Below are positions 1 to 64,000 of a stretch of 64,000 nucleotides of DNA, one piece after another. The position numbers and the translations under genes are program-made. Under the pieces are notes generated by a model. It had not been told where the DNA came from, searched no databases, and was given only the letters and a program-made list of their open reading frames with translations. Location of the stretch: assembly GCA_008632985.1 (NCBI GenBank), contig QPGO01000079.1, positions 186,001-250,000 of the forward strand. Direction: 5' to 3'. The stretch comes from Psammoneis japonica (Eukaryota). Each line of letters opens with the position of its first letter. Within the stretch, counting starts at the first letter, position 1.

Positions 1-1555
1 TGGGTGGTCTTTGCTTGGTTCATGGACAGCAACATGGCCACATCATTGACAAAGGACAATGGGATTTGCATGTCTGCAATGCTGTTTATGACCATGTTCT
101 GGCTGATCACATCTGATTGCACTTTCAAGGCAAAGCTTGCTGGTTGGTCACAATCCCTTCAGTCATGCACAACATGTGGATTGACATTTTCTGAGAGATC
201 ATGTCCACCAAGGCCAAGCTGAGCTGGACTTCAACAAACTTCTTTTGGCCAAGGCAGAGGAGATCTGCTCACAGGTGCCTCCTGCACACATGGGCTTGTG
301 TGGCTGTTCAAATGTCTCCTTTCTTTGCTCATGCAACAGCGGTGCAAAGTTGTGGCAAGTCCTGCTGACATGCCACTTGGCAGTGCCGCATGAGCTTCTG
401 CAAGCTCATTCCACAGCAGTGATCACCAGGCATGCAATTCCTTTCACAGTCTCTCTGCTGCTGTTGGTCATCAACCCGGGTGTGGTCCATGCATCTGCAA
501 CCAAGGTGTTTGAGCCAGCTGCAATCTGTTGGGCAGCACCTGCAGAGCTGGCAGCATTGTGGTTAAATCCAGCACATCTTGCAACACCAGGGAGTGTTGG
601 TGTGGTGCCTGGAAGATCCAGGCATCTTGCAAGGTGAGACAGGTGGTGGCTCCGGTGGGTGCACCAAGAGGCATGGTGATGGGAAGTTCTTGGATCCCCA
701 ATGTGCAGGGCTGGGTCAGTGGCAAGTCATTCTTGGTTTGCACACTGTGCCACAGGTGCCCTTTGTGCCAGTGGCATTTGTGTTGTGTGCATCATGTGGC
801 CACATGACAGATTGGGGTGATTGCCCCCAAGAGGCACATGTCACCCACAAATGCACGGGCGTGTCTGTCAAAACAGGGACAGTGCCATGCACAAGTGTGT
901 GTTGGTGGGTTTTGTTCTGCATGATGGTGGTGTCCTTGAACAACTCCTGGATGGCCACCAGCTGGGGCACCAGTGTCTCCACTGACATGACTTGGGGCAT
1001 GGCGGGTGCACCCACACTGCTTGCATTGCAAACCATCATGGCAGCAAGTTCTTGGGGTGTGTGTGTGCACCACATTGCTTGGGGGTGGCACTGTGAAGAC
1101 ACCAGTGCACCAGGTGGCTCTGTGCATCCCCTGAAAGGGGTCCTTGTCAGCATTGGTGAAGCACTGGTGACACAGGGGGCAAATCCTGATGGTTGCCCTG
1201 TCACTTCATCCAAACACTTTTTCTGCCCTGACTTTGCTGCATCCAAGACTCAAGCACTTTCTGTGAAGGTGTGGAATGGAAGTTGCAAAAAACGAGAAAA
1301 GCATGGCAGGAACACAGAGCTTTTCTGCACCAAGAGCATTTGCTGTGTCTCAGCTCAGGGGACGGCAGATGCTCCTTGCTGGGCATGAGATTGCGGGCAA
1401 CCTCCTGCTCAACTTGTTGCTGGAGTGAGCAACAGATGATTCATTGCCACAGCTTCTTGTCTTTGCATGCTGTCGAGATGATGAAGCAGGAGACACTGCC
1501 AGACCTGACTGACATTTTGCAGTCGCAGCACAGTCAAGACCCAAGGAAGCAAAAG
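1..1555. other. TpA/CpG-depleted degenerate block, probably a decayed repeat or TE of unidentified family
   Basis: I find only about two TA dinucleotides (near 87 and 564) and very few CG in 1.5 kb. All ORFs are Cys/His-rich and Tyr-free. No domain recognised. Confidence 0.6.
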
Positions 1556-2200
1556 CTTACGAGATGGAGCACAACTGCTGACAGTTAAAGATGGCTTTTT
1601 TTTATTATTAAGATCAAAAGCATTCTTTACGCTCAGTTCGAGCCTCCACGGCTGTTTTGATCTGCTGTATATTTTTTTTCTCTGGAGTTGCGTCTCAACA
1701 AATAAAATGGCTGCTCAAGTTTGTATCGTCTACGACTTGTAGGGAGTGCCTCAGGTCTGATTGTCCACAGGTCCAAGGCATCCGTGAAGTACTTGCCCCC
1801 GTGATCCTCTTTTTCTGCAATCACAGTCTGCTTTTCTGTGTATCAAAGACTGTTTGTGAACGATTCTCTTCTCCGTTTCCGTGAGCTCTAACGATTCCAT
1901 CTGCTCGGTCAACGACAATTCCAACTCTCCCACAAAGTCTAAGCACCTGAGATACTAGTAACAAGGTCATCCATCGAGTCTCTCCTCTCTCTTCTTCATA
2001 TCTAGCAGTTTATGAAGAGTCGTTGTGTTTCGATTGATTGCTTTCTAGTACCTGCGCTTTATAGACGGGATGAATAATTGGATCGATTTTCTTCCTATGG
2101 AGGAATTATTATAGATCTACACTTCTTTTATACCTGTGCAATCTCCTCTCTCTCTCTAGGTCCCAAACTCTTCAAAGCCGTGATTTCATCATAAATCAAA

Positions 2201-3228
2201 CTACTTGTCTGTAGACCCATCATAAATTTCCGAAGCACGAAAAAACGTTTCACGATGAAGAGCATACTCCTTCATGGAAACGGGATGAACCCCCGATTCG
2301 GCCGTGGCGGCGGCATATTTACTGTACTCGTTCTTGAGCGAAGGACTGGCTATCAAATTGCGGCGGGTACGAACACAGGATTGTCGCTGCTTGGGCGACG
2401 GGCTATTATTATTGCCATGGACAATCACCAAATGTTCCGTACAATCGAGCTTTTCAAAATAGGCTCGGGCGGCATCCACGGACGTGTTGGATGAGGGCTG
2501 TTGAATCACAATGGGTTCGTCGCAAAAGTCAAACACCGAAGAATCATCGGATGGTGGCGTGGGTTTGACAAGAGATGATGATGCTCGCTTTCGCCTTTTG
2601 GAAGTTCGTACAAGTCTATTCTTTGTTTCTGGAGGAGGAGGTGCCAATGTTTCTAACACAGACGTTGTATTGCTGCTCTTGATTTGTTCGTCCTCATCAA
2701 GAGTCGTCGAACTAGGCTCCCTTGCTGCTACTTCAGAGCTCGGAGACGACGTGATGGAGTCTGTTTCTGCCGAGGAATTCCGAGCTTCGTCGTCTTCGTC
2801 GGATTTTCTCTTACCCAAGTAAGAGTCGCTCTTCCAGTCGGCACGAGAGAGGGCCAGTCGTAGAATCTTGCGGGCACCATACTTTTTACGGCTCTTTTTC
2901 TCAAAAGCCCAGTCGCTATTATTATTGGGAGGCGTAGGCGGCGGCGACTCCTTGACGTCGTCCTGATTTGTGTCTGGCTTTTTCGTTGTAGTCTTGTAAA
3001 TAGGACGACACAAAACGTCGTCCCAACCAATACACTCTTGGCTACATTGCGTAGGAAAGTCTTCTACTTCCTTAGCTTCCTCGTCTGGTTCGTTGATATC
3101 ATCGTCGTCATTTTTCTGCTGCTTTTCGGGTGCATCGGAGGTTTCAGCGTCAAGGCTAGCGAAACTTGGGTGCGTCGCCTCTTGAGCCAAATGCCAGCCT
3201 TACCGCCATAGCTGCGTTCGAGTTTCAT
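2201..3228 (-). CDS. Hypothetical low-complexity (Ser/Asp/Lys-rich) protein; 5' end uncertain
   Basis: 329-aa ORF 2201-3190 with normal composition. The nearest upstream ATG (MKLERSYGG, 3228) is in another frame, implying a frameshift or small intron. Confidence 0.5.
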
Positions 3229-3696
3229 TGTAGCGAGGTAGTGTAGTGATGATACGATACGTCGTTGCGTTCCATATACCCTACAGTACAGTAGCAACAA
3301 CAATAACAGCACAACATACAAGTCGACTGATTTTTGTTGAGTTGCGTGCTTTTTGAACAGCGCGTTGAGAAATTTGAATCAAATATAACATTATCTACAG
3401 GATCGAATATATTTTGAAATCTGCCAATGTCATAATAATAAAAACCTTCGCTCACGCATTACTTTAAAATATGAAGCTTGGCCGGCGCGATGCGTGCGTT
3501 GGCGGGAGCTTCTTTGATCGACGAAAAACGGCTGGTCGTGCCAACCCAAAACGCGGCTGTTTATTATTGTCGCTGTTGTTGCTCTTGTCTTCTCTGAGCA
3601 AAGTGTGTACTTGTTGTTCTTGTCTATATAGACGCAAGAAGTGTTTAAACGTGTTTTTGTACGAGTCTAGGATAATAGAGACAAGAGATTGACAGC

Positions 3697-5859
3697 ATGG
3701 CAGAAGTTATCGAACTCGCTTCTGAGCAGCCGGCAGGGGAAGAAGAAGAAGAGCCTAATTCGTCGAATCACTTTGAATTGGCCGATTCGTTTGTTGCAGA
3801 CAGTCGAGATGAAGCCTCTATCCATTCTACTCCTGGCGTGACTCCAGTACGGCCTGGATTCTTTCGTTTAACAACGCTGGCCTTGAGAAATTATTATACG
3901 CGATTAACCACGCAGCCTCCTCCGAATTCAGACGATGATGAAGCCGATGATAATATCGAACAACAAGCCAACGACAATGACATTGCTGTGGATACTCAAC
4001 GCCCCAAAGTTTCGCTTGCTCGTGCTGCCACGACACCTCGTATTTGTCTCTTGTTGGTGCCGCTCTTGTGCTTGGTTTCACACGTGATTTTTTATATCGG
4101 TCAAACGTCACCCATGTGGAAACTGACGCTGGCTGCCAACAATATTTCCGTTTGGGCCAATGCCACCAGCAAAACATCACGTTATGCTTTTGACGCGTTG
4201 AATCTACACGATCAAAACCATTACACCATGGATCACAACACAACGGTGCAAAGCTTTACCTATGGTTTTAGTGTCAAGGAAATGTGGGAGGCCAAAGGCA
4301 TGCCGGGAACGTTCTTGCCCCGCATGGCGGCCGTCTTGTTGGTGCTCTTTTCCGGAGTGTGGCCTCATTTAAAGTTGATTTGTTGCAAACGACGTGGTGG
4401 AGTCGGGGATACAGCGAACGACCCCAAGCTCGACCCGCACTTTGGGATGGCTTGCACTGTTTGGCAAATGGTCTCTTGCCGATGTCCTTACCGTGTGTGT
4501 CATGGTGGGTGTGTTGAATCTCGAGTGGGACATTGATCCGCCCGTCATTAAGGAAGGGATCATGAATCATTTGCAAACCATTTTGCACTTGGTTCAATTG
4601 GTGTATACGGATGCGCAGCTGTGTAGCAAGTTTTTAAAGTTTGATGCCTCCAATTGCGGCAGTGGCAACTGAGTATTATGCAAAAATTAAAATGCCGCAC
4701 GTGCAAGAGTTTTGTCGATGAAGCCTTTTATCGACCGGGAGCGGTCGACAAGACGGGCAGAGCCATCATGAAGGATATCGCAACGAGTGGCGGCGGCATT
4801 GTCCGGCTCTCCGTCCAAGGCTTGCATGGGATTTACTTTTTCTGCGCCGCGATTTGCCTCAGTATTCTGCTGAGTGTTCTGGTGGAGTGGTACGACAAGA
4901 AGTATATCGAATCCTTGCGCAAAGAGCATCGGCGGCTCTATTCCATGAGCTCTACTCATTCCTTGCTGCTGACGGATGACGAGACACCGCCGCCGCCGCC
5001 ATCCATGGAGGACTCGGTCCTTTCCGAACCACTCTTGGATCCCACCGAACAGTCGCAAGACCAAGACGACCCGACGGGATTCCAACCCATGGAATTGATG
5101 CAAGATGACCACTCTATCTTTTCAAGCATAATCCATCGTACAACACAGTCACGTACCTACCAGTGCTTTCAATGCCACTATATTGTTCCAATCGTGACGC
5201 TCATCTTTGTCGTGTTGGCTATTTATCTGCCATCCATGAAGCGTCGAGTCGAAGGAGCCATACCGCTGCTTTTAAAAGATATTTTGGGAATCCATCTGGA
5301 CAAGGTGTATTCTCTTGATACACTCAGACAAACTTGTGGCGCCGCCGGTGGAATGGATCTCTTTTTGATGGCAACCTTTGGTTTATTCATTGTGGTGGGA
5401 CCCTTGGTACGGGCCGTGTTGGTGGTTGCGGCTGCCATGACCAAGCCAGAAGGCGAATCCACGAAACGGATTCGATCCATTCTCGTCTCAACGGCTAACT
5501 TTCTCGCAGCCTTTTGTGCGTGGGAAGTGTTTTTCCCGGCACTTGTCATGGTGGAACTCATCATGCCTTCCACGACTGCGACCATTTTGAATACAGATTT
5601 TTGTCATGTGATTTCCGGAGACGGATCGTCTTGTTTGATTGTCGGATTTGAAAACGTTCCATCCACGTTTGCTTGCTTGATTGGTGGCTTTTTGCTGGTG
5701 GGAGGATTGGCCATTCGTGTCTCGACGGACGAGAAGAATGAACGACTCATTGCGGAGACCAATCATCGCATTGACGGCACGGGTGATACTGGCAGTTTGA
5801 CTGTACGCGAATTGATTGAGAACAATACCGATGGTGGTGACGTGATTGTACGAGTATAA
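3697..5859 (+). CDS. PqiA-like multi-pass membrane protein, with apparent frameshifts near 4380 and 4670
   Basis: Three consecutive ORFs (3697-4536, 4394-4672, 4654-5859) join the motifs LLVLFSGVWPHLKL and LFGKWSLADV, typical of paraquat-inducible protein A domains. Several TM helices. Confidence 0.55.
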
Positions 5860-6536
5860 GAACGAGACGACCAAAAGACGTTGGTTCCCTACAGTACTTG
5901 CAATCAGTTACCGCCTTTGCCGCCTCCCAGTCATCACGACGAACTCTTCCGCCGTGTGAAAGTTTCCATGAGGATATTCTGATTTGAAAGAACGATGCGT
6001 TTGGTACTGCGCTCCTTTTGAAGCTTCGTCGCATACGTTAACTCAGCACACACATATATTGTACTTATGAATGAAAAACCATAATATTTGTTACTTGGGA
6101 AGCTTCCATGTCCGCACTGCCAACCGCCCCACCTCTAGTTACATCAGTAAGTTCCATGCAAGCAGCCTGCCTCCCCACCTCTAGCTCAAGAGATACTACG
6201 AAGCACCTACTATCTAGGCCCTATGCCTACTACGACAAGCAGTGATACCCTAGAGTATGCCCCAATCCCTCCCAAAGCGATCAAAGTTCAAGATGCAAAC
6301 CCATGAATCTCCTTGTGGGTTCCAGGCCCCGATGGACCGTACGTATTTCCCGGCCGTTTCACCCGCCCCGCGCTTCGTGACGGATCTATCGCATGATGTC
6401 TGACTTCCTACAGCTCATCATATCCCATACCCTCGGCACTGATATTGGGGCTTCTGTTCCTTCCTTTCTAGAGCCCAGACAGTATCTTTAATTCGGTCAA
6501 ACACCGTTCCGATTGTCGCTTCTGTTCGCTTGTGAC

Positions 6537-7842
6537 CTATCGTACTCTACTGCCCGTACGTCCTGCAGATTGGAGAAGTTTCTCTCTTTCCAACTTGTCG
6601 TTCTTTGAAGTTTCCAATGCAGTCATGGGTATGACGCTCGGCTTACTTTCGTCGTCATCACTGTCGCCCTCTTCACCACAACATATTATTCCCCAACACT
6701 CATTGTAATTCATATCAAGAGACGAAACCGTATAGACAGTCACTGTCACCATGGCAATCCCGAGTCCGACCCATTCCAGCCAATTGTGCACCGCCTCATG
6801 GAGAAAAAGACTGGACAAGAGTGCCGATGAGACAACACGGACGGCCGATAGACTGGAATACAAGGCGGGTCCCATGCTTCGAACCAAGGACATTTGACCC
6901 ACACTGCCAATGGTGTAAACCAAAACGGCAAGAGTGCTCCAGGCTAGAAAACTCGAGAAACTGAAACGCGCAAAGGCATACCAGCCAGTGGGATTGGTCA
7001 CGAGGGTGTAGAGCAAGGGAAACAACGTGTTACAGGCATTGTTTGTTTGGACGGCTTCATCTCGGGTCAGAATATTCTCGGTCCGTTTCATCAAGAGGCG
7101 AGCGGCCGCGGAAAAACACATGGATGTGAATTGCAACACACACCCAATCACATCGGATGCTGTGAAGGTTGTTGTTTCATCTTGTGAAGCAAAATAAGAA
7201 CTGTGCGACATTCCAATTGTTGCGCCGCTTACAAAGGTGGCAAAGACACAAGGCCAGAGTGCTGGTGGCAAGTCCGTATGGAGCAAGAGAGAATCTCCAA
7301 TTGAAACAACAATAGGCGTCAAGCTGTTGATGGTGGCTGTTTGGCGTGTATCACATGATTATGAAAGAGCAGATACAAACTGGAAGTCAATCGAATCATG
7401 TCATACAAACGTTTTCAGCAAAACAAAACATTCTATGACCTCGCGACTCACTCAGATAGTAAGAAACCGTGAACTTGGTGCTAGCAACATTCAGGGCAGC
7501 TCGACACGTCGCCACGATTCCAAAGAGCAGTGCAAACGCGAGCTTCTCGATGGGCTTATTGGAACTCGGATTTTCATGAATACTGCCGTCTCCAATCTCA
7601 TCTTTTTCTTCGTTTTGAGCGCTACTCTGTTGTTCTGAGCAAACACCACAGTGACTTGCGGTATAAATGAGAATCGCAGAAGCAAACTTGACAGTACAAA
7701 GAACGCCTTGACTGTCAAAGACTAGCGGTGTTGCATAAACCAACAGATATCGCGATGCTACAGGCTGCGTCGACCAAACAATGTGATTGAAAAGCGCCAT
7801 GATAAAACGGCGATTTCGTTCCAATGCGGTTGTCATAGTCAT
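6537..7842 (-). CDS. EamA/DMT-family transporter, 2 exons (intron 7337-7451)
   Basis: About 10 hydrophobic helices. GTGAGT donor at 7451 and CAG acceptor at 7337 join ORFs 7396-7851 and 6537-7322 in frame. Confidence 0.7.
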
Positions 7843-8423
7843 GCTGATCAAGACGACTAGACACGGCGCTCCTCACTGTTCTGCACTTTTGGTTGTCATG
7901 AGAGTCTTGGTATTGACAAAAAGCGAAAGACCAAAAAAACCAAAAAATCCAAAAGCCATGGTGGTCACAGCATCGTTTTTTGGTCGAAGAAGTCCATAAA
8001 AATTATAAATACATGTTTGAATACAAAAATGATTATTTGAAATATAATTTATATACGAATACTTATACCGAACATACCTCAACGGAAACAAGTCGATTGA
8101 CTCGTGACAGCTTTTTTGGAACTCGTGACCGCGTGAAATACCGCTTCTTCTTCTGCGTTGCATTCGATAAAAAACGCGACTGACACACACCACCGCGTTG
8201 TCTTTGTTGTCGACTTGTAATACAAAGGCTGAAAAGAACAGGAAAGAGAGTTGTTGACAACGAGAAAAGTGAAGTGACTCACGCGAATTGTACTCGAGAC
8301 CGGGAACGCACATCAGGAAACGTGACTCTCATTGTCAATCACGAGTTTCAGAACGTCTGGTATCTTTTTCACGTAGAGTTTTACGTCTCAGAAATTTGAC
8401 TCATTTCAAAACGACGACAAAAG

Positions 8424-10793
8424 ATGTCCAAGAGGAAAGGCAACCGAGGCACTGCGGGTGTTCCGACGGCGGCCGACGATCCGCTTGGAAACATGACGGA
8501 GCCCAAAGTGGAGGAGACATGGGGACACCGAGCTGTGGTTCTGCTTCGTGATTTGATAAGCCTCCACGATCTTCTTGGGCAAGAAACTCTGGTGGTTGGG
8601 CAGCAAACAGACGAAGAATCATCGAAACCGAATGTGATTTGCAAAAGCAAGCTGGCGCCGCGCCTTTGGGAAATTCTCGACAAGGGATACGAGTACGATG
8701 TCCCAGATGCGCCAACGAAACCACCGTCCTTTCTAATTGGGCAAGAAGAGTTTCTACAAGAAGAGGGCGCGATCAGTAGAGGAGTTTACATCCATTCCCT
8801 GGAGTTTGTCACATCCGTTGTAGATGAATTCAGTCAAGCTCCCGATGAGCAGCAAGCTGAGAAGGATGAGGAAGCTGATAAAAAAGGCAGTACAGGTGAA
8901 GAGGAGAAGCGGGGGGCACAGCAAGGGGCACTTATACCTGGTAATGCGGACGTTCGCTTGCTAAGAAGTGGACAAGAAGACTCCTATGTTGGTCAGGCTG
9001 ATTTGCCGGGTAATGAGCGCCTACTCGGTTTGGTGGATCAGTATGTCAGGGTCCACAGCGAGAAAGATCGTCTCAGTACGCTCTCGTCCAAGAAGCGAGC
9101 CGTGGCAGCTTTGGCGATCCTAGACCTGACGCTCGAAGCAGAATCTGGCAGCAAAAGGCACGATGTTGGTATTCCATCCAAAGCACAATTTGTCATTGCC
9201 TTGGAGAAGGATGGTGATAAGGTTTGGGAACCAGTGAGTCGCACCGCTGCTGCCGAGATCACGCTTATTCTTTTGTTTCAGAAGTTTCTAGAGAGAGACC
9301 AGGCGCCGTGGGGGATCTTGAGGAACGCTTCGGGTGAGCCGGAAGGGGCAACCCTACAAGACTTTTCCAAGCCTGGAACCGATCCCATCATCGCACCTGA
9401 ACCCCATGACGTCTTGTTTGGCCGTGGCGGGCTTACAAACAACCATCCGGGCAACAGAAGGTACGTCTGACTATCTGCCTGTGTTACTAAACCGTTATCG
9501 ATTCCAAGGCTCATGTATTACTTGTTTCTTTTCTGATGGTCAGATATCGCGATATTATATCCCTGCACCGGCCGGACTACGTAAGCGCGGTCAAAGTCGA
9601 GAAGCCAAACGTTGCGAAAAGGATTGTGAGAGCCATTCGCACCGGAGTACCAGCCGGTCGATTTCTCAAGAAGAAAGCCGAAGATAACATGTGGTATGAC
9701 GTCGGAGATCGGCACGCAGCCGAGAAAACTTCGCAGGTGAGTTGTGAGTCGGTTCGCGAAAAGCCGTTGAGTTTCACTTGTAGTCTAACCTTTTACTCAT
9801 TCAAAAATAGGCGCTTCGAGAGAAGGTGAAATACAAGAGCAAGCCCACTTCGGACAAGCCCATCAAACCTGGCTCGGCTAAAAGTCTTGCAGCGACTTTG
9901 ACTGCTAACCGACCATTTGCAAGCGGTGCGTCAGTCGGACCCTATTCCATGGCCCTTCGCGAATTTCATGACAAGGAGGAAGAAGAGAAGGAGAAAGCCA
10001 AGGAAGCAATGTATCGACGTCCCTCGAAGAACGACGCGAAGAATGGCAGTGGTGAAAACGCACAAGACGATTCAGAAAAGATGGTTATTGCTCCGGTCGA
10101 CGAAAAGGGAAATATTGTTGTTACCGATCATGACATTTTGTGCGGGCGTGGGGGTCTCACAAATATGCACAAGGTAAATGACTTGTGTTGTTTAGACCAA
10201 TTCAAATGTAATCTGTGGCTAATTATTCAGTCTCCTTTTTTCCATAAGGGAAACAAGCGTTTCAGAGATATTGTTAGCCTTCATCGGGAGGACTACACAC
10301 GGGCATCCAAGGTACTGAAACCCAATGTGGCTCGACTCATTGTGAATGCAATTCGACAAGGTGATCCGCCAGGTCGCTTCCTAAAGAAAGACAGCGAAAC
10401 GGGTTTGTGGTTTGATGTTGGAGACAAAAAGGCTGCAGAGAAATGTTCTCAGGTGAGATTGAGACAGGTGTCGGAAATGGCTGGAGCAAAGGTTTTCTTA
10501 AGTCTTACCCCTTCTCTCACTTTTCGTATCAGGCGCTCCGCGAAAAAGGCATGTACGGGGGGAAGGATGGCTCGTCGCAAAAGGATAAAGCCTCCAAAGC
10601 CAAGAAGGACGACGCAGTGCCGATTGCCCCACGCGAAGCTTCTACGGATGAGAAATCGGCAGGCGAAGGGAAAGCCGAAAGGGAAGGGGATGATGAGGCA
10701 AAGACACCAGCATCGTCTGGCGAAGGAAGATCTGCTGAGGAAGGAGAAGAAGAGGCAAAGACACTGACACCAAAACAAACTGTGTCTGTTTGA
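8424..10793 (+). CDS. Protein with two DUF6824 (HDVLxGRGG...GNxR) domains; introns 9461-9543, 9737-9810, 10174-10248, 10453-10532
   Basis: HDVLFGRGGLTNNHPGNRR and HDILCGRGGLTNMHKGNKRFR, each followed by GRFLKK...W.DVGD..A.EK.SQ. Four GT-AG introns keep the frame. Confidence 0.8.
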
Positions 10794-11078
10794 TTAGAAA
10801 ACGTACGTCTCAGTTGACAGTGTAAATGGTATCGCTTGCGTTGTAGAGCGGATGGGAAGGGGACGAAAAACTATGGAGGCAACTGTTAAATGCTTGTATG
10901 CAAACCATTTCGTGTTCAACGTTTGGCGCATTGGGGGGATATTGTTTCAGTAAAGTGTAGTTGCCGCACGAGTTGTAGAAGGAAGGGACGAAAGCTCTCA
11001 GCGAAAGCTAGTTATTATGTGATTAAAACAAAGTTCATCGCCAAGCGAGGCTGCTCTCAGTCTTACTATGTTTCTTCG

Positions 11079-11729
11079 TCAGGTGCGAAACATTGCATCC
11101 ATGAAATCGCCTCCGTATCGATCGTTGTATAGCTTTGCAAACATTATACATAATGTGGTCCAGAATGACAAAATTGGAAGGGCCATCCAAACGGAATCTA
11201 CAATTTCATTCTTCACTGATTTCATCTCGACTTCTTCTGGAGTCACCACGACGGGTTCTTCGTTGTACTGTTTATTGTAAAGCACCACATATCGCGTGAA
11301 TCCATCTGGACGACTTACCTCCATACTTTGTGCTGGAACCTTATCAACAAGTCCATCTTCTCTTGCTCCTTGGTCAAACATGTCCATGACCTCATAGGTT
11401 TGGTGAATTTTGATGCCCAGGGATGGAATTTCACGTCCAGCAACAATCATGGAGCCAACACGAATCCCATTCTCTCCGCCATCATCAACGATGGAGCGAA
11501 TCATTTTTCCCAGTCCCTCACCACGGCTTTCGTCGGTAGTGTCTTCTTGGAGCGCTTGCAACGTGGAGAAAGGCGGTGTGTTGCGAGCTTGTACTTGTTT
11601 CCGCGGCAAATCAATGATTCCAGCTCTCGATTGTCGGCCATGAAAAGAAACACATTGAAACGCAAACGGAGTATCAAGTAACAGGCAAAACAGTAGCAGA
11701 ATGACGGCTAGAAGGTTCATCATTGTCAT
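11079..11729 (-). CDS. Hypothetical protein with signal peptide (possibly plastid-targeted) and C-terminal TM helix
   Basis: Single ORF; hydrophobic N-terminus ending PFAF, resembling a diatom bipartite leader. Confidence 0.55.
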   Translation of the reverse strand: MTMMNLLAVILLLFCLLLDTPFAFQCVSFHGRQSRAGIIDLPRKQVQARNTPPFSTLQALQEDTTDESRGEGLGKMIRSIVDDGGENGIRVGSMIVAGREIPSLGIKIHQTYEVMDMFDQGAREDGLVDKVPAQSMEVSRPDGFTRYVVLYNKQYNEEPVVVTPEEVEMKSVKNEIVDSVWMALPILSFWTTLCIMFAKLYNDRYGGDFMDAMFRT

Positions 11730-12087
11730 ATCCTTCTCACTGAAGAAGTTCAAAGTGAGAAAAATAAAAGCGAGGTCAGCCGGCCGGCCGGGCGTCGGCG
11801 GCAACTTTTGTGCGTGCGCACCCAGCGCGGAAACGGTTGCTTCTTTTTAACCTTTTCAGTGACGGTGGCATCCAAAAGTGTGTTTGTCACGGACTCGTTG
11901 GCCTCACATCAAACAATGTAAGAAGAACAAAATAAAAGTTCGTCTTCGTATTATCGTCATTTCACAAACGTCCGGAAAAATTCACAGTTGCGACATTCAG
12001 GGTGGCAAGCTGGTGCCGGTAGGGATCAGGACTCACGGATCATATATCGAAAATGCGAGGTGAAAGAAACCTAGATTGTCAAAAGTT

Positions 12088-12090
<3 letters not shown>

Positions 12091-12119
<29 letters not shown>
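12091..12119. repeat. (AG)n microsatellite
   Basis: About 14 AG units seen directly. Confidence 0.95.
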
Positions 12120-12123
<4 letters not shown>

Positions 12124-12203
12124 CGCAAACCATAGCAAGTTACGGTAGATGACAGCAATTGTTTCTCTTTATCGAAAGCACCCACGCCAACAGGTAAGTC
12201 CAA

Positions 12204-12575
12204 TCATTTTGTTGGATGAGCTGGTGGCAAAACTTCCTTTGTCATTCCCGCAGCCCACTCTGCTTCTTGCTGCGTATACTTTTCTTCCTTTAATTCCTTA
12301 CACCTTCGCTTGTAATATCGACTTTTCTTGTGATCCGCGAGTGCCTTGGCATCACAAAAGTGCTTTCCAGTCTCAACGCAGTAAAACTGACCACCTCCCG
12401 GCAATTCATCATCATAATCAAACTTGATTGGTTTTCCCGTTTCCACCGCCTTTTCAATTTCATCCTGAATCTGGTCCGTGTCCTTGGCTCGGTGACACAA
12501 CCACGTCTTGCGCTTGTACTTTTTTATCTTGGAACGTGCGCCTTTTTTATTTCTTCCCGTTGGTCCGTTTCCCAT
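12204..12575 (-). CDS. BUD20: Zinc finger protein 593 / Bud20 (60S biogenesis)
   Basis: KDTDQIQDE...DELPGGGQFYCVETGKHF...HKKSRYYKRRCKELKEEKYTQQEAEWAAG matches the ZNF593/Bud20 pattern. Confidence 0.85.
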   Translation of the reverse strand: MGNGPTGRNKKGARSKIKKYKRKTWLCHRAKDTDQIQDEIEKAVETGKPIKFDYDDELPGGGQFYCVETGKHFCDAKALADHKKSRYYKRRCKELKEEKYTQQEAEWAAGMTKEVLPPAHPTK

Positions 12576-12972
12576 GATTGTTTGAATTCGTTCCAATGCG
12601 AGTCTGATATGTTTACGAGTTCAACACGTAGTCCAATGATCTCTCTTGCCGTACGTCAAGGACTCCACAACCTCGGTTGGGTTTCGTTGCGATGCAACTC
12701 CACACGACGCAAAGAACAGAAGAAAAAAGTGAGACGAAACTTTCAACTTTATTTTTGTGTGGCGATGGTGAAATGAACGAACACGTACGAGGGGCGGACC
12801 ATCATGCAGTCTGTCCGCGCGCCGCTCCACGTACGCGCCGCCTTCACATTTCACATTCTTTTGTGTGTCGGCGTGTTCGACCATGGTGTGACTGCGCGAT
12901 TGCTACGTACTGTAACATTGATCTTGAGAAGATTAGAACTGTATCCGGTATAAAGCGGAAAGCGTTGAACAA

Positions 12973-15189
12973 ATGATGGAGAATCAGAAAAGAATGCTCC
13001 GTCTTGGAGTCGCAGGTTTGGTGTTTCTCGCATTTGTGAAACTCTCCGTGTGTTTTACCGTGCTTCGACGTGAGAAAAGCATACGACGCTACTTCGAATT
13101 GCAAAATCTTGGGGCTAGCCGAGCTGATGTGTACACATTGCACTGGGAAAAGCTTCTTACGGAAGAATATCAAGAAGCTGTTGTCGAGCTTAAAATCCGC
13201 AGATCTTCTTGGTCACGAAAACGTTTGGAAGATGCCGGAATGAGCATCTTTGATGCCTTTGCAGAGCCTGAATCGGATCTGTTTGGAGAAAAGATTGTCA
13301 GAATTGTAAAGGGAGGAGAGTCGTTGCGACTTGGTGACAAGTTTTCTCGAGGAGATATTCTAGTCATGACTCCTCTGGCACGTACCGCTGCCGCCAAGCA
13401 ACCAATGCCCAAAGAATGTTGTGTCATGGACGTTGGGAAAAACTGGATGACGCTGGCGGTAGGGCCATCTTGGCCAGCGGGGCTGTGGGAAGCAAGACGA
13501 ATAGCTAGATCCTATCAAGTGCGGTTGGATCGTACCGCTCCCAGAGCTGCCATGCAAGCGCAGCGTCAGGCCCTCGAGCTTGTTCGTAAAGGACAAGCTG
13601 GTCATGTCGCAGCCATGCTTGTAGAGACATTTTGCGATCCTGCAAGGACAAATGTAACATCCACACGTCCCGCTAGGCTTCAAGACTGGGATCCGATAGA
13701 GTTAGAAGAAGCTGTTTCATGGGAACTCAAAGAAGCAAAGGAACTATCTGCGTTTGAACCCAACTCGTCTCAGCAAAATGCTATTTCTTGGGCTCTTGGA
13801 CGCAGTATCTCCCTTTTGCAGGGCCCACCGGGGACGGGAAAGACTCATGTAGCAGCCTTGCTTATTAAAGCAGCTCTTGGACTGCATTGCAACGATTCGG
13901 ATGCCGCACCAAGAGTCCTTGCCGTTACGCACAGCAATGGGGCCGCCGATGTGTTGCTGCAGGCTCTGTTGGATATTGGGGTGGCTGCGGTTCGGGTGGG
14001 TCGACCCGCTTCCGTCTCTGCCAGTGTTCGACACCGAACAGTGATTGCTATTGCAGAAAAGCATCCTGAAATTGTATCTCTAAGAAAGCAAGGCCAAAAC
14101 AAGACACTTGAGAGTCATGTTCGATCTAGTTTCGTGGCCGATTCGAGACGGTATATGAATGACGTGTGCGACATTATACTAAAGACTGCACCTGTTGTGG
14201 TTGCGAGTTGCATCGGCGCTCACCAGCTTTTGGAGGCAGATGGGCCGGATTGTACGTTTCCACTTGTCGTTGTGGACGAAGCTGCTCAAACGACAGAACC
14301 AGCATTGCTGTGCGCCCTTGCTGCAGCAAAAGCAGAACAGATTGTCCTTGTTGGCGATACCAAGCAGCTTCCTCCAACGATTGCATCCGAGTCTGTCGAG
14401 CTTCGAAACAGCCTTGGTGTCTCTCCCATGTCAAGACTCGAGGCGGGCGGCGTTGGATACCAAACACTCCGTCTTCAGTATCGCATGTCTCCTGCTCTTT
14501 TGGAACATCCCTCGCAATACTTTTACAATGGCCTCGTGACTTGTGCTGATTTAGTGCCGACAAATGAGGTACCGCCCAAGGGCTTTCCTTGGCCAAATGC
14601 AGCCATGCCGCTAGCCTTTATTCACTCTGGGGGCGACAAGGAGGTCACTCATGCGTTTGGTGGCAAGTCAAACCCTACCGAAGCCGCACTCGTGGTAACG
14701 GTGGTAAAAGGCATGCTTGATGCAGGTAATGTCGCTGCTCGTAGTATCGCAGTGATTAGTCCCTATTCCAAACAAGTTCAACAAATACAAACCAACCTTG
14801 CCGAACACAACATTCGAGATGTTCGCGTCGGCACGGTCGATTCCTTTCAAGGACAAGAGACGGACATTGTCGTGTTTTCGGCGGTCCGGTCCAACCTACA
14901 AGCCGACATTGGCTTTCTTCGTGACTCGCGGCGACTCTGTGTTGCCATTACACGTGCCCGACGTGGTCTAGTCCTTGTGGGCGACCAAACGGTTCTCTGT
15001 ACGTGTCGGCATTGGGCTGCGCTCATGGATTCTTGCCGCAAGCGCGGGTGTACCATGGACGCCAATGACCTGAACGTTCAAGAAGACAGAGAATCAGCAG
15101 CGGTGAAAACCAAGGACGAGAGCGATGAATTAGACAAGATTTTGCAAGAGGCTTCATTCGATTGGGAGAACGTCTTGTTTGACGATTGA
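12973..15189 (+). CDS. DNA2/NAM7 (UPF1/IGHMBP2-like) SF1 helicase with N-terminal signal sequence
   Basis: QGPPGTGKT, VVDEAAQ, GDTKQLPP, QYRM, TVDSFQGQE and VAITRAR motifs. Confidence 0.9.
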   Translation: MMENQKRMLRLGVAGLVFLAFVKLSVCFTVLRREKSIRRYFELQNLGASRADVYTLHWEKLLTEEYQEAVVELKIRRSSWSRKRLEDAGMSIFDAFAEPESDLFGEKIVRIVKGGESLRLGDKFSRGDILVMTPLARTAAAKQPMPKECCVMDVGKNWMTLAVGPSWPAGLWEARRIARSYQVRLDRTAPRAAMQAQRQALELVRKGQAGHVAAMLVETFCDPARTNVTSTRPARLQDWDPIELEEAVSWELKEAKELSAFEPNSSQQNAISWALGRSISLLQGPPGTGKTHVAALLIKAALGLHCNDSDAAPRVLAVTHSNGAADVLLQALLDIGVAAVRVGRPASVSASVRHRTVIAIAEKHPEIVSLRKQGQNKTLESHVRSSFVADSRRYMNDVCDIILKTAPVVVASCIGAHQLLEADGPDCTFPLVVVDEAAQTTEPALLCALAAAKAEQIVLVGDTKQLPPTIASESVELRNSLGVSPMSRLEAGGVGYQTLRLQYRMSPALLEHPSQYFYNGLVTCADLVPTNEVPPKGFPWPNAAMPLAFIHSGGDKEVTHAFGGKSNPTEAALVVTVVKGMLDAGNVAARSIAVISPYSKQVQQIQTNLAEHNIRDVRVGTVDSFQGQETDIVVFSAVRSNLQADIGFLRDSRRLCVAITRARRGLVLVGDQTVLCTCRHWAALMDSCRKRGCTMDANDLNVQEDRESAAVKTKDESDELDKILQEASFDWENVLFDD

Positions 15190-15716
15190 AAGACCTCTTC
15201 TCTAACAAGGTTGGCTCTAGGATTAGGCTCCTTTCGAATTCCCATCAATCGCATCACCGCAGTGATTGGTAGGGCCCAGCTTTCTATTTCCGATAGAGTA
15301 AGTACAGGCTCATCGCAATGCACTCTCAAACATGGGTCCAGGGATTGCCTTGCTGCCGAGACTTACACACTTTCACGTGCCAGCAACCTTGTGAAGGCTG
15401 ACACGGGCGGCACGAGGTAACAATCATATGGCACATGAATTTGGCGTTAAAAACGACAGGCTACCAGTGAGGATTTCACAAAGCAACACAAGAAGATGTT
15501 CATAGAGAAGTATACACAGAGCCTATAGTTTTCGATACAGCAACATTATGCGGAAGCATCCTCCTCAATTGACAGTCCCCAGTCCTTACTAAAACCGCAT
15601 TGACAATGTTTGAAACCAACATTTTTTCTCTAGAATCCCAAAATGACACCCACTCTGCGCATCATTTTTGTTTGATATTTTGTTGTTGTTTTATGCACAC
15701 GGCAGGTGCATTCAAA

Positions 15717-16196
15717 TTACACATTAGCGGATTCTTGTTGTTGTTGTTGCGCTTTCATTTGCTCCACTTGTTGCAATCTTGCCATGGCTTCATCGTATTT
15801 GGCCTTCCATTGACCAACTTCATCTTCCAATTCATGGATTCGATCACGAATACGTTGACGTGAGGCAGCCGCCGATTCACGATTCCGTACCCGTCGGGCT
15901 TCTCTCCTCCATGCCGCCAACTGTTCCTTACTCATGGGCACATCGGGATCATAACGAATCTGTGTCTTTTTGTTATTGTTGCTTTCGCCATTTTTCTTTG
16001 CCGTGGTAGCACGGCGTTTTTTCGGTGGTGCCGATGATGATTCTTGAGGTGCTGCTGCTGCTATTGCCGTCGTCGTTTCCGTGCCTGCGGTTGCTCCGCT
16101 TTCTGCTGCCGTCGTCGTGTCTCCTGCGGCTCGAAGCGATTGCATAATCTCCTTTCGCCGTTTCCGTGCCGTTGCAGGATCACTGCTCTCCGTCAT
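15717..16196 (-). CDS. bZIP transcription factor
   Basis: RRVRNRESAAASRQRIRDRIHELE basic region followed by a zipper. Confidence 0.85.
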   Translation of the reverse strand: MTESSDPATARKRRKEIMQSLRAAGDTTTAAESGATAGTETTTAIAAAAPQESSSAPPKKRRATTAKKNGESNNNKKTQIRYDPDVPMSKEQLAAWRREARRVRNRESAAASRQRIRDRIHELEDEVGQWKAKYDEAMARLQQVEQMKAQQQQQESANV

Positions 16197-16707
16197 GTTT
16201 TATGTGAAAGATACTGTGATTGTGATTGCAGAAAAAGAGGTTGAAGTAACGACATACAATGCAAAATGCAATCCACCAATCGACACCTTCCAAGTGTGCT
16301 TTGCGGTACAAGATCGCGTTGATTTTACGTGCATCGTGACGCACGCGTTGTTGCTGCTGAGTTGGTGGTTCCACGTGTTGCAACGGACGGCGGACGCACC
16401 GATCCATTTTATGCGCGCATGCAGAAGTTCGCGCGACTTTGAGTCGTGCGAATTCCGGACGCCGCGTGGCAATTTTCAATTTTCCGGGTTCGATTGGTAC
16501 AAAAAACACGTAGAAGCTACTGCAACGTATGGCTTGTAGGAGCGGCCACGCAAACACGTACAAGGCAGTAGATTTTCTACAGAGGAACCGGCATCGCGGA
16601 ACGTCGCTGACTTCTTTTTGACAGCACCACACTGGCATCATAAAATTCTCTCCATCGGCGAGAGCAACATACCGGTAAGCAATACCAACAACAATACAAC
16701 AGAACTT

Positions 16708-17557
16708 ATGCCAGAAGCCAAAGAGAAGGAGCGTCCGCAAGGCGCGGCGCTCGCAAGAAAGAAGCGCATAGAACGCCGTCAGCAACAACGTGCTAGCGAT
16801 GACGCAACGTCGCCGCTATCGGGTAACAAGAGACCTCGAGAAGAAGAAGAAGAAAAGCCCAAGCCATCGATTGTCGGAATCAAGAGGCAAGCCCGGTACG
16901 AACCGGGTGTTCCCATGACCAAGGAAGAGTTGATTGTGTGGAGAAAGGAAGCAAGGCGTGTTCGGAACCGCGAGAGTGCCGCCGCGTCGAGACGTAAGAC
17001 ACGGGACCGCATTACGGAGCTTGAAGGGCAAATGTCGACTCTTCAGAAAAAGTACGAGGCTGCCATGGAGCGTATTTTGGAATTGGAAGCCATGAATGCG
17101 ACACTTTCTGCTGAACAGAGCAGCAGTGTCGTATCGCCGTGTACGTCGGCGTCGCCGTCTCCGCAGTATGCTCCGTCGTTTGTTTTGGATGAATCATCAC
17201 GTTTGGAGGATAATGAGAATGTTGAGCACATAATTGAGATGATCTCTCGACCCAATGCATGAGTCAAAGATCTCCTAAAAAGAGAGCAATACATACACAA
17301 ACTTTCGTTGCACGATTGTGCGTGTGTGTATTCTCCAACCGTCAAGAATTTTTCTCTTGACGATTATAAAACTTCCAGCAGCGAAGATCACTGGTGCTCA
17401 ACTACCAATCTATCCTTCAGAGGTGACAACCATTTCAGACGACGCTTCGAGCCAAGGACTCGACGACGACGATCACGAGCTTCATACCTTTTTATTGGAC
17501 GCTCTTGTCGACTTTGATGCGGACCATGCAGATGTCTTGGAATTGTGTACTACTTGA
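16708..17557 (+). CDS. bZIP transcription factor; unspliced form stops at 17262, putative second exon 17379-17557 adds an acidic tail
   Basis: RRVRNRESAAASRRKTRDRITELE. The downstream ORF AAKITGAQ...DDDDHELHTFLLDAL looks coding. No GT-AG intron joins them in frame (see findings). Confidence 0.75.
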
Positions 17558-17580
17558 CAAACACGACTCTTTTTCCTGTA

Positions 17581-18003
17581 CAGTACATGCCAATTTCATG
17601 ACTTCTCCTCTGATTCAACTCGGAACAAAAAGATAGGATAAAACATTCTATGATAGCAAGTTGTTGTTGACGTTACACTATGTTTGTATGCTGACTCATA
17701 TAGCTGATGTGTATCTCGTGCAATGCGCCGCAAGACATCGTTCGGTGCCGTTGAGGGCGTGTACCTTTTTTCGTTATTCGCATCGCAGTAAAGCCAGTAC
17801 AAGAAAATTTCATGACTCTTTCTCTGACTCAAGTCGGAACGAAAAGATAGGATAAAAATTCTATTGTAGCAAGTTCTTATTGAGGCTATGGTATGCTTCT
17901 ATTCTGATTCCTAGAGCTGACGCGTGGCTTATGTAGTCCGAAAGACATTGTTCGGTATCGTTGAGAGTGTGTCACCTTTCTTCGTTATTCGCATCGTAGT
18001 AAA
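17581..18003. repeat. Diverged tandem duplication, period about 214 bp
   Basis: Copies start 'cagtac...aatttcatgact' at 17581 and 17795 and share gataggataaaa, tagcaagtt, aagacat.gttcggt and ttcgttattcgcatcg.agtaaa. Confidence 0.85.
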
Positions 18004-18200
18004 ACGACCAATGCCCTTTACGTCAAACCGATTCGTTTTCCTTAACAACACGTCCTTTGTCTATCATCTCTGTGACTTGTTGTAGACAAGACGATTGATT
18101 TCACCCACGTCAATGTCATAGATTTCTGGCAAAGTGGCACTGTCGAGCACATGTTGGTAAGCGGGCTTTTATTCAAGAATCATAAAACGATATACAGTAC

Positions 18201-18738
18201 TCACTCGTCCCTTGCAAAGGCGCGTGTTTGTTCGAGATTGTCAACAAAGGGCGGCGGTGATGATGACTTGCTGGATCCATCGAAAATTGTGTATATGGAA
18301 TCCACCTTGGGTGTAAATCGAATGTTGCACGCGGCGTAAAGCAAAGGAGCCGCCACAAAGATGCAAAGAAAATAGGCGGGTAACAGCACTGCCCAGTCTT
18401 GAGATGGATAATAAGTAATATTCCTACATGCAATAGAGTTCAGAACATGGTTGAGGGCACATTGTTCGTGGTAAAAAAAGCACGCGGAGGACTGACTCAC
18501 AATGCATGCAACGTTTCTGGAGGGAGAAATGCCCAAATCAAATAAACAATCGCCAATGGGAAGCACAGTACATGAATCACGAAACCGTACTTCTGTGGAT
18601 GGTTCAAAGCAAGGGGATGATTTCAAAGCGGAGTGTGTGAGAGCAGTGTTGATTGAGCATCTCGTGGCGAATCGAATTGATTGTCAAAATTGAACTGCAT
18701 ACCTCTGAGGGAGGTGATTCATCAGGGAACTTCGGCAT
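18201..18738 (-). CDS. PIGP: PIG-P subunit of GPI-GlcNAc transferase, 3 exons
   Basis: Exons MPKFPDESPPSE|KYGFVIHVLCFPLAIVYLIWAFLPPETLHA|...ITYYPSQDWAVLLP...TPKVDSIYTIFD, with GTATGC and GTGAGT donors. Confidence 0.75.
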
Positions 18739-19061
18739 TGTACGTTACAATGGTTGTGGATTGGTTGTAAATTACAACGCTGTTGGCATTTCGATGCTCT
18801 GCTGTAGTGTTGCGATCCTGTTTTTTGTGTCCTCCATTGTCGACTGAGGATTTGAGAGCTCGAGCTCGCTCGGAGGGAGTTTCAAAATTTCAAAAAAGCG
18901 CGGGAGCGTCTGTCAACCTGCCGTTTTGCCGTGTCGCACTGATCGTTTGTTGCGCCACGAGCCACGATGACGACGGTGAGTCACTCACATACCACCCGAC
19001 GTTGCACAGGATCAAACGCAAGTCAACCATCAACACTAACGAAAGCAAGTCACGTTAGCCA

Positions 19062-19770
19062 ATGATGGCTTCATTGAAGTGTACAATCGTGCTGGTAGTG
19101 TTTGTTGCTTTGTCGGTGAACGCCTGGACAACTCCGACACGATGCAGACTGTCTCCGAGTAAACATGCCAGAAGAACGACACCGATTGTGTTTGGTGAAT
19201 CCCCAACTAATACTGGAAATGAAAATGTTGCCGACAACGATAGAATAGAGGACATAGGGTCTGATGAAATAGAGTCTACGACGCATCAACCCGAGAGCGT
19301 CATTCGGGTAGACGACGGTGGGTCTGATCTCACAGATCGATTCAAATACAAGGTGCGACCCACCAGCAAGAAAAACAATGTCTTTTGCGACCCTTTCTGA
19401 ACAAACTTACTTCTTTTTTTTAATGATAGGTCAATGCTCTCATGGGTGCCTACGATCCAAAGGCTGGGGCGGACGATGAGAATCAAGATGGGAATGTTTT
19501 GGATGCCATGATGAAGTTTCCCGCATATTATGATTTCAATGTTGTTGGAAGAACAAACGACGAGGATACGACAAAACAAGATTTTGTGGAACGAGTAAAA
19601 CGAATTGTTGGTTCTGCATCGTCAGATCCCGACAGTTTGGAATATGAAGTAACACCGAGAGGAAAAGCCTTTACAGAGTAACTGCACAGGTGCTAGTGGA
19701 GAGTGCTGCCGTCGTCACTTCAACATACGCCGAGCTCAAGGATATAGAAATCACAGTAATGGCATACTAG
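19062..19770 (+). CDS. YbeD/DUF493-like protein with signal/transit peptide; intron 19352-19429; 1-nt frameshift near 19675
   Basis: KFPAYYDFNVVGRT...TPRGKAFT(R)VTAQVLVESAAVVTSTYAELKDI. Confidence 0.6.
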
Positions 19771-19785
19771 GCAGTCGATATATAA

Positions 19786-21826
19786 TTACAGAGACTTTTG
19801 CACCTTTACAGAAGCCGATATTTCCTTGGCAAGCGTCCCCAATTCGGAGTAATCCACGAGCCCAACCCTTACGGTTCCCGCACACGCCACCAAATTCGCA
19901 ACCAAAGCCATGATGAGAGCCATACAATTGTACCCCTGAAACACGTAAAAGCCAATCATGGCAGTAATAACACCCATGAACACCATATGAGCCTTGACTA
20001 CGAGTGGCAAAACAACAGACGTTCCGGGATGACCGAGCTCTTGTCGAAACAAGTCATGAGTGGCTCTCAGTACAAGTCAAAAGGCCGTCCCTCGGGAGAA
20101 TTCGACGTCGCCTTGTAAATCGTATGCCTACCAAAGCCGGGATGACTCTCCAAAATCAAATCGCCCTTTTTGTATCGACGACGGGGATCCCAAGGAGCTG
20201 GGTTTTGTTTACGGTCGGACGGTGTCAGTGGTTCATCGACCACGGTCCACTCGCCACTGATGTATCCCATGATTGCCAAGTACGATCGATCCAGCATGGA
20301 TTCTTGTGCAAATAAGAGCAGCCCCGTAATGGCCAAGACGGACGCAAGCGCTGCAAACGCCGCTCCGTGATCCGGAAGAATCGATTCAAACACTCCTTGA
20401 AAGGTCCCGTCTTCTCGCACCGGACCATACATACCAGAGGGATACAAGAGTGTGCTCAACTCCCATAGCACCGGTCCCGGAGGACAGTGTCCAGTCGCAC
20501 GGCACACAAAGGAGGTTCGCGGAATAAACACACAAGCTGCTACGTTTTCCATGATTCGAATCAGCACCACGGCACAAAACAAACGGAATCGGTTTTCCAG
20601 CGTCACGGGCATGTACTGCTCTGCCCAAGGTGTTTCCTGTGTCTCTTTCTGTAAACTCTTTTTCGATGATTTCTGAATGGGGTGATATATCACGATTTCG
20701 ATTTTTGATCAACAAACATATGGAAAGCAAAAACACCAGAACAAAAAACAAAAAAACTTACACCTCCACCGCTCGATTGATGTCCGAACTTGGCTTCTGC
20801 TCGTACCGCATTGACCGGAGATCCACCCGCCACCAAATCGGGTATCGGCAACAGAATACGCCCAAACACCACAATGGTGGCCAAACAGCTCGAACACGCC
20901 ATCCAAAACAAGACACGATCCCACGTGGGCACTCGGTGTCGCGAAAACGACATGCTAAATGCGGCACCCCGTGATCGCAACGAGATGGAATCCTGTCCGG
21001 CAATTCCGTCATAGGTTGCTACATCCATGGCGGCTCCACGTCCATTCATGGCGAGGGCATTTTGGTTTGTGGGTGCACGGGGGTCGCAATACATTAAATG
21101 CCAAACATTCCAAGACACCACCAGCAACAAAATATACACTTGGAGAGGAAAATACTTGATATTCCATGATTTGAACCATCTGCGTTCCCAAAGAGATGAT
21201 ATGGTTCGTAACAGTGACGATGATGAAGTATTGTGCCTTGCATGATCTCGTCGAGACTGAGTAAACGATTGCTCACTCGCACTGCTGCTGCTATCTCTCT
21301 GTCCTCCGGACGCCTCGTTGGAACGCTGTCTCCAGTTTTGAATAGGATGCCAGAACCGCACAAGAAAATACTGAAGCGTAAACCGAATAGTCGACACAGC
21401 CGGTGTACTAAAGACCGAATTGCGGCTCTCATCACTCCCGTGAATGTTCCCCACGCTCTTCATCACAACGGATGCTTCCGGTCGATCAAAGTACTGTCCC
21501 ACAAAGACATGGGACGTGGTCCAGTGTGCCAAGACTCCCAAAAGCGTTGGTGATCGTGTGGTTGACGTGTCACTTGTGCACAACCACCGCACAAACAAGT
21601 GTCGAGACAACCACGCAGTCACCAAGAGCCAATACACGACATCGCCCCGTGTTCCAAAGGAAAATTGATAGACAGCTTGCAAACTCGATGCCGCTAAAAT
21701 TGACAGCGCAATCAATAAATACATTTCATGCTTTAAATGCACGGTCGTAGGACCAAGCATACGACGTGACCATCGTTGTCGAAAAGAGGCCATCTTCTGC
21801 CGTGACTTATTTGTCGTCATGGTCAT
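19786..21826 (-). CDS. Hypothetical multi-pass membrane protein, multi-exon
   Basis: Collinear ORFs 20690-22000, 20067-20693 and 19786-20052 with TM segments; function not recognised. Confidence 0.5.
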
Positions 21827-22122
21827 GGTCTCACCCAATAATTTTCGTTTGTTGGTGTAGTAACTATGGTAGGCAGGTGCTTGTACTGTAGAAACTAGGA
21901 AACGTACGGTTGGACGGACGGACGATTGAAACGACAAACGAGCGACGGAACGACGACGACGGATCAAAAATGCATCGAAAATCGAATCAAAAATCGGCAA
22001 TGGCTCAATGGCCCAAAGCCGGCGGCCAAAAACAGCCGTTGTTTACTATACGCAGCTCGTTGCTTCACTCCGCCCCCCCAACCCCGCGTTAGTTGTAGAG
22101 TACATTGTCGACGAAAGAAGAT

Positions 22123-25100
22123 ATGCCACCAAAGCAGCAGCAGCATCGTTCCAACGCAAGCAAAACACGACGAGGACGTGGTAGTAGTAGCGGAGGTGCT
22201 AGTGCTAGTACCGGCTCTGCTGGATCACAGCATCAGCAGCAGCCTCATCATCATTATCACCATCGGCCTCAGCATCAGCATGGATCACAGCAGCAGCAGC
22301 AACAACAACAACACACCTTGTCGTTACTACTCGACAATCTCGTTGCCTCGAACGAACGAATACAAACAGCAGCTACACAGAATGCCGCCGCCATTAATAA
22401 TTTTAGTTCCATGTTGGGGATTCTTCGCAAAGAAAACCAGGAATTGTTGCAAGCCGCTGAAAGCAATCAAACGACACTCCAACAAGTCAAAATTCAACTG
22501 CAATCGTCGTCTGAACAAAAAGTTAGCAAGTCATTGTTGCAAACCTTTGTTCAGAATGCAGAACGGAAAATAGAAGAAAAGGAGCAAATGGTGGAAGCAT
22601 TGCAAGCTGAGCTAAAGGCATCGCAAGATCTAGTGGCAGAATTACTCGCAAGCAAGGATGGCAATAGCAGCAGTCCTGTAGCTACACAAGAGCCAATCAC
22701 GGTGGAAACGAGGGGCGCCGACGACAAAGGATTAGATGCAACAGCAGAACAGCACGCAAAAGAGAAACAAAAGAAGAAGAAAAAGGCTGAACAAGAGAAA
22801 CGGCGTCAGCAAGAACAAGAAGCTGTAGCTGCCATGGAACAGGCCGAAAGGGAAGAACGAGAACGTCAACTATTGATCAAGCTGGAAAAACAAGCGGCGT
22901 TGTCACGACAAGCGGAACAAGAGGAAGAAGAACGAAAGAAGAAAGAGGCAAAGCAAGAGGAAGAAGAGCGAAAGAAGAAACAGCAGGAGGAAGCAGAGCA
23001 AGAGGAACGAAAGGAGAAAGAGGAAGCATTGCTAACAAGCCCGATGTTTATGGACGCTTGTGTTGAAGAACCGCAAGTCCCATTGCCTGAAAGCACAATA
23101 AGGACAGTAGTCACTGTCACACCCAAATCACCGCCAATTCGAAAGCGAAAGATGGATCGTTCAGTTGCTCCTTCACGACTGTCGCGTTACATGTATCCCA
23201 AAAAATCGTCCGTCCTGAGTGTGTCACCAATTTTTGAATTGCTACAGGACCCCGCCACATTGGAAACTGCTAGAAAGTTGTTGCGTTATGAAACTGAAAT
23301 GTCTCGGCAAAAAAGTGAACTTGCTGATCTTGAGAAGAATAAGCAGCGGTGTACAGCAGCCATTGCAAAAGAGGACAAGCTTGGGCAGAGCTACGAAAAG
23401 CAGCTCAAGGCGCTTGACACGGAGGCAAAGGACCTGCAGGGCACATGGGGAAAGTTCAATGCTGCTTTGAATTGGTGGGACAAGGCATCTGACGAGAAGG
23501 AGGAGGCTGCAGCTGAGAAATCTAAGCAGGAAAATGAGGATGCACCCCTTCGAGCAAAGCAAGCTGCAGCGAGAGCAGAACAGGCCCGCAAGAAAACGAG
23601 AGCAGCCAAGGCGGCACGAATGAGGGAGATCACCGAAGAACAGAAGCGCATTAACAAGTTGCTTGACTCGATACCAAAACGGATCGAGGCTTTGGAGGCA
23701 GAATCAGAGAAGTGGGATGAGCCGATCCGTGTCATGCAGCAGGAAATATCGGATCTAGGAGCAAAGATATCGGAGCTGAAGGGATCCGGAGCGAAGGAAG
23801 ACAATCACTTTCACATTGACGGCTCCAGGAACGAGTATGGACACACGTTTCTCATGGTGGCGGCACAGAACAATGATATCGAAACGGCAGCTCTCTGCTT
23901 TTATTTGGGCGCTGATCCGAATGTAAGAAGTCCCCATGAAGGCTTCACAGCTATGCTTTTCGCATATTTCTTCAAGTTCAATGAGATGGCTGCACTCATT
24001 GCCAGGAATGGCGGAACATATCCTCAGCAGCAAGCAGATGCTTGGAAGGGTGTATTGTCAGCTGGTGTGGTGAAAGCTGAGACACCCATAGATTGGGATT
24101 GGACCCTGCGGATCGCCAAACAGGCTGCTATTCCACCAGAGACGATTATGGAGTCGGCAGATGCCTTGGAGGCATCCGATGATTCAAGAATGACACTGCT
24201 GACCGAGGAAGAGCGCAAGCGAGATTTTCGATTCTTTGAGAACAGTCTCATTGACCCCGAGATCGACATGCGCCGAGTGGCACTTATCACCAAAGACGTC
24301 TACCGTTGGTTCAGCGACGGAGACGCAGCTTGTAGGTCAGACTTTCTCTCGTTTCTGGATTCGCTGCAGCCAGAAGGTTCCCAGAAGCAGCGCTGTATCT
24401 GCAAACGAAGGGCTGTTGTTGGCTTCAAAAAGACTTATGAAGTGCTATGCGCACCATTCATGAAAGGGAACAAGACGCAAGTTGCATTATTTACGCCCTT
24501 TGTGACGAGTGCTGTGGAGGGTGTGACCGATGTTGGAGTATTAGGTAATTACGTGTAGCGTCGCGTTGAGTTTGCCACCCTTAATGCTGCATCCGTCGTT
24601 TAACTTGTCGCCTTTCGTCGTTCTGTAGTCTGGGCTGTCACATCGGACCAGAAGGCTTCCCTTTATAAAACGCTCATTGAATCGACGGAGTTTCTGCGCC
24701 ATAAGGTGGACGTCGGCGAGAATTTTCCTCTCCACAAGAACGAGGTCCTTGAGCTCGGGAAAGATGTCCATCTGCTTGACCTTCAGTCTACTTCGATCTT
24801 TACCTCCAAACCGTTGGAGCTATATATTCTTGGTATTGACCAGGGGGAGCTTGATCAGCTTAGCAATGAAGAGTTCTCGCCCAAGAAGCGAATTGCCTAT
24901 TATGAAGAACAGCTGAACAGAGCTGTCTTTGATGCGAGTGAGCAAGAAGCAAAAGACAACGAGGCCATCTTGTCTGGGGAGCAGGCCGGTATGAGCACAA
25001 GTCTATTTGGAGGCGCAGGTACCGGCAAGACACTACTGATGACCAAAAAGATCAGCAGTGTGGCTGGCGAGCGGAAGGTGCTAGTAGTATCGCGTTTGCC

Positions 25101-27069
25101 TCGGCTAGTGTCTGTGATCAAAGCAGCTGTAGAGCGGGAGACGGACGTGACAAACATTACATTCTCAACATATGACGACTTGCTCGCACTCTTAGCGAGG
25201 AACGTGACATGTTCGTCCGAATTAGAACATCATGGGTTTTCTGCTTTTAGTCAGGTTCAATTCGAGAATGCCACGGAGTCTGATTTCGATACCTCTGCAA
25301 GTTTCGTTGCTGGTTTTGTGAACGGTTTTCTCGAAGAAAAGGAGCGGAAGGTCATGAAGGAAAGACGCGTGGCTCCAATGAATCTCTGGACGGCGTTCCG
25401 TGTCATCAAGTCAAGCGCTCGATGCTCGATAACCAAGCAGCCTCTGTGTCGAGAAGAGTACATGGAGCTTCCTTCCTCGTTTGGCTTAAGAGTAGAACAA
25501 CGCACGGTGGTTTATGACCTGTTTTTGCGCTACGAGGAATGGCTTAGCCATGGGAGCTTCAAATGGGACGAGGCTGATCGCGTTCTCTACATCTTGAAGT
25601 ATGGCCCCAGTGTCTTTTCAGAGTCTGATTTCGTCCCTTGGGAGAAGCGCGCCTTTGTTTATTATCAAGATGGTCTGTTGGAGGAGGATCGAAAGACGCC
25701 TTTGTATCCTTTCTTCTATGATATGGTTTTTGCCGATGAGGCGCAAGATTTTTCGGAACTTGATCTGGCTCTTCTCCTTCGAATGAGCAGCGGCGTCCGC
25801 TCATTGTTCCTTGGTTCAGATCCAGCTCAGTCCGTAGAGCTTGGAATTCGAATGCGAGCCGGTACGATTAATGATGTTTGGCACAACTCGCTATCTTCAG
25901 ACCACAAGGGGATTCAGGTCAAGAGCGTGTTGCAAGAAATTCAGATGCGAACGAATCATCGGACGCATGCACAGAATCTTGCAATGGCAAAGGCGGTTCG
26001 ACGAATCTTAGCGAGGTCGTTCGGTGTTCCTTTGACGCAGGAAAATGCGCTCATCAATGGACCCATTCCAGAAGGGCTTTCGTTGGAAAGATTGAGTGAT
26101 CTGGCCAATGAAGATGTGTTCGTTGGCGGCAACATTGTGTTTCTTGCACCCGATGAAATGACCGACACGTTGAGATCGGAACTGCGCAAGTTGGGAGTGC
26201 AGAACGACCTCTTCGGTGTTCGAGAGGCCAAAGGTCTTGAGTTCAATGCTGTTGCACTAGTTGGCTTTTTCTCATACATTGACGAGCTCGAAAGCGGGAG
26301 ACAATGGGAGAATTCTCTTCGCTGGCTGTCAAGTAGGACTGGCGTTACGACGACAGAGAGCTCGGAAAAAATACAGGGACGTCAGCTCGAGGACTGTGAT
26401 TACAACCTCTCTCACCCAGAGTTGCTCGATCAAGCGATGCTTTTGTATACAGCGCTCACGCGAGCTCGAAACCACCTCTATCTGATCGAAGTCAAGGAGC
26501 TTGGAGCCAGCACGCGAAGAAAAGGTGGCGTTCCGTTGAGCGAATTTGCCTTTCGTCGTTTCAAGGACCTGGACTTGATCAAAATTGTTAATTTCATTCA
26601 CGAAGGATTTGCTGAAATGACGCCCGCTCAACACAAGGCGCGTGGGGTACTCTTGGTGACACAAGCTACCAGTCTGTCCAGAAGCTCAGCCTTACTGTCC
26701 GTCGTAAAGGAGAAATTCCTCGAAGCCGCGGATCGGTTCCGCCCGGACAAGGGCGACGACAAGGACTTGCTTGATCAATGTCTAAAGCACATGGACGCAG
26801 TACTTCTTAAACGCTCGCTTGTCGAAACTATCAAGAAGAAGTTCTTTGACCCCACTACTGGCTCGTACTATGATTTGGAAGGTCGCTTCGCTGACGTTTT
26901 GAGCTTGGAGCAAGATTTCAGCAAGTTCTTCAACATGTGTGTCGGCGATACCTTCTTGGCAGACGAGATTAGCGAAATTCGGTCCCTGATGGAGGATTTG
27001 TTTGCCGGGACACCTTTCGAAGTTCGTTTCGGAGAGATCTGTGAGGCCATCAAACTACACGAGCGATAG
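22123..27069 (+). CDS. Coiled-coil + ankyrin repeat + UvrD-like SF1A helicase (TRANK1-like); intron 24545-24628
   Basis: Ankyrin (NEYGHTFLMVAAQNN...LGADPN), GGAGTGKT, FADEAQD, MRTNHRT, EAKGLEF and LYTALTRAR. The GT-AG intron joins the two ORFs in frame. Confidence 0.8.
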
Positions 27070-27312
27070 AGATGCGGTTTGATTTTAGGATTCAAGTGCA
27101 CATATTTTGCAGACTCTCTTCTATATCCATGTGCACACTCGGTACGATACGGTACAATTCTGTTTTCTCACGAGCTACCTTAGGCACACTAGCTAGGGCC
27201 TACTTCTAGTAGAACGCGACGTAATGCCCTCCTTGAAATCTTGCTTCAAAGCCAATCTTCCATTGGAGCTACTGTCTCGCATAGGTATTGCCAAGTGTGC
27301 TTGTGATCCCAT

Positions 27313-28443
27313 TCAACCCGTCACATCTTCTTCCTCGCACGTTTGCAGTTTGGACAGGCAAAAATCTTTGATTTCCTGCGCTGCTGTTTCGTTCCAGCAA
27401 ATGCTGGCATGATCGGTTCCCGACACGAGCACATATTTCACGTCGGTATGCTTTTTCATGGCGGCCGCCATAAGCTCCCCGTTTTCCTGCAATCCCATGT
27501 CGAACGAAGCATTCATAATTAACGTGCTGGGCAAATGCGTCGTGTTGACCTCGACCGTGCTTGTAGACGACGATGATGCGGTGCCTTCCTTTTCGCCGTT
27601 TTCTTCTGTTTTGGTTTCATCCTCCACTCCCCTTTTGGACAATGACAGCCTCACAAGGTACTGTGCGGCCGTTCCCAAGACACTCGTGTCCTTGTCGGGT
27701 TCCAACAGGAGCAGAGGTGATGCTTCTCGTTTGAGTTGCTCGTCTGTTCCAAAAGCCGGAAGAACGTAGGCTATGTTGAACCATTTGTTTTTGGCATCCA
27801 ACAATTTCTTTTGGAGCGGACTAAACAAATCATACACTCCCGAGACCAATACGAGTCCCTTGAAAAAGTCTTTGGGAATGCCGACTGGTTCCAAAAAGGT
27901 TGCGTGTCTCAAGACGAGAAGAGATGCAATGTGCCCTCCCGCCGAATGTCCCGACAAGAATACTTGATTCACGTCTCCACCCAGCGCTGTAATGTTGTGT
28001 TGAACCCATGCAATGGCGGCGGCCGCATCGTGAACAAACTCGGGATACTTCCCCAACCGGTATGCCGGAGCGACCGCAATGCATCCAAAGCTTGCAGCAT
28101 TCTGACTCATGGCGGGTCCACCGTAAAAGCAATTGTCTTTGGATCCTCGTGACCATCCTCCACCGTGAATGTGAATAAAGACGGGCTTGAGTTTGGCGCT
28201 TGAAGAATCGTCGCTGGCCGCTGGAAAGTAAATATCGAGCGTTTGTTCGTCACAGACATCGCCGTATTTAACGTTGGCCATGGAGTGGACTTTGGTATCA
28301 CCAATCTCCTTTGTGGATCGCCAAGATCCACCCGATTCAGAAGCTAATTTAGAAAAGGCATCGCGAAAGGGCTCCTCCACGTTTTCAATCCCTCCAGCTT
28401 CACTCGTAGTTTTCTCTGCTACTTCTTTTTCGTCCTCAGACAT
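27313..28443 (-). CDS. Alpha/beta hydrolase (HSL/BD-FAE-like carboxylesterase)
   Basis: LDIY, HIHGGGW, SGHSAGG nucleophile elbow and a C-terminal DH. Confidence 0.85.
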   Translation of the reverse strand: MSEDEKEVAEKTTSEAGGIENVEEPFRDAFSKLASESGGSWRSTKEIGDTKVHSMANVKYGDVCDEQTLDIYFPAASDDSSSAKLKPVFIHIHGGGWSRGSKDNCFYGGPAMSQNAASFGCIAVAPAYRLGKYPEFVHDAAAAIAWVQHNITALGGDVNQVFLSGHSAGGHIASLLVLRHATFLEPVGIPKDFFKGLVLVSGVYDLFSPLQKKLLDAKNKWFNIAYVLPAFGTDEQLKREASPLLLLEPDKDTSVLGTAAQYLVRLSLSKRGVEDETKTEENGEKEGTASSSSTSTVEVNTTHLPSTLIMNASFDMGLQENGELMAAAMKKHTDVKYVLVSGTDHASICWNETAAQEIKDFCLSKLQTCEEEDVTG

Positions 28444-28764
28444 GGTAAAGATTGTCTTTTGAACGGTGCTGTCGAGAAGTGTTTGTGTTTCAAGGCACAA
28501 GAAGAACCTTCTGATGATGGGCTCTGTTTTATCGCAACATGCCGTTCCCGTTTTTCGTTCTTGGTTTTTTGAATTTAAACGTATATCCGGAATCGTATAT
28601 GATGTATTGTTGAACACTGTAACGTTCATTTTATGAATGATGGGCGACTATGCTTTTGAACTTCGAGACGAACGATATGATGCTAACGGACGGCGAACAC
28701 ACCGCCATGACGACGCACAAAGCAAGCACAAAAAGCAGTGATGCTGCCGTTCCAGTAAACCATC

Positions 28765-29957
28765 ATGAGCAACAATGAGATTCATCAAACAAGCTTGAAA
28801 GGCCATACAGCTTCCGTCTTGTGTTTGGACCATAGCAGCAACGACTCGTCGCTGTGTCTTTTGAGCGGTTCCGAAGACTGCACAGCACGGCTCTGGGATT
28901 TACGATCAAGTTCCCGTGCAGCACTTTGCGTTGTCGAAAAACAGCCCGTCAATTCGGTAGCCTTTGCCTCTACTCCACTCGAAAATAGCGTTCCATGCAA
29001 TAGTCCATTTCCGAGAAATTTCCTCGTGTTTTGTGCCGTAGGCAATCACGTTTACGGCTATGATTTGAGAAAGGCGTCGGCACCCATTGTCAGAGAACAT
29101 GATTACAATGTATCGTCTGTTTTGGAAAATCAAGAAGAAATCAATCAAATTGCTGTTTGTCAAAATAACAAAAAAGAATTACATATAGCCGCAGCCGATG
29201 ATGGTGGCATGGTGCGAGTCACATCTGATTGGGATGATTCTCCGAATGGACGAAGACGAATACTGCATCACGACAAAGATCGACTCGCCATGGTGACGTG
29301 CACTGCATTCCGTCCCACTCGGGGCAGACTTGACTTGGCCACTGGGGGGACCGACTGTCAGTGCACTTGTGGGATATTTCCAACCACGGCGACCATCCTC
29401 TTCTCTACAAATGACTCGAAACGACGCGGGAGGCAATCAGGTTTGCAATCCACCCATGGTGCACTCGTTATCTTGGAGTCCCAGTGGACGGTTGCTGGCG
29501 GCGGGATTGGGGGACGCACGTGCAGCGTTATGCGTGTGAGTGGAAGAATCTTGGTGGAAGCGACGCGATGCCACACGACGCGTCTGTCGCGTCTGTAGTC
29601 TTTCCCAATTTCACTTCTTTTCGCCGTCAAACCAGAAATCACGATCGACTCCTCGTGACGGCAAGCAACGACGGCGCATTTTGTTTTGGGATTTGGGATC
29701 CAAAATAGCCGGAGACGGAGCCATGGACCCGTCCACCATGTTTGCGAGTGAAATGACTGGTACTGTGGAGGACAAAATGGCAGACATGAAGATAGACAAA
29801 GATGATGTGCAGGAAGCATCGTCCAGCATTTTGTTTGGCATCCTCACAACCAAAAGCCAAACTGGTTGACAAGCAGCGGTGGTTCCAATAGTCCACCAAG
29901 CATATTTGTGCAGACACGACCAACAATATTACAGCATACACACTGCCAATACGATAG
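28765..29957 (+). CDS. WD40-repeat protein (WDR53-like), several apparent frameshifts
   Basis: LKGHTASVLCLD...SGSEDCTARLWDLR, EEINQI, QVCNPPMVHSLSWSPSGRLLAAGLGD, spread over different frames. Confidence 0.65.
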
Positions 29958-30100
29958 AAAATTAACATAGAATAACGCAGAGCTACAACTCATCTTTGCT
30001 CATGGGTATTCTTTTATAAGCAGGCAAGTCCACTTTATGCGCACAGAAATCTCCTTCACCCCATCCGAATTGAAAATGTCACCATGACTCTTGTTTATTT

Positions 30101-30518
30101 TCACAAGACACTACTCCCCACCGATCCGCACCCGACAGCTGCATATCGGGATCGACCGCTTCGTCCTTGACGAGCTTGGGTTTCTTCTTCTTTTTGACTG
30201 GCACGGGCGATGGTGCACCGCCTCGTTGCTTTTTCTTTCGTTCCATCACCACCTTGAATACTTCTTTGCTTCCTTCTCGGGTAAGACTCCATAACTGACA
30301 CACCTATACCAGAAAAAAGCGAAAAATAGCAGACATAAGAAACAGACAAAACGCTGAAAGGCATCGTCTGTTCATAATGAGGCCTTACCACTCTTGGGCC
30401 ATGGCAGAATCAGGCCGTTGCCTCAAAAGCGTTTCATAAAACACACGATCCCCAAACCGGGTGTTGGCGTTGGGAACTTTTGTCCCGGCTTGAGATTTTC
30501 GTCGGCGACAGTCGCCAT
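30101..30518 (-). CDS. Small Lys-rich hypothetical protein; 1 intron (~30304-30388) plus frameshifts
   Basis: MATVADENLKPGQKFPTPTPG..DRVFYETLLRQRPDSAMAQEW|CVSYGVLPEKEAKK reconstructed across frames. Confidence 0.5.
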
Positions 30519-30996
30519 GGTTGCTGTATGATGTGCGCTCTATCGAGCGACTTCGTACCTCATACCGACCGACCGCCGCCCGTACCGGTACATACTGGAC
30601 TCTGCACAGTGAGTCTATGCGTCGACCGTTTTCGCGCGCCTCCCCTCGCACGAACGTCGATCCACGATGAGACGAATAAAATGCGAACAGCGACCATAAT
30701 GAGGAAAACGTCTTCGTTGGTGATCTTGACGTGTGATTGTGGCAAAGGAACCGCAATATGTTGATCCGGACAAGGTCGATTCGGGCCTTGTTGAAACATG
30801 ACAGTGGCACAGCAAGGTGCAAGATTGTCCCCACAACAACAAGTCCAAAGGTTCTCGGTGTTCAACCCGAACCCTCCACCCGGAAGTGCCGCGAATCAAG
30901 CGGAAGTGAGATGAGAGTTCGCGATTATTGTGAATACCGAGTCGCATATTTTTGCAATTGCAATTAGAGCGTGGCTCCATGAAACTCGGATGAGAC

Positions 30997-32226
30997 ATGT
31001 GTTTCGTTCATCATACGTTGGTTCTTCCGTCTTTGGGAGGATGGCTGGTGAGGATGATGTTGATCCAGCCTAGCTCGGCCTGCTGGCGGCCACTCCTCTC
31101 CTATGTGTCAGTCCAGGACTTTTGCGACCAAACATATTGCATGGGAGATTGTTGGGGGCAGACCAAGATGAGGTGCCAGGGCGGTTTTTATCCTTTGGAA
31201 TGTTGCGAAGCCGCCACCCGAATGAACGATTGTCAGACGGAGCGATTGATACGATGTGGTTTTACCAATGGCGACAGCATACAGCTCGATATTACCGCAG
31301 GATTACAGTATGACTTTTGTGGTGGCGAGTGTTTGAGAGCAGAAGTTAAGAGGCCCCCTTTTTGGTATGACGGTTGTGACAATGACGTCTTGTGCGCTTG
31401 CAGGGATGCCAATGTGCAAGCGGCATGGCCTTGCAAATTCAATGATTTAGAATGCCGATGTCCGATTGCGAAGACCTATCTTGACTGCATTCGATCTGAG
31501 GTGGAAGCTTGTGACAACGAAGAACTGAACAAGGCTTACAGCACCGGGAGTGCCAGTTTGGAGGAAGGCTGTTCAAGTGTCATCAATCTATCGCCCACTC
31601 CTTCGAGTACGACTTGGCCATCAACAACGGAACCAACCACTGTACCTCCAAGTGTTGAACCAACAAAGTTCCCGACGCCATCGCCCACAGAACCATCCAC
31701 GACCGCATCCACCCCAACTGATGGACCGGCGACATCTCCAACACCCCCACCTTCCACAATCGAACCAACCACTGCAGGTCCAAGTGTTGAACCGACGAAA
31801 TCCTCGACACCACTACCCACGACCGCATCCACTCAAACTGATGGACCGACGGTATCTCCAACAACAACACCTTCCACAATCGAACCAACCACTGTAGGTC
31901 CAAGTGTTGAACCGACGAAATCCTCGACACCACTACCCACGACCGCATCCACTCAAACTGATGGACCGACGGCATCTCCAACAACAACAACACCTCCAAC
32001 TGTGTCTCCAACGTTACCGGCACAGGCAACGGCACTTCCAAGCACAATGGTACCAAGCGTTGATACAAGTAGTAGTGTGTCACCCAGCACACCGTCTCCG
32101 ACGAGTAGCAATCCCGTCGATGCCTTTACATCGGATACTAGTTCCGTGGGTGGGGCTGCTGCAGAGGCTGCTCGCTCTTGTCGCAATTGGATGGCTGCTG
32201 CGGTGGCGTGGATCACCTTTCTTTAG
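30997..32226 (+). CDS. Cys-rich + Pro/Thr/Ser mucin-like surface protein with GPI-signal-like C-terminus; 5' end uncertain
   Basis: Cys-rich N-domain, PTS repeats and a hydrophobic end (WMAAAVAWITFL). It has a 2-nt deletion near 31070 relative to the paralog at 45065. Confidence 0.6.
   Translation: MCFVHHTLVLPSLGGWLVRMMLIQPSSACWRPLLSYVSVQDFCDQTYCMGDCWGQTKMRCQGGFYPLECCEAATRMNDCQTERLIRCGFTNGDSIQLDITAGLQYDFCGGECLRAEVKRPPFWYDGCDNDVLCACRDANVQAAWPCKFNDLECRCPIAKTYLDCIRSEVEACDNEELNKAYSTGSASLEEGCSSVINLSPTPSSTTWPSTTEPTTVPPSVEPTKFPTPSPTEPSTTASTPTDGPATSPTPPPSTIEPTTAGPSVEPTKSSTPLPTTASTQTDGPTVSPTTTPSTIEPTTVGPSVEPTKSSTPLPTTASTQTDGPTASPTTTTPPTVSPTLPAQATALPSTMVPSVDTSSSVSPSTPSPTSSNPVDAFTSDTSSVGGAAAEAARSCRNWMAAAVAWITFL
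31630..31990 (+). repeat. Coding tandem repeat: two near-identical 120-bp units (31751-31870, 31871-31990) plus a diverged upstream unit
   Basis: cttccacaatcgaaccaaccactg.aggtccaagtgttgaaccgacgaaatcctcgacacc... recurs at 120-bp spacing. Confidence 0.9.
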
Positions 32227-35200
32227 GCTGCTCAGTTTTATAGTGTTTAACACCTAAGTAAAGCAAGTTCACATCAACAACACATGCTGAGAGAATGTCA
32301 GAGGACGGTTGCATGCTGATGTTTCGAATGCGAAAGCATTGTGTGAATGCTGTGGGAACAGCGAAGAGCCGTCCGCAGTGGACAACCTTCATGATGATTT
32401 TTGCAGATGTGAGTGCGGGGACAACAGGAAGGAAATGGAAGAGGGGGGCTCAGCTGTTGGAGAATGTGAGTTGGCTTGGCTGGCTGACATCATTGCAGCA
32501 TGCATGTGTTGGATGGAGAATGTCTTGGCTTGTTTTGATGACACCAAGCATGGGGGGTGTTGGCAGGGATGGTGACTTCATTGCATTTGACAAGGTCTGG
32601 ACAAAGGGCGATGTTGCAAAGTGACCAGATGAGTTCCAGCAAAGAGTGGATGAGCTGGTTGCATCCAGCTGTCTCAAATTCATGGCCAAAGTCTGGGGCA
32701 GTGACAAGGACAATGGAGCAAGAATCCACAAGCATGTCTCTCAGCATGGTGCAAGGGCAAGGCTTTTCCCAATTTGGATGTGGAGCTGTGTTGGTGGTCA
32801 GAAGATGACAATCTCTTCTTCTGCATGGTGCACATGAAAGCAAGCCAGCAACTGAAGGATCTTGGCAAGGAAAGCATGCACACTGAAGCTTGCTTCAAGG
32901 CAACTCCATTTGGGGGGTGATGAAATGACTGGCGGTGTTGACGGTGAGATTGAAAAGTCAGAAAAGATGCAAATGGACAGTCTGCTTCATCAAAAGCATG
33001 CAAGAGCATTGTGCAAGGTGAGAACCACACCAGATGCACTCCTGGTGCTTGAAGAGGCTCCAGATGATGCAACAGAGGCTGAAAAGGAATTGGAAAAGAA
33101 GAAGCCAAAAAACAAGAGCCAAAACAACAGCAAATCTCATTTGTCATTAGAGTGACCAAGTTTTGTTGGGAGGCACCAATCCAGGTTTGTCTGAAAGAGT
33201 TGTGCAACAAACATGGACTCGCTTGGCTTTGCTTCACAGTGTGCCACAATGATGAATTCTCAACTCTGCTGGAGATCTTCCAAGAATGTGATCTGAGTTG
33301 AAAGCTTGTGAAACATGTGGTGTCATGAAACTTCACAGATCAGCCTCCGGAATTGATGGGAGATGCATCTTGGTGGCAAGTGGTGCAAGAAGATGTGTGC
33401 TGTGCACCAAGTTGGGTGTGTTGGTGTTGCAACTGGGCACACACTCCTGGCAGTGTGCAATGCCAAAATGTGAAAGCTCAGCAAGGCCAGCACCTGGCAG
33501 ATGCAGCAGAGCTGACCAAAGAGGGGAAATTGGATTCATTCACAGCACACTTGCAGACCATTTTCTGAGAGGACACAAACCAGCCAGCCACAAGCTCAAA
33601 AGAATGACTGAGTGCAAAACACTTTGGCAGGTGAGAGGTGAGCCCAGCCACCAGTTGTGTGAGAAAACACTTGGAGTGCTTTGAGTGCACCCTCTGTGCA
33701 TGAGAGAAAGAGTCAAAATGCTTTGTCCAGAGTTGATCGACATGTGGCAAGCAACAAAGCTTCTCCGTGGCAACCTGCAACACAAACAACAGCTTAAACT
33801 TTGGTGCTTGCAGGCACAAAACAAAGTTTCACAGGTCCACGGAAGACATGTCTGGCATGAAAAGCACCTGAGCTGATGTGAGCAGTGTGCCCAAAAGAGG
33901 CTGCAGCAGCAAAGATGGAGGAGCAGATGGAGACACTCCAAATGAGAGATGTCTTTTCATCTGAGGTGAGAAACGCGCATGCAGAGGTGAGACATTTTGT
34001 CTGTCCTTCTTTTGTCAACATGCTTTCCATGAGAGCAAATCTGGCTGGACTTTCTCCAAATCTTTTTTTTCTTCTTTCCTTGGATCTGTTCATTTTGACA
34101 TGCCAGGAGTTGTTGTTCTCATTGCTTGCGGCTGTGCTGCTTTTCTCATTTGTCCTCGGTGGTGATCTTTGGCTGGCAAAAAAAGGCCCAGCTGGGGCCT
34201 GCAAATGCAAGAGTGGAGCTGGCTTTGCCAGCACACTGACTGCACTTCTCCAAAACAAATCCAGGCTGGACAGCAAGGGCTGGAGGGTGGGAGAGGTGGG
34301 AGCATTTGAACTGTCGTCAGGAACAGGCACTTGCTGTTGTTCTTCCCAAAAGAATGAGAGCAGAAGCCAGTGCTGACATGCATTTTGGGTTTGCCAATCA
34401 AACCAGGTTTCATCTTCAAACAATGGTTGAGTTGCATCATCAACGCATGGCAATGTGCATGCACAGTGGCAATGGAAACCATCATCTGGCCTGACCTCCT
34501 CCTTGATCCACACATCAGGGATCAGCCAAGCACAGCTTCTGCCCCAGGCAATGCATGCAAGAAGCACATGATTCCTGAAGGACACACCTGCACTCTTCAA
34601 ACCACCACACCTGCATCTGGTCTGAACTCTGGGCCCAGAGTTGCAGTTGTCTTCTCACTGTTGGGTGCAGTGATGCAAGCATTTTTAATGTCTGCTGCCT
34701 TGACCTCCAAGTCATTTGGAGTGGCCAGAGTGAAGGCAATTCTTGCACTCTTGTGTGATGCAATGCTTGTGCAGCATCATGCATTGTCAAGCAGCAGAAG
34801 AAATTGTGCATGTTCACAATCACATGATGTCATGTGTGTCAATCGTGTCACAGTCGTGGATGCATGCAAAGGACAGATTAATCACACAGATGTGATTGAA
34901 TGTCAAAAATTGCAAATGCAATTGGACAATGATGATGACACATGAGATGTCAATGTTGATCACATCCGGACAATCTGTTGTCATGATCTAATTCTCTGTA
35001 AGGCCTTCAGTTTGCAGACACAGCACAAAAGCTTTGGGCCATGAAGAACTCCTTCAGAGAAACCCCAAATCTCAGAACACAATCCAATCTCATAATTTTC
35101 CACTTTTCATGATTCATTCTACTTCTGTTCACAATTGTTCTTCAAGCATGGTGCACTTGCATGTGTTGAGGTCACTGGAGGTTCAATCGTGTGCCCCCCA

Positions 35201-35229
35201 GCTGTGCAGTGTGCCCCTTTGCACCCAAA

Positions 35230-38200
35230 ATCCTGCAGCTTGATGTCAAACACCAAGTGACTTGATGTGCTGGTGTCCCACCAGTTGTTCATTGTTGTCA
35301 ATTGTCTTGAATGCCTTCCAAACAATGGACATCTCCTTGTTTGTGGAGTCTTGCCACAGGCAATTGCCACTTGCCTTGTCAATGTTGACTGCTTCACAGC
35401 AATTCTTGTGAATGCACACCCCACACTTGTGGGTGCATTTTAAGGCACAGGGAACCCACCATGCAGAAGTGGGTTCATCTTCAATTGATCAATGTCTGGC
35501 ATGCTGCTCCACCAGCTCAGCGGGATTCAATTCCTTGAAGTTGCCAGATGTTCCCAGGTGGTGGCACCATCTTTCCATCAAACACCAAGATGCCAGCCCT
35601 TGGTTGTCTTGCACATGGTGCTGCATCCCCTGCTTTCCTGGGTGAAGGTGTCCTCCTTCTGGACTGTGTGTTCATTGGTCTTGTGGCCTGCAATGGCATC
35701 CAGCAACAGGTGCTGGTTGCCTTCATTGTTGCACTGGGCAAGCACATTCTTGGCTGTGACATTTGCTGCAAATTCAGCCTCCTGCCCATCAGAGAATTTG
35801 ACCTTGCACACACAGGTGTCCAGGGACAGATTGGGCTTGCTTGACCTGTTGGTGTTCCATCTGCATTGAGCTTGCATCTCTTGACTGTCCCAGTTTGCTG
35901 TGTGTCCCTATGAGGCAGCAGCACTTCTGAGTTTGCACATGCATTGAAGGCTGCATCCAGGATGTCATCCTCATTTGGAGCACTGGATGGAACATCCTGT
36001 TCCTTGTCATCTTTGCACAGATCAAAAGTGGGGGTTGCAGCATCTGGATCATCTGTGTCCCTGACTGTCATGCCGGGACCAAGCTTGGCCTCCATCAATT
36101 CTTCAAACTTTTCATGCTGTGCTTTCACGCAATGCTTGGCGATTCTCTTGGTGGCATTCTTCTGTGGTCAAGGGTTGACAGGTTGAACATTAGACAACCT
36201 GTCCATTGTCTTCAAGTGTCTCAGCCATCATGGCTGGACCCACATTCCAGCTGGGACCAAGGTGTCACCCTGGGACCTCCTTGTCTTTGGGGAACAAGGC
36301 TGCCATGTCAATGAACATAACCCAGTCATGATGCCAGCCAAAATCACACATGTGCAAAATGTCAACTCTCTGTCCTGACACAGCAGTTTTGCCATCCAGT
36401 TTGAAAATGTTGTGGACAGTGTTGGATCAAACAAGAGCCTCAAGTTAAAGGCAATCATTCCAAATTCATTTCAGGGCTCGTGTCTCAATCATCTTGCACC
36501 CTGCAGCACCATGCTTCAACTCACAAATGGTGCCCTCAGCAGCATTGGACCAAAGAATGCAGGTTCAGTTTGTCTGATGTGACAGTCAGCCTCCCTGACT
36601 TTCTTGTTGAATCACCATGTCATGGCATCTGTTCTTTTGCCCATCCACTGTCATCAACAATGCTTTGTGCACCAAGGGGCAAGCACGTGCCCAGCCATTG
36701 GACATTCCAAAGACTTGGGCACATGTGTTGCCTCATCTGGACCTGATGGCAGAAAACATTGTGTCAAAGCACATCTCCTTTGTGACACACCTGCATCTAA
36801 GTTGGCCGTCATTGGCTCCAAAGTTGCGCGACAGCAACAGATGCAAAAGACTGCATGAACATCATGCAGAGCAGTGACCTCAACAGCATTTTCAACATCC
36901 TTCAAGCTGATGGACCAGTTCTTGGCAAAACATTCAGCACCCACTTGAAGTTCCCGCTTTGTTGTTGTGAGCAAAGAAAGATTCATTGAAGCAAGAAGCA
37001 CATGGTTGTTGTGTGCATTTGAAATGTCCCACAATGGCTGGCTCCCCAGACAATTTGATGTGCAAGAGCTTCATGCTCATGATTTGGATCTCTGAGGACA
37101 TGCATCATCCCCAGCCTTGTGCATGCAGCCAAGGGGATCTGTCATGAAATCCTCCCTGGCTTGGTGGTCTGATGACTGTGGGGGGATTTGTGGGCAAGGT
37201 CATGCACCAAGCCATCTTGCACAGTGGCTTTGCACTCAGAAGCAGCAGGTTTTATCATCGGGAAACAGCTGGATGAGAGTTGGTCCTTGTCTGTGTTGGA
37301 GAGTGTTGCCACATGTGACATGCTGTCAGGCTTTGTCATCAGGAATTTTGGTTTCAGGTTGATTCCCACATCATTTGGCTGCAGTTGCATTGGGCACAAG
37401 AGGTTGTGTGCCAGGTGCGGAATGTGGTCTGCCTGGTGCACAACCAAGATGTGTTGATGTCTCACAGCAGGATGATCTGCACACACCACGGCACTGCCAA
37501 TGGTGTGCAAGCTTTTGCCAGTGCCCAGGTCAGGAGGATCACATCCTATGACATCTGCAAGATGATCATGGTTGAGTGATGTTAAAGTGTGTTCAACCAG
37601 TGCTTTCACTTCTGCACGACTGTCAATCTCAGTCTGAAATTTTTTTGTGTTGCACCCCCAACATGGGCATTTGCATGAGGCACAAGGTCTGAAGTGGGCT
37701 GAGGTGCACAGCCTTGGAGGAGGAGAACCATCATTCATTCTTCCAGTGTGGCTTTGGATGGCTTGTCCTTGGGTTTGTGCCCACAAGCATTGTGCAGGGA
37801 CTCAAGCTTTTTCTCAGCCTGTGGTGACATCTTGCCACACTCCTTTGGAGGTGGCACTTGTCCTCTGCGTCATCAGCATGAATGACACTGCACTTGCATT
37901 TGCCAGTCTGCAAGGCAGCAATGCAAGTCTCTTGCTCTCACTGTCAGGCTTGGACTGGCTGCTTGATAAAATCCTCGAACAGGGCTGCACAAGCTTCAAA
38001 GTTGCTGCGCAGCATCATGCTGCCACAATTTGTGTCTTGACTGAGCCAAGGAAAGCATTGTTGACACTCTCCAGAAGGTGGAGCACCTTGAAGTGGTCAT
38101 CAATTCTGGCACAGCTGCACTCCTTGAGGCCTTCAAGGATCATGTGCTGTTTGACATGAGCGCTGTTTGACATGAGCACACACACAGCACTCGAAATTCC

Positions 38201-38995
38201 AGTTGTGGCATTTGCCACAGCAGGAGAGCAATGCCAAGCACTTTTCAGCAGTGTTGTCCATGTTGTCCATGTCACCATGCCCCAAAAAATGGTTGCAGAG
38301 GTTCGCGCAGGTGGTCCTGCTGTCCTGAGCTCTTTGGGCCTTCTTGACACAAGCCCAACATGAGTGTTCCCATGTGATGCCTGAAACAACCTCCCAGACC
38401 TTGACATTGTTGGCAGCAAAGGTTTTGGCAAGCTGAGGATTGTCCCCAGCAGCAAAGTGTGGGGCACATGCTCCAATCTCCATGCACACATTGGTGCAGT
38501 TTGTAGAGTCATCTTGGGCTTCCAGAACCAAGCACACAAGTGGCATCTTGGTTTCACTGTGACAAGCCCACAGGTGCTCATGGATTGACTCTGTGGTCTT
38601 AAGCCAATCCTTCTCAATGATTGTTTGTGGGACTTCAGGGTGATTCTCATGGGCCCCTTCAGCAGCATGGAGGTGACGGGGCATCCCCAAATGCAGTTCA
38701 GTGTGACATCGGCGGCACAGAGAGGAGTGCAAGAAGAGATCCTTTTGCAGTGGTGTGCACCACAAAGGTGGCAAGCTTGAGATTCATCTCAGCATGGAGG
38801 GAGATGGCAGTCCCCAAGTTTGGCTGTGGGCTCTGCCCACCTTCTGTCACACCTCCTGGATGGCATGCAACCTTTTTGAACAAGATCTTGACCTCATGAT
38901 TGTCAAGGCGACTCTCAGTTTGTTGACAATGTTGATTCCCTGGCTGGCAGTCAAGACTGTAGATGCTTTGTTCTAGAAGCCAAGCCTGCAGCATG
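35230..38995 (-). mobile_element. Degenerate Ty1/copia LTR retrotransposon (diatom CoDi-type): gag, protease, integrase and region preceding RT
   Basis: gag NWNFECCVCAHVKQ...LEGLKECSCARIDDHFKV; protease TEIDSRA...HNLLCPMQL; LDTCVCKVKFSDGQEAEFAANVTAKN..AQCNNEGNQ and KTTKGWHL. No LTR pair found. Confidence 0.8.
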
Positions 38996-39695
38996 CGTTG
39001 CTGCTGTGGTTGATGGTGACAGATGTGACTGCACTTCTGTTCTCACAAATTGTGTGGAGTGTGGATGTGACAGAAAAGTGAGAGAAGTGCATGATTTTCA
39101 CATCACTTTTTTTTGTCATTGCATGTGCACCCGGCAGTTCATGTGATCAACTTGTCTGAGGTTGTCATTCCACACATTCTGTGCTTGTGCTGGTCCAAAA
39201 CACATGTGCAGTGGGGACTGGAATGACTGCCCTCACATTGACACTCTTGGTCAAATGCCACCAGTCCCATCATGAGACATCATTCTCCCAAGGTCCACCT
39301 GACCATCTGTGAGTTTTGGACACAATGTGTTCAATTGCATGGCATGCACACATTCCCACATGGACATGTGTGCGGCTGCTCAGATTTCAAATTGCTCGTG
39401 CATTTGCCACCGAGACAACTTCGGGGTGGAAATGGCATCCCAAACATCAGCTGAGCTCTGCACTCGTGCAGGTGTGCCATGAAACACATCAGAATCATCG
39501 CGTCGACAAGCAACAAAAACAGCATCACTCATCTGTGCAAAGAGAGCAGGAATGACAACATGTGCCAAAACAACCAACATGACTGTTGCTGTTGCTGCTG
39601 CCATTTCTGCTGTTGAGATTGCTTTCTGTTTACAATGGCTCCAAAGAGGATTGCAGCAGTGGATGCAAGTGGTGAAGAGAGCAAAGCAATGTCAA

Positions 39696-40194
39696 CCCTT
39701 CAACCACCGGACTTGAGCAAATCTCCATGGGTGGAAATTTGCTCGCTTGCATCACAAATGCAGAGCAAATGAAGTAATTTCAGATGCACACAATGTTTTG
39801 TTCACGCGATTTTGTTCTGGAACGCGCATTCGCTGAAAATCTGGAGGCACCCTTTTTGCAATTTAGAAAGTTCAATGTCGACTTTTAACACTGGGTTTTT
39901 TGCAAGCTTCATCTGTGAACAGAGAGGAACTAAATCTCAACCTTCAACAATGAAGGTTGTCATGAATTGCCATCACAAATGGAGCAACAATGCCACATCC
40001 TGGGAGCAAATCTCCGCCGGTGGAGATTTGCTCCCAACAAGTAAATGCACGTGGCACACTTTACCTGGATTGCACACAATGTGACATTTCTTGCTGTGTT
40101 CATCACATTGTCACAAAAGTGCATGACACGTCACACATCCTTGAGCAGAGCAAATCTCCATGGGTGGAGATTTGCTCCCCTGGTGGTTGAAGGG
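39696..40194. mobile_element. piggyBac-like MITE, 499 bp, with 13-bp TIRs and a mutated TTAA target site
   Basis: TIRs CCCTTCAACCACC (39696-39708) and GGTGGTTGAAGGG (40182-40194). Flanks TCAA (39692-95) and TTGA (40195-98). Three internal GAGCAAATCTCC..GGA(G/A)ATTTGCTC palindromes. Confidence 0.75.
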
Positions 40195-40238
40195 TTGAGC
40201 AACGATGAAGAGTCCGTACATGGATTCACGGGCATGGG

Positions 40239-40321
40239 GTGCGATGCTTGATCAACAGTGACGAGCGCAAAATGTTGGGCTTCAAGTTGCTTGAGGATGG
40301 CGACAAATGCACAATTGGTCC

Positions 40322-40354
<33 letters not shown>

Positions 40355-41804
40355 AATGGTGGACAAGAGGACAGCAGAGGAAATGATCGAATCTTTGGTT
40401 GTCAAGCATCAAATTCTGGAGAACAAGGGACGACCAAAACGAACTCTTTCGCACATGACAAAGAGTCATGCTTTCTCATTTGCCGTCACAAAAGAACGGG
40501 TCACTTTGGGGCACAACTTCTTTTTCCCATTGCTGTCGGAGAGCAGCGCGGCAATCACTGCAGCTTTCAAGATGGATGGACCTGCATCTGCCCTCAACAA
40601 GAACAAGTGTCACCACCCCTGCTTCCTCTCGGAAACCAAGAAACTCATTGATGTGGTGCAGTTGGCAAACATTGCCATTTGACAACAGCTTTTCTGGACA
40701 AAAGGTGGGCACTGGCTCAAGTTGGATGATGGCATTTCCTCCGGCACAGAACCAGATGTTTCGACGGTTGATTGTGCGCCAGACAAAGGCGAGCCATTGG
40801 TGGCGTCCGCTGATTGAGTGAGGCTTCCTTTGACCAAGCACAACATGGCAATGGCTTTTGAACAAAAGAAAAGCTTCTTGGAGACTGATCAAATCAAATT
40901 TGTTGAGCAGGCAAGAGGCTTTTGTGCACACAACGGGGATGGCGGACAGCTTTTGTGGCCTTGTTTCACTGCTGTGGGGGCGAAAAATACATTCAATGGG
41001 CAAAGACAACTGACATGGATGGACAATTTGTGATGCAGACAACCAAAGCAGCATCCTTGATGCCTGGCGAAGATGGGCAACACCAGCTTCTCACAATGTC
41101 ATCCAAGACGTCCAGGCAGCTGGGACGAGATTTTCCTTCCTGTGGTGGTGACGCAATGCAAGTTTCAGAGAAACCAGATGTTTTGTGTCAGGTTGGCAAG
41201 GGGGCAACATCTGCTGTTTGTTGTGCAAAGCTCAGGGAAACAGAAGGAGTTGCGAAAGTTATGAAAAGTAGATTCAAGCATCCAGCAGCACATGAGAAGG
41301 GCACTCTTGACCAGTCAGAGAGGAAAGGAGTCCCTGGTTTGTCGGAAAGCACCTTGGTGATGAACGGTGTCCTCTTTTTCAATTCCTTGCTGCAGCCGTT
41401 TGAAGGAACTTTCACAGTCGAACAAGTTGGTGATTCTGCAGACTTCATGGCTCAGTTTCAGATTGGGGTTTTGCCCTGATTCACAATTCTTTGAATTCAA
41501 GCCCTCCAAATTTAGAAGGCACTTTTTGCCATGCAAGCAAAGATGTCTTGAATGCTGCCATTCACGCGGAAACACACAGCCCCATCCAAAAGATGATCTG
41601 GAGTTGTTTCTCAAGACCGTGCCAGCCGTCAATTCTGGGGGGCACCGACTGTGGAAAAGATTGTCTGAAACAGAGCAAGGTGATTTTGTTGTGGCCCAAG
41701 ACATCTGGAGAGAAGAAAAGGAACAACACTTGAACTCTTTCCTCTCAATGTTTGAAGCAGCAGCATCTGCCAATTGCGAAGCACTCAAGCAGTTAATTCA
41801 TTGA
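40239..41804 (+). pseudogene. Degenerate protein-kinase gene (Crinkler/FunK1-like architecture)
   Basis: QVGKGATSAVCCAK...GVAKVMK (Gly loop and VAK) and PHPKDDLELF; broken by stops and frameshifts; polyQ near the start. Confidence 0.5.
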
Positions 41805-44800
41805 TCTTTGAGTGCGACACATCTGTGGTGCTTTTTGTGGTCATGGTCATGGGTCTTCTTCTCTTGGCCAGCAGCTCCTTGTTCTTCCTCCAATCTTGAA
41901 AAGCATGGGCCAGAATGTTGAGGCATTTACACTTTTCTCATCTTCTCCTCCACAAGCTTTTTGAACCTCAGTTTCTCCCTGTTGGTCCACTTGCGCCTTT
42001 TGCACTCAACAGGGGTTCCAAGGGGCTGTTCCTCATTGTCTGAAGGGTTGCATTCACACAAATCAGTCTCCTCCATGGTCCATTGTTTGTCCATTTGAGT
42101 GGAACTGAGATGGAGCGGTTCCAAGCACTCCTTGCATTTTCAAATCGAAGCACGTTAAAATGGAAGTTTTCCAGGGGCAATGAGCACCCGGAAAACTTTG
42201 ATTTTGGATTTTTCAACTTGGTTTTTCACCACCCCCAAACAGGAGGGTTCTTGTGTCAGTTGCTTCAGGTGCAGTGCAGTGCTTGGTTGATTGCATGCAA
42301 TGGCTCACATTGTCTGCACAGGCAGGCAGAGCGCTTGCATGCTTGCAACATGGGTGACCAGATCTTCTTGGTTTTCCGAGAACCTCCCTGCACCGCCGCA
42401 ACTCTGCCCACCATCAAGCCATTTTGTCATCTTTGCAAGCTGCCGCCAGTGTGGCCAACAACAGAGGAGCGCCCTTTGAAGTCACTTCTCCCTCATCTTG
42501 CGCAAGACAATCATGCCGCCAGAGAAGAAGAGCCACAAGAAGAAGCAGCGCCAGCCTGAAAAAGAGCAAACCCAAAGGCAAGTGGCTTGCCAGAAGCAAA
42601 AGAGAGAGTTGACACATGGCAGCTGCTGCCATGAGCTCTTTGGAGTTGTGCAAACAAGTCCTCAACAAGGCCCAGCAGTTGATGGGCAAGTGCCGCTGCA
42701 GGAAACAACAACTGGCTGTGCTGCAAAATGGGGGGATGTTTCTGGCAACTCGCAGTCTGTCTGGGTTTTGCTGTGCAAATGAGCCAACCGGCAATGTGCG
42801 GGCAAGTTGGTGAGCAGCATTTTTTTCAGCCTGTCCAGAGAAGTTTGAGTTCTGCCAACATGACAGCAGGTTAGCAGGAACATCAACTTTGCTCAAAGAA
42901 TCAGTCCACAGAGATGAAAAAAGGAGCTGCTTCTTCTGCAGCAACAAAAGGGTGCACCAATTCCAAGTGAGAAAAAGAAAGAATGAATTTCAGATGGAAA
43001 GATTTGTGAAAAACGTCATGTCGCCACAAGAGTCCTGACAAGCAACTGTGCAACAATCATTGAAAGACAAAATGTCCTCCCTTGGCCCTTGAAGTGCACC
43101 GGTGCTTCCCACCTGCCAGCACTTGCCACAAAAGAGAAAGGACAAACCTTGCTCTCACAGTTGGTGCAAGGCAATGACACTCTGCTTTTGTTAAGAACAT
43201 TCACAACAAGGGCACACAACCTTTGGATTTTCACTCAGGCACTGAAAAGCATGATGAAAAGGACAGGCAGCGGAGCACACAATCTGGCATCTTGGATGCA
43301 TGCATCAAGGAGGGGGTGGATGGCAAATGCAAAGTGTTTGTGACAGCAGGGTGCAGTGGCAACACAAGTTTCACTTCAATGATGACTCACATTGGAGTGG
43401 AATCATGTTTTGCACAACAGCTCCCTTTGAGCTGATCACAGCTCAAATCAAGCACAACCAACATGGTCAATCCACAGAGCTTTTTGAGGATGCTGCCAAC
43501 CATGGCTCTTTGACAGCATGCATGCCACCAAAGAGCAAAAGCCAAAAGAAGCAGCGCCAGCCTGAAAAAGAGCAAATCAAAAGGCAGTCAATGATGGCCC
43601 ATGCTTTGATGGACACATTGCCAAGCAAGGCCACCTGTGTCATTGGAAAGAATGGGGCTGTGTGTGACATCATCTAGAGCAGCACTTTGTGCATTTCAGA
43701 GGAGCCTTTGTTCCAGCTGGTGACTCCCTCTCTCATCTCCAGGGAGGGATCTGACAGCTGTGATGACCCTGACAGGACACTGCAGCCACCTCTGTTCACA
43801 GACAATGTGACAGAGTTGCTGCTGCAACCTGAGTGGAGACAGAGACAGAACTGGGTTGTGATCGATGCAATCACAAAAAGTTCTTGGTGACACAAGATTT
43901 AAAAATCAAATTGCTCTTCATTGCATGGAAACCAAAATGACGCCAATGCACTGCTCAAATCACAGCCAGCACATTCAATCCACAGAGCTTGTCATGGATG
44001 CCACTGACCATGGCATTTTTGTGCAGATCAAGGCACCCCAATCACACCATGGCAAGCCCACTGTTCCCACAACACACTTTGTCATGGACAGTCATTGAGA
44101 GCCCTTGCCTCATTGCACAGCTTTCCATGCACCAACAGTTGCACAAGGTTCATGCCAAAGCTCAAATTGCTTCTTTGAAGAACTGCACTGGCACACTTGT
44201 GGAGCATGTCAGCTGCCCCCCTGTCTTGACAACCAAGGGAGTGGAACATCACCAGCTCTCCAGTTGATTTGTTCACAGAAACCCTCCAAGAGCTCAGTTG
44301 CTTGCCTGAAGTTTTGCCACACAGCACAGCAAATTAGCTCCAGCAAATCTGCTTGCTGCGGGAGATGAGACAATTGTCCACAATTAAGTTGTCACAGTTC
44401 ATGATGCAGGTGCACCCACAGCATCTTCTTGCAGCATGATGCTGAGTTGCCCACGTGTTGCTTTCAGGGGGGAGACAAACAATGAATGAGAAATTTGGCA
44501 CAAACGCTCTCACAAGAGCTGCTGCAATCACTCCTTGATTTGCCAAATCTCACCACAACTCAACAGCTTGCAAAAGCCAGCCAGTTCTTCTCAAACCAGC
44601 GCTGCAATGTTTTCATGTGGATCTTGTGGGAATGGCCTGCACCTCTGCTTTCCAAGGAAGAGGGAGAGTGCAGTCACAACAGTCTGTCAGGTGAAAACAG
44701 CATCCATGAGCCGCGGTGTTTGTGTGGTGAGATTTGGGTTCTGAGCAGCAAAATGGTTTGACAGTGCACAGAGTTGTTGCTGCAAAGGGGGCTCTGCACA

Positions 44801-44984
44801 AGCTCATTTCCAGGGCACTGGAAGAATGAGTTGTGATGTTCTCCACATGCCACAAACACATCTCATGTGATGAAGATGAGACACACAAGCACATCACCCA
44901 ACTCATTTTTCAAAAACTGCACACAGCACCCCTCGGTGTCCTTCACATGGCCAAATGTTTGTGCAGAGGCCCCTGATCAGGGGT

Positions 44985-45683
44985 GGACAAGACATGTGTT
45001 TTGCTCATCATGCACTGGCTCTTCCATCTTTGGGAGGACAGCTGACAAGGACGACATTGATCAAGCCTCTGGCTCAGCCTGCTGGTGGCCACTTCTCTCC
45101 CATGTGTCAGTCCAGGACTTTTGTGACCAAACAAGTTGCACAGGAAATTGTCAGGGGCAAACCAAGATGAGGCACCAAGACAGCGTTTGTCCTTTGGAAT
45201 GCAGCAAAGCTGCCACCCAAACAAATGATTGGCAGACAGAGCATTTGATGCCATGTGGTTTCACCACCAATGGTGACAGTGTGCAGCTCAACATTGCCAC
45301 AGGATTGCAGCATGTCTTTTGTGGTGGCAAGTGCTTGGGAGCAGAGGCAAAGAGGCCCCTTTTTGGTGTGACAGATGTGACAACAATGTCTTGTGCACTT
45401 GCAGGGATGCCAATGTGCAAGTGGCACGGCCTTGCAAATTCAATGATTTAGAGTGCTGATGTCCAGCTGCAAAGACCTGTCTTGACTGCATTCAATCTGA
45501 GGCAGAAGCTTGTGACAATGAATTGCCAAACAAGACTTGCAGCTCTGGGAGTGCCAGCAGTTTGGAAAAAAAGGCTGTTTGAGAGTCATTGCTCTGTCAC
45601 CCACTCCTTTGAGCCCAAGTGCAGAGCCAACAAAATCCCCAACACCACTGCTCATGACCAGGCCCACTCAAACCAATGGACAG

Positions 45684-45725
<42 letters not shown>

Positions 45726-46620
45726 CCTCTGACTGTGTCTCCAATGTTGCCAGCACAGGCAATGGCATTTCCAAGCACAGCGGGGCCACAAGTGTTGGCA
45801 CAAGCAGTGTGTCACCCAGCGCACCAACTCCAATGAGCAGCAATCCCATCAATGCCTTTGTGGGTTGGATGCCAGTTCTGTGGGCAGGGCTGCTGCAGAG
45901 GCGGCTTGCTCTTGTTGCAATTGGGTGGCTGCTGCAGTGGTGTAGATCACTGCCATCCTTTGGGCTGCTCAATTTTACAGTGTTTGACACCTGGGCAAAG
46001 TGGGTTCACATCAACAACGCACGCTGAGAGAATGTCAGAAGACACTTGCGTGCTGATGTTTTGAACACAAAAGCACCATGCAAATGACACAGGAACAGCA
46101 AAGAGCTGGCAGCAGCAGACAACCTTCATGCTGATTTTTTAGATGTCAGTGCAGGAGGGACAACAAGAAGGAAATGAAGGAGGGGCTCAGCTGTTGGAGA
46201 ATGTGAGTTGCTTTGGCTGGCTGACCTCATTGCAGCACCCACAAGTTGGAGAATGTCTTTTGGCTTGTTTTGATGATGCCAAGGATTGGGGGGTGTTGGC
46301 AGGGATGGTGACTTCATTGCATTGGACAAGGTCTGGACAAAGATGTTGCAAAGGGAGCAGATGAGTTCAGCTTGCTGCACCCACCCAGCTGTCTCAAATT
46401 CATGGCCAAAATCTGGGGCAGCAACAAGGATGAGATCATGGAACAAAAAGAATCCACAAGCATGTCTCTCAGCATGGTTCAAGGGCAAGGCTTCCCCCCC
46501 ACTTGGATGTGGGGCTGCTGTGTTGGTCAGAGTGCAACAATCTTTTCTTTTGCATGGTGCACATGAAAACAAGCAAGCAGCTGAAGTGTCATTTTGGCAA
46601 GAAAAGCACGTGCACAGTGC
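44985..46620 (+). pseudogene. Hypermutated paralog of 30988-32885 (mucin-like gene plus 3' flank), with (AAC)n run at ~45685-45725
   Basis: Alignable by eye along its length; only one PTS repeat unit; frameshifts and stops. Confidence 0.9.
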
Positions 46621-47865
46621 AAAGACTCCCTGATCTTTGTCAAATCATTCTTGCCAAATCAAGTTTCCTTTCAAGTGGTGCACATTGAAGGAAATCAACA
46701 AGAAAGTGCAGTGCATTGTGAAAAAAAGTGAAACAAGATGGCCAGATCTGAGCCAATCAGATGTCAAAGGCCCCTGCTCAGGGGCAGGGTCTGAGCCCAC
46801 AGGCACTGCACAAAACAGTCCAGAATCATGCCAACCAAAGAAAAGTCAAGAATTGTTTGCATGTGCATGTTGACATTTTTCAGCTTTAGAAACTTGAGAT
46901 TCAGTCACAAAAATGACTCAAATCAGCAGCACACTCACACTTCAATGACAAGAGTGTGCAACATCTTTTGCTGCATCAACACCACACTGTTGCAGCAAAA
47001 TGGAGCAAACGTCACTCAGCTGAGAGCTGCTGTTGCCTTCCAGTGCATGTCAGGGAACATCACAAGCTGGCCAACAACTGCAATCTGGTGCTGTGTCAGC
47101 TGTGAGGGAATGTGAAGCTTGAGCCAAGGACACAAAGAACTTGTTTTGTTGTGTTTGCCTGTCACAGAGTTGCAATCACCACAGCTCACACAAAAGGAAC
47201 ACCGGGTCTTCTTGAAATCACTTGGCAACAATGGACACATGTGTGCACAAGGCAATGTCAGGTGTGGCCTCTGTGTGCCAGCTGTGCAGCATGCTTGCCA
47301 AAGCAATGAAGCAAAACAAAATGGTGATGCAAGAAGCATGTCCAAACACTGGAGCAACAAGAGAAAACATCTTGAAGACACAAGACTCAGCAACTTTGTG
47401 AGGTCACAGAAGGAGCTGCAGACAAGCAGCAGACCATGCAAGAAAGCATGACATGCCTTGCCCACTTGCAATGCCCAAAAGCTGCTGCCATTGCACCCTG
47501 GACTGGCACAGGTTTGGTGCCCACTTCAGAGACAGCTGTGTGCAAGGTCATCTTCCCAGGAAGAGTCATGATTTGTTCAATCAAATTTTAATCTCATTGG
47601 ACCCACAGAAGCTCATTGCAGTCCCCACTGTGAATGAAAAAGCCATTTCATGGCCACAGCTGCCAAAACACATCAAAGCTGAATCATTTTTGAATCGAGA
47701 CATGACAAGCCTCGTGTCGCGTGGCAGCACAAGACAATGCACAGGAATGCATGGCTGTTGTGAAACACCATGTAGTTGCCAATTCTTCAATCTGCAACTT
47801 GTGAGTCAGATTCTCCTCAAAGTCCAGAACCAAAAGTGTGAGTCCCATTCATTTAAAAGCGTTGG

Positions 47866-49011
47866 TCAGTTGGGATTGGCCTTGGCTCCCAGCAATGCAG
47901 CAACAGCCTTGAGCGCACGTCCGCTGAAGTCAAAAAGACTGCACCGTGGCACCTCACTCCACTCTTGTGCCAAAAACCACTTTTCGGGCTGCGTCCAATG
48001 GGGTCCCCAACAAAACAAAGCAGTGCAATTCATCCTCATCTGAAGCATCATTGTTAAATTGTGAAGGCAGTCACACTGGCCTTGTTCTGTCAGGGGGCAA
48101 GGGCACTTCTTACTGCATTCATCATCCTCATCTTCAGCGCAATCTCTTTCGTCACCTTTCCAACAGCAGGCTGTTTCCACTGCCCACACATCGAGTTGGG
48201 GGAAAAGTGTGGACAAATTGTTGATGTTGTCCTCGAGGTCTTGGATGGATCCATGCCACATTGGACAGCAGGAAAGGCCAATCACATCAACGACTCCACC
48301 TCGGTTGAGACATTCACGGAACCATTTCTTGCACTCCATTTTGTTGCCGCCTTCATTGAGATGAGTGACAATCTTGGGACGCTTCTTGGGAGGGTCCATG
48401 TCTTTGACAACATCATTGACCGCATCCACACCACTTTGCACCAATGGCATGAATTTGTCCCAATGATCAGGCAAACAAGCCATTTCCCACAGCATCCCAA
48501 CAAAGATCTCGTTCCCAATTTGGACGGCATCAGGCATTGTGTCTTGATCCTTGAGCGCTTGCATGAACTCCTTGGTGTGATTGTAGACATGATTCCACAG
48601 TGCCTCTAATGAAGGCTGTGTTCCGTTGCTGCCGCCCACCCGCCACGACAACGGGGTCCATTGATTTTCCCCGTCGGCCCACCAATGAGAACAATGAAAA
48701 TCTGAGAGGAACTTGAACCCGCATTCGTGCTTGATTTGCTTCGCAAAGTCCAACACATGCGCAAGATTCTGGTTGAGACCATGTCTTCCATCCGGCTTGA
48801 CCATGACTTGAAGTCGTGCACAATCGCAGTCCTCAAAGAACTTTGGCACACGCGAAATTCGTCCACAAAAATCCTTGTAGACCACACCGGAATGTTCAGC
48901 CACCATGGCCTCCAAGCCGTCAAATCCAACCCAAAAGTCTTGCTTCGGCACACCAGTGTGGACTGTTGTTGCAACAACAGGCACAAGTGACACCATCAGT
49001 GTGAGGATCAT
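47866..49011 (-). pseudogene. GH53 endo-beta-1,4-galactanase; frame open but Tyr->Cys/His mutated
   Basis: DFHCSHWWAD, PDAVQIGNEI..GMLW, DVIGLSCCP.WHG, VETACCW and LFCW correspond to GH53 DFHYS.WAD, VQ.GNE, D.IG.SYYP.WHG, ETAY and FYW. Confidence 0.8.
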
Positions 49012-51598
49012 CGGCTTCGATTCTGTTGCGGATGTTCAAATGGAGCAGTAATTTCGAAGGGAGAATCCATGACAAATTCTCAACGTTCTTCATCTTGGTC
49101 TGCATGAGAGTCCATCTCGTGGTCCGTTGGTTGCAGGATGCTGCGTTCAGTCAGGTCTTGGGTCTCCTCTCCTTTCTCCATCAGTCTTGCATTTCGCCAA
49201 CAAAGCACCCTCAAATCAGGACATGCACTCACACTTCGATTTGTCACGATGATTGTGGCAGGCACTGCCCCAATAAAAGGTTTGGTGCAACAGCAGTGGA
49301 AGCAAGCAAATGACCAGCGAGTCTGGTGAAAGTGAGTGTGGTTGAGTGTTTTTTGTGCTTTGGTGAATGACACAGCCCCTCTGCATTTCTTGTTTCAATT
49401 TTTCCCAACCTTTCTCGTAGACCTCAGTTCAAAGTTGCACCAGAAGAAAGGCCAAAAGCCGGTCAAGCCACTCTTTTTATTGTCTCACAGCATTTGACAT
49501 CGTGTCAACTGCTCCCACAATTACACACGTGTCACTTGATCGATTGGGCCTTTTTCTGATCGTGATTCGAATGTCTTCCACAAATGATGTACAGCACATT
49601 TTCTTTCAGTGGATGATTTTGGAGCTTTGAGCAAATCTACGAGTGATGGCCTTTGCAGCCTGCAGTTAATTCCACTGTACGACAACCATGCTCACCGTTC
49701 ACCGAGGCCACAGGTGACAGCAACCCACTCTCCATCGTGAGTCTGTGCGTCGACCACAGACTCTCATGATGGAGAGTGACAGCAACCCCATGAGCAAAGC
49801 TGCCAGTGGCTGAGCACAACAATTCATTGCAGTCATTCATTTGCCTTGAACTCTTCCTTCCAAAACTCTGGACATTCTGGATCTATTTTGCACATTGCTT
49901 GCCTTCCCAAGAACAGCAGTTGGCAAACTTTTGATGCCCAGCTCAAACTTCCTTTGACCAGTTTTGGGTGCACTGCCATGGTTGCTTCCAGCTTCCTTGT
50001 CGAGATCTGGAGCTGGTGGTGGTGTGCACACACCCAAAATTGTCAGAAAGCTGACTGCAGTCTTCTGAGCAGCACTGACACAGCTGCTCTCATGCTGTGA
50101 TGATGCTTCTCCCTTCTTGTTGCCCGCTTCTCATGCAGAGCCATCAAAACACCCGCTCTGCCTTCTCTTGTCTCAGGTCAAAAGAGAGGAAGTCAGCTGG
50201 GTTGCCACCCACAAGGGCTGTTTTCTTGAAATGCTCAGTGAGCCACTTTTTTCTGGTTGAAGTGGACAAAGAAGAAAGCACGCCGGCCGGTGAGAAAGAC
50301 AAGGACTTGAGACACACAATGGTGCAATGAACTCAGCAGCACTTTGCACGACATTGGTGGTGCATGAGCTTCAACAGCAGAGGTGACGCAGAGTGTGGCC
50401 GACAAAAAGAAGCCATCCAGCACACAGAAGCAGGGCACTTGGCTGTTGTTGTGCTGAACAGCTCTTGGCCCCAGAGTTCAACAACAGTGCAGCAAAACAA
50501 AAAATTGCACAGCTGTGTTTCAACTTTCAAAAGAGTGTCTTGTTCTCTGTTGCTGGTTTTTTGAGAGCAGGGGCAGACATGTCCCAGCCGCACGTGAACC
50601 AAATCATGCACAAAAATGACTTTGCATGATTTTCGTGCAGTCTCGCTGATTTGCAACCTGGCTTTCTCCACCAAAAGCACAGATTTGTCCAAATTTGAAT
50701 GTTTTGAAACACTGACAAGACTTGCATCAGTGTTGTAATGTCATTGTTTTTGTGTGCAATGTGTGTTTTTTGTTGCGATGAATGAATCATGACACAACGG
50801 ATGATTTTCGGCGAAACCATTGCCGTCATTTTGATGTCAAATGTCAACATGAGCGATGTTTCTGCAATGCTGTCTTGCATGGGTTCCACCTGCAGACAAA
50901 TCTCTGCACACAGTGCACTGTTGCACAATCAGCATTGAGTCCACTGAGGAAGTTCACGATGCATGTCCCACAGGGACTTGCACGCCAACGAAAAAACCAG
51001 CTGAATGTCCTTGCTCTGCACACCTGCTGCATGAAAGCACATCCACTTGAGTGGTTGATGTGAAAATGCTCCACACACGAGAGACACATGGTTTGTGTTC
51101 AAAATTGATTGTCGTTTTGTGCATCACCTGGGACTGGAGCACGCCGGCAAAAGTGGACTGGCACTTGGATGACGCCGCTGCTGTGGGTTGGAGATGTTCT
51201 TTTCTCTTTTTTCAAAGCGCACGCATGAGAGCAAAGTGGTGATTGCCACAGGAGTTTGTTGTGCACAGCTGCTAGAGGCACAGTCAGCACAAAACACGTC
51301 CCCGACAGTTGGCTGAAGATTTGTGAGAGGCAAAGAAAATTATTTGACCACCCCACAAGAAGGCATGAGCAACTCGAGCTCTTCTACAAAGGAGCTCGCG
51401 CACAAAGCATGCCAAAAATTTTTGGCGCGGCAGCATATCATGCACTGACGAATGACCGACCATTCAAAAATAACAAAAGAGCACAAAAGAGCAACAACAA
51501 CAGTCAGAGAAAATAGGGCCCTAGTAGAGAAGAACAAGAAAGTGTTTGCTATCGACACACACACAACGTTACATACCATGACTTGTTGTCCCTAAAAT

Positions 51599-54500
51599 AT
51601 GCCCCCAGTTACGGTTTTGAATGTGGCGGAAAAGCCGTCCGTAGCACGAGCACTGGCGGGTGTGTTTTCGCAAATTCCTGGAACGGTCGATCGACCCATG
51701 GTGCGCACCGCTGCCCAGGTTTTTACACAGGATAACGTTCAATTTACATCTATTCATGCACAAGGACAAGGACAACACGTGAACGGACCGAGTGAGTTCC
51801 TGACTATTATGGGATAAACACCGTTTTTGCCATCATACTTTCTTCTTACACGCAGAAATCAATCTCTCTGTCTTTACTCATATTATGTTTCTTAGTGCAA
51901 CCACACACCATGATTACGACTTCAGTTCGGGGTCACTTGGCGAGTCAAGACTTTGGTCCCGCATATGGTTGGTCGGCCGTTCCACCGATTTCTCTCTTTG
52001 ACGCTCCAATCGAACAATCCTACCGTGGTGACATGCAGGGTTTGGAACAAATGCTGACTCAACAATCCCGTCGTGCTCAGGCGTTGATTTTGTGGCTGGA
52101 TTGCGATCGAGAAGGCGAAGCCATTGGAGAAGAAGTGCGGCAAGTGTGTTGCAAATCGAATCCCCGTTTGCAAGTGTACCGGGCACGCTTTTCCACAGTC
52201 ATGCCGCAAGAAATCAAACGCGCATTGTCGTCCTTGGGACGGCTCAATATGCACCTTGTACAAGCCGTCCAGGCGCGGAGTGAACTAGACTTGAGAGTTG
52301 GAGCGGCCTTTACGCGATTTCAAACACTCAGGCTACAAAAGAAATTTGATGGATTTGCCAATGGTGAGGTCGTTTCGTATGGACCCTGTCAGTTTCCAAC
52401 GCTCGGTTTTGTCGTGGAGCGATGGGCACGGATTGAAACCTTTGTGCCAGAAGATTTTTGGTTTTTAGACTTGACACTGACGGTCCCGACGCAACAACAA
52501 AATGCTCGTTCCATTCACTTTACGTGGAAACGCGGAAAATTATATGATCGCCTCGCGACACTGGTGCTGTTGGATTCCTGTTTGGACGCACGCGAGGCTG
52601 TCGTGACGGAGCTGTCGGGACGACCCAAGAATCGGTGGCGTCCGGTTCCACTCGCCACTGTGGAGCTGCAAAAACGAGCCTCTCGCTATTTACGCATCGG
52701 AAGTGAAACGTTAATGACGGCCGCTGAAGAGCTGTACCAACAGGGATACATTAGTTATCCCCGTACCGAAACGGAAAAGTTCCGTCCCGAATTTCAACAC
52801 CATCCGCTAATTCGTGATTTAGCCGGCATTGGTGGAGAGCTTGGAACATACGCCGAAAAGTTGCTGTCGGATAACAATTTCCAGAATCCCCGTGCCGGTC
52901 AGCATGATGACAATGCCCATCCTCCCATTACACCTTGCAAGGCGGTCAATCCGGAGTCCATTGCCGATCCGATACACGCAATGTCTACGTCTTGGTTTGT
53001 AAGCATTATCTTGCGTGTTGTTCCCGTGATGCCATTGGAAAGGAAACGACACTGACGGTGCGCATGGCAACCGAAGAATTCACAGCCCGCGGATTAATGG
53101 TGTTGGAACGGAATTGGCTCGAAATTTATGCTCCGTGGGAAAGGTGGTCGACAGGACAGGGCGAGCTTCCACCTCTCGAGGTGGGAAGTCGCATTGCGCC
53201 TAGTTCGCTCGTCATCAAGGAGGGCCGGACGGCACCGCCCATGCCCATTTCCGAAGTGGAACTTATTTCTCTCATGGACCGCAATGGGATTGGTACCGAT
53301 GCCACCATTGCGCAGCACATTGCAACCATTCAAGATCGTAAGTACGCCATCAAGGACGCCAGTCAAAAATTCACGCCAACCGAGCTGGGCATTGCGCTTG
53401 TCGAGGGGTACAATAGGTATGAATTGATTGCTATGTTGTATGATGTATGTAATCTATACTGCACATTGGTGGCTTTGCGTCTTACACCTTCTCATCTCTT
53501 TGCTGACAGTATGGGATATCAGCTAAACAAACCAGATCTCCGAAGAGAGGTATGTTCTACTTACATGTGTGTCTCTTTTATACTAGTTCTACTCTAGTCA
53601 TCTGTGGTTGAACTCACAACTGCATGCTATCCAGACTGAAGCAGAATGCAACAATGTCGCTGCTGGTCGAAAGACCAAGGATGATATCATGGAACCGATT
53701 TTGGCCAAGATGCTGGAATGCTTTCGTCGTGCCAATGAGGAAGCGCACAAGTTGGACGAGGCGGTATCACGGCATTTTCCGCGATTGGGATCGAGCAATG
53801 AAACAACAACTGTTTTACAGGCTCGCTTTAGTGAATGCGGAGTTTGTCACAACCAAATGGCATTGAAACAAACCATTGGGAACCAACAAAACAACCAGAA
53901 CAATAGACAACAAATTCAACGAAAGCTCTTGTACTGTGGAACCTGCCGTGTCGGACTCTGCTTACCCCGTGGGGAGGTACAACCAATGAGAGAAAACGAC
54001 GGCGTTGGTCCTCCGTTTCATTGTCCTATTTGTCAGTATCAGGTGATTCGAATCATGCGTGGTGACGGATACACCGGGAATGGTTATCACGTTTGTCCAA
54101 AATGCTTTTCAGATCCACCAGCCGAGCACGGCGGAGGCCAGAGCAATGGTGACTTTCGCTGCTTTTCGTGCACACATCCAACTTGTCGATTAGCGGGTGG
54201 CACTCAGGGCGGAGATACCGAAGTTTATTCGTGTCCATTTTGTCGTCCTGCAGCAGGTAGCAATATTCAGGGAGGCAAGGTGATGCTACGCAAGAACTCT
54301 CGTGGCTTTGTCTTGTCGTGCAACACATTCGGGGGAGGCCGAGGCGATCGATGTCAGTACACGGTTTGGCTCCCGCGAGCGGCAAATACAGTGTCGGTTC
54401 CACCCGGAGATGAGAATATTTGCCAACGATGTTCCAATGACGGATCAACTGTGCGAAAAGTCCATTTTGTTTGGAAGTCGGGGAGTGTTCCTCCGCATTT

Positions 54501-54840
54501 GGGTCGGGAAGCAACCGCCTGTATCTTGTGCGATACTGTCTTTCGCCAGGAAATGGAAATCTCCTTACCAAGCCGAAATCACGTGACGCCACGTCCTCGT
54601 GCTACTGCAAGGCAAACAAATAACAATGCAAATTACAACAGAACTAATGGAACAGGCGCTCGCAACAATAGTAACGGAGCACGGGCACGCAACAACAATT
54701 ACAATAACCAGACCAATCGCAGACGAAACAACAACGGGCAGTACCAGAATGGCACGCGAAACGGAGGCGGCACGGTCGGAACCTGTTTTCGTTGTGGCCA
54801 GCCCGGTCATTACGCCAACAATTGTCCAAATAATCAATAG
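51599..54840 (+). CDS. TOP3A: DNA topoisomerase III alpha; introns 51792-51895, 53417-53509, 53550-53634; 1-nt frameshift near 52975
   Basis: VLNVAEKPSVA, TSVRGHL, LWLDCDREGE, SYGPCQFPTLGF, GYISYPRTET, GIGTDAT, C-terminal Cys clusters and CCHC knuckle CFRCGQPGHYANNC. Confidence 0.92.
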
Positions 54841-54913
54841 AATAGCCTTAGCTAGCTGGGTCTACAGCTAATTTCGTTGATAAATTTCAGAACGACGCTC
54901 CTTTGCTTGGTTT

Positions 54914-55393
54914 TCATGTTCTCTGTCGGCTCTCGTTTGACGCTTTCGCATTAGTCTTTCTCCTCTTCTTCTTTTTGCCGCCGCCTTTGCACGACGCTGT
55001 GGGAGGAAGCACTTCGTCGGGCCCAACAGGCAAAGGTGCGCCTTCTCTTTCCTCGATTTCTTGCTTTAGCTGTCTCAACACGCGTATCTGTGCAAGCTTT
55101 TGCGGCGAAAGCAAATCCCAAAACACTCCAGAAGGCTTTGGAGCACGGTTAGGTACACGAATGATGCGAGTCGGTGTTACGATAATGTCCACGGGAACAT
55201 CATGCTTGGTGAGTTGCCCCGGGGGCATGTCATTGACCACCTGTTCATCATGAACAGTAGTGACTACCATGGTGCTTTCTGCATCAAGATTACCTTGGAG
55301 TGAAAGAATGCCCCACTCGAGCTCTGCAAAACCTTCGCCCTTGCCAACGCGTGCTCCTGTTTCTGGACAAACCGCAGTGCTACCAACTACCAT
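54914..55393 (-). CDS. C-terminal half of an MTHFSD-like (5-formyl-THF cyclo-ligase family) protein; 5' part not found
   Basis: VVGSTAV...[18 protein letters not shown]...[10 protein letters not shown]...[12 protein letters not shown]. Confidence 0.7.
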
Positions 55394-55755
55394 AAAAAAT
55401 GGAGTAAGGAGCTCAATCATCGATCAGGATGCAGCTATGGCCCTAGGCCCTAGGCCTATACTGCCGTGCCGTGCCAACATCATGAGGTTGCTCGATGTAA
55501 CATGAAGCATGGGTGTGCCTTGTTAATACGCGAGGATGAAGGTTGAACTTAGCGGACACCCGCCGATGCCCTCCCGTAGCCCATAGGCTTGACTCGACTG
55601 CTTGATTCGATGATGCGGCCGCGGGCTGTGTGCAAGCACGAATCGCCGATCGAGGATTGAAGATTGAATCGAGGCATGGTTGAATGCATAATAAGTCGCC
55701 GCACTTTCTTTCAGCACACTCGTCTCATAATTTCAGAGAAGAGACGATCTGCACA

Positions 55756-57975
55756 ATGATTTCTCTTTCGACACAACTTGTCGTCGGCGCGATGATACCG
55801 CTTTATGTAAGCGGTATCGAAGACACATCGTGGCTTGTTGATCTTACTCGAAAGATTCTTCCAGAGGTTCTCAACACGGTCGACGGCTCTGTGACACACA
55901 CGAATCGTGTGTCTTTCTCAACGGACCGAACAGCGCAAAACATTAGCGAACTTGCCGAAAAACTCATGTCGCGTCAGGGCTCGCTTTCTCATGTTATCGG
56001 GTCGGGTTATGGCGAATGGACGGCGAATGATCTTCACACTCGCGTTTCCAAAGGTGTGTTTACGTGCCTATGTGCTGACCTTGGTTGCACCACAGCCGTG
56101 GCGGCTGATCTGAAGGGAGCACACAATCCCAACGCTGGTCTGCACCGACAAAGCGGCCCGCTTATCTTGCGCTCTCCCAACGGTGAGCCCATGCCTTGCC
56201 TGTCTCTACAAATGCCAATAAAGCTGAATGAAACGCGAGCAGTGGGATGCAAACTTCTCAATCATACCGGTAGCTTGGGTGAATTACTTGTCAGTGAATG
56301 TGAAGGAGGTACCATATCGTCCTTTGGTATCATGGACAATACTACGGACCAGCTTGTCGCAAGCAGCCTTTCGGCGAAAGACTTTACTGTCAAGAACGCC
56401 GGTCCAAATGTCTTTGCCAATCCAAGAGTGTCCTTGGGCGATTTGCTAGGTGACATTGATATCAAGGGGCCAGTAATGTTTCGTATCCCAGTCAACGAGT
56501 ATGTGAACGTTGGAGGAATCCGTTTTCCGGTAAATTTCAATCTTGAGTTTAACGCGGCTGAGTCAATGGAGAAGGTGGCCAGCTCCTTTGCCAATGCTGC
56601 GATTGATTCAGTCATTGGGGGGATCTGGTACCAGGACTTCAACGAAAAAGCCCCTGCATCTGAGGCCGGACAAGACGAAATTATGCAGTTGTTATTCCGG
56701 TTTGCTTTGTATGGGCTCCGTCAGTCTCAACACACATCGTTTGAAAAGCAAGAGTCGCGTCAACTCGAAGCAATGGGACAATACATGTCCATATTGGAAG
56801 GTCGACCAGATAGCGTATCGCTGACGGAAGTGATTACCAATGCCGTTGTGCTTATTGCCGCCATGGCCAGCTGGGGTTGGTCCGTCGGGCACGCCATCAA
56901 AACTCGACGCCAAAGGCAGAACTCGCAAAACCAAAATGTGCAGAACGCCCAAAGTCAAAGTTGGTTGGACCTTTCAACCGTTGCTTCATTGGCTGGTAGT
57001 TCAGTAATGCTTTTTGGTGCTGTGAGCGTTTTTGTGTTACAATGGGGGCAGATGGCGGAGCGGCTTGCATATGCAGAGTCCATGATCATCATCGAATCTC
57101 TCATCTTTAGTCGCACTGGCACACTCTTCTTTGCACGGATCCATCGAGACTTTGATCTGTTGTCTGTTGCTGTTTATACCGTCGACGTGCAAGACGTGAG
57201 TGCTGACTACACTTGGTTATTTGTGCTTGGCACTATGCTGACTGTCACGACGCTAGGGGTGTCTCTTATTCTTGGAGAAAGGGACAATCCTGGCAACCTT
57301 GTAGCAAGACGGTGGTTCAAATGCTTTGCTGTGTTCTGGATTGCGGCGGTAGTTTTCGTTCCGTTGGTTGTTGGATTGACGTCGGACAACGGTCCGGAGA
57401 AAAGCATGGTTCCATCCCCAGTGTTATCAACACCCGCGCCGTCACCATCGCCAAGTCAATTTCCAACGAAAGAGAATGAAACATTGATGGACTCGGGGCC
57501 TCCCATTTTTACGAATATGCCGTCACCATCGCTTACAACATACAGCCCTGGTGCCATTTCTTGCAAGAACTGTTGTAAAGGGAGGTTGGCCTGCACCGGC
57601 AATGAAGGCACAATTCGCGACAACAGCTGCAACGGTGACTATGCTTGTCAGAACAATCGTGCTGACATTCGTGCAGGATCCTGCAACGGGAGAAGCGCCT
57701 GCCAAAATATCCGAGGAACGATTCTAGATGGCAGCTGCAATGGGAACTATGTGTGCAGTTCCAACACCGGAACAGTTGGCGTTGGGTCATGCATCGGGAG
57801 AAGCGCGTGTCAAAGCAACAAAGGTGTCATTGGTGAGCGTTCTTGTAATGATAATTATGCGTGCTCGCGCAACGAAGGAAGGATTGGGTCATCATCATGC
57901 AACGGGCGATCAGCGTGCGGTGGGAATGATAGTGTTATTGGGAATGATGTATGCAATGAAAATTATGGTTGCTAG
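55756..57975 (+). CDS. Membrane protein with about 4 TM helices, Pro/Ser linker and C-terminal 18-aa Cys repeats
   Basis: Single long ORF; SCNGxxAC-type repeats at ~57560-57970. Confidence 0.7.
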   Translation: MISLSTQLVVGAMIPLYVSGIEDTSWLVDLTRKILPEVLNTVDGSVTHTNRVSFSTDRTAQNISELAEKLMSRQGSLSHVIGSGYGEWTANDLHTRVSKGVFTCLCADLGCTTAVAADLKGAHNPNAGLHRQSGPLILRSPNGEPMPCLSLQMPIKLNETRAVGCKLLNHTGSLGELLVSECEGGTISSFGIMDNTTDQLVASSLSAKDFTVKNAGPNVFANPRVSLGDLLGDIDIKGPVMFRIPVNEYVNVGGIRFPVNFNLEFNAAESMEKVASSFANAAIDSVIGGIWYQDFNEKAPASEAGQDEIMQLLFRFALYGLRQSQHTSFEKQESRQLEAMGQYMSILEGRPDSVSLTEVITNAVVLIAAMASWGWSVGHAIKTRRQRQNSQNQNVQNAQSQSWLDLSTVASLAGSSVMLFGAVSVFVLQWGQMAERLAYAESMIIIESLIFSRTGTLFFARIHRDFDLLSVAVYTVDVQDVSADYTWLFVLGTMLTVTTLGVSLILGERDNPGNLVARRWFKCFAVFWIAAVVFVPLVVGLTSDNGPEKSMVPSPVLSTPAPSPSPSQFPTKENETLMDSGPPIFTNMPSPSLTTYSPGAISCKNCCKGRLACTGNEGTIRDNSCNGDYACQNNRADIRAGSCNGRSACQNIRGTILDGSCNGNYVCSSNTGTVGVGSCIGRSACQSNKGVIGERSCNDNYACSRNEGRIGSSSCNGRSACGGNDSVIGNDVCNENYGC

Positions 57976-58139
57976 TCCTGTTAAATTGAACACGAAGTTA
58001 ATCATGCACATGTTTGTCGCATTCCGACATGATTTGGTTTGCCCTAAGAAAACCCGCGAAATTGTCTGCGTGAGCCAACCCACAGTGCAAATTCTACTTA
58101 GGCAGCTCACCTCTAGACGGTGGATAAAAGTGTTCGGGA

Positions 58140-60895
58140 CGGGCATGTTGACGTTGCTCGTGCCCGCGGCCACACGCTTGTGCGGCCCATCTTGATTGCT
58201 GTCAACCTCACTTCTGAAGACACACTCTCAGAACAAAAAACACAGGTTACAATCTCACAATGGGGTTTTGGCAGCTGAGACCCCTTTGTGTGGTGCAATC
58301 AACAAAACACAGACACCACTCAACAGCCTTTGTTTAAATTGGTCCACACGTGCACACCACTGTGTTGACTGGGACGGCACAGGTGGATTGTGTGTCGTTC
58401 TTGTGCTGGAAATGCCATGGTGACATGTTCACCTCATTCCACCATTTTGGTTGTCTTTGTCACACAAGACACTGTTGTTTCTTGTGTCTTTGAAATCACC
58501 CAGCAAACTTGAACCTTCATTGGCACATCTGGATTTTGTGGCTTTGCTTTTTGTGGCTGTTTGTCTCCATCGTGCATTCTTGGCATTGGGGGGCAAGAGT
58601 CATTGAGACACTCCCCACTTGATTGTGTTTTCCAGCTTTTGAGTGTGTTCGTGAATGTGTTTGGTGAGCTGTGGACTGTTCATCTTGCATGTTGTCAGCT
58701 TGTGGCTGTCATGCTTGGGGAATTTTGGACCATCATCAAAAACTTGGCCGTGGCATTTGCTCTGCATTTGGTTTCACTGAGCCAATGTGGACTTGGTTGT
58801 TGCATTTTCTTGCCACTTTTTATGGGAGTGGCATGGCACATTGGGGTGACTCTGGAGTGCAACCAAAGCCTTTGTTGACAACTTGGAATCTGTTTTGCAA
58901 AACCAGGATGACAGCCAACCCCTCAATCTGTTGGCTTGGCCAACAATCCGGTTGAATGAGATGGTGCCATGGGGCTCAGGCTTGTGGTCATTTGCCTGAG
59001 AGCTCTGTTGTTGAGAACAGAGCAGATGCACAGGTGACACTCCATGAATGGCAGATGTGTGAATTTTGCCATTGTCATCCTCAATGTTCCATTTCAATGT
59101 TCCTTCCCCTTCAACTTTTGGGAGTTTGCCTCCAGCACCTCTTGCTTTCATCTTGACTGGCTCAAGTTCACCAATGAAGTGCTCCTGCTTGATTGGCACA
59201 CAGTGAAAAAGGTGCCGTTGTTGATGCCCATCATGAGAGCAACTTTGCAAGCTGCTTGTTTGGCAGCCCATTGGTCAGTTGACCTTGTTGTTTCACAGTT
59301 GTGTGCCTTGGACAGCAGCTGCTTTTGTTTGGTGGCAAGTGCTTGCATGGTGCACTTGCATCTGCTGTTTTTTGTGGAATGATCCTCTCACCCAACATCA
59401 TTGTCTGTGTCATGACTTTCTTGAATGCTTTGTGAGAAAGGCCAGGTGCAACAACCAAGATTGTTGGTGCCATGGGAGGTGCCATGATTGCAGTCATCCA
59501 GGCTGCTGTGAGGGCTCTGAGAAACAGAATCAGCTCAGCCAGCTCCCACAGTGTGTCCAGGTCTCTAGAGAGCCCTCATGAAAGTCCCAAAAGACCATCT
59601 TTCCTTGGATTGGATGTCCTTGAGGACAGCAGGAGGTGCATTTGAAAATGAAACTTTCTTCAAGAAATCCAAATTGTTGCCTGTCTGGCTCTTGTGATTT
59701 TCTCAATCTGTGGCCACATTGGGTCTGTCATCATCTGGTGGGGGTGAATGACTTGTGGTGCCGGTGCCAGCAGCACTTGTGGCTGCCACGAGTCTTGAAG
59801 CAGCACTTTTTTGCCATTTGCAAGCTTGGCAGAGTGAAAGTCCTTTGGTGGAGGAGCTCTTTTACAGGAGTCATTGGAGACTCCCTTGTGCCTTCTTCTT
59901 CCTTTTTGTTCTTCTTGGACTTCTTGCCACCCTTGTCCTTTTCATTTGATGCACTCATTGAACTTTTCAGTTTTGCCCACACTGGCCATTTGTGTGTCTG
60001 AACCTGACAGATTCTCATGAAAGAAGTTCGTGGCAGAGCTGGTGTCCATGATGGCTTTTTGGACAAGCAGCTTGAAAAGAACACCATGCCAACTAGATTG
60101 CCATTGGCGGTGCATTGCTCATGCTTGGAAATGATTTTTTCTGTGGCTTTGGGACAACTGAGAAATGCACTTTGCCATCTGCGCAGCATTTTGAGCTTGC
60201 AGTTTTGCACATGGCTCCTGATGTCCTCCACCGCAATGTTTGTCCTTTGTTTGTGGCAAGCTTTCTGTTCACACAGATGCTGTTTGGATTGTCAGCAATG
60301 TCCCCAGCTCCTGTCATCCATCCTGAGGAAGCTGCACATTGAATCAGTGTCTCAGAAAATTTGCTCAAGCCTTCAGAGCCAGCATTGAAGGCCCATCAAA
60401 GAGCTTGGATCTCATTGTGCCACAGCTTGAGTCCCTGGGAAGCACTGCAGTCAATGAGCTGATTGGGTTGGTGTTGTCCTGGCATGAGTGCAAAGACAGG
60501 CACTGTGGCAGGTGCAGCAGGATGGGCTGGAGGTCCAGGAGCATTAGCCTCACCACAAGTTGGCACACCGACACCGCTGCCACCTCCAGGAGGGAGGGAC
60601 AGGCGCGCCATTGTGGCGGACATTGTGGAAGAACAAGGCATTCTTGACACAACCAACCCTTGCCTTTTGCCTGATGTTGGCCTTCAAAGCCCCAGCTGCA
60701 AAGGTTGCCTGCACTTTGACATGGTCCATCCAACCACCGGGGCGCATGAGCACATTGCTCAGGAGTGAGCACCTTTGGTGACAGTTGTGCTGACACTGGA
60801 TCATTCAATGGCATTATTCTTCGAGCAACTGGAAACGGCAATCCGTCCCTTCCCCGCTCTGAAGGCCGTTTCTCAGATGGCTTCAATGCTGTTGA
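58140..60895 (-). mobile_element. Degenerate copia-type LTR retrotransposon fragment (gag/protease), TpA-depleted
   Basis: KVEGEGTLKWNIEDDNGKIH...LLCSQQ..QANDHKP..GT (protease region of diatom copia) and KKCCFKTRGSHKCCWHRHH (gag C-terminus). Confidence 0.6.
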
Positions 60896-61189
60896 CTACA
60901 TTGAGCAGATGATGGACTCAAAGCATCCCAGCGTCTTCTTCTAGCAGCCCACGGTAACGTAGGATGGAGCCCTAGTGACAACTTCAAACTTTGTATTACT
61001 CTACGCTACATGTTACATTAGTGCATGTGACATGAAAGTTACTAGATATTATTCTATCTCCAAGCAAACGTACGATGTCTTATCTTACAAACGAATCTTT
61101 TCTCCTAAACTCAAATTACAAATTCAGAGCGCATCTGTTCGTTGCTCAATCACATGACGATTTAAAAAACTTCATTCTCCGATTTCAAC

Positions 61190-62679
61190 TTATTCAGCCA
61201 ACGCCTCCTTGACTGTGGTCTCGATTTCCGACACGCCCCTGCGCAGAGCCTCCTCATTGATGGTTGTCAATGTCCCATCATAATAGAGGACCTTGCCAGC
61301 TACAATCGTGGCAAAGACATTGTTTCCATTGGCAGAATAAACAACTGCCGAGTACGGATCGTACGCCGGAAGTAAACTCCACGACGAGTCACGCTTGATG
61401 ATAATCAAGTCGGCCATTTTGCCCACTTCCATAGATCCAATCTCATCTTGCTTTCCAATAGCTCTGGCACCAGCCATGGTAGCGGCATACACAGCTTCTT
61501 CTGCTGGAAGCAAGGTAGGTGACAGATTGACTCCCTTGTGAAGGAGACTGGCAAACTTGACTTCTTCAATCATGTCGAGATCATTATTGGAAGCTGGTCC
61601 GTCTGTTCCAATGGCTATATTGACACCACCGCTCTGCAGTGCCTCCAGACGAAGAATTCCACTGGCCAACTTGGTATCGCTGTTGGGCAGATGCGACACG
61701 TGACTGCCGGCTTCTGCAATAAGCGCAATGTCACTGTCCGAGAGCCAAATAGAATGCGCCAGTATAGTTTTGGGTGTAAGCAAGCCATTGGCATTCACGT
61801 ATTCGGTTGGGCTCTGTCCATATGTTTCTTGGATAGTATCGTTTTCAGCAGGAGATTCGGCCAGGTGCGTTCCAAGGACTCCTCCATACTGATCCACCAA
61901 GGCACGTGCATTCTGATAGATCCATGGGTCTGTCGTGTAGGGTGCATGAGGAAAGACGCAAGGAGTGACCAAGTCATGATTCTGCCAGTTCTGTAGGAAT
62001 CCTCGGCGTAAGCCAAGGTTTCGTCGGGAGTAGCAAAGTCGGGTTGTGGAAAGTTAATGACCGATTCACACAGCACCGCACGCATACCAGTCTGCTCCAC
62101 CAACTTGGCCATGTCATCTTCGAAAAAGTACACATCGACAAAGGTCGTAGTGCCCGTTTGAAGCATCTCTGCCATGCCAAGAGTAAAAGCTGTATCGCAA
62201 AACTCCTTTGTGACGAGCCGACCCTCGAGCGGAAAGATGACAGACGTGAGCCATTCCCAGACTTCCAGATCATTAGCCACATCACCCAGAGCTGTCATGC
62301 AAACATGATTATGGGTATTGATAAGTCCCGGCATGACAATGTCTCCATCGTCCAACTGGAGGGTAAAATCAACATCAGGGTAGGCTTCTAGCATGTCTTT
62401 GGTCGCTCCGATATCCGCAATACGTCCAAGAGTATCAATGTACAGGGCTGTATTGGTAAGGACGTCCATGTTGTCGTTGACTGTAATAAATGTGCCTCCC
62501 ACAATCATCATGTCTTGAATGCTGGTTAAGTAAATCTCTTCTTCCTTGTTGTTGCCGTCCTTGTTGCATGTCAGTCCTACCGACAATCCAACGGCAAGAC
62601 CCACAACAATCACCACGGCAGCCAACAACACGAAGAGTTTCCAAAATAAGTGCTTCTCTTGTTCTCTGGTGAGGTTCAT
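61190..62679 (-). CDS. Amidohydrolase (MtaD/AtzA-like, MTA/SAH deaminase family) with N-terminal TM anchor; 1-nt frameshift near 62000
   Basis: MPGLINTHNH, PHAPYT, HLAES, AHSIWL, GTDGPASNNDLDM and GKMADLI. Confidence 0.8.
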
Positions 62680-63129
62680 TGATGATTAACTATTGTTCGA
62701 TCGTGTGCATATTTTTATGAGCAACTAGAGAGTCGTACGAATGAAAATGTTCGAAACGAGAAGCCAAGAAGCAATCGTGAGCGAGCGATGAATCCCCTCT
62801 CTAGCGATTCCGTTTATTTCACATTTTGCGACTTGCTGCATGGCAGTTCCTTTGAAATCTCTAATACTATCAGATAGAAATAGACATATATCAGCCAGAA
62901 TCAAGCAGAGCCAAGCAGCAAAGCAATACGATATCTTGGCTTTGTCTTTCTTGTCTCCTCAAGAGCTCAAGACTCAAGATTGACGGGCTGACGGGGGTGC
63001 GCGCGTCTCTCACAAAAAACATGATGGCAGCGGCGCGCCCTCCGCGCATGTCTCGGCTCCAGTTGACGCAGTTTTCTTTCTTTTCTCAACCGAGGCCATT
63101 TTTTTGTTTGACAAGGAACCCTTGTGAGG

Positions 63130-63800
63130 GCAGGATGGCAGCATGCAAAACAGATGGCACAAAAAATGCCACCAGCAAGAGCAAGCTGGAAAGATCTGAT
63201 CAACCAGGGTGTTGGCGAGAAAGCTTTTCAAGCTGAGGTTCTCAAATCTCTGCAGAGGTGACAAGGGCGGCTGCGGGAGAAATCCTGAAAGAGCGAGACT
63301 GTCCCAGCAAGACAATTGTTGGATTTGTCACTGAGACAGCTGTTGTGAAAGATGGGCTGCATCTGCTGGTGCTGGCTCAGATTGCAGCTGGAGGTGCAGC
63401 ACACTTGTTCCCAAGCTGGTTTTCATGCCGTTGACTCTCTTGCTGAAGAACAGCAATGTCCTCAAATGTGGTGTGGGCACACACCAGAACATGGTGGAGC
63501 CACAAGAGAAGTCAAGACATGTGCACCTTGGGAATTCGTGGATGTTGCTGACATTGCAACCTGTCAACTCAACATCAAGCTGCAAAGTTTGCAGGGCTTT
63601 GTTGGCATGCACTGTTGAACAGACAGCTGTCTCATGGCTTTCAAAGGAACAAATGGCATTGGGAGAAGAAAAACACAGCCCAGAGGCCAAGCCAGGGGAA
63701 AGTTTGCCATGACGTGGCAACCAGTGCCTGGGCAGGGCGGGAAGTGCACACACCAAGGCAAGCAACAAACATTGTGGCACAGATTGATGACAAGGAGGAC
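63130..63800 (+). pseudogene. Degenerate WRN/EXD2-like 3'-5' exonuclease in a TpA-free block
   Basis: KTIVGFVTET (ExoI VGFDTE), LAQIA...AHLF, LLKNSNVLKCGVG and VCHDVATSAWAG (YAA.DAW-like), in broken frames. Confidence 0.5.
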
Positions 63801-64000
63801 TCTCACCAGAGAGTGCAAAGCCATTGGAGAATCATGGAAGCAACAACACAGAAAACAAAGACAATGGGTGGGACACAAGCAAGGCTGTGACAGTGCCACT
63901 TGCCCAGCAGGGCAAGAGTCGACAAAGTCAGAATGCCGCGTGCTGAGGGCAAAGCGAAACGAGGCAGACAGGCGTGACAAGAATGACGCTTCACAGGATG

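Follow-up and report, generated by a model that had tools for sequence, protein, structure and literature searches.

The question raised by this locus is what kind of process could remove nearly every TA dinucleotide from some stretches of a diatom genome while the genes beside them keep theirs. In the window, that is, the whole 64-kb stretch of DNA that was analysed, four blocks amounting to ~24 kb (24,143 nt) carry 3.2 TA and 13.3 CG per kb, compared to 35.5 and 60.5 per kb in the genes that flank them. An earlier note had placed four TA-poor blocks here next to genes with normal TA, and counting bears this out for all four: per kb, the blocks hold 0–10 TA (observed/expected, o/e, 0.00–0.17) and 2–33 CG, and the flanks 24–58 TA (o/e 0.38–0.81) and 47–95 CG, with normal TA also in the intergenic DNA between flank genes. 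Its finer figures hold as well: the two or so TAs given for positions 1–1555 are exactly two (the next lie at 1558 and 1586), and the absence of TA from 62940–64000 extends across 62933–64000. Altogether, 77 TAs are observed in the blocks where flank density predicts 857 (Poisson 3e-260), which is a loss of 91%, or an 11-fold fall in TpA. The reported flood of TG and CA is equally real (o/e 1.4–2.4 in the blocks versus ~1.0–1.4 in the flanks), but the blocks are poor in CpG as well as TpA, with 78% of CG gone, so that the TG/CA excess has two sources. Relative to the flanks, a loss of 79.5 TA and CG per kb is met by a gain of 77.9 TG and CA per kb, and hence the books balance; base composition is unchanged (GC = 0.49 in blocks and flanks alike). 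Trinucleotide density ratios of blocks to flanks are 0.03 for TAT, 0.06 for TAC, 0.11 for TAG and 0.21 for TAA. The blocks are gene-free islands that consist of dead genes along with degenerate repeats, and in them nearly every TA and most CG have become TG or CA.

The first block (1..1555) is cut by the left end of the window and retains TA at 0.04 and CG at 0.12 of flank density. The main block, 19 kb between two genes (32260..51340), retains 0.04–0.21 of TA and 0.09–0.55 of CG depending on the sub-block, and contigs from a public sequencing run (X1, ~67x single-copy word depth) agree with its sequence. A third block between two genes (58130..60895; TA left 0.085, CG left 0.15) has a purine/pyrimidine period-3 signal at 59.2–59.8 kb, which suggests former coding DNA. 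The last (62933..64000), cut by the right end of the window, has 0 TA in 1068 nt and keeps 44% of CG density. Before the main block lies an intact gene on the forward strand (30994..32226; a 410-aa ORF without a Pfam family) with normal TA and CG densities, covered from 30893 to 32231 by contigs of another run, X2. Mutated DNA downstream of this gene (32263..32885, forward strand) is homologous to 46000–46619, and a hypermutated pseudogene copy of the gene itself occupies 44990..46000 on the same strand. Three further segments of the main block are repeats by depth: 33584..35575 at ~7–30 copies (X1 word depth 482–2042 versus ~67 for single copy), 39560..40223 at ~80 copies (depth 5528), which has decayed less than its surroundings (TA 12.0/kb, CG 21.1/kb), and 42216..42879 at ~3–4 copies (depth 245). 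Finally, the reverse strand of 47869..49035 holds a hypermutated pseudogene of GH53, endo-beta-1,4-galactanase (Pfam PF07745, 188 bits). This is the one solid Pfam match among 261 ORFs of at least 60 aa inside the blocks or at their edges, and the earlier description of the blocks as DNA of transposable elements (TEs) is not shown at the protein level.

At the level of sequence, the direction of change, from TA to TG or CA, is demonstrated twice. When the intact gene at 30994–32226 is taken as the reference for its copy at 44990–46000 (974 aligned nt), the 33 TAs of the gene appear in the copy as 18 TG, 10 CA and 3 other dinucleotides, with 2 kept; of its 52 CGs none is kept, 29 being CA, 22 TG and 1 other. 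Transitions make up 28/31 of the changed TAs and transversions 3/31, and over the whole 974 nt there are 158 transitions to 26 transversions. Nucleotide identity of the pair is ~80%, compared to 94–96% in purine/pyrimidine code. The background includes C-to-T transitions at 6–7% of CpC and CpT sites, and TG has flipped to CA or the reverse at 16/162 positions. The second line of evidence comes from outgroup proteins. At ten columns where GH53 proteins conserve tyrosine, the pseudogene keeps one and has cysteine (TGY) at seven and histidine (CAY) at two, whereas conserved tryptophan (13/14), proline (8/8) and histidine (6/6) are kept. The conserved start methionine is now ACA and there is damage outside TA and CG, and, with TAA and TAG unable to arise, the reading frame has stayed open. 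The internal paralogue and the outgroup proteins thus back the earlier proposal that TA becomes TG or CA through A-to-G change on either strand.

The TA change follows a defined motif: on either strand, it falls on the A of 5'-T-A-Y-3'. In the paralogue pair, 15/19 A's in TAC have become G, as have 8/17 in TAT, 4/15 in TAG and 2/15 in TAA; the rate is 29/66 after a 5' T and 0.06–0.13 after other bases (A 15/119, C 21/161, G 7/123). Although these rates rest on a single 974-nt pair, block-wide statistics agree with them. The 77 surviving TAs are distributed as 37 YTAR, 19 YTAY, 17 RTAR and 4 RTAY, which differs from the 193, 390, 340 and 460 found in the flanks (p 1.3e-15). Outcomes follow the same logic of context, with YTAY going to TG by 9:1 and RTAR to CA by 4:0 (p 0.005), while the outcomes of CG are context-blind (p 1.0) and its loss is fastest at TCG with a mild 5' bias (T>A>C>G). 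Changes in the paralogue pair do not fall in strand-coordinated runs (runs test P 0.29 and 0.39), and the mark expected of a processive deaminase working on single strands is accordingly absent, although many rounds of mutation would also wipe out such runs. Seen from the opposite strand, A-to-G at T-A-Y is T-to-C at R-T-A, and adenine is therefore not singled out by sequence as the base attacked.

The borders of the blocks indicate what is targeted. Refined on TA, they lie at ~1556, 32260, 51273–51341, 58126–58248, 60815–60897 and 62933, and beside genes they are sharp to tens of bases. At the left edge of the main block, the last TA stands at 32259, 33 nt past the stop codon of the ORF, and CG continues to 32416; at the right-hand block, TA stops at 62932. 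CG in general continues 60–160 nt deeper into the blocks than TA, which makes TA loss the spatially wider of the two, and in 62960–64000 TA is zero while 44% of CG density remains. TA is lost faster than CpG, and the two losses can in part be separated. Homology between the two gene copies, including 32263–32885 against 46000–46619, continues unbroken from one composition into the other; the border thus marks where mutation ends, with no insertion junction there. The earlier note had taken the process to be targeted to repeats, and this part of it is not supported. Depth in most of the main block is close to that of single-copy DNA (the majority of its bins match the flanks), and the paralogue at 30994–32226 is untouched while its copy is saturated. 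Other copies of the repeated segments have been largely spared: TA is retained at 34649 and 34718, CG or TA at 39834, 39892, 40065 and 40067, and TAC at 42317 in 81% of depth where the window has CAC, such copies making up 81–92% of read depth over the seven sites listed. The sparing of the intact paralogue and of most other repeat copies points to a domain, not repetition as such, as the target, and since TA loss reaches 60–160 nt nearer the genes and ends within tens of bases, the domain would be one of chromatin.

One of the nearest known parallels is repeat-induced point mutation (RIP) in ascomycete fungi (RID/DIM-2), in that transition-only hypermutation destroys silent or repeated DNA together with the genes caught inside it, leaving sharp-edged islands of skewed dinucleotides next to normal genes. 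The blocks share this trait, with 158 transitions to 26 transversions in islands with sharp borders. However, RIP makes TpA from CpA by C-to-T change and lowers GC, whereas here TpA is erased by A:T-to-G:C change at unaltered GC. Moreover, RIP hits all copies of a duplication, while the block is mostly near single copy and both the intact paralogue and most repeat copies have escaped. RIP also requires a RID/DNMT4-type enzyme and operates ahead of meiosis. Decay of CpG driven by 5-methylcytosine would account for the conversion of CG to TG or CA on both strands, but it cannot remove TpA, the loss of which is faster, more complete and wider than that of CG and is uncoupled from it in 62960–64000. 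It is rejected as the whole explanation, and the earlier argument that neither CpG decay nor RIP explains the TA change is upheld. TCG hypermutation of TEs in basidiomycetes bears a likeness to the blocks, where TCG is the CpG context lost fastest. The TA change is an A:T-to-G:C mutation made by no described genome-defence process, and literature searches for such a TA-erasing process found no description of one. Methylation of TEs in diatoms, and a RID-related methyltransferase, DNMT4, of unknown function in 31/60 diatom species, are described in the sections of PMC9998398 that concern them; a 2022 review, in the portion that deals with RIP, calls it the sole known case in which methylation's mutagenicity is exploited and speculates on its existence outside fungi (PMC9246332). 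In 2923 one-kb windows of environmental contigs around relatives of one flank gene no similar block was found, and the process may be lineage-restricted or such DNA may be unassembled there.

A further parallel is offered by the wobble-adenosine deaminases of tRNA. ADAT and TadA naturally act on an A preceded by U (U33-A34; UAC in bacteria), which resembles T-A-Y, and the inosine that ADAT2/ADAT3, TadA and laboratory adenine base editors produce is read as G. We know of no genomic footprint of these enzymes and no role for them in genome defence. In the earlier note a TadA-like preference had been remarked on; the preference for T-A-Y fits, and the deaminase itself is an inference. The rates after a 5' T (29/66) and at TAC (15/19) and the fastest CpG loss at TCG match what such an enzyme would leave, and opposite-strand T-to-C change fits them equally well. 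Within the part of PMC10354150 devoted to DNA substrates, amphioxus ADAT2/3 deaminates C (at TCG) and A in DNA, and the trypanosome enzyme C. The TCG site of the amphioxus enzyme recalls the fastest CpG loss in the blocks, while its adenine preference, as given there for the sole natural DNA-acting ADAT2, is GAA and not TAY. The same part describes known ADAT2/3 activity on DNA as weak and on single-stranded or hairpin substrates, and natural TadA as inactive on DNA (PMC10354150).

We propose that the blocks are silent, gene-free islands of the diatom nuclear genome, consisting of degenerate repeats along with defunct gene copies, which would have undergone a heritable, domain-restricted transition hypermutation with two components. 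The first would change the A of 5'-T-A-Y-3' to G on whichever strand presents the trinucleotide, such that Y-TA-Y goes to Y-TG-Y and R-TA-R to R-CA-R, with R-TA-Y the quickest to disappear and Y-TA-R the most persistent. The second would turn CpG into TpG or CpA, favouring certain 5' neighbours only mildly (T>A>C>G) and acting more slowly than the first, which would extend 60–160 nt nearer the genes. TG and CA would be the stable end states, and ordinary transitions that remake TA or CG would be resolved again, giving TG-to-CA flips and the reverse. The second component is presumably deamination of 5-methylcytosine in methylated DNA; the first could be enzymatic deamination of adenine to hypoxanthine, read as G, by a TadA/ADAT2-type zinc deaminase recruited to silenced chromatin, whose gene would be expected to encode an HxE-PCxxC site and a chromatin-targeting part. 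The net effect would be the irreversible inactivation of whatever sits in an island. That a real, domain-targeted process turns TA into TG or CA in the DNA is very probable; the proposal as a whole, with the deaminations it includes, we consider narrowly probable, and adenine deamination as the chemistry of the TA change is our leading guess, held tentatively.

Two readings would deny that the pattern was made in this DNA at all, and both fare poorly. True TA (and perhaps CG) could have been modified and read as TG or CA, or the assembly mis-polished; the blocks are the kind of DNA that bears modifications, and X1 is possibly from the same sample as the assembly, so that it excludes base-calling error without being an independent isolate. 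Yet eight X1 contig pieces of 958–3176 nt on 32721–49469, at a uniform word depth of 64.7–76.2, differ from the window by 9 letters and 1 gap in total (9 differences in ~14 kb over the pieces listed against the main block), and exact 31-mers at such depth need accurate reads. Were adenine modified on both strands of TA, each site would read as TG from one strand and as CA from the other, a mixture that would break the assembly graph every few tens of bases and is not seen, and the GH53 copy has its lost start codon and its damage outside TA and CG. The TG/CA pattern is therefore present in accurate reads, and this reading, already largely refuted, is very unlikely. Furthermore, the single-copy differences between X1 and the window within the block are all transitions (7/7), six of which create or destroy CG or TA, while those listed over flanking genes mix transitions with transversions; this is counted as evidence that mutation of the blocks is recent or still acting. 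Slimmer again are the chances of RNA hyper-editing in the manner of ADAR, with the product then reverse-transcribed and inserted, or of foreign or viral DNA with its own TA- and CG-avoiding signature. Sharp block edges would suit either, and RNA-editing deaminases typically prefer a 5' U/T for their A-to-G changes, which in clustered form are shared with ADAR retro-copies. ADAR, however, favours a 3' G where TAG is a poor site here (4/15 versus 15/19 for TAC), and both strands are about equally changed (18 TG, 10 CA), with no strand asymmetry. Homology across the border leaves no insertion junction, and the paralogue pair and GH53 tyrosines indicate that host genes in the block began with normal TA and tyrosine codons, which contradicts an origin outside the host as well.

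The remaining alternatives accept a real mutational process and differ on its chemistry, and we regard each as unlikely. The T of 5'-R-T-A-3' could be modified in silenced chromatin, by a TET/JBP-type dioxygenase yielding 5-hydroxymethyl- or 5-formyluracil or by O4-alkylation, and mispair with G to give T-to-C change, with 5-methylcytosine at CpG as a second substrate of the same 5-methylpyrimidine chemistry. Sequence data fit this as well as they fit A-to-G at T-A-Y, and the loss of TA and CG from shared domains would follow if both 5-methylpyrimidines were substrates of a single class of enzyme. Base J and the 5-hydroxymethyluracil of dinoflagellates are said to prefer a T followed by A, and G is a mispairing partner of 5-formyluracil; 5-hydroxymethyluracil, on the other hand, is only weakly mutagenic, and a literature search found no paper on its preference for TpA in dinoflagellates. 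A shared chemistry also sits badly with the displaced borders of TA and CG, their uncoupling in 62960–64000 and their different context rules. About as improbable is an origin with no dedicated mutator, in which an error-prone polymerase in the style of Pol eta or iota misinserts G opposite T at TA steps in late-replicating or poorly repaired heterochromatin, alongside passive long-term decay of 5-methylcytosine. Errors of Pol eta fall preferentially on the A of W-A motifs, Pol iota places G opposite T, and somatic hypermutation by AID and Pol eta couples C deamination to A:T mutations, with clustered A-to-G change after W. The paralogue pair shows no small background divergence (26 transversions in 974 nt; 6–7% C-to-T at CpC and CpT), enough for a steady bias to have had time to work; CG retention varies by degrees among sub-blocks (0.09–0.55), and the frequency of TG/CA flips (16/162) is about that expected from background transitions then resolved again. 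By our own estimate, however, the rate at TA would have to be ~40-fold that of background transitions (91% TA loss versus 6–7%), and a passive process would have to end within tens of bases of genes and spare the intergenic DNA between them. A-A, a target of W-A polymerases, is barely touched (15/119), and Pol eta patches yield many transversions where changed TAs are 28/31 transitions.

To our knowledge, fungal RIP is essentially the one known case of targeted point mutation in silent DNA. Here, a photosynthetic stramenopile carries a footprint as drastic, with the opposite dinucleotide outcome, and A:T-to-G:C change at T-A-Y is unexplained by any described genome-defence or spontaneous process. 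There are practical consequences for annotation, as TA-free DNA has TGA stops only and so yields long false ORFs, dead genes such as the GH53 copy appear intact, and purine/pyrimidine recoding restores the homology and coding periodicity that hypermutation masks. If an enzyme lies behind the footprint, it would be a natural editor of DNA adenine (or thymine) with a defined trinucleotide motif and chromatin targeting, relevant to mutational biology and diatom genome evolution and as a possible scaffold for base editing. It is conceivable, if doubtful, that diatoms in general, or this lineage at the least, have a chromatin-targeted DNA adenine deaminase, maybe dual for A and C, that derives from tRNA wobble deaminases and serves as a mutational genome defence, a kind of 'anti-RIP' by which TpA, and hence every TAA or TAG stop and every tyrosine codon, would be erased from silenced DNA. 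Were this true, it would rank as the first programmed A:T-to-G:C hypermutation system from nature and as a natural editor of adenine in chromosomal DNA.

Counted per kilobase and in 200-nt bins across the window, dinucleotides set apart four blocks (1-1555, 32260-51340, about 58130-60895 and 62933-64000) that are almost devoid of TA and CG and about twice as rich in TG and CA, at a G+C of about 0.48-0.49 that is the same as in the flanks. Over 24,143 block bases and 39,003 flank bases, TA stands at 3.2 per kb in the blocks versus 35.5 in the flanks, CG at 13.3 versus 60.5, TG at 111.3 versus 74.0 and CA at 115.4 versus 74.8. The gain in TG and CA (77.9 per kb) matches the loss of TA and CG (79.5 per kb), and 77 TA are observed in the blocks where 857 would be expected (Poisson 3e-260). 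An earlier note on this DNA had counted two TA in 1-1555 and none beyond 62,940; these counts are exact, and its observation is confirmed and sharpened here.

The direction of change is shown twice, by a pair of paralogues and by outgroup proteins. An intact gene of normal composition at 30994-32226 (+) has a mutated paralogue within the main block (32260-51340), at 44990-46000 (+). Over 974 aligned bases, the 33 TA of the normal copy appear in the block copy as 18 TG, 10 CA, 2 TA and 3 other dinucleotides, and its 52 CG as 29 CA, 22 TG, 1 other and no CG. Transitions outnumber transversions by 158 to 26, and the identity of the pair, about 80% at the nucleotide level, is 94-96% after recoding into purines and pyrimidines, a code that is unaffected by transitions. 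The outgroup evidence comes from a GH53 galactanase ORF at 47869-49035 (-), the sole ORF in the blocks that Pfam recognises (188 bits), which was aligned with its 16 closest relatives (39-47% identity). Ten Tyr columns are conserved among these proteins; in the block copy one is kept, seven are Cys (TGY) and two are His (CAY), and the Tyr-to-Cys replacements are seen likewise against solved galactanases. The same copy retains 13 of 14 conserved Trp, 8 of 8 Pro and 6 of 6 His columns, has TGC (Cys) or CAA (Gln) for conserved Arg and TTG (Leu) for conserved Ser, and carries ACA at the conserved start Met. It is a pseudogene, and its frame is open only because TA-free DNA cannot form TAA or TAG. 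The description offered in the earlier note, that TpA becomes TpG or CpA by A-to-G on either strand and that this is confined to silent DNA, holds.

A base-calling artefact, which the same note had named as one finding that would overturn its reading, is rejected, as the contigs of the public sequencing run X1, possibly the sample from which the window was assembled, reproduce the block sequence at uniform depth. This run contains 89% of the sampled 31-mers of 29500-36500. Among its contigs placed on 29600-49500 at a likeness of at least 80%, eight listed pieces (958-3176 nt, word depth 64.7-76.2) span 32721-49469 and depart from the window by a total of 9 letters and 1 gap, and in most block bins the depth equals that of the flanks. 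Exact-word depth needs accurate reads, and long-read base-calling error is therefore excluded. Similarly, strand-dependent misreading of a modified base would yield both TG and CA variants at each TA site and break up the contigs, which is not seen in X1.

The TA change follows a trinucleotide motif; for the CG change there is hardly one. In the paralogue pair, with rates strand-collapsed and taken per A or per C, A-to-G change reaches 15/19 at TAC and 8/17 at TAT, with 4/15 at TAG and 2/15 at TAA; by 5' neighbour it amounts to 29/66 after T, 15/119 after A, 21/161 after C and 7/123 after G. C-to-T change is found at 51/103 in CpG, about one hit per dinucleotide, and at 18/161 in CpA, 8/114 in CpC and 6/109 in CpT. 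A rule that the A of 5'-T-A-Y-3' changes to G on either strand (Y, pyrimidine; R, purine) predicts that Y-TA-R, unfavourable on both strands, is kept and that R-TA-Y, favourable on both, becomes rare. The 77 surviving block TAs follow this prediction (37 YTAR, 19 YTAY, 17 RTAR and 4 RTAY; p 1.3e-15), compared with 193, 390, 340 and 460, respectively, among the 1383 flank TAs. Block-to-flank trinucleotide densities (TAT 0.03, TAC 0.06, TAG 0.11, TAA 0.21) agree with the rule, and the product also follows the flanking bases as predicted, Y-TA-Y giving TG by 9:1 and R-TA-R giving CA by 4:0 (Fisher p 0.005), whereas the outcome at CG is independent of context (p 1.0). Surviving block CGs are not biased toward purine or pyrimidine contexts (p 0.23), and CG loss depends modestly on the 5' base, in the order T>A>C>G (p 4e-6). 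Strand-coordinated clustering of changes in the paralogue pair was not significant (runs test P 0.29 and 0.39).

The two losses also differ at the block borders. The final TA before the main block is at 32259, 33 nt past the stop codon of the intact gene, where TA stops abruptly; on the right side TA ends at 62932. CG extends 60-160 nt deeper into the blocks (32306-32416, 58135-58183 and 62984-63091). Relative to the flanks, the density remaining in sub-blocks is 0-0.21 for TA and 0.09-0.55 for CG, and 62960-64000 has zero TA with 44% of CG density left. As such, TA loss is faster and more extensive than CG loss and cannot be put down simply to CpG decay. The border at 32260 is crossed by a segment that runs on unbroken in both duplicates (32263-32885 matches 46000-46619), and this continuous homology makes the border a limit of mutation and not an insertion junction.

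The flanks encode ordinary eukaryotic products, namely SF1 helicases, a type IA topoisomerase, an alpha/beta hydrolase and DUF6824 and DUF7640 proteins. For one helicase the best named relatives are from the diatoms Cylindrotheca, Pseudo-nitzschia, Seminavis and Cyclotella at 51-55% identity (unnamed matches reach 62%), which places the window in the nuclear genome of a diatom to which no named genome is close. Rfam and tRNA scans of the whole window returned nothing. Just outside the main block, topoisomerase IA domains (51796-53055) and a CCHC zinc-knuckle ORF (53587-54840) lie on the same strand (+) in different frames, and 51796-54840 probably represents exons of a single topoisomerase III-like gene. 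Normal-composition intergenic DNA at 17581-18005 holds a direct repeat pair of about 200 nt, spaced by 214 nt, with 86% identity over a 63-nt seed match and 92% in purine/pyrimidine code. Within the intact gene at 30994-32226, some three to four tandem 120-nt repeats of 63-93% identity (31632-32031) encode a Ser/Thr/Asn-rich stretch, and the block copy has a single matching unit at 45599-45715. One contig of a second public run, X2 (labelled 'DNA?'), lacks 85 nt at 30302-30386, delimited by CT..AC (GT..AG when read from the minus strand), like a spliced transcript; from this sequence pattern X2 looks transcript-derived, and the neighbouring minus-strand gene would have an 85-nt intron. X2 contigs lie on 29645-32231, with one short piece near 40.2-40.9 kb, and the rest of the main block is uncovered, which is not evidence of silence. 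Among named proteins, the GH53 pseudogene is closest to bacterial ones (Deinococcus, 35-38% identity), with unnamed environmental proteins at 45-47%, and the family may have reached diatoms by horizontal transfer.

The process was proposed in the earlier note to be targeted to repeats, and this is not borne out. By X1 depth, taking about 67 as single copy, the main block has three repeated segments with copy numbers of 7-30 (33584-35575), about 80 (39560-40223) and about 3.6 (42216-42879); its other bins, at depths of 64-220, lie for the most part between one and two and a half times single copy. At seven listed sites in repeat segments (34649, 34718, 39834, 39892, 40065, 40067 and 42317) where the window has TG or CA, other copies with TA or CG make up 81-92% of the depth. 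Since other copies with TA or CG predominate at these sites and the intact paralogue is spared, repetition is neither necessary nor sufficient; position within a domain counts, and the process is better called domain-targeted. A purine/pyrimidine period-3 signal, which is transition-proof, marks former coding DNA at 37.8-38.4, 45.2-45.8, 48.0 and 59.2-59.8 kb. A self-comparison of the window in the same code for hidden repeats returned nothing beyond the duplication already described and two short tandem repeats.

The block contents were further described in that note as TE and pseudogene DNA. The pseudogenes stand (GH53 and 44990-46000), and the evidence for the TE label is that of read depth, with no transposon protein recognisable in the ORFs scanned. 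Stop-to-stop ORFs of the blocks and a few at their margins were scanned with Pfam (120 of at least 90 aa and 141 of 60-89 aa); GH53 was the one solid match, four weak matches below the cut-off (E 0.004-0.009) were ignored, and none of these 261 ORFs gave a transposase, reverse transcriptase or integrase. For the ORF at 59734-60291 (-) there was no homologue, and for that at 38018-38788 (-) one marginal repetitive match (E 6e-5) and no convincing homologue. The 120 longer frames, from about 24 kb and its margins, are almost all without homologue, and they are many because TA-free DNA has TGA as its only stop. Gene callers would over-predict in such blocks.

From normal to block copy, TG has flipped to CA at 12/89 sites and CA to TG at 4/73, all located in clean alignment. 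This is approximately the frequency expected if background transitions, which for C-to-T at CpC and CpT run at 6-7% in the paralogue pair, remake TA or CG that is re-resolved half the time to the other product. The flips thus argue against a single burst and in favour of action spread over time. At single-copy block positions, X1 differs from the window at seven sites (41198, 44600, 48415, 48597, 49191, 49274 and 49336), all at full depth and all transitions, and six of them create or remove CG or TA (four CA/CG, one CG/TG and one TA/CA); the X1 and X2 differences listed over neighbouring genes are mixed transitions and transversions. The seven are likely allelic or strain variants made by the same process, which suggests that it is ongoing or recent.

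What is shown is a DNA-level, heritable, domain-restricted change of T-A-Y to T-G-Y on either strand, plus CpG to TpG or CpA. RNA editing with retro-copying and foreign DNA are both contradicted, by the homology across the border at 32260 and by the paralogue pair and the GH53 Tyr columns. UV damage does not fit, given no C-to-T excess at dipyrimidines (CpC 8/114, CpT 6/109), nor does GC-biased gene conversion, as AA/TT density and base composition are unchanged; selection against TA and CG fails because the affected sequences are dead genes.

The CpG part would result from deamination of 5mC, and diatoms are described as methylating TEs (PMC9998398). For the TA part, the reading ranked first is that a CDA-fold deaminase akin to TadA or ADAT2 turns adenine into hypoxanthine; we hold this tentatively, as a possibility short of even. 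The natural substrate of such enzymes is an A after U, and the early laboratory adenine editors derived from TadA favoured YAC. ADAT2/3 is reported to act on DNA, by C-to-U in trypanosomes and by C-to-U at TCG and A-to-I in amphioxus; against the adenine-deaminase reading, the same source describes the amphioxus enzyme as weak, favouring GAA and acting on single strands or hairpins, and natural TadA as inactive on DNA (PMC10354150). The attacked base, A or T, is not identifiable from sequence alone, and the T of R-T-A could be the one attacked, by oxidation or alkylation, with subsequent mispairing with G; this seems unlikely to us, and error-prone synthesis restricted to heterochromatin is unlikely to the same degree.

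Joint TA and CG loss blocks were absent from 80 metagenome loci round relatives of one flank gene (800,631 nt, 2923 windows), which is weak evidence, as only about the first 36 loci are from close relatives and the contigs are gene-dense; the ten low-TA windows are in contigs of 61-83% GC with normal CpG. Searches of open full texts turned up no account, for diatoms or any other organism, of repeats losing TpA to TpG/CpA, and a prior description is possible in subscription journals or any genome paper of the organism, which lie outside that scope. A 2022 review places fungal RIP mostly among ascomycetes and names no other known use of the mutagenicity of methylation (PMC9246332). The present process resembles RIP in that transition hypermutation ruins the contents of silent islands. 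However, TpA drops here and rises in RIP, the main change here runs from A:T to G:C, and duplication does not set it off. We regard the phenomenon as a variant within the mutational decay or defence of silenced DNA.

Follow-up and report, generated by a model that had tools for sequence, protein, structure and literature searches.

The closest described precedent for the locus presented here comes from Bigelowiella natans, in which viral DNA integrated into the genome is hypermutated at TpA (Mettrop et al., bioRxiv 2026, 10.64898/2026.01.13.699255). In a mutation-accumulation experiment reported there, 230 of the 231 mutations found in two integrated viral regions were A>G or T>C. Every one of these A>G or T>C changes hit TpA, the rate was about 6e-7 per site per generation, roughly 1000 times the background, and the mechanism hypothesised for them is adenine deamination in DNA. 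As far as our search of the literature shows, context-specific A:T>G:C hypermutation of nuclear DNA was first reported in 2026, for this one chlorarachniophyte. For diatoms, the literature outside subscription journals yielded no description of either depletion or hypermutation of TpA.

The locus that we describe lies in a diatom, i.e. in a stramenopile rather than a chlorarachniophyte. As in the B. natans report, A:T>G:C transitions at TpA yield TpG or CpA depending on the strand and are limited to particular regions; they oppose the usual GC>AT bias, and they leave a lasting TpA depletion with an enrichment of CpA and TpG in clustered windows. On the other hand, the footprint is far fuller here (observed/expected ratio, o/e, of TA 0.05, against a Rho of 0.45 for their NCLDV region), although we see a footprint only, whereas their rate was measured. 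Furthermore, the loss of TpA is spatially coupled to a loss of CpG, which goes unmentioned in their text. The targets of the B. natans process are integrated viral (NCLDV, virophage) or other foreign sequences, whereas ours include a duplicate of a host gene and a GH53 relic, with no viral domain in 145 frames. Finally, we see a preference for T-A-Y and a refractory TTAA, a word that occurs 0 times in their text.

Other known systems are similar in part. Ascomycete RIP is also a heritable, dinucleotide-context transition hypermutation that wrecks duplicated or repeated DNA and leaves aberrant compartments beside normal genes. However, RIP changes C to T mainly at CpA and so creates TpA and AT-rich DNA, while here TpA is destroyed at an unchanged GC content of 0.49. 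RIP, which depends on RID/DIM-2-type C5-methyltransferases in a sexual phase, responds to homology and mutates both copies along the length of the repeat, while here the parent is spared and the affected edge does not track the repeat. The AID/APOBEC and ADAR/ADAT deaminases show short sequence preferences as well, and they are used against foreign or repeated nucleic acids.

Depleted compartments in the window

The window, that is, the whole stretch of 64 kb that was analysed, is diatom nuclear DNA made up of gene islands with a normal composition and, between them, compartments with sharp borders where transitions have turned nearly all TpA and most CpG into TpG or CpA. The compartments and the multi-copy repeats found in the largest of them are:

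1..1550: depleted compartment 1, CG o/e 0.11, TA o/e 0.02, continues beyond the left end of the window
32380..51350: depleted compartment 2, 19 kb, TA o/e 0.03-0.11 all along
34336..35002: multi-copy repeat in compartment 2, word depth ~2700, against ~68 in single-copy parts
39672..40338: multi-copy repeat in compartment 2, word depth ~5200
50344..51000: multi-copy repeat at the right end of compartment 2, word depth ~4400
58200..60800: depleted compartment 3, CG o/e 0.13, TA o/e 0.04
63000..64000: depleted compartment 4, 0 TA in 1 kb, CG o/e 0.40, continues beyond the right end of the window

Together the four compartments take up 24 of the 64 kb. Their edges are sharp (at a resolution of 200 bp) and their borders lie 150-450 bp from intact genes; compartment 2, for example, starts ~150 bp past the stop codon of a gene that we call A and ends ~450 bp before a topoisomerase gene. 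Pooled over the compartments (24,123 bp), the o/e values are 0.22 for CG, 0.05 for TA, 1.75 for TG and 1.89 for CA, compared with 1.03, 0.53, 1.19 and 1.19 in the normal DNA (39,877 bp), at a GC content of 0.488 and 0.485, respectively. As read from the bin table, 23 of the 64 1-kb bins have a TA o/e below 0.2 together with a TG/CA above 1.5. The affected stretches are contiguous and mostly single-copy.

Within their 24 kb, the compartments hold 159 open frames that reach 75 aa or more. A Pfam scan covered 145 of these (24 + 121), the other 14 lying within the dead copy of gene A described below. No viral or transposon domain was found among the 145 scanned frames, and the only real match was to the GH53 family. 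Matches to Herpes_UL24, Olduvai and dsRBD2 (E 0.004-0.005, below the curated cut-offs) were rejected as chance matches.

Contigs built from 31-mers of a public sequencing run match the compartment DNA over stretches of 1-3 kb with 0 differences, at a word depth of ~65-73; this run possibly stems from the assembly's own source sample and would then not be independent of the assembly reads. Where the window and the contigs do differ, 29 of the 40 differences listed are changes between CG/TA and TG/CA, with 141 further differences beyond those listed. The contigs of a second run from the same sample, of uncertain kind, cover 31001-32334 alone and leave the compartment empty, which says nothing about expression. 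We also looked at 80 metagenome loci around helicase relatives, about 36 of them diatom-like orthologues by identity, and none of their 1,480 1-kb windows was depleted in TA. Perhaps the process is restricted to this lineage; alternatively, DNA of this kind may be under-represented in metagenome assemblies.

Gene A, its dead copy and the direction of change

The evidence on the direction of mutation comes from a duplicated unit and from a gene relic in compartment 2:

30988..33035, plus strand: copy A of the duplicated unit, with the gene, then ~150 bp of unmutated 3' sequence, then ~650 bp already in the depleted compartment
30994..32226, plus strand: gene A, the parent copy, an intact frame of 410 codons
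44985..46747, plus strand: copy B of the duplicated unit, a pseudogene with stops and frameshifts in the frame of A, CG o/e 0.10, TA o/e 0.04
47866..49035, minus strand: GH53 (endo-beta-1,4-galactanase) relic, an open frame of 389 codons, in compartment 2 and 2 kb from B

The product of gene A has a Cys-rich N-terminal domain, Thr/Pro-rich tandem repeats (120 bp) and a hydrophobic C-terminus, and the dinucleotide content of the gene is normal (CG o/e 0.83, TA 0.49). No Pfam family matched it. A word-indexed protein search with the Cys-rich region returned no match, whereas an exhaustive HMMER search with the same region found six distant homologues (E 2.8e-24 to 2.2e-7).

A reading of the sequence alone had proposed that 44985-46620 is an internal duplicate of 30988-32885. 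This was borne out by two alignments: a repeat search of the window gave 11 collinear blocks of 77-88% identity, and a gapped local alignment of 30988-33035 with 44985-46747 gave 1408 identities in 1697 columns (83%), the part past 32885/46620 being weak and interrupted by gaps. In copy B, which lies within the 19-kb compartment and bears its signature, the Thr/Pro repeats are mostly absent, and there is a (CAA)n run at about 45686-45730. We conclude that 44985-46620 is a segmental copy of gene A with its 3' flank which landed in the depleted compartment and was mutated there after landing, from TA to TG/CA and from CG to TG/CA, while the parent gene was spared. A self-comparison of the window in purine/pyrimidine code, which can find repeats blurred by transitions, showed only the A/B pair and small local repeats.

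How specific the changes are can be seen from the coding part of A (30988-32227). Of its 28 TA sites, 1 is kept in B, 16 have become TG, 8 CA and 3 something else; of its 49 CG sites, none is kept, 22 have become TG, 25 CA and 2 something else. Over the same part there are 147 transitions and 28 transversions. At the 469 sites outside any YpR step we count only 33 transitions (7%) and 13 transversions (3%), and the excess of transitions at TA and CG is therefore far above chance. The reverse case is rare, as B has 4 TA and 10 CG in total, only 9 of which stand opposite TG or CA in A. The sequence-only reading had counted 17 TA sites in 30988-31545, with 14 cleanly changed to TG or CA, one retained and two ambiguous; the alignment returns exactly this tally, with TTTAGA at 31448 as the retained site and 31135 (TA>AG) and 31347 (TA>AA) as the ambiguous ones. 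The six examples of changed TA that it quoted are all present, and so are the CG changes it reported, since 26 of the 27 CG in the same interval are now TG or CA. Both TG and CA arise from TA and from CG alike, so that both strands have been hit, as had been claimed.

That reading named an ancestral TG/CA state in an outgroup as the result that would overturn the direction TA->TG/CA in copy B. Two outgroup tests, with the homologues of gene A and with the GH53 relic, agree on this direction and side with the state of A; TG/CA is not ancestral. For the parent gene, we compared the six distant homologues of the Cys-rich domain with A and with a frame-corrected B. Changed TA or CG sites of A account for 28 amino-acid differences; the outgroups favour A at 20 of these and B at 3, and 5 are tied or silent. 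Counted by residue, 39 outgroup residues match A and 4 match B. One of the differences is a CGA>TGA stop in B. The double changes from TG to CA are likewise derived in B, because the outgroups conserve the Cys, Trp, Val and Leu encoded there.

The GH53 relic matches PF07745 with E 3e-55 over the whole length of the profile (positions 9-339 of 340), matches galactanases in the PDB at E 2.4e-31 and weaker, and retains the GNE and ET motifs in these alignments. Among the named matches, GH53 is a mostly bacterial and fungal family. When the relic is compared with 20 homologues, the family-conserved residues are not intact: of the 10 consensus Tyr, 7 have become Cys and 2 His, and only 1 is kept, while the 20 control homologues together show 0 Y>C and 3 Y>H. 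Tyr makes up 0.5% of the relic (2.9-5.3% in homologues) and Cys 5.4% (0.3-2.1%). The TpA change known from B. natans is thus found twice, in 24 of the 28 TA sites that are TG or CA in copy B and in the 9 of 10 consensus Tyr that are Cys or His in the relic. With 389 codons still open, the GH53 frame may be a recent arrival in the compartment and not a dead gene.

TA loss and CG loss

The two losses differ in how evenly they are spread. All sub-compartments have a TA o/e of 0.00-0.11, but their CG o/e ranges from 0.11 to 0.56, about a five-fold spread: within compartment 2, the deep parts have values of 0.11-0.12, and 39400-42600, 47800-49800 and 49800-51300 have 0.36-0.56. No 1-kb window combines a low CG with a normal TA.

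They also differ in their sequence context. At TA sites where T-A-Y is present on one strand only, the A of that strand has changed in 13 of 15 cases (p = 0.007); as an A in T-A-Y is equally a T in R-T-A, the sequence does not tell which strand carried the primary lesion. Independently of this result, the TA sites that remain also depend on context. With the normal regions as a proxy for the ancestral content, TTAA occurs 19 times in the compartments and 49 times in normal DNA (density ratio 0.64), ATAT 0 and 115 times, and ATAC/GTAT 1 and 239 times. Among 52 CG events, on the other hand, there is no flank bias, and the flanking bases are as availability predicts. Because TA loss is uniform, prefers T-A-Y and spares TTAA, whereas CG loss is variable and has no flank bias, the two are likely, judging from these sequence patterns, to be separable processes.

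The strands of 80 events form 53 runs and thus alternate more often than when shuffled (40.9 +/- 4.4 runs). Strand-coordinated clusters in the style of APOBEC or RIP are absent among these events, and we conclude that the changes did not arise in one single-strand burst; in this the locus is unlike APOBEC editing. The excess of alternation is not accounted for by two separate processes. The double changes (TG->CA plus CA->TG) number 17, with roughly 11 expected by a hand estimate, and they are asymmetric, with 13 TG>CA (rough two-step expectation ~6) and only 4 CA>TG. A simple two-step model of these changes is incomplete in view of this excess and asymmetry.

The explanation that we favour, and that we consider probable, is that two processes act on the same silent regions and convert TA and CG to TG or CA in situ, with regions as their targets. 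One would be a TpA-specific A:T->G:C hypermutation which is fast and complete throughout the compartments, prefers the A of 5'-T-A-Y-3' and largely spares TTAA. Its most likely cause would be an enzyme acting on DNA that turns adenine by deamination into hypoxanthine, a base read as G. A context similar to T-A-Y is known from the tRNA adenosine deaminases, whose target A stands between U and C; no deaminase gene was found in the 64-kb window. The other would be a slower decay of CpG to TpG/CpA without flank preference, as from deamination of 5-methylcytosine, probably in symmetrically CG-methylated silent chromatin. Diatom transposons carry CG methylation, and the CG changes resemble the decay driven by 5-methylcytosine in vertebrates and plants in that both products are about as frequent (22 CG>TG, 25 CG>CA), no further context is seen and the changes are confined to silent, repeat-bearing DNA. 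Such decay does not account for the TpA loss, which at this locus is quicker and goes further. CG or TA newly made by ordinary mutation would be quickly resolved, giving part of the double changes in both directions.

Targeting would follow the region or chromatin state, with limits set by transcription units, and not sequence homology. This is suggested by the sparing of the parent copy, as the coding part of A keeps 49 CG and 28 TA within the shared repeat. Moreover, the onset of depletion in A, at ~32380, does not coincide with the edge of the repeat but falls within the unit, some 150 bp downstream of the stop codon.

Alternative explanations and implications

Could one machinery carry out both steps? 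A silent-chromatin system might use a DNA deaminase active on both A and C, or a TET/JBP-type dioxygenase that oxidises the T in TpA and the 5-methylcytosine in CpG; 5-hydroxymethyl- and 5-formyl-uracil mispair with G, and the mispairing would give T>C and C>T. TA and CG are indeed lost in identical compartments with the same sharp edges, and both end as TG or CA on both strands. Amphioxus ADAT2 is reported to edit both A and C in DNA, as cited in 10.64898/2026.01.13.699255. However, a single machinery would have to produce a uniform TA depletion together with a five-fold variable CG depletion, and a flank preference for TA events but not for CG events, and in B. natans the TpA process occurs alone ('CpG' appears 0 times in that text); we regard it as unlikely, though less so than the other alternatives. 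RNA-level editing (ADAR-like A>I on dsRNA), followed by reverse transcription and insertion, has some appeal because ADARs prefer a U on the 5' side and act on both strands of a dsRNA (Discussion of 10.64898/2026.01.13.699255). Yet the signature is contiguous over 19 kb of mostly single-copy DNA with edges at gene ends, copy B has a flank that does not look transcribed and no processed features, and the CG loss would be left unexplained. In addition, ADARs prefer a 3' G, while the 3' preference here is for a pyrimidine, so that we consider this route extremely improbable.

The remaining alternatives question whether the compartments were mutated at all, or in which direction. Without an outgroup, the A/B pair is formally ambiguous, and the 31-kb copy could have gained TA by C>T at CpA from an ancestral TG/CA, as in Neurospora. 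We reject this classical RIP direction, to which we assign next to no probability, on account of the outgroup tests (A favoured at 20 sites and B at 3), the stops and frameshifts of B and the intact state and normal composition of A. Indeed, the composition of A is that of the neighbouring genes, and the composition of B that of the 19-kb compartment; the family-conserved Tyr are lost in the GH53 relic, RIP at CpA does not explain the loss of CG in B, and the GC content is unchanged, whereas RIP enriches AT. It is also very improbable that the compartments are foreign or otherwise distinct DNA whose low TA and CG are native or selected. The hypermutated regions of B. natans are integrated viruses (10.64898/2026.01.13.699255), and GH53 is mostly bacterial or fungal among its named matches; copy B, however, comes from a host gene 14 kb away and gained the signature after the duplication, the destruction of conserved residues and the creation of a stop codon are not expected of selection, and the 145 frames scanned (of 159 of at least 75 aa) are free of viral and transposon domains. 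Finally, the affected sites are exactly two palindromic dinucleotides, and base modifications cause systematic miscalls in some long-read technologies, which might point to a base-calling artefact at 5mC in CG and at a modification in TA. We would be very surprised if this were the case, given the agreement with the 31-mer contigs (0 differences over 1-3 kb at a depth of ~68, from a run that is possibly the assembly's own source), a match not to be expected of noisy or miscalled reads, the 53 transversions and many indels by which A and B also differ, and the fixed Tyr>Cys pattern in a frame whose alignment to the GH53 family is otherwise good.

With two region-targeted processes as the preferred reading, the locus adds a second, distant host, a diatom, from an ecologically major group with genetic tools, and it shows the footprint near completion. 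The A/B pair and the outgroups form a natural before-and-after comparison that gives both the direction and the specificity of the change (T-A-Y preferred, TTAA refractory), and this specificity is a requirement for any candidate enzyme. The process can strike duplicates of host genes and halts within a few hundred bases of active genes, which makes targeting by chromatin state directly testable. There are also practical consequences, since the compartments yield many long false open reading frames (the 159 counted above) and mask the ancestry of repeats from similarity searches.

A wider reading, which we offer as tentative and rather doubtful, is that diatoms, or this lineage, possess a heritable genome defence independent of homology which edits the DNA of silent chromatin and erases both self-complementary YpR steps. 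It would include a DNA adenine-editing (or thymine-modifying) activity that is specific for T-A-Y and unable to act on TTAA, it would be ancient, shared with the rhizarian Bigelowiella and widespread in SAR, and it would strip TAA and TAG stops and Tyr codons as a side effect. If such an enzyme exists, it would be a natural DNA adenine editor.

Duplicate pair and direction of change

The sequence-only reading had taken a segment at 44985 for a duplicate of one at 30988 and claimed that TA, and likewise CG, had become TG or CA in the copy on both strands. A repeat search has shown that this is a true duplicate: there are 11 collinear blocks with 77-88% identity, and the gapped alignment of 30988-33035 (copy A, the parent gene with its 3' flank) to 44985-46747 (copy B) has 1408 identities in 1697 columns. 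The gene of copy A is intact and a Pfam scan assigned it to no family, whereas in that frame copy B has many stops and frameshifts. Copy B is also without most of the Thr/Pro-rich repeat array of A; about 15 CAA units (45686-45730) stand in place of the 120-bp tandem repeats (31632-32000). Two frames are used to establish the direction of change:

30994-32226, + strand: gene of copy A, intact 410-codon frame with a Cys-rich domain, 120-bp Thr/Pro-rich repeats and a hydrophobic tail
47866-49035, - strand: GH53 galactanase frame (PF07745, E 3e-55)

The earlier tally of 17 TA sites in 30988-31545 is exact: 14 changed cleanly to TG or CA, TTTAGA at 31448 was retained and two are ambiguous. Of the 27 CG in this stretch, 26 are TG or CA in B. 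For sites outside any pyrimidine-purine step, A and B differ by transitions at 33 of 469 (7%) and by transversions at 13 of 469 (3%). Given this low background, the TA and CG sites are saturated. The reverse case is rare, since B has only 4 TA and 10 CG in total, just 9 of them at a TG or CA of A. TG and CA outcomes occur for TA and CG alike, which means action on both strands.

Fate in copy B of the TA and CG sites in the coding part of copy A
Site; number in A; kept; TG; CA; other
TA; 28; 1; 16; 8; 3
CG; 49; 0; 22; 25; 2

An exhaustive HMMER search found six distant homologues of the Cys-rich domain (E 2.8e-24 to 2.2e-7) with a clear common motif, so that gene A is a member of a real family. 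We mapped B to A codon by codon via the nucleotide alignment and compared both with these six outgroups. Altered TA or CG sites of A underlie 28 amino-acid differences, among them a CGA to TGA stop. Here the outgroups favour the residue of A in 20 cases and that of B in 3, with 5 tied or silent (39 versus 4 counted by residues). Four of the differences are Tyr to Cys, and several outgroups carry Tyr at these positions.

The GH53 frame, the sole recognisable gene apart from B within the depleted compartment that surrounds both, was aligned to 20 homologues, each of which was given the same treatment as a control. Among its 10 consensus-Tyr columns, 1 is kept, 7 are Cys and 2 are His; the 20 controls show no Tyr to Cys and three Tyr to His. 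The frame contains 0.5% Tyr and 5.4% Cys, compared with 2.9-5.3% and 0.3-2.1% in the homologues, and alignments with solved galactanases show DFHYS as DFHCS, S(F/Y)YP as SCCP, ETAY as ETAC and FYW as FCW. Despite this heavy damage it is open over 389 codons, its CG observed/expected ratio (o/e) is still 0.58, and it seems to have entered the compartment only recently. Taken together, the outgroups of gene A and the Tyr loss in GH53 identify TAY to TGY or CAY as the derived state. Two outgroup sets thus bear out the direction claimed from sequence, and they rule out the direction of RIP.

Depleted compartments and their contents

The peculiarity lies in the surroundings of copy B and not in the copy itself. 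Counted by eye, 23 of the 64 1-kb bins combine a TA o/e below 0.2 with TG/CA above 1.5, and these compartments have edges that are sharp when viewed at 200-bp resolution (about 1550, 32380, 51350, 58200, 60800 and 63000). Intact genes with normal composition have their ends 150-450 bp away from these edges: gene A, a topoisomerase (about 450 bp from its start), a DUF7640 protein and an amidohydrolase. Inside the gene islands, ordinary intergenic DNA shows no depletion. The homologous parent gene has escaped: depletion starts about 150 bp past the stop codon of A, taking in the final 500-650 bp of that unit and leaving the coding part alone.

Composition of the compartments and of normal DNA (o/e ratios, counts in brackets)
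Region; length; CG; TA; TG; CA; GC content
Compartments; 24,123 bp; 0.22 (314); 0.05 (78); 1.75; 1.89; 0.488
Normal DNA; 39,877 bp; 1.03; 0.53; 1.19; 1.19; 0.485

Genes bordering the compartments include:

51796-54840, + strand: type IA topoisomerase, Toprim and Topoisom_bac followed by a zinc knuckle, in three frames (presumably introns)
61190-62685, - strand: Amidohydro_1 gene, two overlapping frames (intron or frameshift)

The latter forms a normal-composition island of 2 kb with a depleted compartment on either side. The Amidohydro_1 fold takes in free-base and nucleoside deaminases; nothing links this gene to DNA editing.

Beyond B and the GH53 relic we found nothing recognisable in the compartments: 145 of the 159 stop-to-stop frames with 75 aa or more (all six frames, 24 kb) gave only three below-threshold chance matches to Pfam. 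Several frames exceed 200 aa. Long frames abound because TAA and TAG are nearly gone (1.3 and 0.95 per kb, versus 6.8 and 6.9 in normal DNA), leaving TGA as the sole stop, and gene finders can be expected to make many false calls here.

In the contigs of one public run containing the locus, 32380-51350 is mostly single-copy (word depth about 68), with three stretches repeated 40- to 80-fold by the same measure:

34336-35002
39672-40338
50344-51000

Some loose ends adjoining repeat copies have normal composition, rich in CG and TA. Where other contigs disagree with the window, 29 of 40 listed differences (141 more lie beyond these) are interconversions between CG/TA and TG/CA, among them 9 of the 10 listed at single-copy depth. 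This fits alleles and repeat copies that decay independently, possibly still now, alleles, strains and paralogues being indistinguishable here. At 34879-34880 and 39945-39946, in multi-copy repeats, other copies show different members of the TA/CG/TG/CA set, as expected if each copy decays on its own and the ancestor had CG or TA.

Kinetics, sequence context and possible mechanism

TA and CG loss are separable in kinetics and in context. TA o/e is 0.00-0.11 throughout all sub-compartments; the deep parts have a CG o/e of 0.11-0.13, as against 0.36-0.56 in 39400-42600, 47800-49800 (the GH53 relic), 49800-51300 and 63000-64000, and low CG together with normal TA occurs in no 1-kb window. TA loss is thus faster than, or independent of, CG loss.

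The TA process has a sequence preference wider than the dinucleotide. Among 28 changes of TA to TG or CA between copies A and B, 15 sites have T-A-pyrimidine on one strand only, and the A on that strand changed in 13 (p = 0.007); for T-A-C, the same-strand A changed in 14 of 17. The 78 surviving TA, around which we counted strand-symmetrised tetranucleotides, agree independently, and surviving TTAA is present across all compartments. Flank preference is absent from the 52 CG events, which would be the outcome predicted for spontaneous deamination of symmetrically methylated CG.

Tetranucleotides containing TA
Motif; compartments; normal; density ratio
TTAA; 19; 49; 0.64
CTAA/TTAG; 14; 86; 0.27
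ATAT; 0; 115; 0
ATAC/GTAT; 1; 239; 0.007

Along 30988-32885 and 44985-46620, the TG or CA outcomes of 80 successive CG/TA events do not cluster by strand (53 runs versus 40.9 +/- 4.4 in shuffles), which points to many separate single-site events and not to one processive single-strand burst. The strands alternate more than in the shuffles.

In the coding part, TG in A faces CA in B 13 times and the reverse is seen 4 times; the TG codons of A (Cys, Trp, Val, Leu) are ancestral according to the outgroups. Such double changes may take a two-step path, in which an ordinary transition would create CG or TA, to be resolved soon after in either direction. This explains the order of magnitude (17 seen, roughly 11 expected from the 7% background by hand estimate); it does not account for the 13:4 plus-strand asymmetry. 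The 3' flank is depleted in both copies; of its roughly 142 TG/CA sites, 11 are discordant in this way, a number in line with that estimate. This suggests that the flank was depleted before the duplication and that the process acted both before and after it.

For TA loss we infer an enzyme that edits DNA, most economically by deaminating the adenine in T-A-Y to hypoxanthine. CG loss would be deamination of 5mC, and both may be steered by a silent-chromatin state and not by homology. A single enzyme modifying thymine and 5mC is a live rival to this pair of processes, as sequence cannot place the primary lesion on the A versus the opposite T (R-T-A). Contigs of the public run match kilobases of the compartment with zero differences, which argues against a base-calling artefact, although the run may be the assembly's own source.

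Known systems and the diatom host

Among known systems, the nearest is that of Bigelowiella natans, described in a 2026 preprint (10.64898/2026.01.13.699255). Of 231 mutations that its mutation-accumulation lines gained in an integrated NCLDV and a virophage region, 230 were A>G or T>C, and every such change fell on TpA (a rate of about 6e-7 per site and generation). Windows poor in TpA and rich in CpA+TpG form clusters, and the authors propose an ADAT2-like DNA adenine deaminase. A term search of the preprint text found no mention of diatoms, stramenopiles, CpG or TTAA. Compared with what that text describes, the present host is a diatom, the footprint is much more complete, TA loss is spatially coupled with CpG loss, the victims include a duplicate of a host gene, and the T-A-Y/TTAA specificity was undescribed before. 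The process is not RIP: it runs in the opposite direction, leaves GC content as it was, and its targets are not set by homology. In the literature searched we found no report of such TpA/CpG erasure in diatoms.

The window is diatom nuclear DNA. The superfamily-1 helicase at 12937-15189 has its top named relatives in Cylindrotheca, Pseudo-nitzschia, Seminavis, Cyclotella, Skeletonema and Nitzschia (46-55% identity), and unnamed relatives reach 62%. The same gene island holds two distinct superfamily-1 helicase genes:

12937-15189, + strand: AAA_11/AAA_12 type
24604-27069, + strand: UvrD type

At the same criterion, none of 1,480 1-kb windows (summed per-locus counts) was TA-depleted in 80 metagenome loci around helicase relatives, so the footprint is not general in diatom-like DNA, at least in its metagenome-assembled parts. 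This type of process has itself been described only very recently, and the duplicate pair gives a first glimpse of an erasure of TA and CG in a diatom that spans whole compartments and whose direction is resolved.

Follow-up and report, generated by a model that had tools for sequence, protein, structure and literature searches.

Probable inactivation of a GH53 galactanase gene by TpA- and CpG-directed hypermutation in a sharply bounded domain of the diatom Psammoneis japonica

Introduction

The closest described system is that of the chlorarachniophyte alga Bigelowiella natans, whose targets are silent integrated NCLDV and virophage DNA (Mettrop et al., 2026, bioRxiv 10.64898/2026.01.13.699255). 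Of 231 de novo mutations in two silent viral inserts of this alga, 230 were A>G/T>C and fell on TpA without exception; the de novo rate in mutation-accumulation lines was about 1000-fold over background, and an ADAT2-like adenine deaminase was proposed (Mettrop et al., 2026). The TpA process itself is thus already published for another alga.

Three other processes are of interest for comparison. Decay of 5-methylcytosine at CpG, as in vertebrates, plants and methylated diatom transposons, yields TpG and CpA on both strands equally. RIP, in ascomycete fungi, changes C to T at CpA and enriches TpA. The ADAR and APOBEC enzymes of animals make clustered A>G or C>T changes with neighbour preferences and inactivate viruses and retroelements. 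For adenine editing, a review table gives the contexts 5'-UAG for ADAR1/2 and 5'-ACG for TadA/ADAT2 (PMC10661471). In our literature search we found no report of TpA>TpG/CpA hypermutation in diatoms, nor of a coupled CpG loss or of a preference for T-A-Y, i.e. for a pyrimidine after the target A.

Results

A full-length GH53 domain with few tyrosines

We analysed a stretch of 64,000 nucleotides of P. japonica (assembly GCA_008632985.1, contig QPGO01000079.1, positions 186,001 to 250,000 of the forward strand), here called the window, and all coordinates refer to it. The analysis centres on one ORF, which runs from ATG to TGA:

47866..49011, minus strand: GH53 ORF (endo-beta-1,4-galactanase family), 381 aa, frame intact, Tyr-poor and Cys-rich, probable pseudogene

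In agreement with the family named in the initial annotation, the Pfam profile Glyco_hydro_53 (PF07745) matched this ORF with an E-value of 2.8e-55 and 188 bits (cut-off 24). The alignment covers positions 9-339 of the 340-position profile in a single unbroken stretch, which makes it a full-length domain. The best match among solved structures was 7osk (E 2.4e-31). The ORF resembles the endo-beta-1,4-galactanases 7osk, 1hjq, 1fhl and 1r8l in its full-length domain and in the glutamates of the GNE and ETA motifs; it differs from them in that six conserved tyrosines read cysteine and Arg 68, the Arg of RLR, reads glutamine. NCBIfam assigned no family to this ORF or to the ORF of duplicate copy A described below, and a protein atlas search aimed at naming the close homologs gave bacterial GH53 clusters only, none of them informative on the close clade. 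Only two tyrosines were counted among the 381 residues (0.5%), with 21 cysteines (5.5%) and 14 histidines, versus 3.0-6.4% Tyr and 0.8-1.4% Cys in eight comparison homologs. The small number of tyrosines and the open frame agree with what had first been read from the sequence.

The ORF was then aligned with 40 homologs, and 110 columns were conserved at a level of at least 60%. Eight of the nine conserved Tyr columns are changed in the ORF (six to Cys, two to His), against 13 of the 101 other conserved columns (Fisher p = 4e-6). The columns that now read Cys comprise the near-invariant Tyr 107, 249 and 334 and also Tyr 248, 282 and 305. The four motif changes reported in the initial annotation are all present, and the family alignment bears out its proposal that they are TAY>TGY/CAY changes polarised by conservation. 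The tyrosines of these motifs, like the Arg of RLR, belong to the conserved aromatic and basic residues that surround the active site. The codons of most interest are the following:

48691..48693, minus strand: codon 107, TGT (Cys), DFHY>DFHC (Y107C); column Tyr in 40/40 homologs
48265..48270, minus strand: codons 248-249, TGC TGT (Cys Cys), SYYP>SCCP; column 249 Tyr in 39/40, column 248 in 27/40
48163..48168, minus strand: codons 282-283, TGC TGT (Cys Cys), ETAY(Y)>ETACC, just after ETA; column 282 Tyr in 27/40
48010..48012, minus strand: codon 334, TGT (Cys), FYW>FCW; column Tyr in 38/40 homologs
48808..48810, minus strand: codon 68, CAA (Gln); Arg in 34/40 homologs, as expected from CGA by CpG>CpA
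48508..48510, minus strand: codon 168, Glu of the GNE motif, kept; invariant column
48175..48177, minus strand: codon 279, Glu of the ETA motif, kept; invariant column

The two glutamate columns, which we take to be the acid/base (E168) and the nucleophile (E279), are invariant in both a 9-sequence and a 41-sequence alignment. Further changes at conserved columns are a Leu (TTA>TCA, Ser) and a Ser (TCG>TTG, Leu). Eleven Tyr codons became Cys codons and three became His codons.

The intact frame, the two retained catalytic Glu columns and the Pfam score would be compatible with a functional but diverged GH53 paralog in which Cys is native at these positions, serving for instance in disulfides or metal binding. 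We regard such a paralog as very improbable. Natural cysteines in GH53 orthologs, a possibility raised in the initial annotation, were found at the six columns in none of the 40 homologs; nine of these are close metagenomic relatives that have a normal TpA content and keep the tyrosines. TA>TG/CA predicts exactly the changes that are seen, the Leu, Ser and Arg columns are struck as well, and the non-coding DNA around the gene is rewritten likewise. Moreover, at this mutational load an open frame is expected in about one gene in five, as detailed below.

Sharply bounded tracts depleted in TpA and CpG

The GH53 ORF is situated in the main one of four tracts of altered composition:

32260..51500 (right end approximate), no strand: main hypermutated tract, about 19 kb, TpA and CpG depleted, TpG and CpA raised
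1..1557, no strand: second tract, same composition, cut by the window start
58126..60814, no strand: third tract, same composition, between ORF 55684-57975 and an amidohydrolase gene
62933..64000, no strand: fourth tract, cut by the window end, with zero TA and a CpG o/e of 0.3-0.5
49337..51337, no strand: repeat of high copy number that closes the main tract on the right, no Pfam domain, summed k-mer depth 513-4243 versus about 62 elsewhere

In the main tract, TpA o/e per 500 nt is 0.00-0.18 and CpG o/e is mostly 0.03-0.25, rising to 0.24-0.74 at 39.5-43 kb and 47.5-51.5 kb, while TpG and CpA o/e reach 1.4-2.4. This corresponds to an about 10-fold depletion of TpA and 5-fold depletion of CpG. 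From the normal parts of the window to the tracts, the frequencies per kb go from 35.6 to 3.3 for TA, from 60.9 to 13.1 for CG and from 148 to 226.9 for TG+CA, so that the loss of TA+CG (80.1) is balanced by the gain of TG+CA (78.9). The tract edges are sharp to tens of bases: the left edge of the main tract is found 34 nt past the stop of ORF 30994-32226, and the right edge, blurred across some 250 nt, comes before ORF 51796-53055. Tandem repeats in the main tract amount to only three trivial arrays. Within the 1146 nt of the GH53 ORF, 5 TA and 39 CG are left; TpA loss is almost complete here and CpG loss about half.

Could such a composition be reached without a dedicated TpA process? Old, methylated and unconstrained DNA might simply have drifted to a neutral dinucleotide equilibrium from which selection holds genes off. 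Even where the window is of normal composition, TpA is under-represented, with an o/e of about 0.5, the 9% background divergence of the duplicate described below indicates that time was available, and CpG loss by 5-methylcytosine deamination is ordinary. However, non-coding stretches outside the tracts, such as the ORF gap at 17262-20067, keep a TpA o/e of 0.56-0.60 and a CpG o/e of about 1.0-1.3, and drift does not account well for the sharpness of the edges. The GH53 gene has lost about 85-90% of its TA, yet it does not carry a single indel or nonsense change. To our knowledge, no ordinary mutation bias removes TpA by A>G with a preference for a pyrimidine at +1. Neutral drift is therefore quite unlikely.

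An internal duplicate gives the direction of change

The window contains a duplicate, one copy of which straddles the left tract edge:

30988..32883, plus strand: copy A, whose left 1.27 kb has normal composition and serves as ancestral-like reference
44985..46615, plus strand: copy B, entirely within the main tract
45457..45459, plus strand: TGA of copy B where the ORF of copy A has CGA (31456-31458), the sole stop created in this frame

The identity of the copies is 80% in four-letter comparison and 90-96% when transitions are hidden by purine/pyrimidine coding. At the 32 TA sites of copy A, copy B has 17 TG and 10 CA, and TA is kept at two; at the 51 CG sites it has 23 TG and 26 CA, and none is kept. 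TG or CA was thus reached from 27/32 TA and 49/51 CG sites. The changed bases amount to 75/151 within TA/CG steps versus 39/428 (9.1%) outside YR steps. In the frame of copy A's ORF there are seven tyrosines, and none in copy B. The duplicate is old, with 9% divergence at other bases plus indels, so that the rate excess at TA/CG can only be bounded from below; a hand estimate from the fractions of changed bases puts this lower bound at roughly 20-fold.

The presence in the tract of this 1.9-kb duplicate and of a repeat with a summed depth of up to 4243 raises the question of a RIP-like premeiotic process that would act on both and leak into the neighbouring single-copy GH53 gene. A candidate enzyme might exist, as DNMT4, related to fungal RID and of unknown function, occurs in many diatoms according to a passage in PMC9998398. 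Nevertheless, copy B is saturated whereas the left 1.27 kb of copy A, though duplicated, is unmutated; depth is that of a single copy for most of the 19 kb; and the loose ends of other copies of the repeat retain TA and CG. The combination of A>G at TpA with C>T at CpG also differs from the RIP specificity mentioned above. We consider such a process unlikely. Rather, hypermutation here looks region-bound and not repeat-bound, since the GH53 gene lies outside the in-window duplicate and its k-mer depth is that of a single copy.

The duplicate also bears on the idea that the tract is foreign DNA, viral or transposon-derived, that was TpA- and CpG-poor on arrival. Suppression of CpG and UpA is common in some viruses, and besides GH53 the tract has no recognisable host genes. 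However, copy B derives from host sequence of normal composition beside the tract and was converted in place, and the destruction of conserved GH53 tyrosines is damage and not adaptation. Pfam gave no significant match and no viral hallmark domain for the 83 other tract ORFs of at least 90 aa; with one first-tract ORF added, the search yielded only two matches below the cut-off (E 0.005-0.009). No relative was found in the viral contigs scanned with the GH53 ORF. A foreign origin of the composition is extremely improbable.

The target adenine is followed by a pyrimidine

That a pyrimidine comes after the target A (T-A-Y) is indicated both by the TA sites that survive and by the direction in which sites changed. 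The survival of TA is about 1.8% in RTAY, 8% in YTAY and RTAR, and 32% in YTAR, and TTAA makes up 18 of the 78 surviving TA sites (p = 1e-9). Of the 12 YTAY/RTAR sites changed in the duplicate, 11 took the direction that T-A-Y predicts. The tetranucleotide balance across the tract shows almost exclusively YTAY>YTGY and RTAR>RCAR. This preference explains why Tyr codons gave Cys more often than His. The two Tyr codons left in the GH53 ORF stand in a C-TAC-A context and have survived despite their fit to the preferred motif. A purine before the T (R-T-A) had been considered as the context as well; it is contradicted by the direction of change in the duplicate and was replaced by T-A-Y.

The open frame is not a sign of function

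No TpA change can yield a stop codon, CGA>TGA being the sole route to one, and this is why the frame survives. We mutated in silico the intact ORFs of the window itself, in segments of 381 codons. With TpA change only, 3913/3913 segments stayed open (100%), as anticipated in the initial annotation, versus 41% with an equal number of random transitions. With the gene's own load (0.9 TpA + 0.45 CpG), about 21% of the segments were open, and with the full TpA+CpG load 3%. The open frame of the GH53 ORF is thus unremarkable rather than guaranteed. The initial proposal that such a process can kill proteins without breaking frames holds for its TpA part, and has to be amended for the parallel CpG change, which can create stops.

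Sequencing support

The pattern might also be an artefact of assembly or base-calling, in which a long-read base-caller misread modified CpG/TpA bases as TG/CA. Base modification would be restricted to sharply bounded domains, as the pattern is, and the platforms of the assembly and of the public run we used are not on record. Against this, k-mer contigs of that run reproduce the tract at a uniform mean word depth of about 62-68 with 0-5 differences per contig (5 in 3007 nt for the contig over 46463-49469), with the reservation that the run is perhaps the assembly's own source, so that its agreement with the assembly is not independent support. Depth over the 19-kb tract is as in the flanks and mostly single-copy, with the exception of 49.3-51.3 kb. 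Miscalling that is symmetric between strands would produce a mixture of TA, CG, TG and CA calls and not one clean choice per site, and two copies of one sequence, both in tracts, differ at some sites, one having TG where its counterpart has CA or CG. We hold an artefact to be highly unlikely.

Of the differences between the window and the run contigs, 9 of 13 within tracts and 12 of 24 outside were at TA/CG<>TG/CA sites. They do not discriminate, and do not prove, ongoing tract-specific activity. In a second run of the same sample, whose library kind we guessed to be DNA, contigs covered 51983-57920 and 61138-62890 and no part of the tracts, which could be silent or be missing from that library for another reason; we take this as a lead only and did not use it as evidence.

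Discussion

Together, these results make it likely that a once-normal diatom GH53 galactanase gene was inactivated not through ordinary decay but through dinucleotide-specific hypermutation, within a 19-kb domain with sharp borders. Judging from its sequence, the gene is very probably dead though its frame is open. The protein would be inactive because four near-invariant tyrosines and one conserved arginine are replaced, while both catalytic Glu codons remain. Within the domain, TpA has been driven almost to completion to TpG/CpA (A:T>G:C), and CpG likewise to TpG/CpA (G:C>A:T), with about half of the CpG change accomplished in the GH53 gene and all of it in parts that would be older. The milder CpG loss and the lack of indels suggest that the domain reached this gene later than its core. 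The TpA component could be a region-targeted DNA adenine deamination of the same kind as proposed for B. natans, by an enzyme whose context would suit a TadA/ADAT2-like activity (A then C) better than an ADAR-like one (A then G). The CpG component could be 5-methylcytosine deamination in the same silenced chromatin domain. The B. natans paper says nothing about CpG (Mettrop et al., 2026), so that the coupled CpG loss may be a separate, ordinary process here.

The likeness to B. natans is threefold: A:T>G:C change at TpA towards TpG/CpA (here at 27/32 TA sites in the duplicate), confinement to delimited single-copy stretches some tens of kb long, and, as a long-term signature, clusters and coding sequences depleted in TpA and enriched in TpG+CpA. 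There are also clear differences. B. natans is a rhizarian, and the present case concerns a diatom, i.e. a stramenopile. TpA o/e is 0.45 in its NCLDV region, whereas values of 0.00-0.18 are found here, near saturation. Its changes are almost exclusively at TpA, with G:C>A:T rare, whereas CpG>TpG/CpA is as pervasive as the TpA change in the diatom. Its targets are viral; here nothing visible points to a viral origin, and the gene that can be recognised as hit is a GH53 gene of host type. The rate in B. natans comes from de novo mutations, and here from the lower bound given by the duplicate. The pyrimidine at +1 is an observation on the diatom tract.

RIP and the diatom process are alike in that transitions accumulate at specific dinucleotides within a delimited region and kill the genes there, and in that frames and annotations can mislead. 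The dinucleotide outcome is opposite, however, with TpA depleted here. RIP needs duplicated DNA and strikes both copies, whereas the left part of copy A is untouched and the GH53 gene is single-copy. The CpG arm resembles 5-methylcytosine decay in its products, which are equally distributed over both strands (23 TG, 26 CA), and in a setting that looks like silent DNA. The loss of TpA needs another explanation than such decay, since it is further advanced than that of CpG and follows a T-A-Y context of its own. ADAR and APOBEC come to mind for their clusters of A>G or C>T changes with a neighbour preference, but their substrates are RNA or the single-stranded intermediates formed when mobile elements replicate, and here both strands of chromosomal single-copy DNA are changed, in a region that also includes a copy of adjacent host sequence. 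In addition, G is preferred after the A edited by ADAR, according to the review table (PMC10661471), in contrast to the pyrimidine found here.

It is conceivable, and we put it forward tentatively, that diatoms share with B. natans a regulated, domain-targeted DNA editing system, in which an ADAT2/TadA-like deaminase acting on T-A-Y is combined with CpG methylation and deamination. The deaminase would hit A on both strands of silenced chromatin, and between them the TpA and CpG arms would remove the two pyrimidine-purine steps that are self-complementary. In that case the system would be at least SAR-wide and old, and host genes inside such domains would silently become open-frame pseudogenes that annotation pipelines call as genes.

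The present case would extend TpA>TpG/CpA hypermutation from one rhizarian alga to the diatoms, a major group of phytoplankton, with the process at saturation and within razor-sharp borders. The coupled CpG loss and the T-A-Y preference would be additions to the sole report found, and the latter discriminates between candidate enzymes, a TadA/ADAT2-like one being favoured over an ADAR-like one. Because the TpA process cannot create stops, its victims stay long ORFs with good domain scores, and the GH53 ORF would be annotated as a normal gene. Diatom gene catalogues, for example CAZyme counts, may thus include dead Tyr-poor, Cys/His-rich models, which could be found by a simple TpA filter.

Some minor observations concern relatives of the genes in this region. 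One close metagenomic relative of the GH53 ORF ends in a poly(A) run. Another adjoins a eukaryotic eIF2D gene and is located on a eukaryotic contig, among ordinary eukaryotic genes. In keeping with a diatom source, the best named matches for a topoisomerase III ORF were from organisms with names in Thalassio- (68%) and from Chaetoceros (65%), and the B. natans match was at 50%.

Loss of conserved tyrosines in the GH53 gene

47866-49011, (-) strand: GH53 ORF, ATG to TGA, 381 aa

The Glyco_hydro_53 profile of Pfam spans the GH53 ORF at profile positions 9-339 of 340 (E 2.8e-55, 188 bits), and solved GH53 galactanases are also matched, 7osk being the top one (2.4e-31). The DFHC, SCCP, ETACC and FCW motifs reported in the initial annotation are all found in this ORF, and its count of 2 Tyr in 381 aa is confirmed. 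These represent 0.5% of the residues, next to 21 Cys (5.5%) and 14 His; the eight homologs taken for comparison contain 3.0-6.4% Tyr and 0.8-1.4% Cys. At the Tyr-dominated columns of a first alignment (n=24), the ORF reads Cys 11 times, His three times and Tyr twice. A larger alignment comprised the ORF and 40 homologs, namely P0001-P0003 (three GH53 homologs) and 37 others chosen by hand from 150 listed, a choice biased to lengths of ~300-520 aa. With conservation set at >=60% in this alignment, 110 columns are conserved. Among them, the ORF departs from the consensus at 21: Tyr columns contribute 8 of 9 (Cys in 6, His in 2) and all others 13 of 101 (Fisher p = 4e-6). Tyr loss at conserved GH53 columns is confirmed, far beyond chance. 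Naturally occurring Cys, which the initial annotation had considered as the contrary explanation, is present in 0 of the 40 homologs at the six Tyr>Cys columns. Further conserved-column changes of the TA/CG>TG/CA type are S33L (TCG>TTG), R68Q (CGA>CAA) and L103S (TTA>TCA). GNE and ETA each keep their glutamate.

The nearest GH53 proteins share 41-48% identity with the ORF. At nine metagenomic loci of this clade the gene has a TpA observed/expected ratio (o/e) of 0.53-0.69 and 2.5-4.3% Tyr; one locus terminates in a poly(A) run and another, on a eukaryotic-looking contig, adjoins eIF2D and a haem peroxidase gene. In this clade, GH53 is therefore a regular eukaryotic gene that has Tyr where the ORF has lost it. 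No relative of the ORF was found in viral contigs.

A regional loss of TpA and CpG

The rewrite is regional, and the GH53 ORF is just one of the sequences it has hit. Four tracts were delimited by dinucleotide o/e:

1-1557: tract 1
32260 to ~51500: tract 2 (main tract)
58126-60814: tract 3
62933 to the window end: tract 4

Per 500 nt, they have a TpA o/e of 0.00-0.18 and a TpG/CpA o/e of 1.4-2.4, compared with a TpA o/e of ~0.5 and a CpG o/e of ~1.0 outside. Per kb, TA is 35.6 in normal parts of the window and 3.3 in the tracts, CG 60.9 and 13.1, and TG+CA 148 and 226.9; the loss of TA+CG (80.1) and the gain of TG+CA (78.9) match near-exactly. The left edge of the main tract is razor-sharp: 32015-32259 has 15 TA, and the next several hundred bases lack TA altogether. 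This edge lies 34 nt past the stop of ORF 30994-32226. Besides GH53, none of the 83 tract ORFs of at least 90 aa has a significant Pfam match.

CpG loss accompanies TpA loss and can break frames. It is uneven along the main tract, with a CpG o/e of 0.03-0.25 across 32.5-39.5 kb and 43-47.5 kb and of 0.24-0.74 across 39.5-43 kb and 47.5-51.5 kb. The 1146 nt of the GH53 ORF retain 39 CG and only 5 TA. Inside the main tract, 39500-43000 resembles the GH53 end, with complete TpA loss and milder CpG loss (o/e 0.24-0.57). The main tract may combine parts that differ in age, as a mosaic.

Contigs built from k-mers of X1, a public sequencing run, span 44001-64000 including tracts, at an even mean word depth of ~57-94. 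Only 49337-51337 departs from this (513-4243 versus ~62 elsewhere), being a high-copy repeat at the right end of the main tract. The repeat lacks a Pfam domain, and the search for tandem or inverted structure in it was negative. TA and CG are still present in loose ends belonging to its other copies. The X1 contig across 46463-49469 differs from the window at 5 positions in 3007 nt, including, within the GH53 ORF, CGG (Arg) instead of TGG (Trp139) and one synonymous difference. The X1 contigs argue against a base-calling artefact, although X1, whose platform is off record, is possibly the assembly's own source, and this agreement is no independent proof. In the topoisomerase III region (52299-53832), 19 single-base differences between window and X1, mostly transitions, are found in ~1.5 kb; this cluster is probably a divergent haplotype.

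Direction of change in a duplicated segment

A segment is present as copy A (30988-32883), whose left 1.27 kb precedes the tract, and copy B (44985-46615), inside it. Their identity rises from 80% in four-letter to 90-96% in purine/pyrimidine coding, and thus nearly all differences are transitions. From copy A to copy B, 32 TA sites became 17 TG and 10 CA, with 2 kept, and 51 CG sites became 23 TG and 26 CA, with none kept. About half of the bases in TA/CG steps are altered (75/151), i.e. about one change per site, compared with 14.7% in TG/CA steps and 9.1% elsewhere. The 7 Tyr of the copy A ORF are reduced to 0 in copy B (Y>C 4, Y>H 2, Y>S 1), and the sole stop arising in the copy B frame is CGA>TGA at 45457-45459. 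Since one duplicate copy is untouched and GH53 has single-copy depth, the process seems tied to a chromosomal domain rather than to repeats.

Past the tract edge on the right, depletion affects both copies, which largely agree apart from some TG/CA and CG mismatches. This suggests that copying of the segment postdates the tract and that in-place conversion of the new copy followed. Adjacent double changes are threefold more frequent as TG>CA than as CA>TG (21 versus 7, p = 0.013), an excess that may reflect strand-biased cycling via CG or TA intermediates. Across 42-49 kb, CA is also commoner than TG (skew -0.07 to -0.18). ORF 30994-32226, without Pfam or NCBIfam match, contains 3-4 tandem 120-nt units (85-93% identical) at 31618-32031; only one is aligned in copy B.

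Target context

Survival of TA was calculated as the number left in tracts versus that expected at normal density. It is 1.8% for RTAY (5 left, ~281 expected), ~8% each for YTAY and RTAR, and 32% for YTAR (37 left, ~116 expected); the RTAY versus YTAR contrast has p = 3e-14. TTAA accounts for 18 of the 78 surviving TA (p = 1e-9). These data fit targeting of A when the next base on the same strand is a pyrimidine (T-A-Y), which predicts the direction of change in 11 of 12 YTAY and RTAR sites of the duplicate (p = 0.006): YTAY gave 7 TG and 1 CA, and RTAR gave CA in 4/4. In the tetranucleotide balance over the tracts, YTAY>YTGY and RTAR>RCAR occur almost exclusively, with CpG changes divided evenly. 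A purine before T, our first idea of the context, was contradicted by the direction of change in the duplicate. Tyr codons (TAY) are thus ideal targets on the sense strand, which accounts for the 11 Cys versus 3 His. A pyrimidine precedes the codon in 9/11 Tyr>Cys and a purine in 2/3 Tyr>His, although cases are few (p = 0.18).

Maintenance of the open reading frame

By codon logic, TA>TG/CA turns no sense codon into TAA, TAG or TGA, and CpG changes can produce a stop only by CGA>TGA. Mutation was simulated on long ORFs of the window itself, taken as 381-codon segments.

Segments remaining open after simulated mutation, versus an equal number of random transitions
90% of TA altered: 3913/3913 versus 41%
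90% of TA and 45% of CG altered (load of the GH53 ORF): 21% versus 17%
All TA and CG altered: 3% versus 6%

The proposal that TpA mutation spares frames therefore holds for TpA alone, but the accompanying CpG loss can break them. At its actual load the open frame of the GH53 ORF is unremarkable, and it is no evidence of function. Against the family profile the ORF is free of indels, and its CpG loss has gone only halfway; copy B, by contrast, does carry indels (11 + 51 gap columns in the copy A/B alignment). This suggests that the right part of the main tract is younger.

Comparison with known systems

The closest precedent for the tracts is a 2026 preprint on Bigelowiella natans, in which two silent integrated viral regions mutate ~1000-fold faster than the remaining genome. 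There, 230 of 231 mutations are A>G/T>C, all 230 on TpA; 324 CDS and 124 clusters of this genome are TpA-depleted, and an ADAT2-like DNA adenine deaminase is the proposed cause (bioRxiv 10.64898/2026.01.13.699255). The text of this preprint makes no mention of CpG, diatoms or a wider context. Reviewed target contexts are 5'-UAG for ADAR1/2 and 5'-ACG for TadA/ADAT2 (PMC10661471), and the T-A-Y preference fits the latter better. DNMT4 enzymes, kin of the fungal RIP factor RID and of unknown function, are present in many diatoms (PMC9998398). No diatom report of such tracts was found in the literature searched.

The observation and interpretation of the initial annotation stand, with four amendments: CpG loss, a domain-bound process, the T-A-Y context, and a TpA component for which another alga provides an earlier example. 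Enzyme, trigger and chromatin state are inferred, as is the lack of expression and activity of the GH53 ORF.

Neighbouring genes

The top named matches of the topoisomerase III ORF adjoining the main tract are diatoms, Thalassio* (68%) and Chaetoceros neogracile (65%); B. natans reaches 50%. ORFs nearby carry DUF6824 and DUF7640; two adjacent ones at 8400-10767 have DUF6824, strongly in one (1.1e-24) and as an edge match in the other. The gene at 61190-62685 ((-) strand), with tracts on both sides, encodes an amidohydrolase of the TRZ/ATZ or nucleoside-deaminase type. It consists of two overlapping ORFs (intron or frameshift), and its top NCBIfam matches, TRZ/ATZ hydrolase and 5'-deoxyadenosine or MTA/SAH deaminase, are all below cut-offs. 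Its location between tracts is probably coincidental, because this family consists of small-molecule deaminases. Superfamily-1 helicase ORFs, one AAA_11/AAA_12 (Upf1-like) and one UvrD-like, are located in DNA of normal composition at 12937-15189 and 24604-27069.
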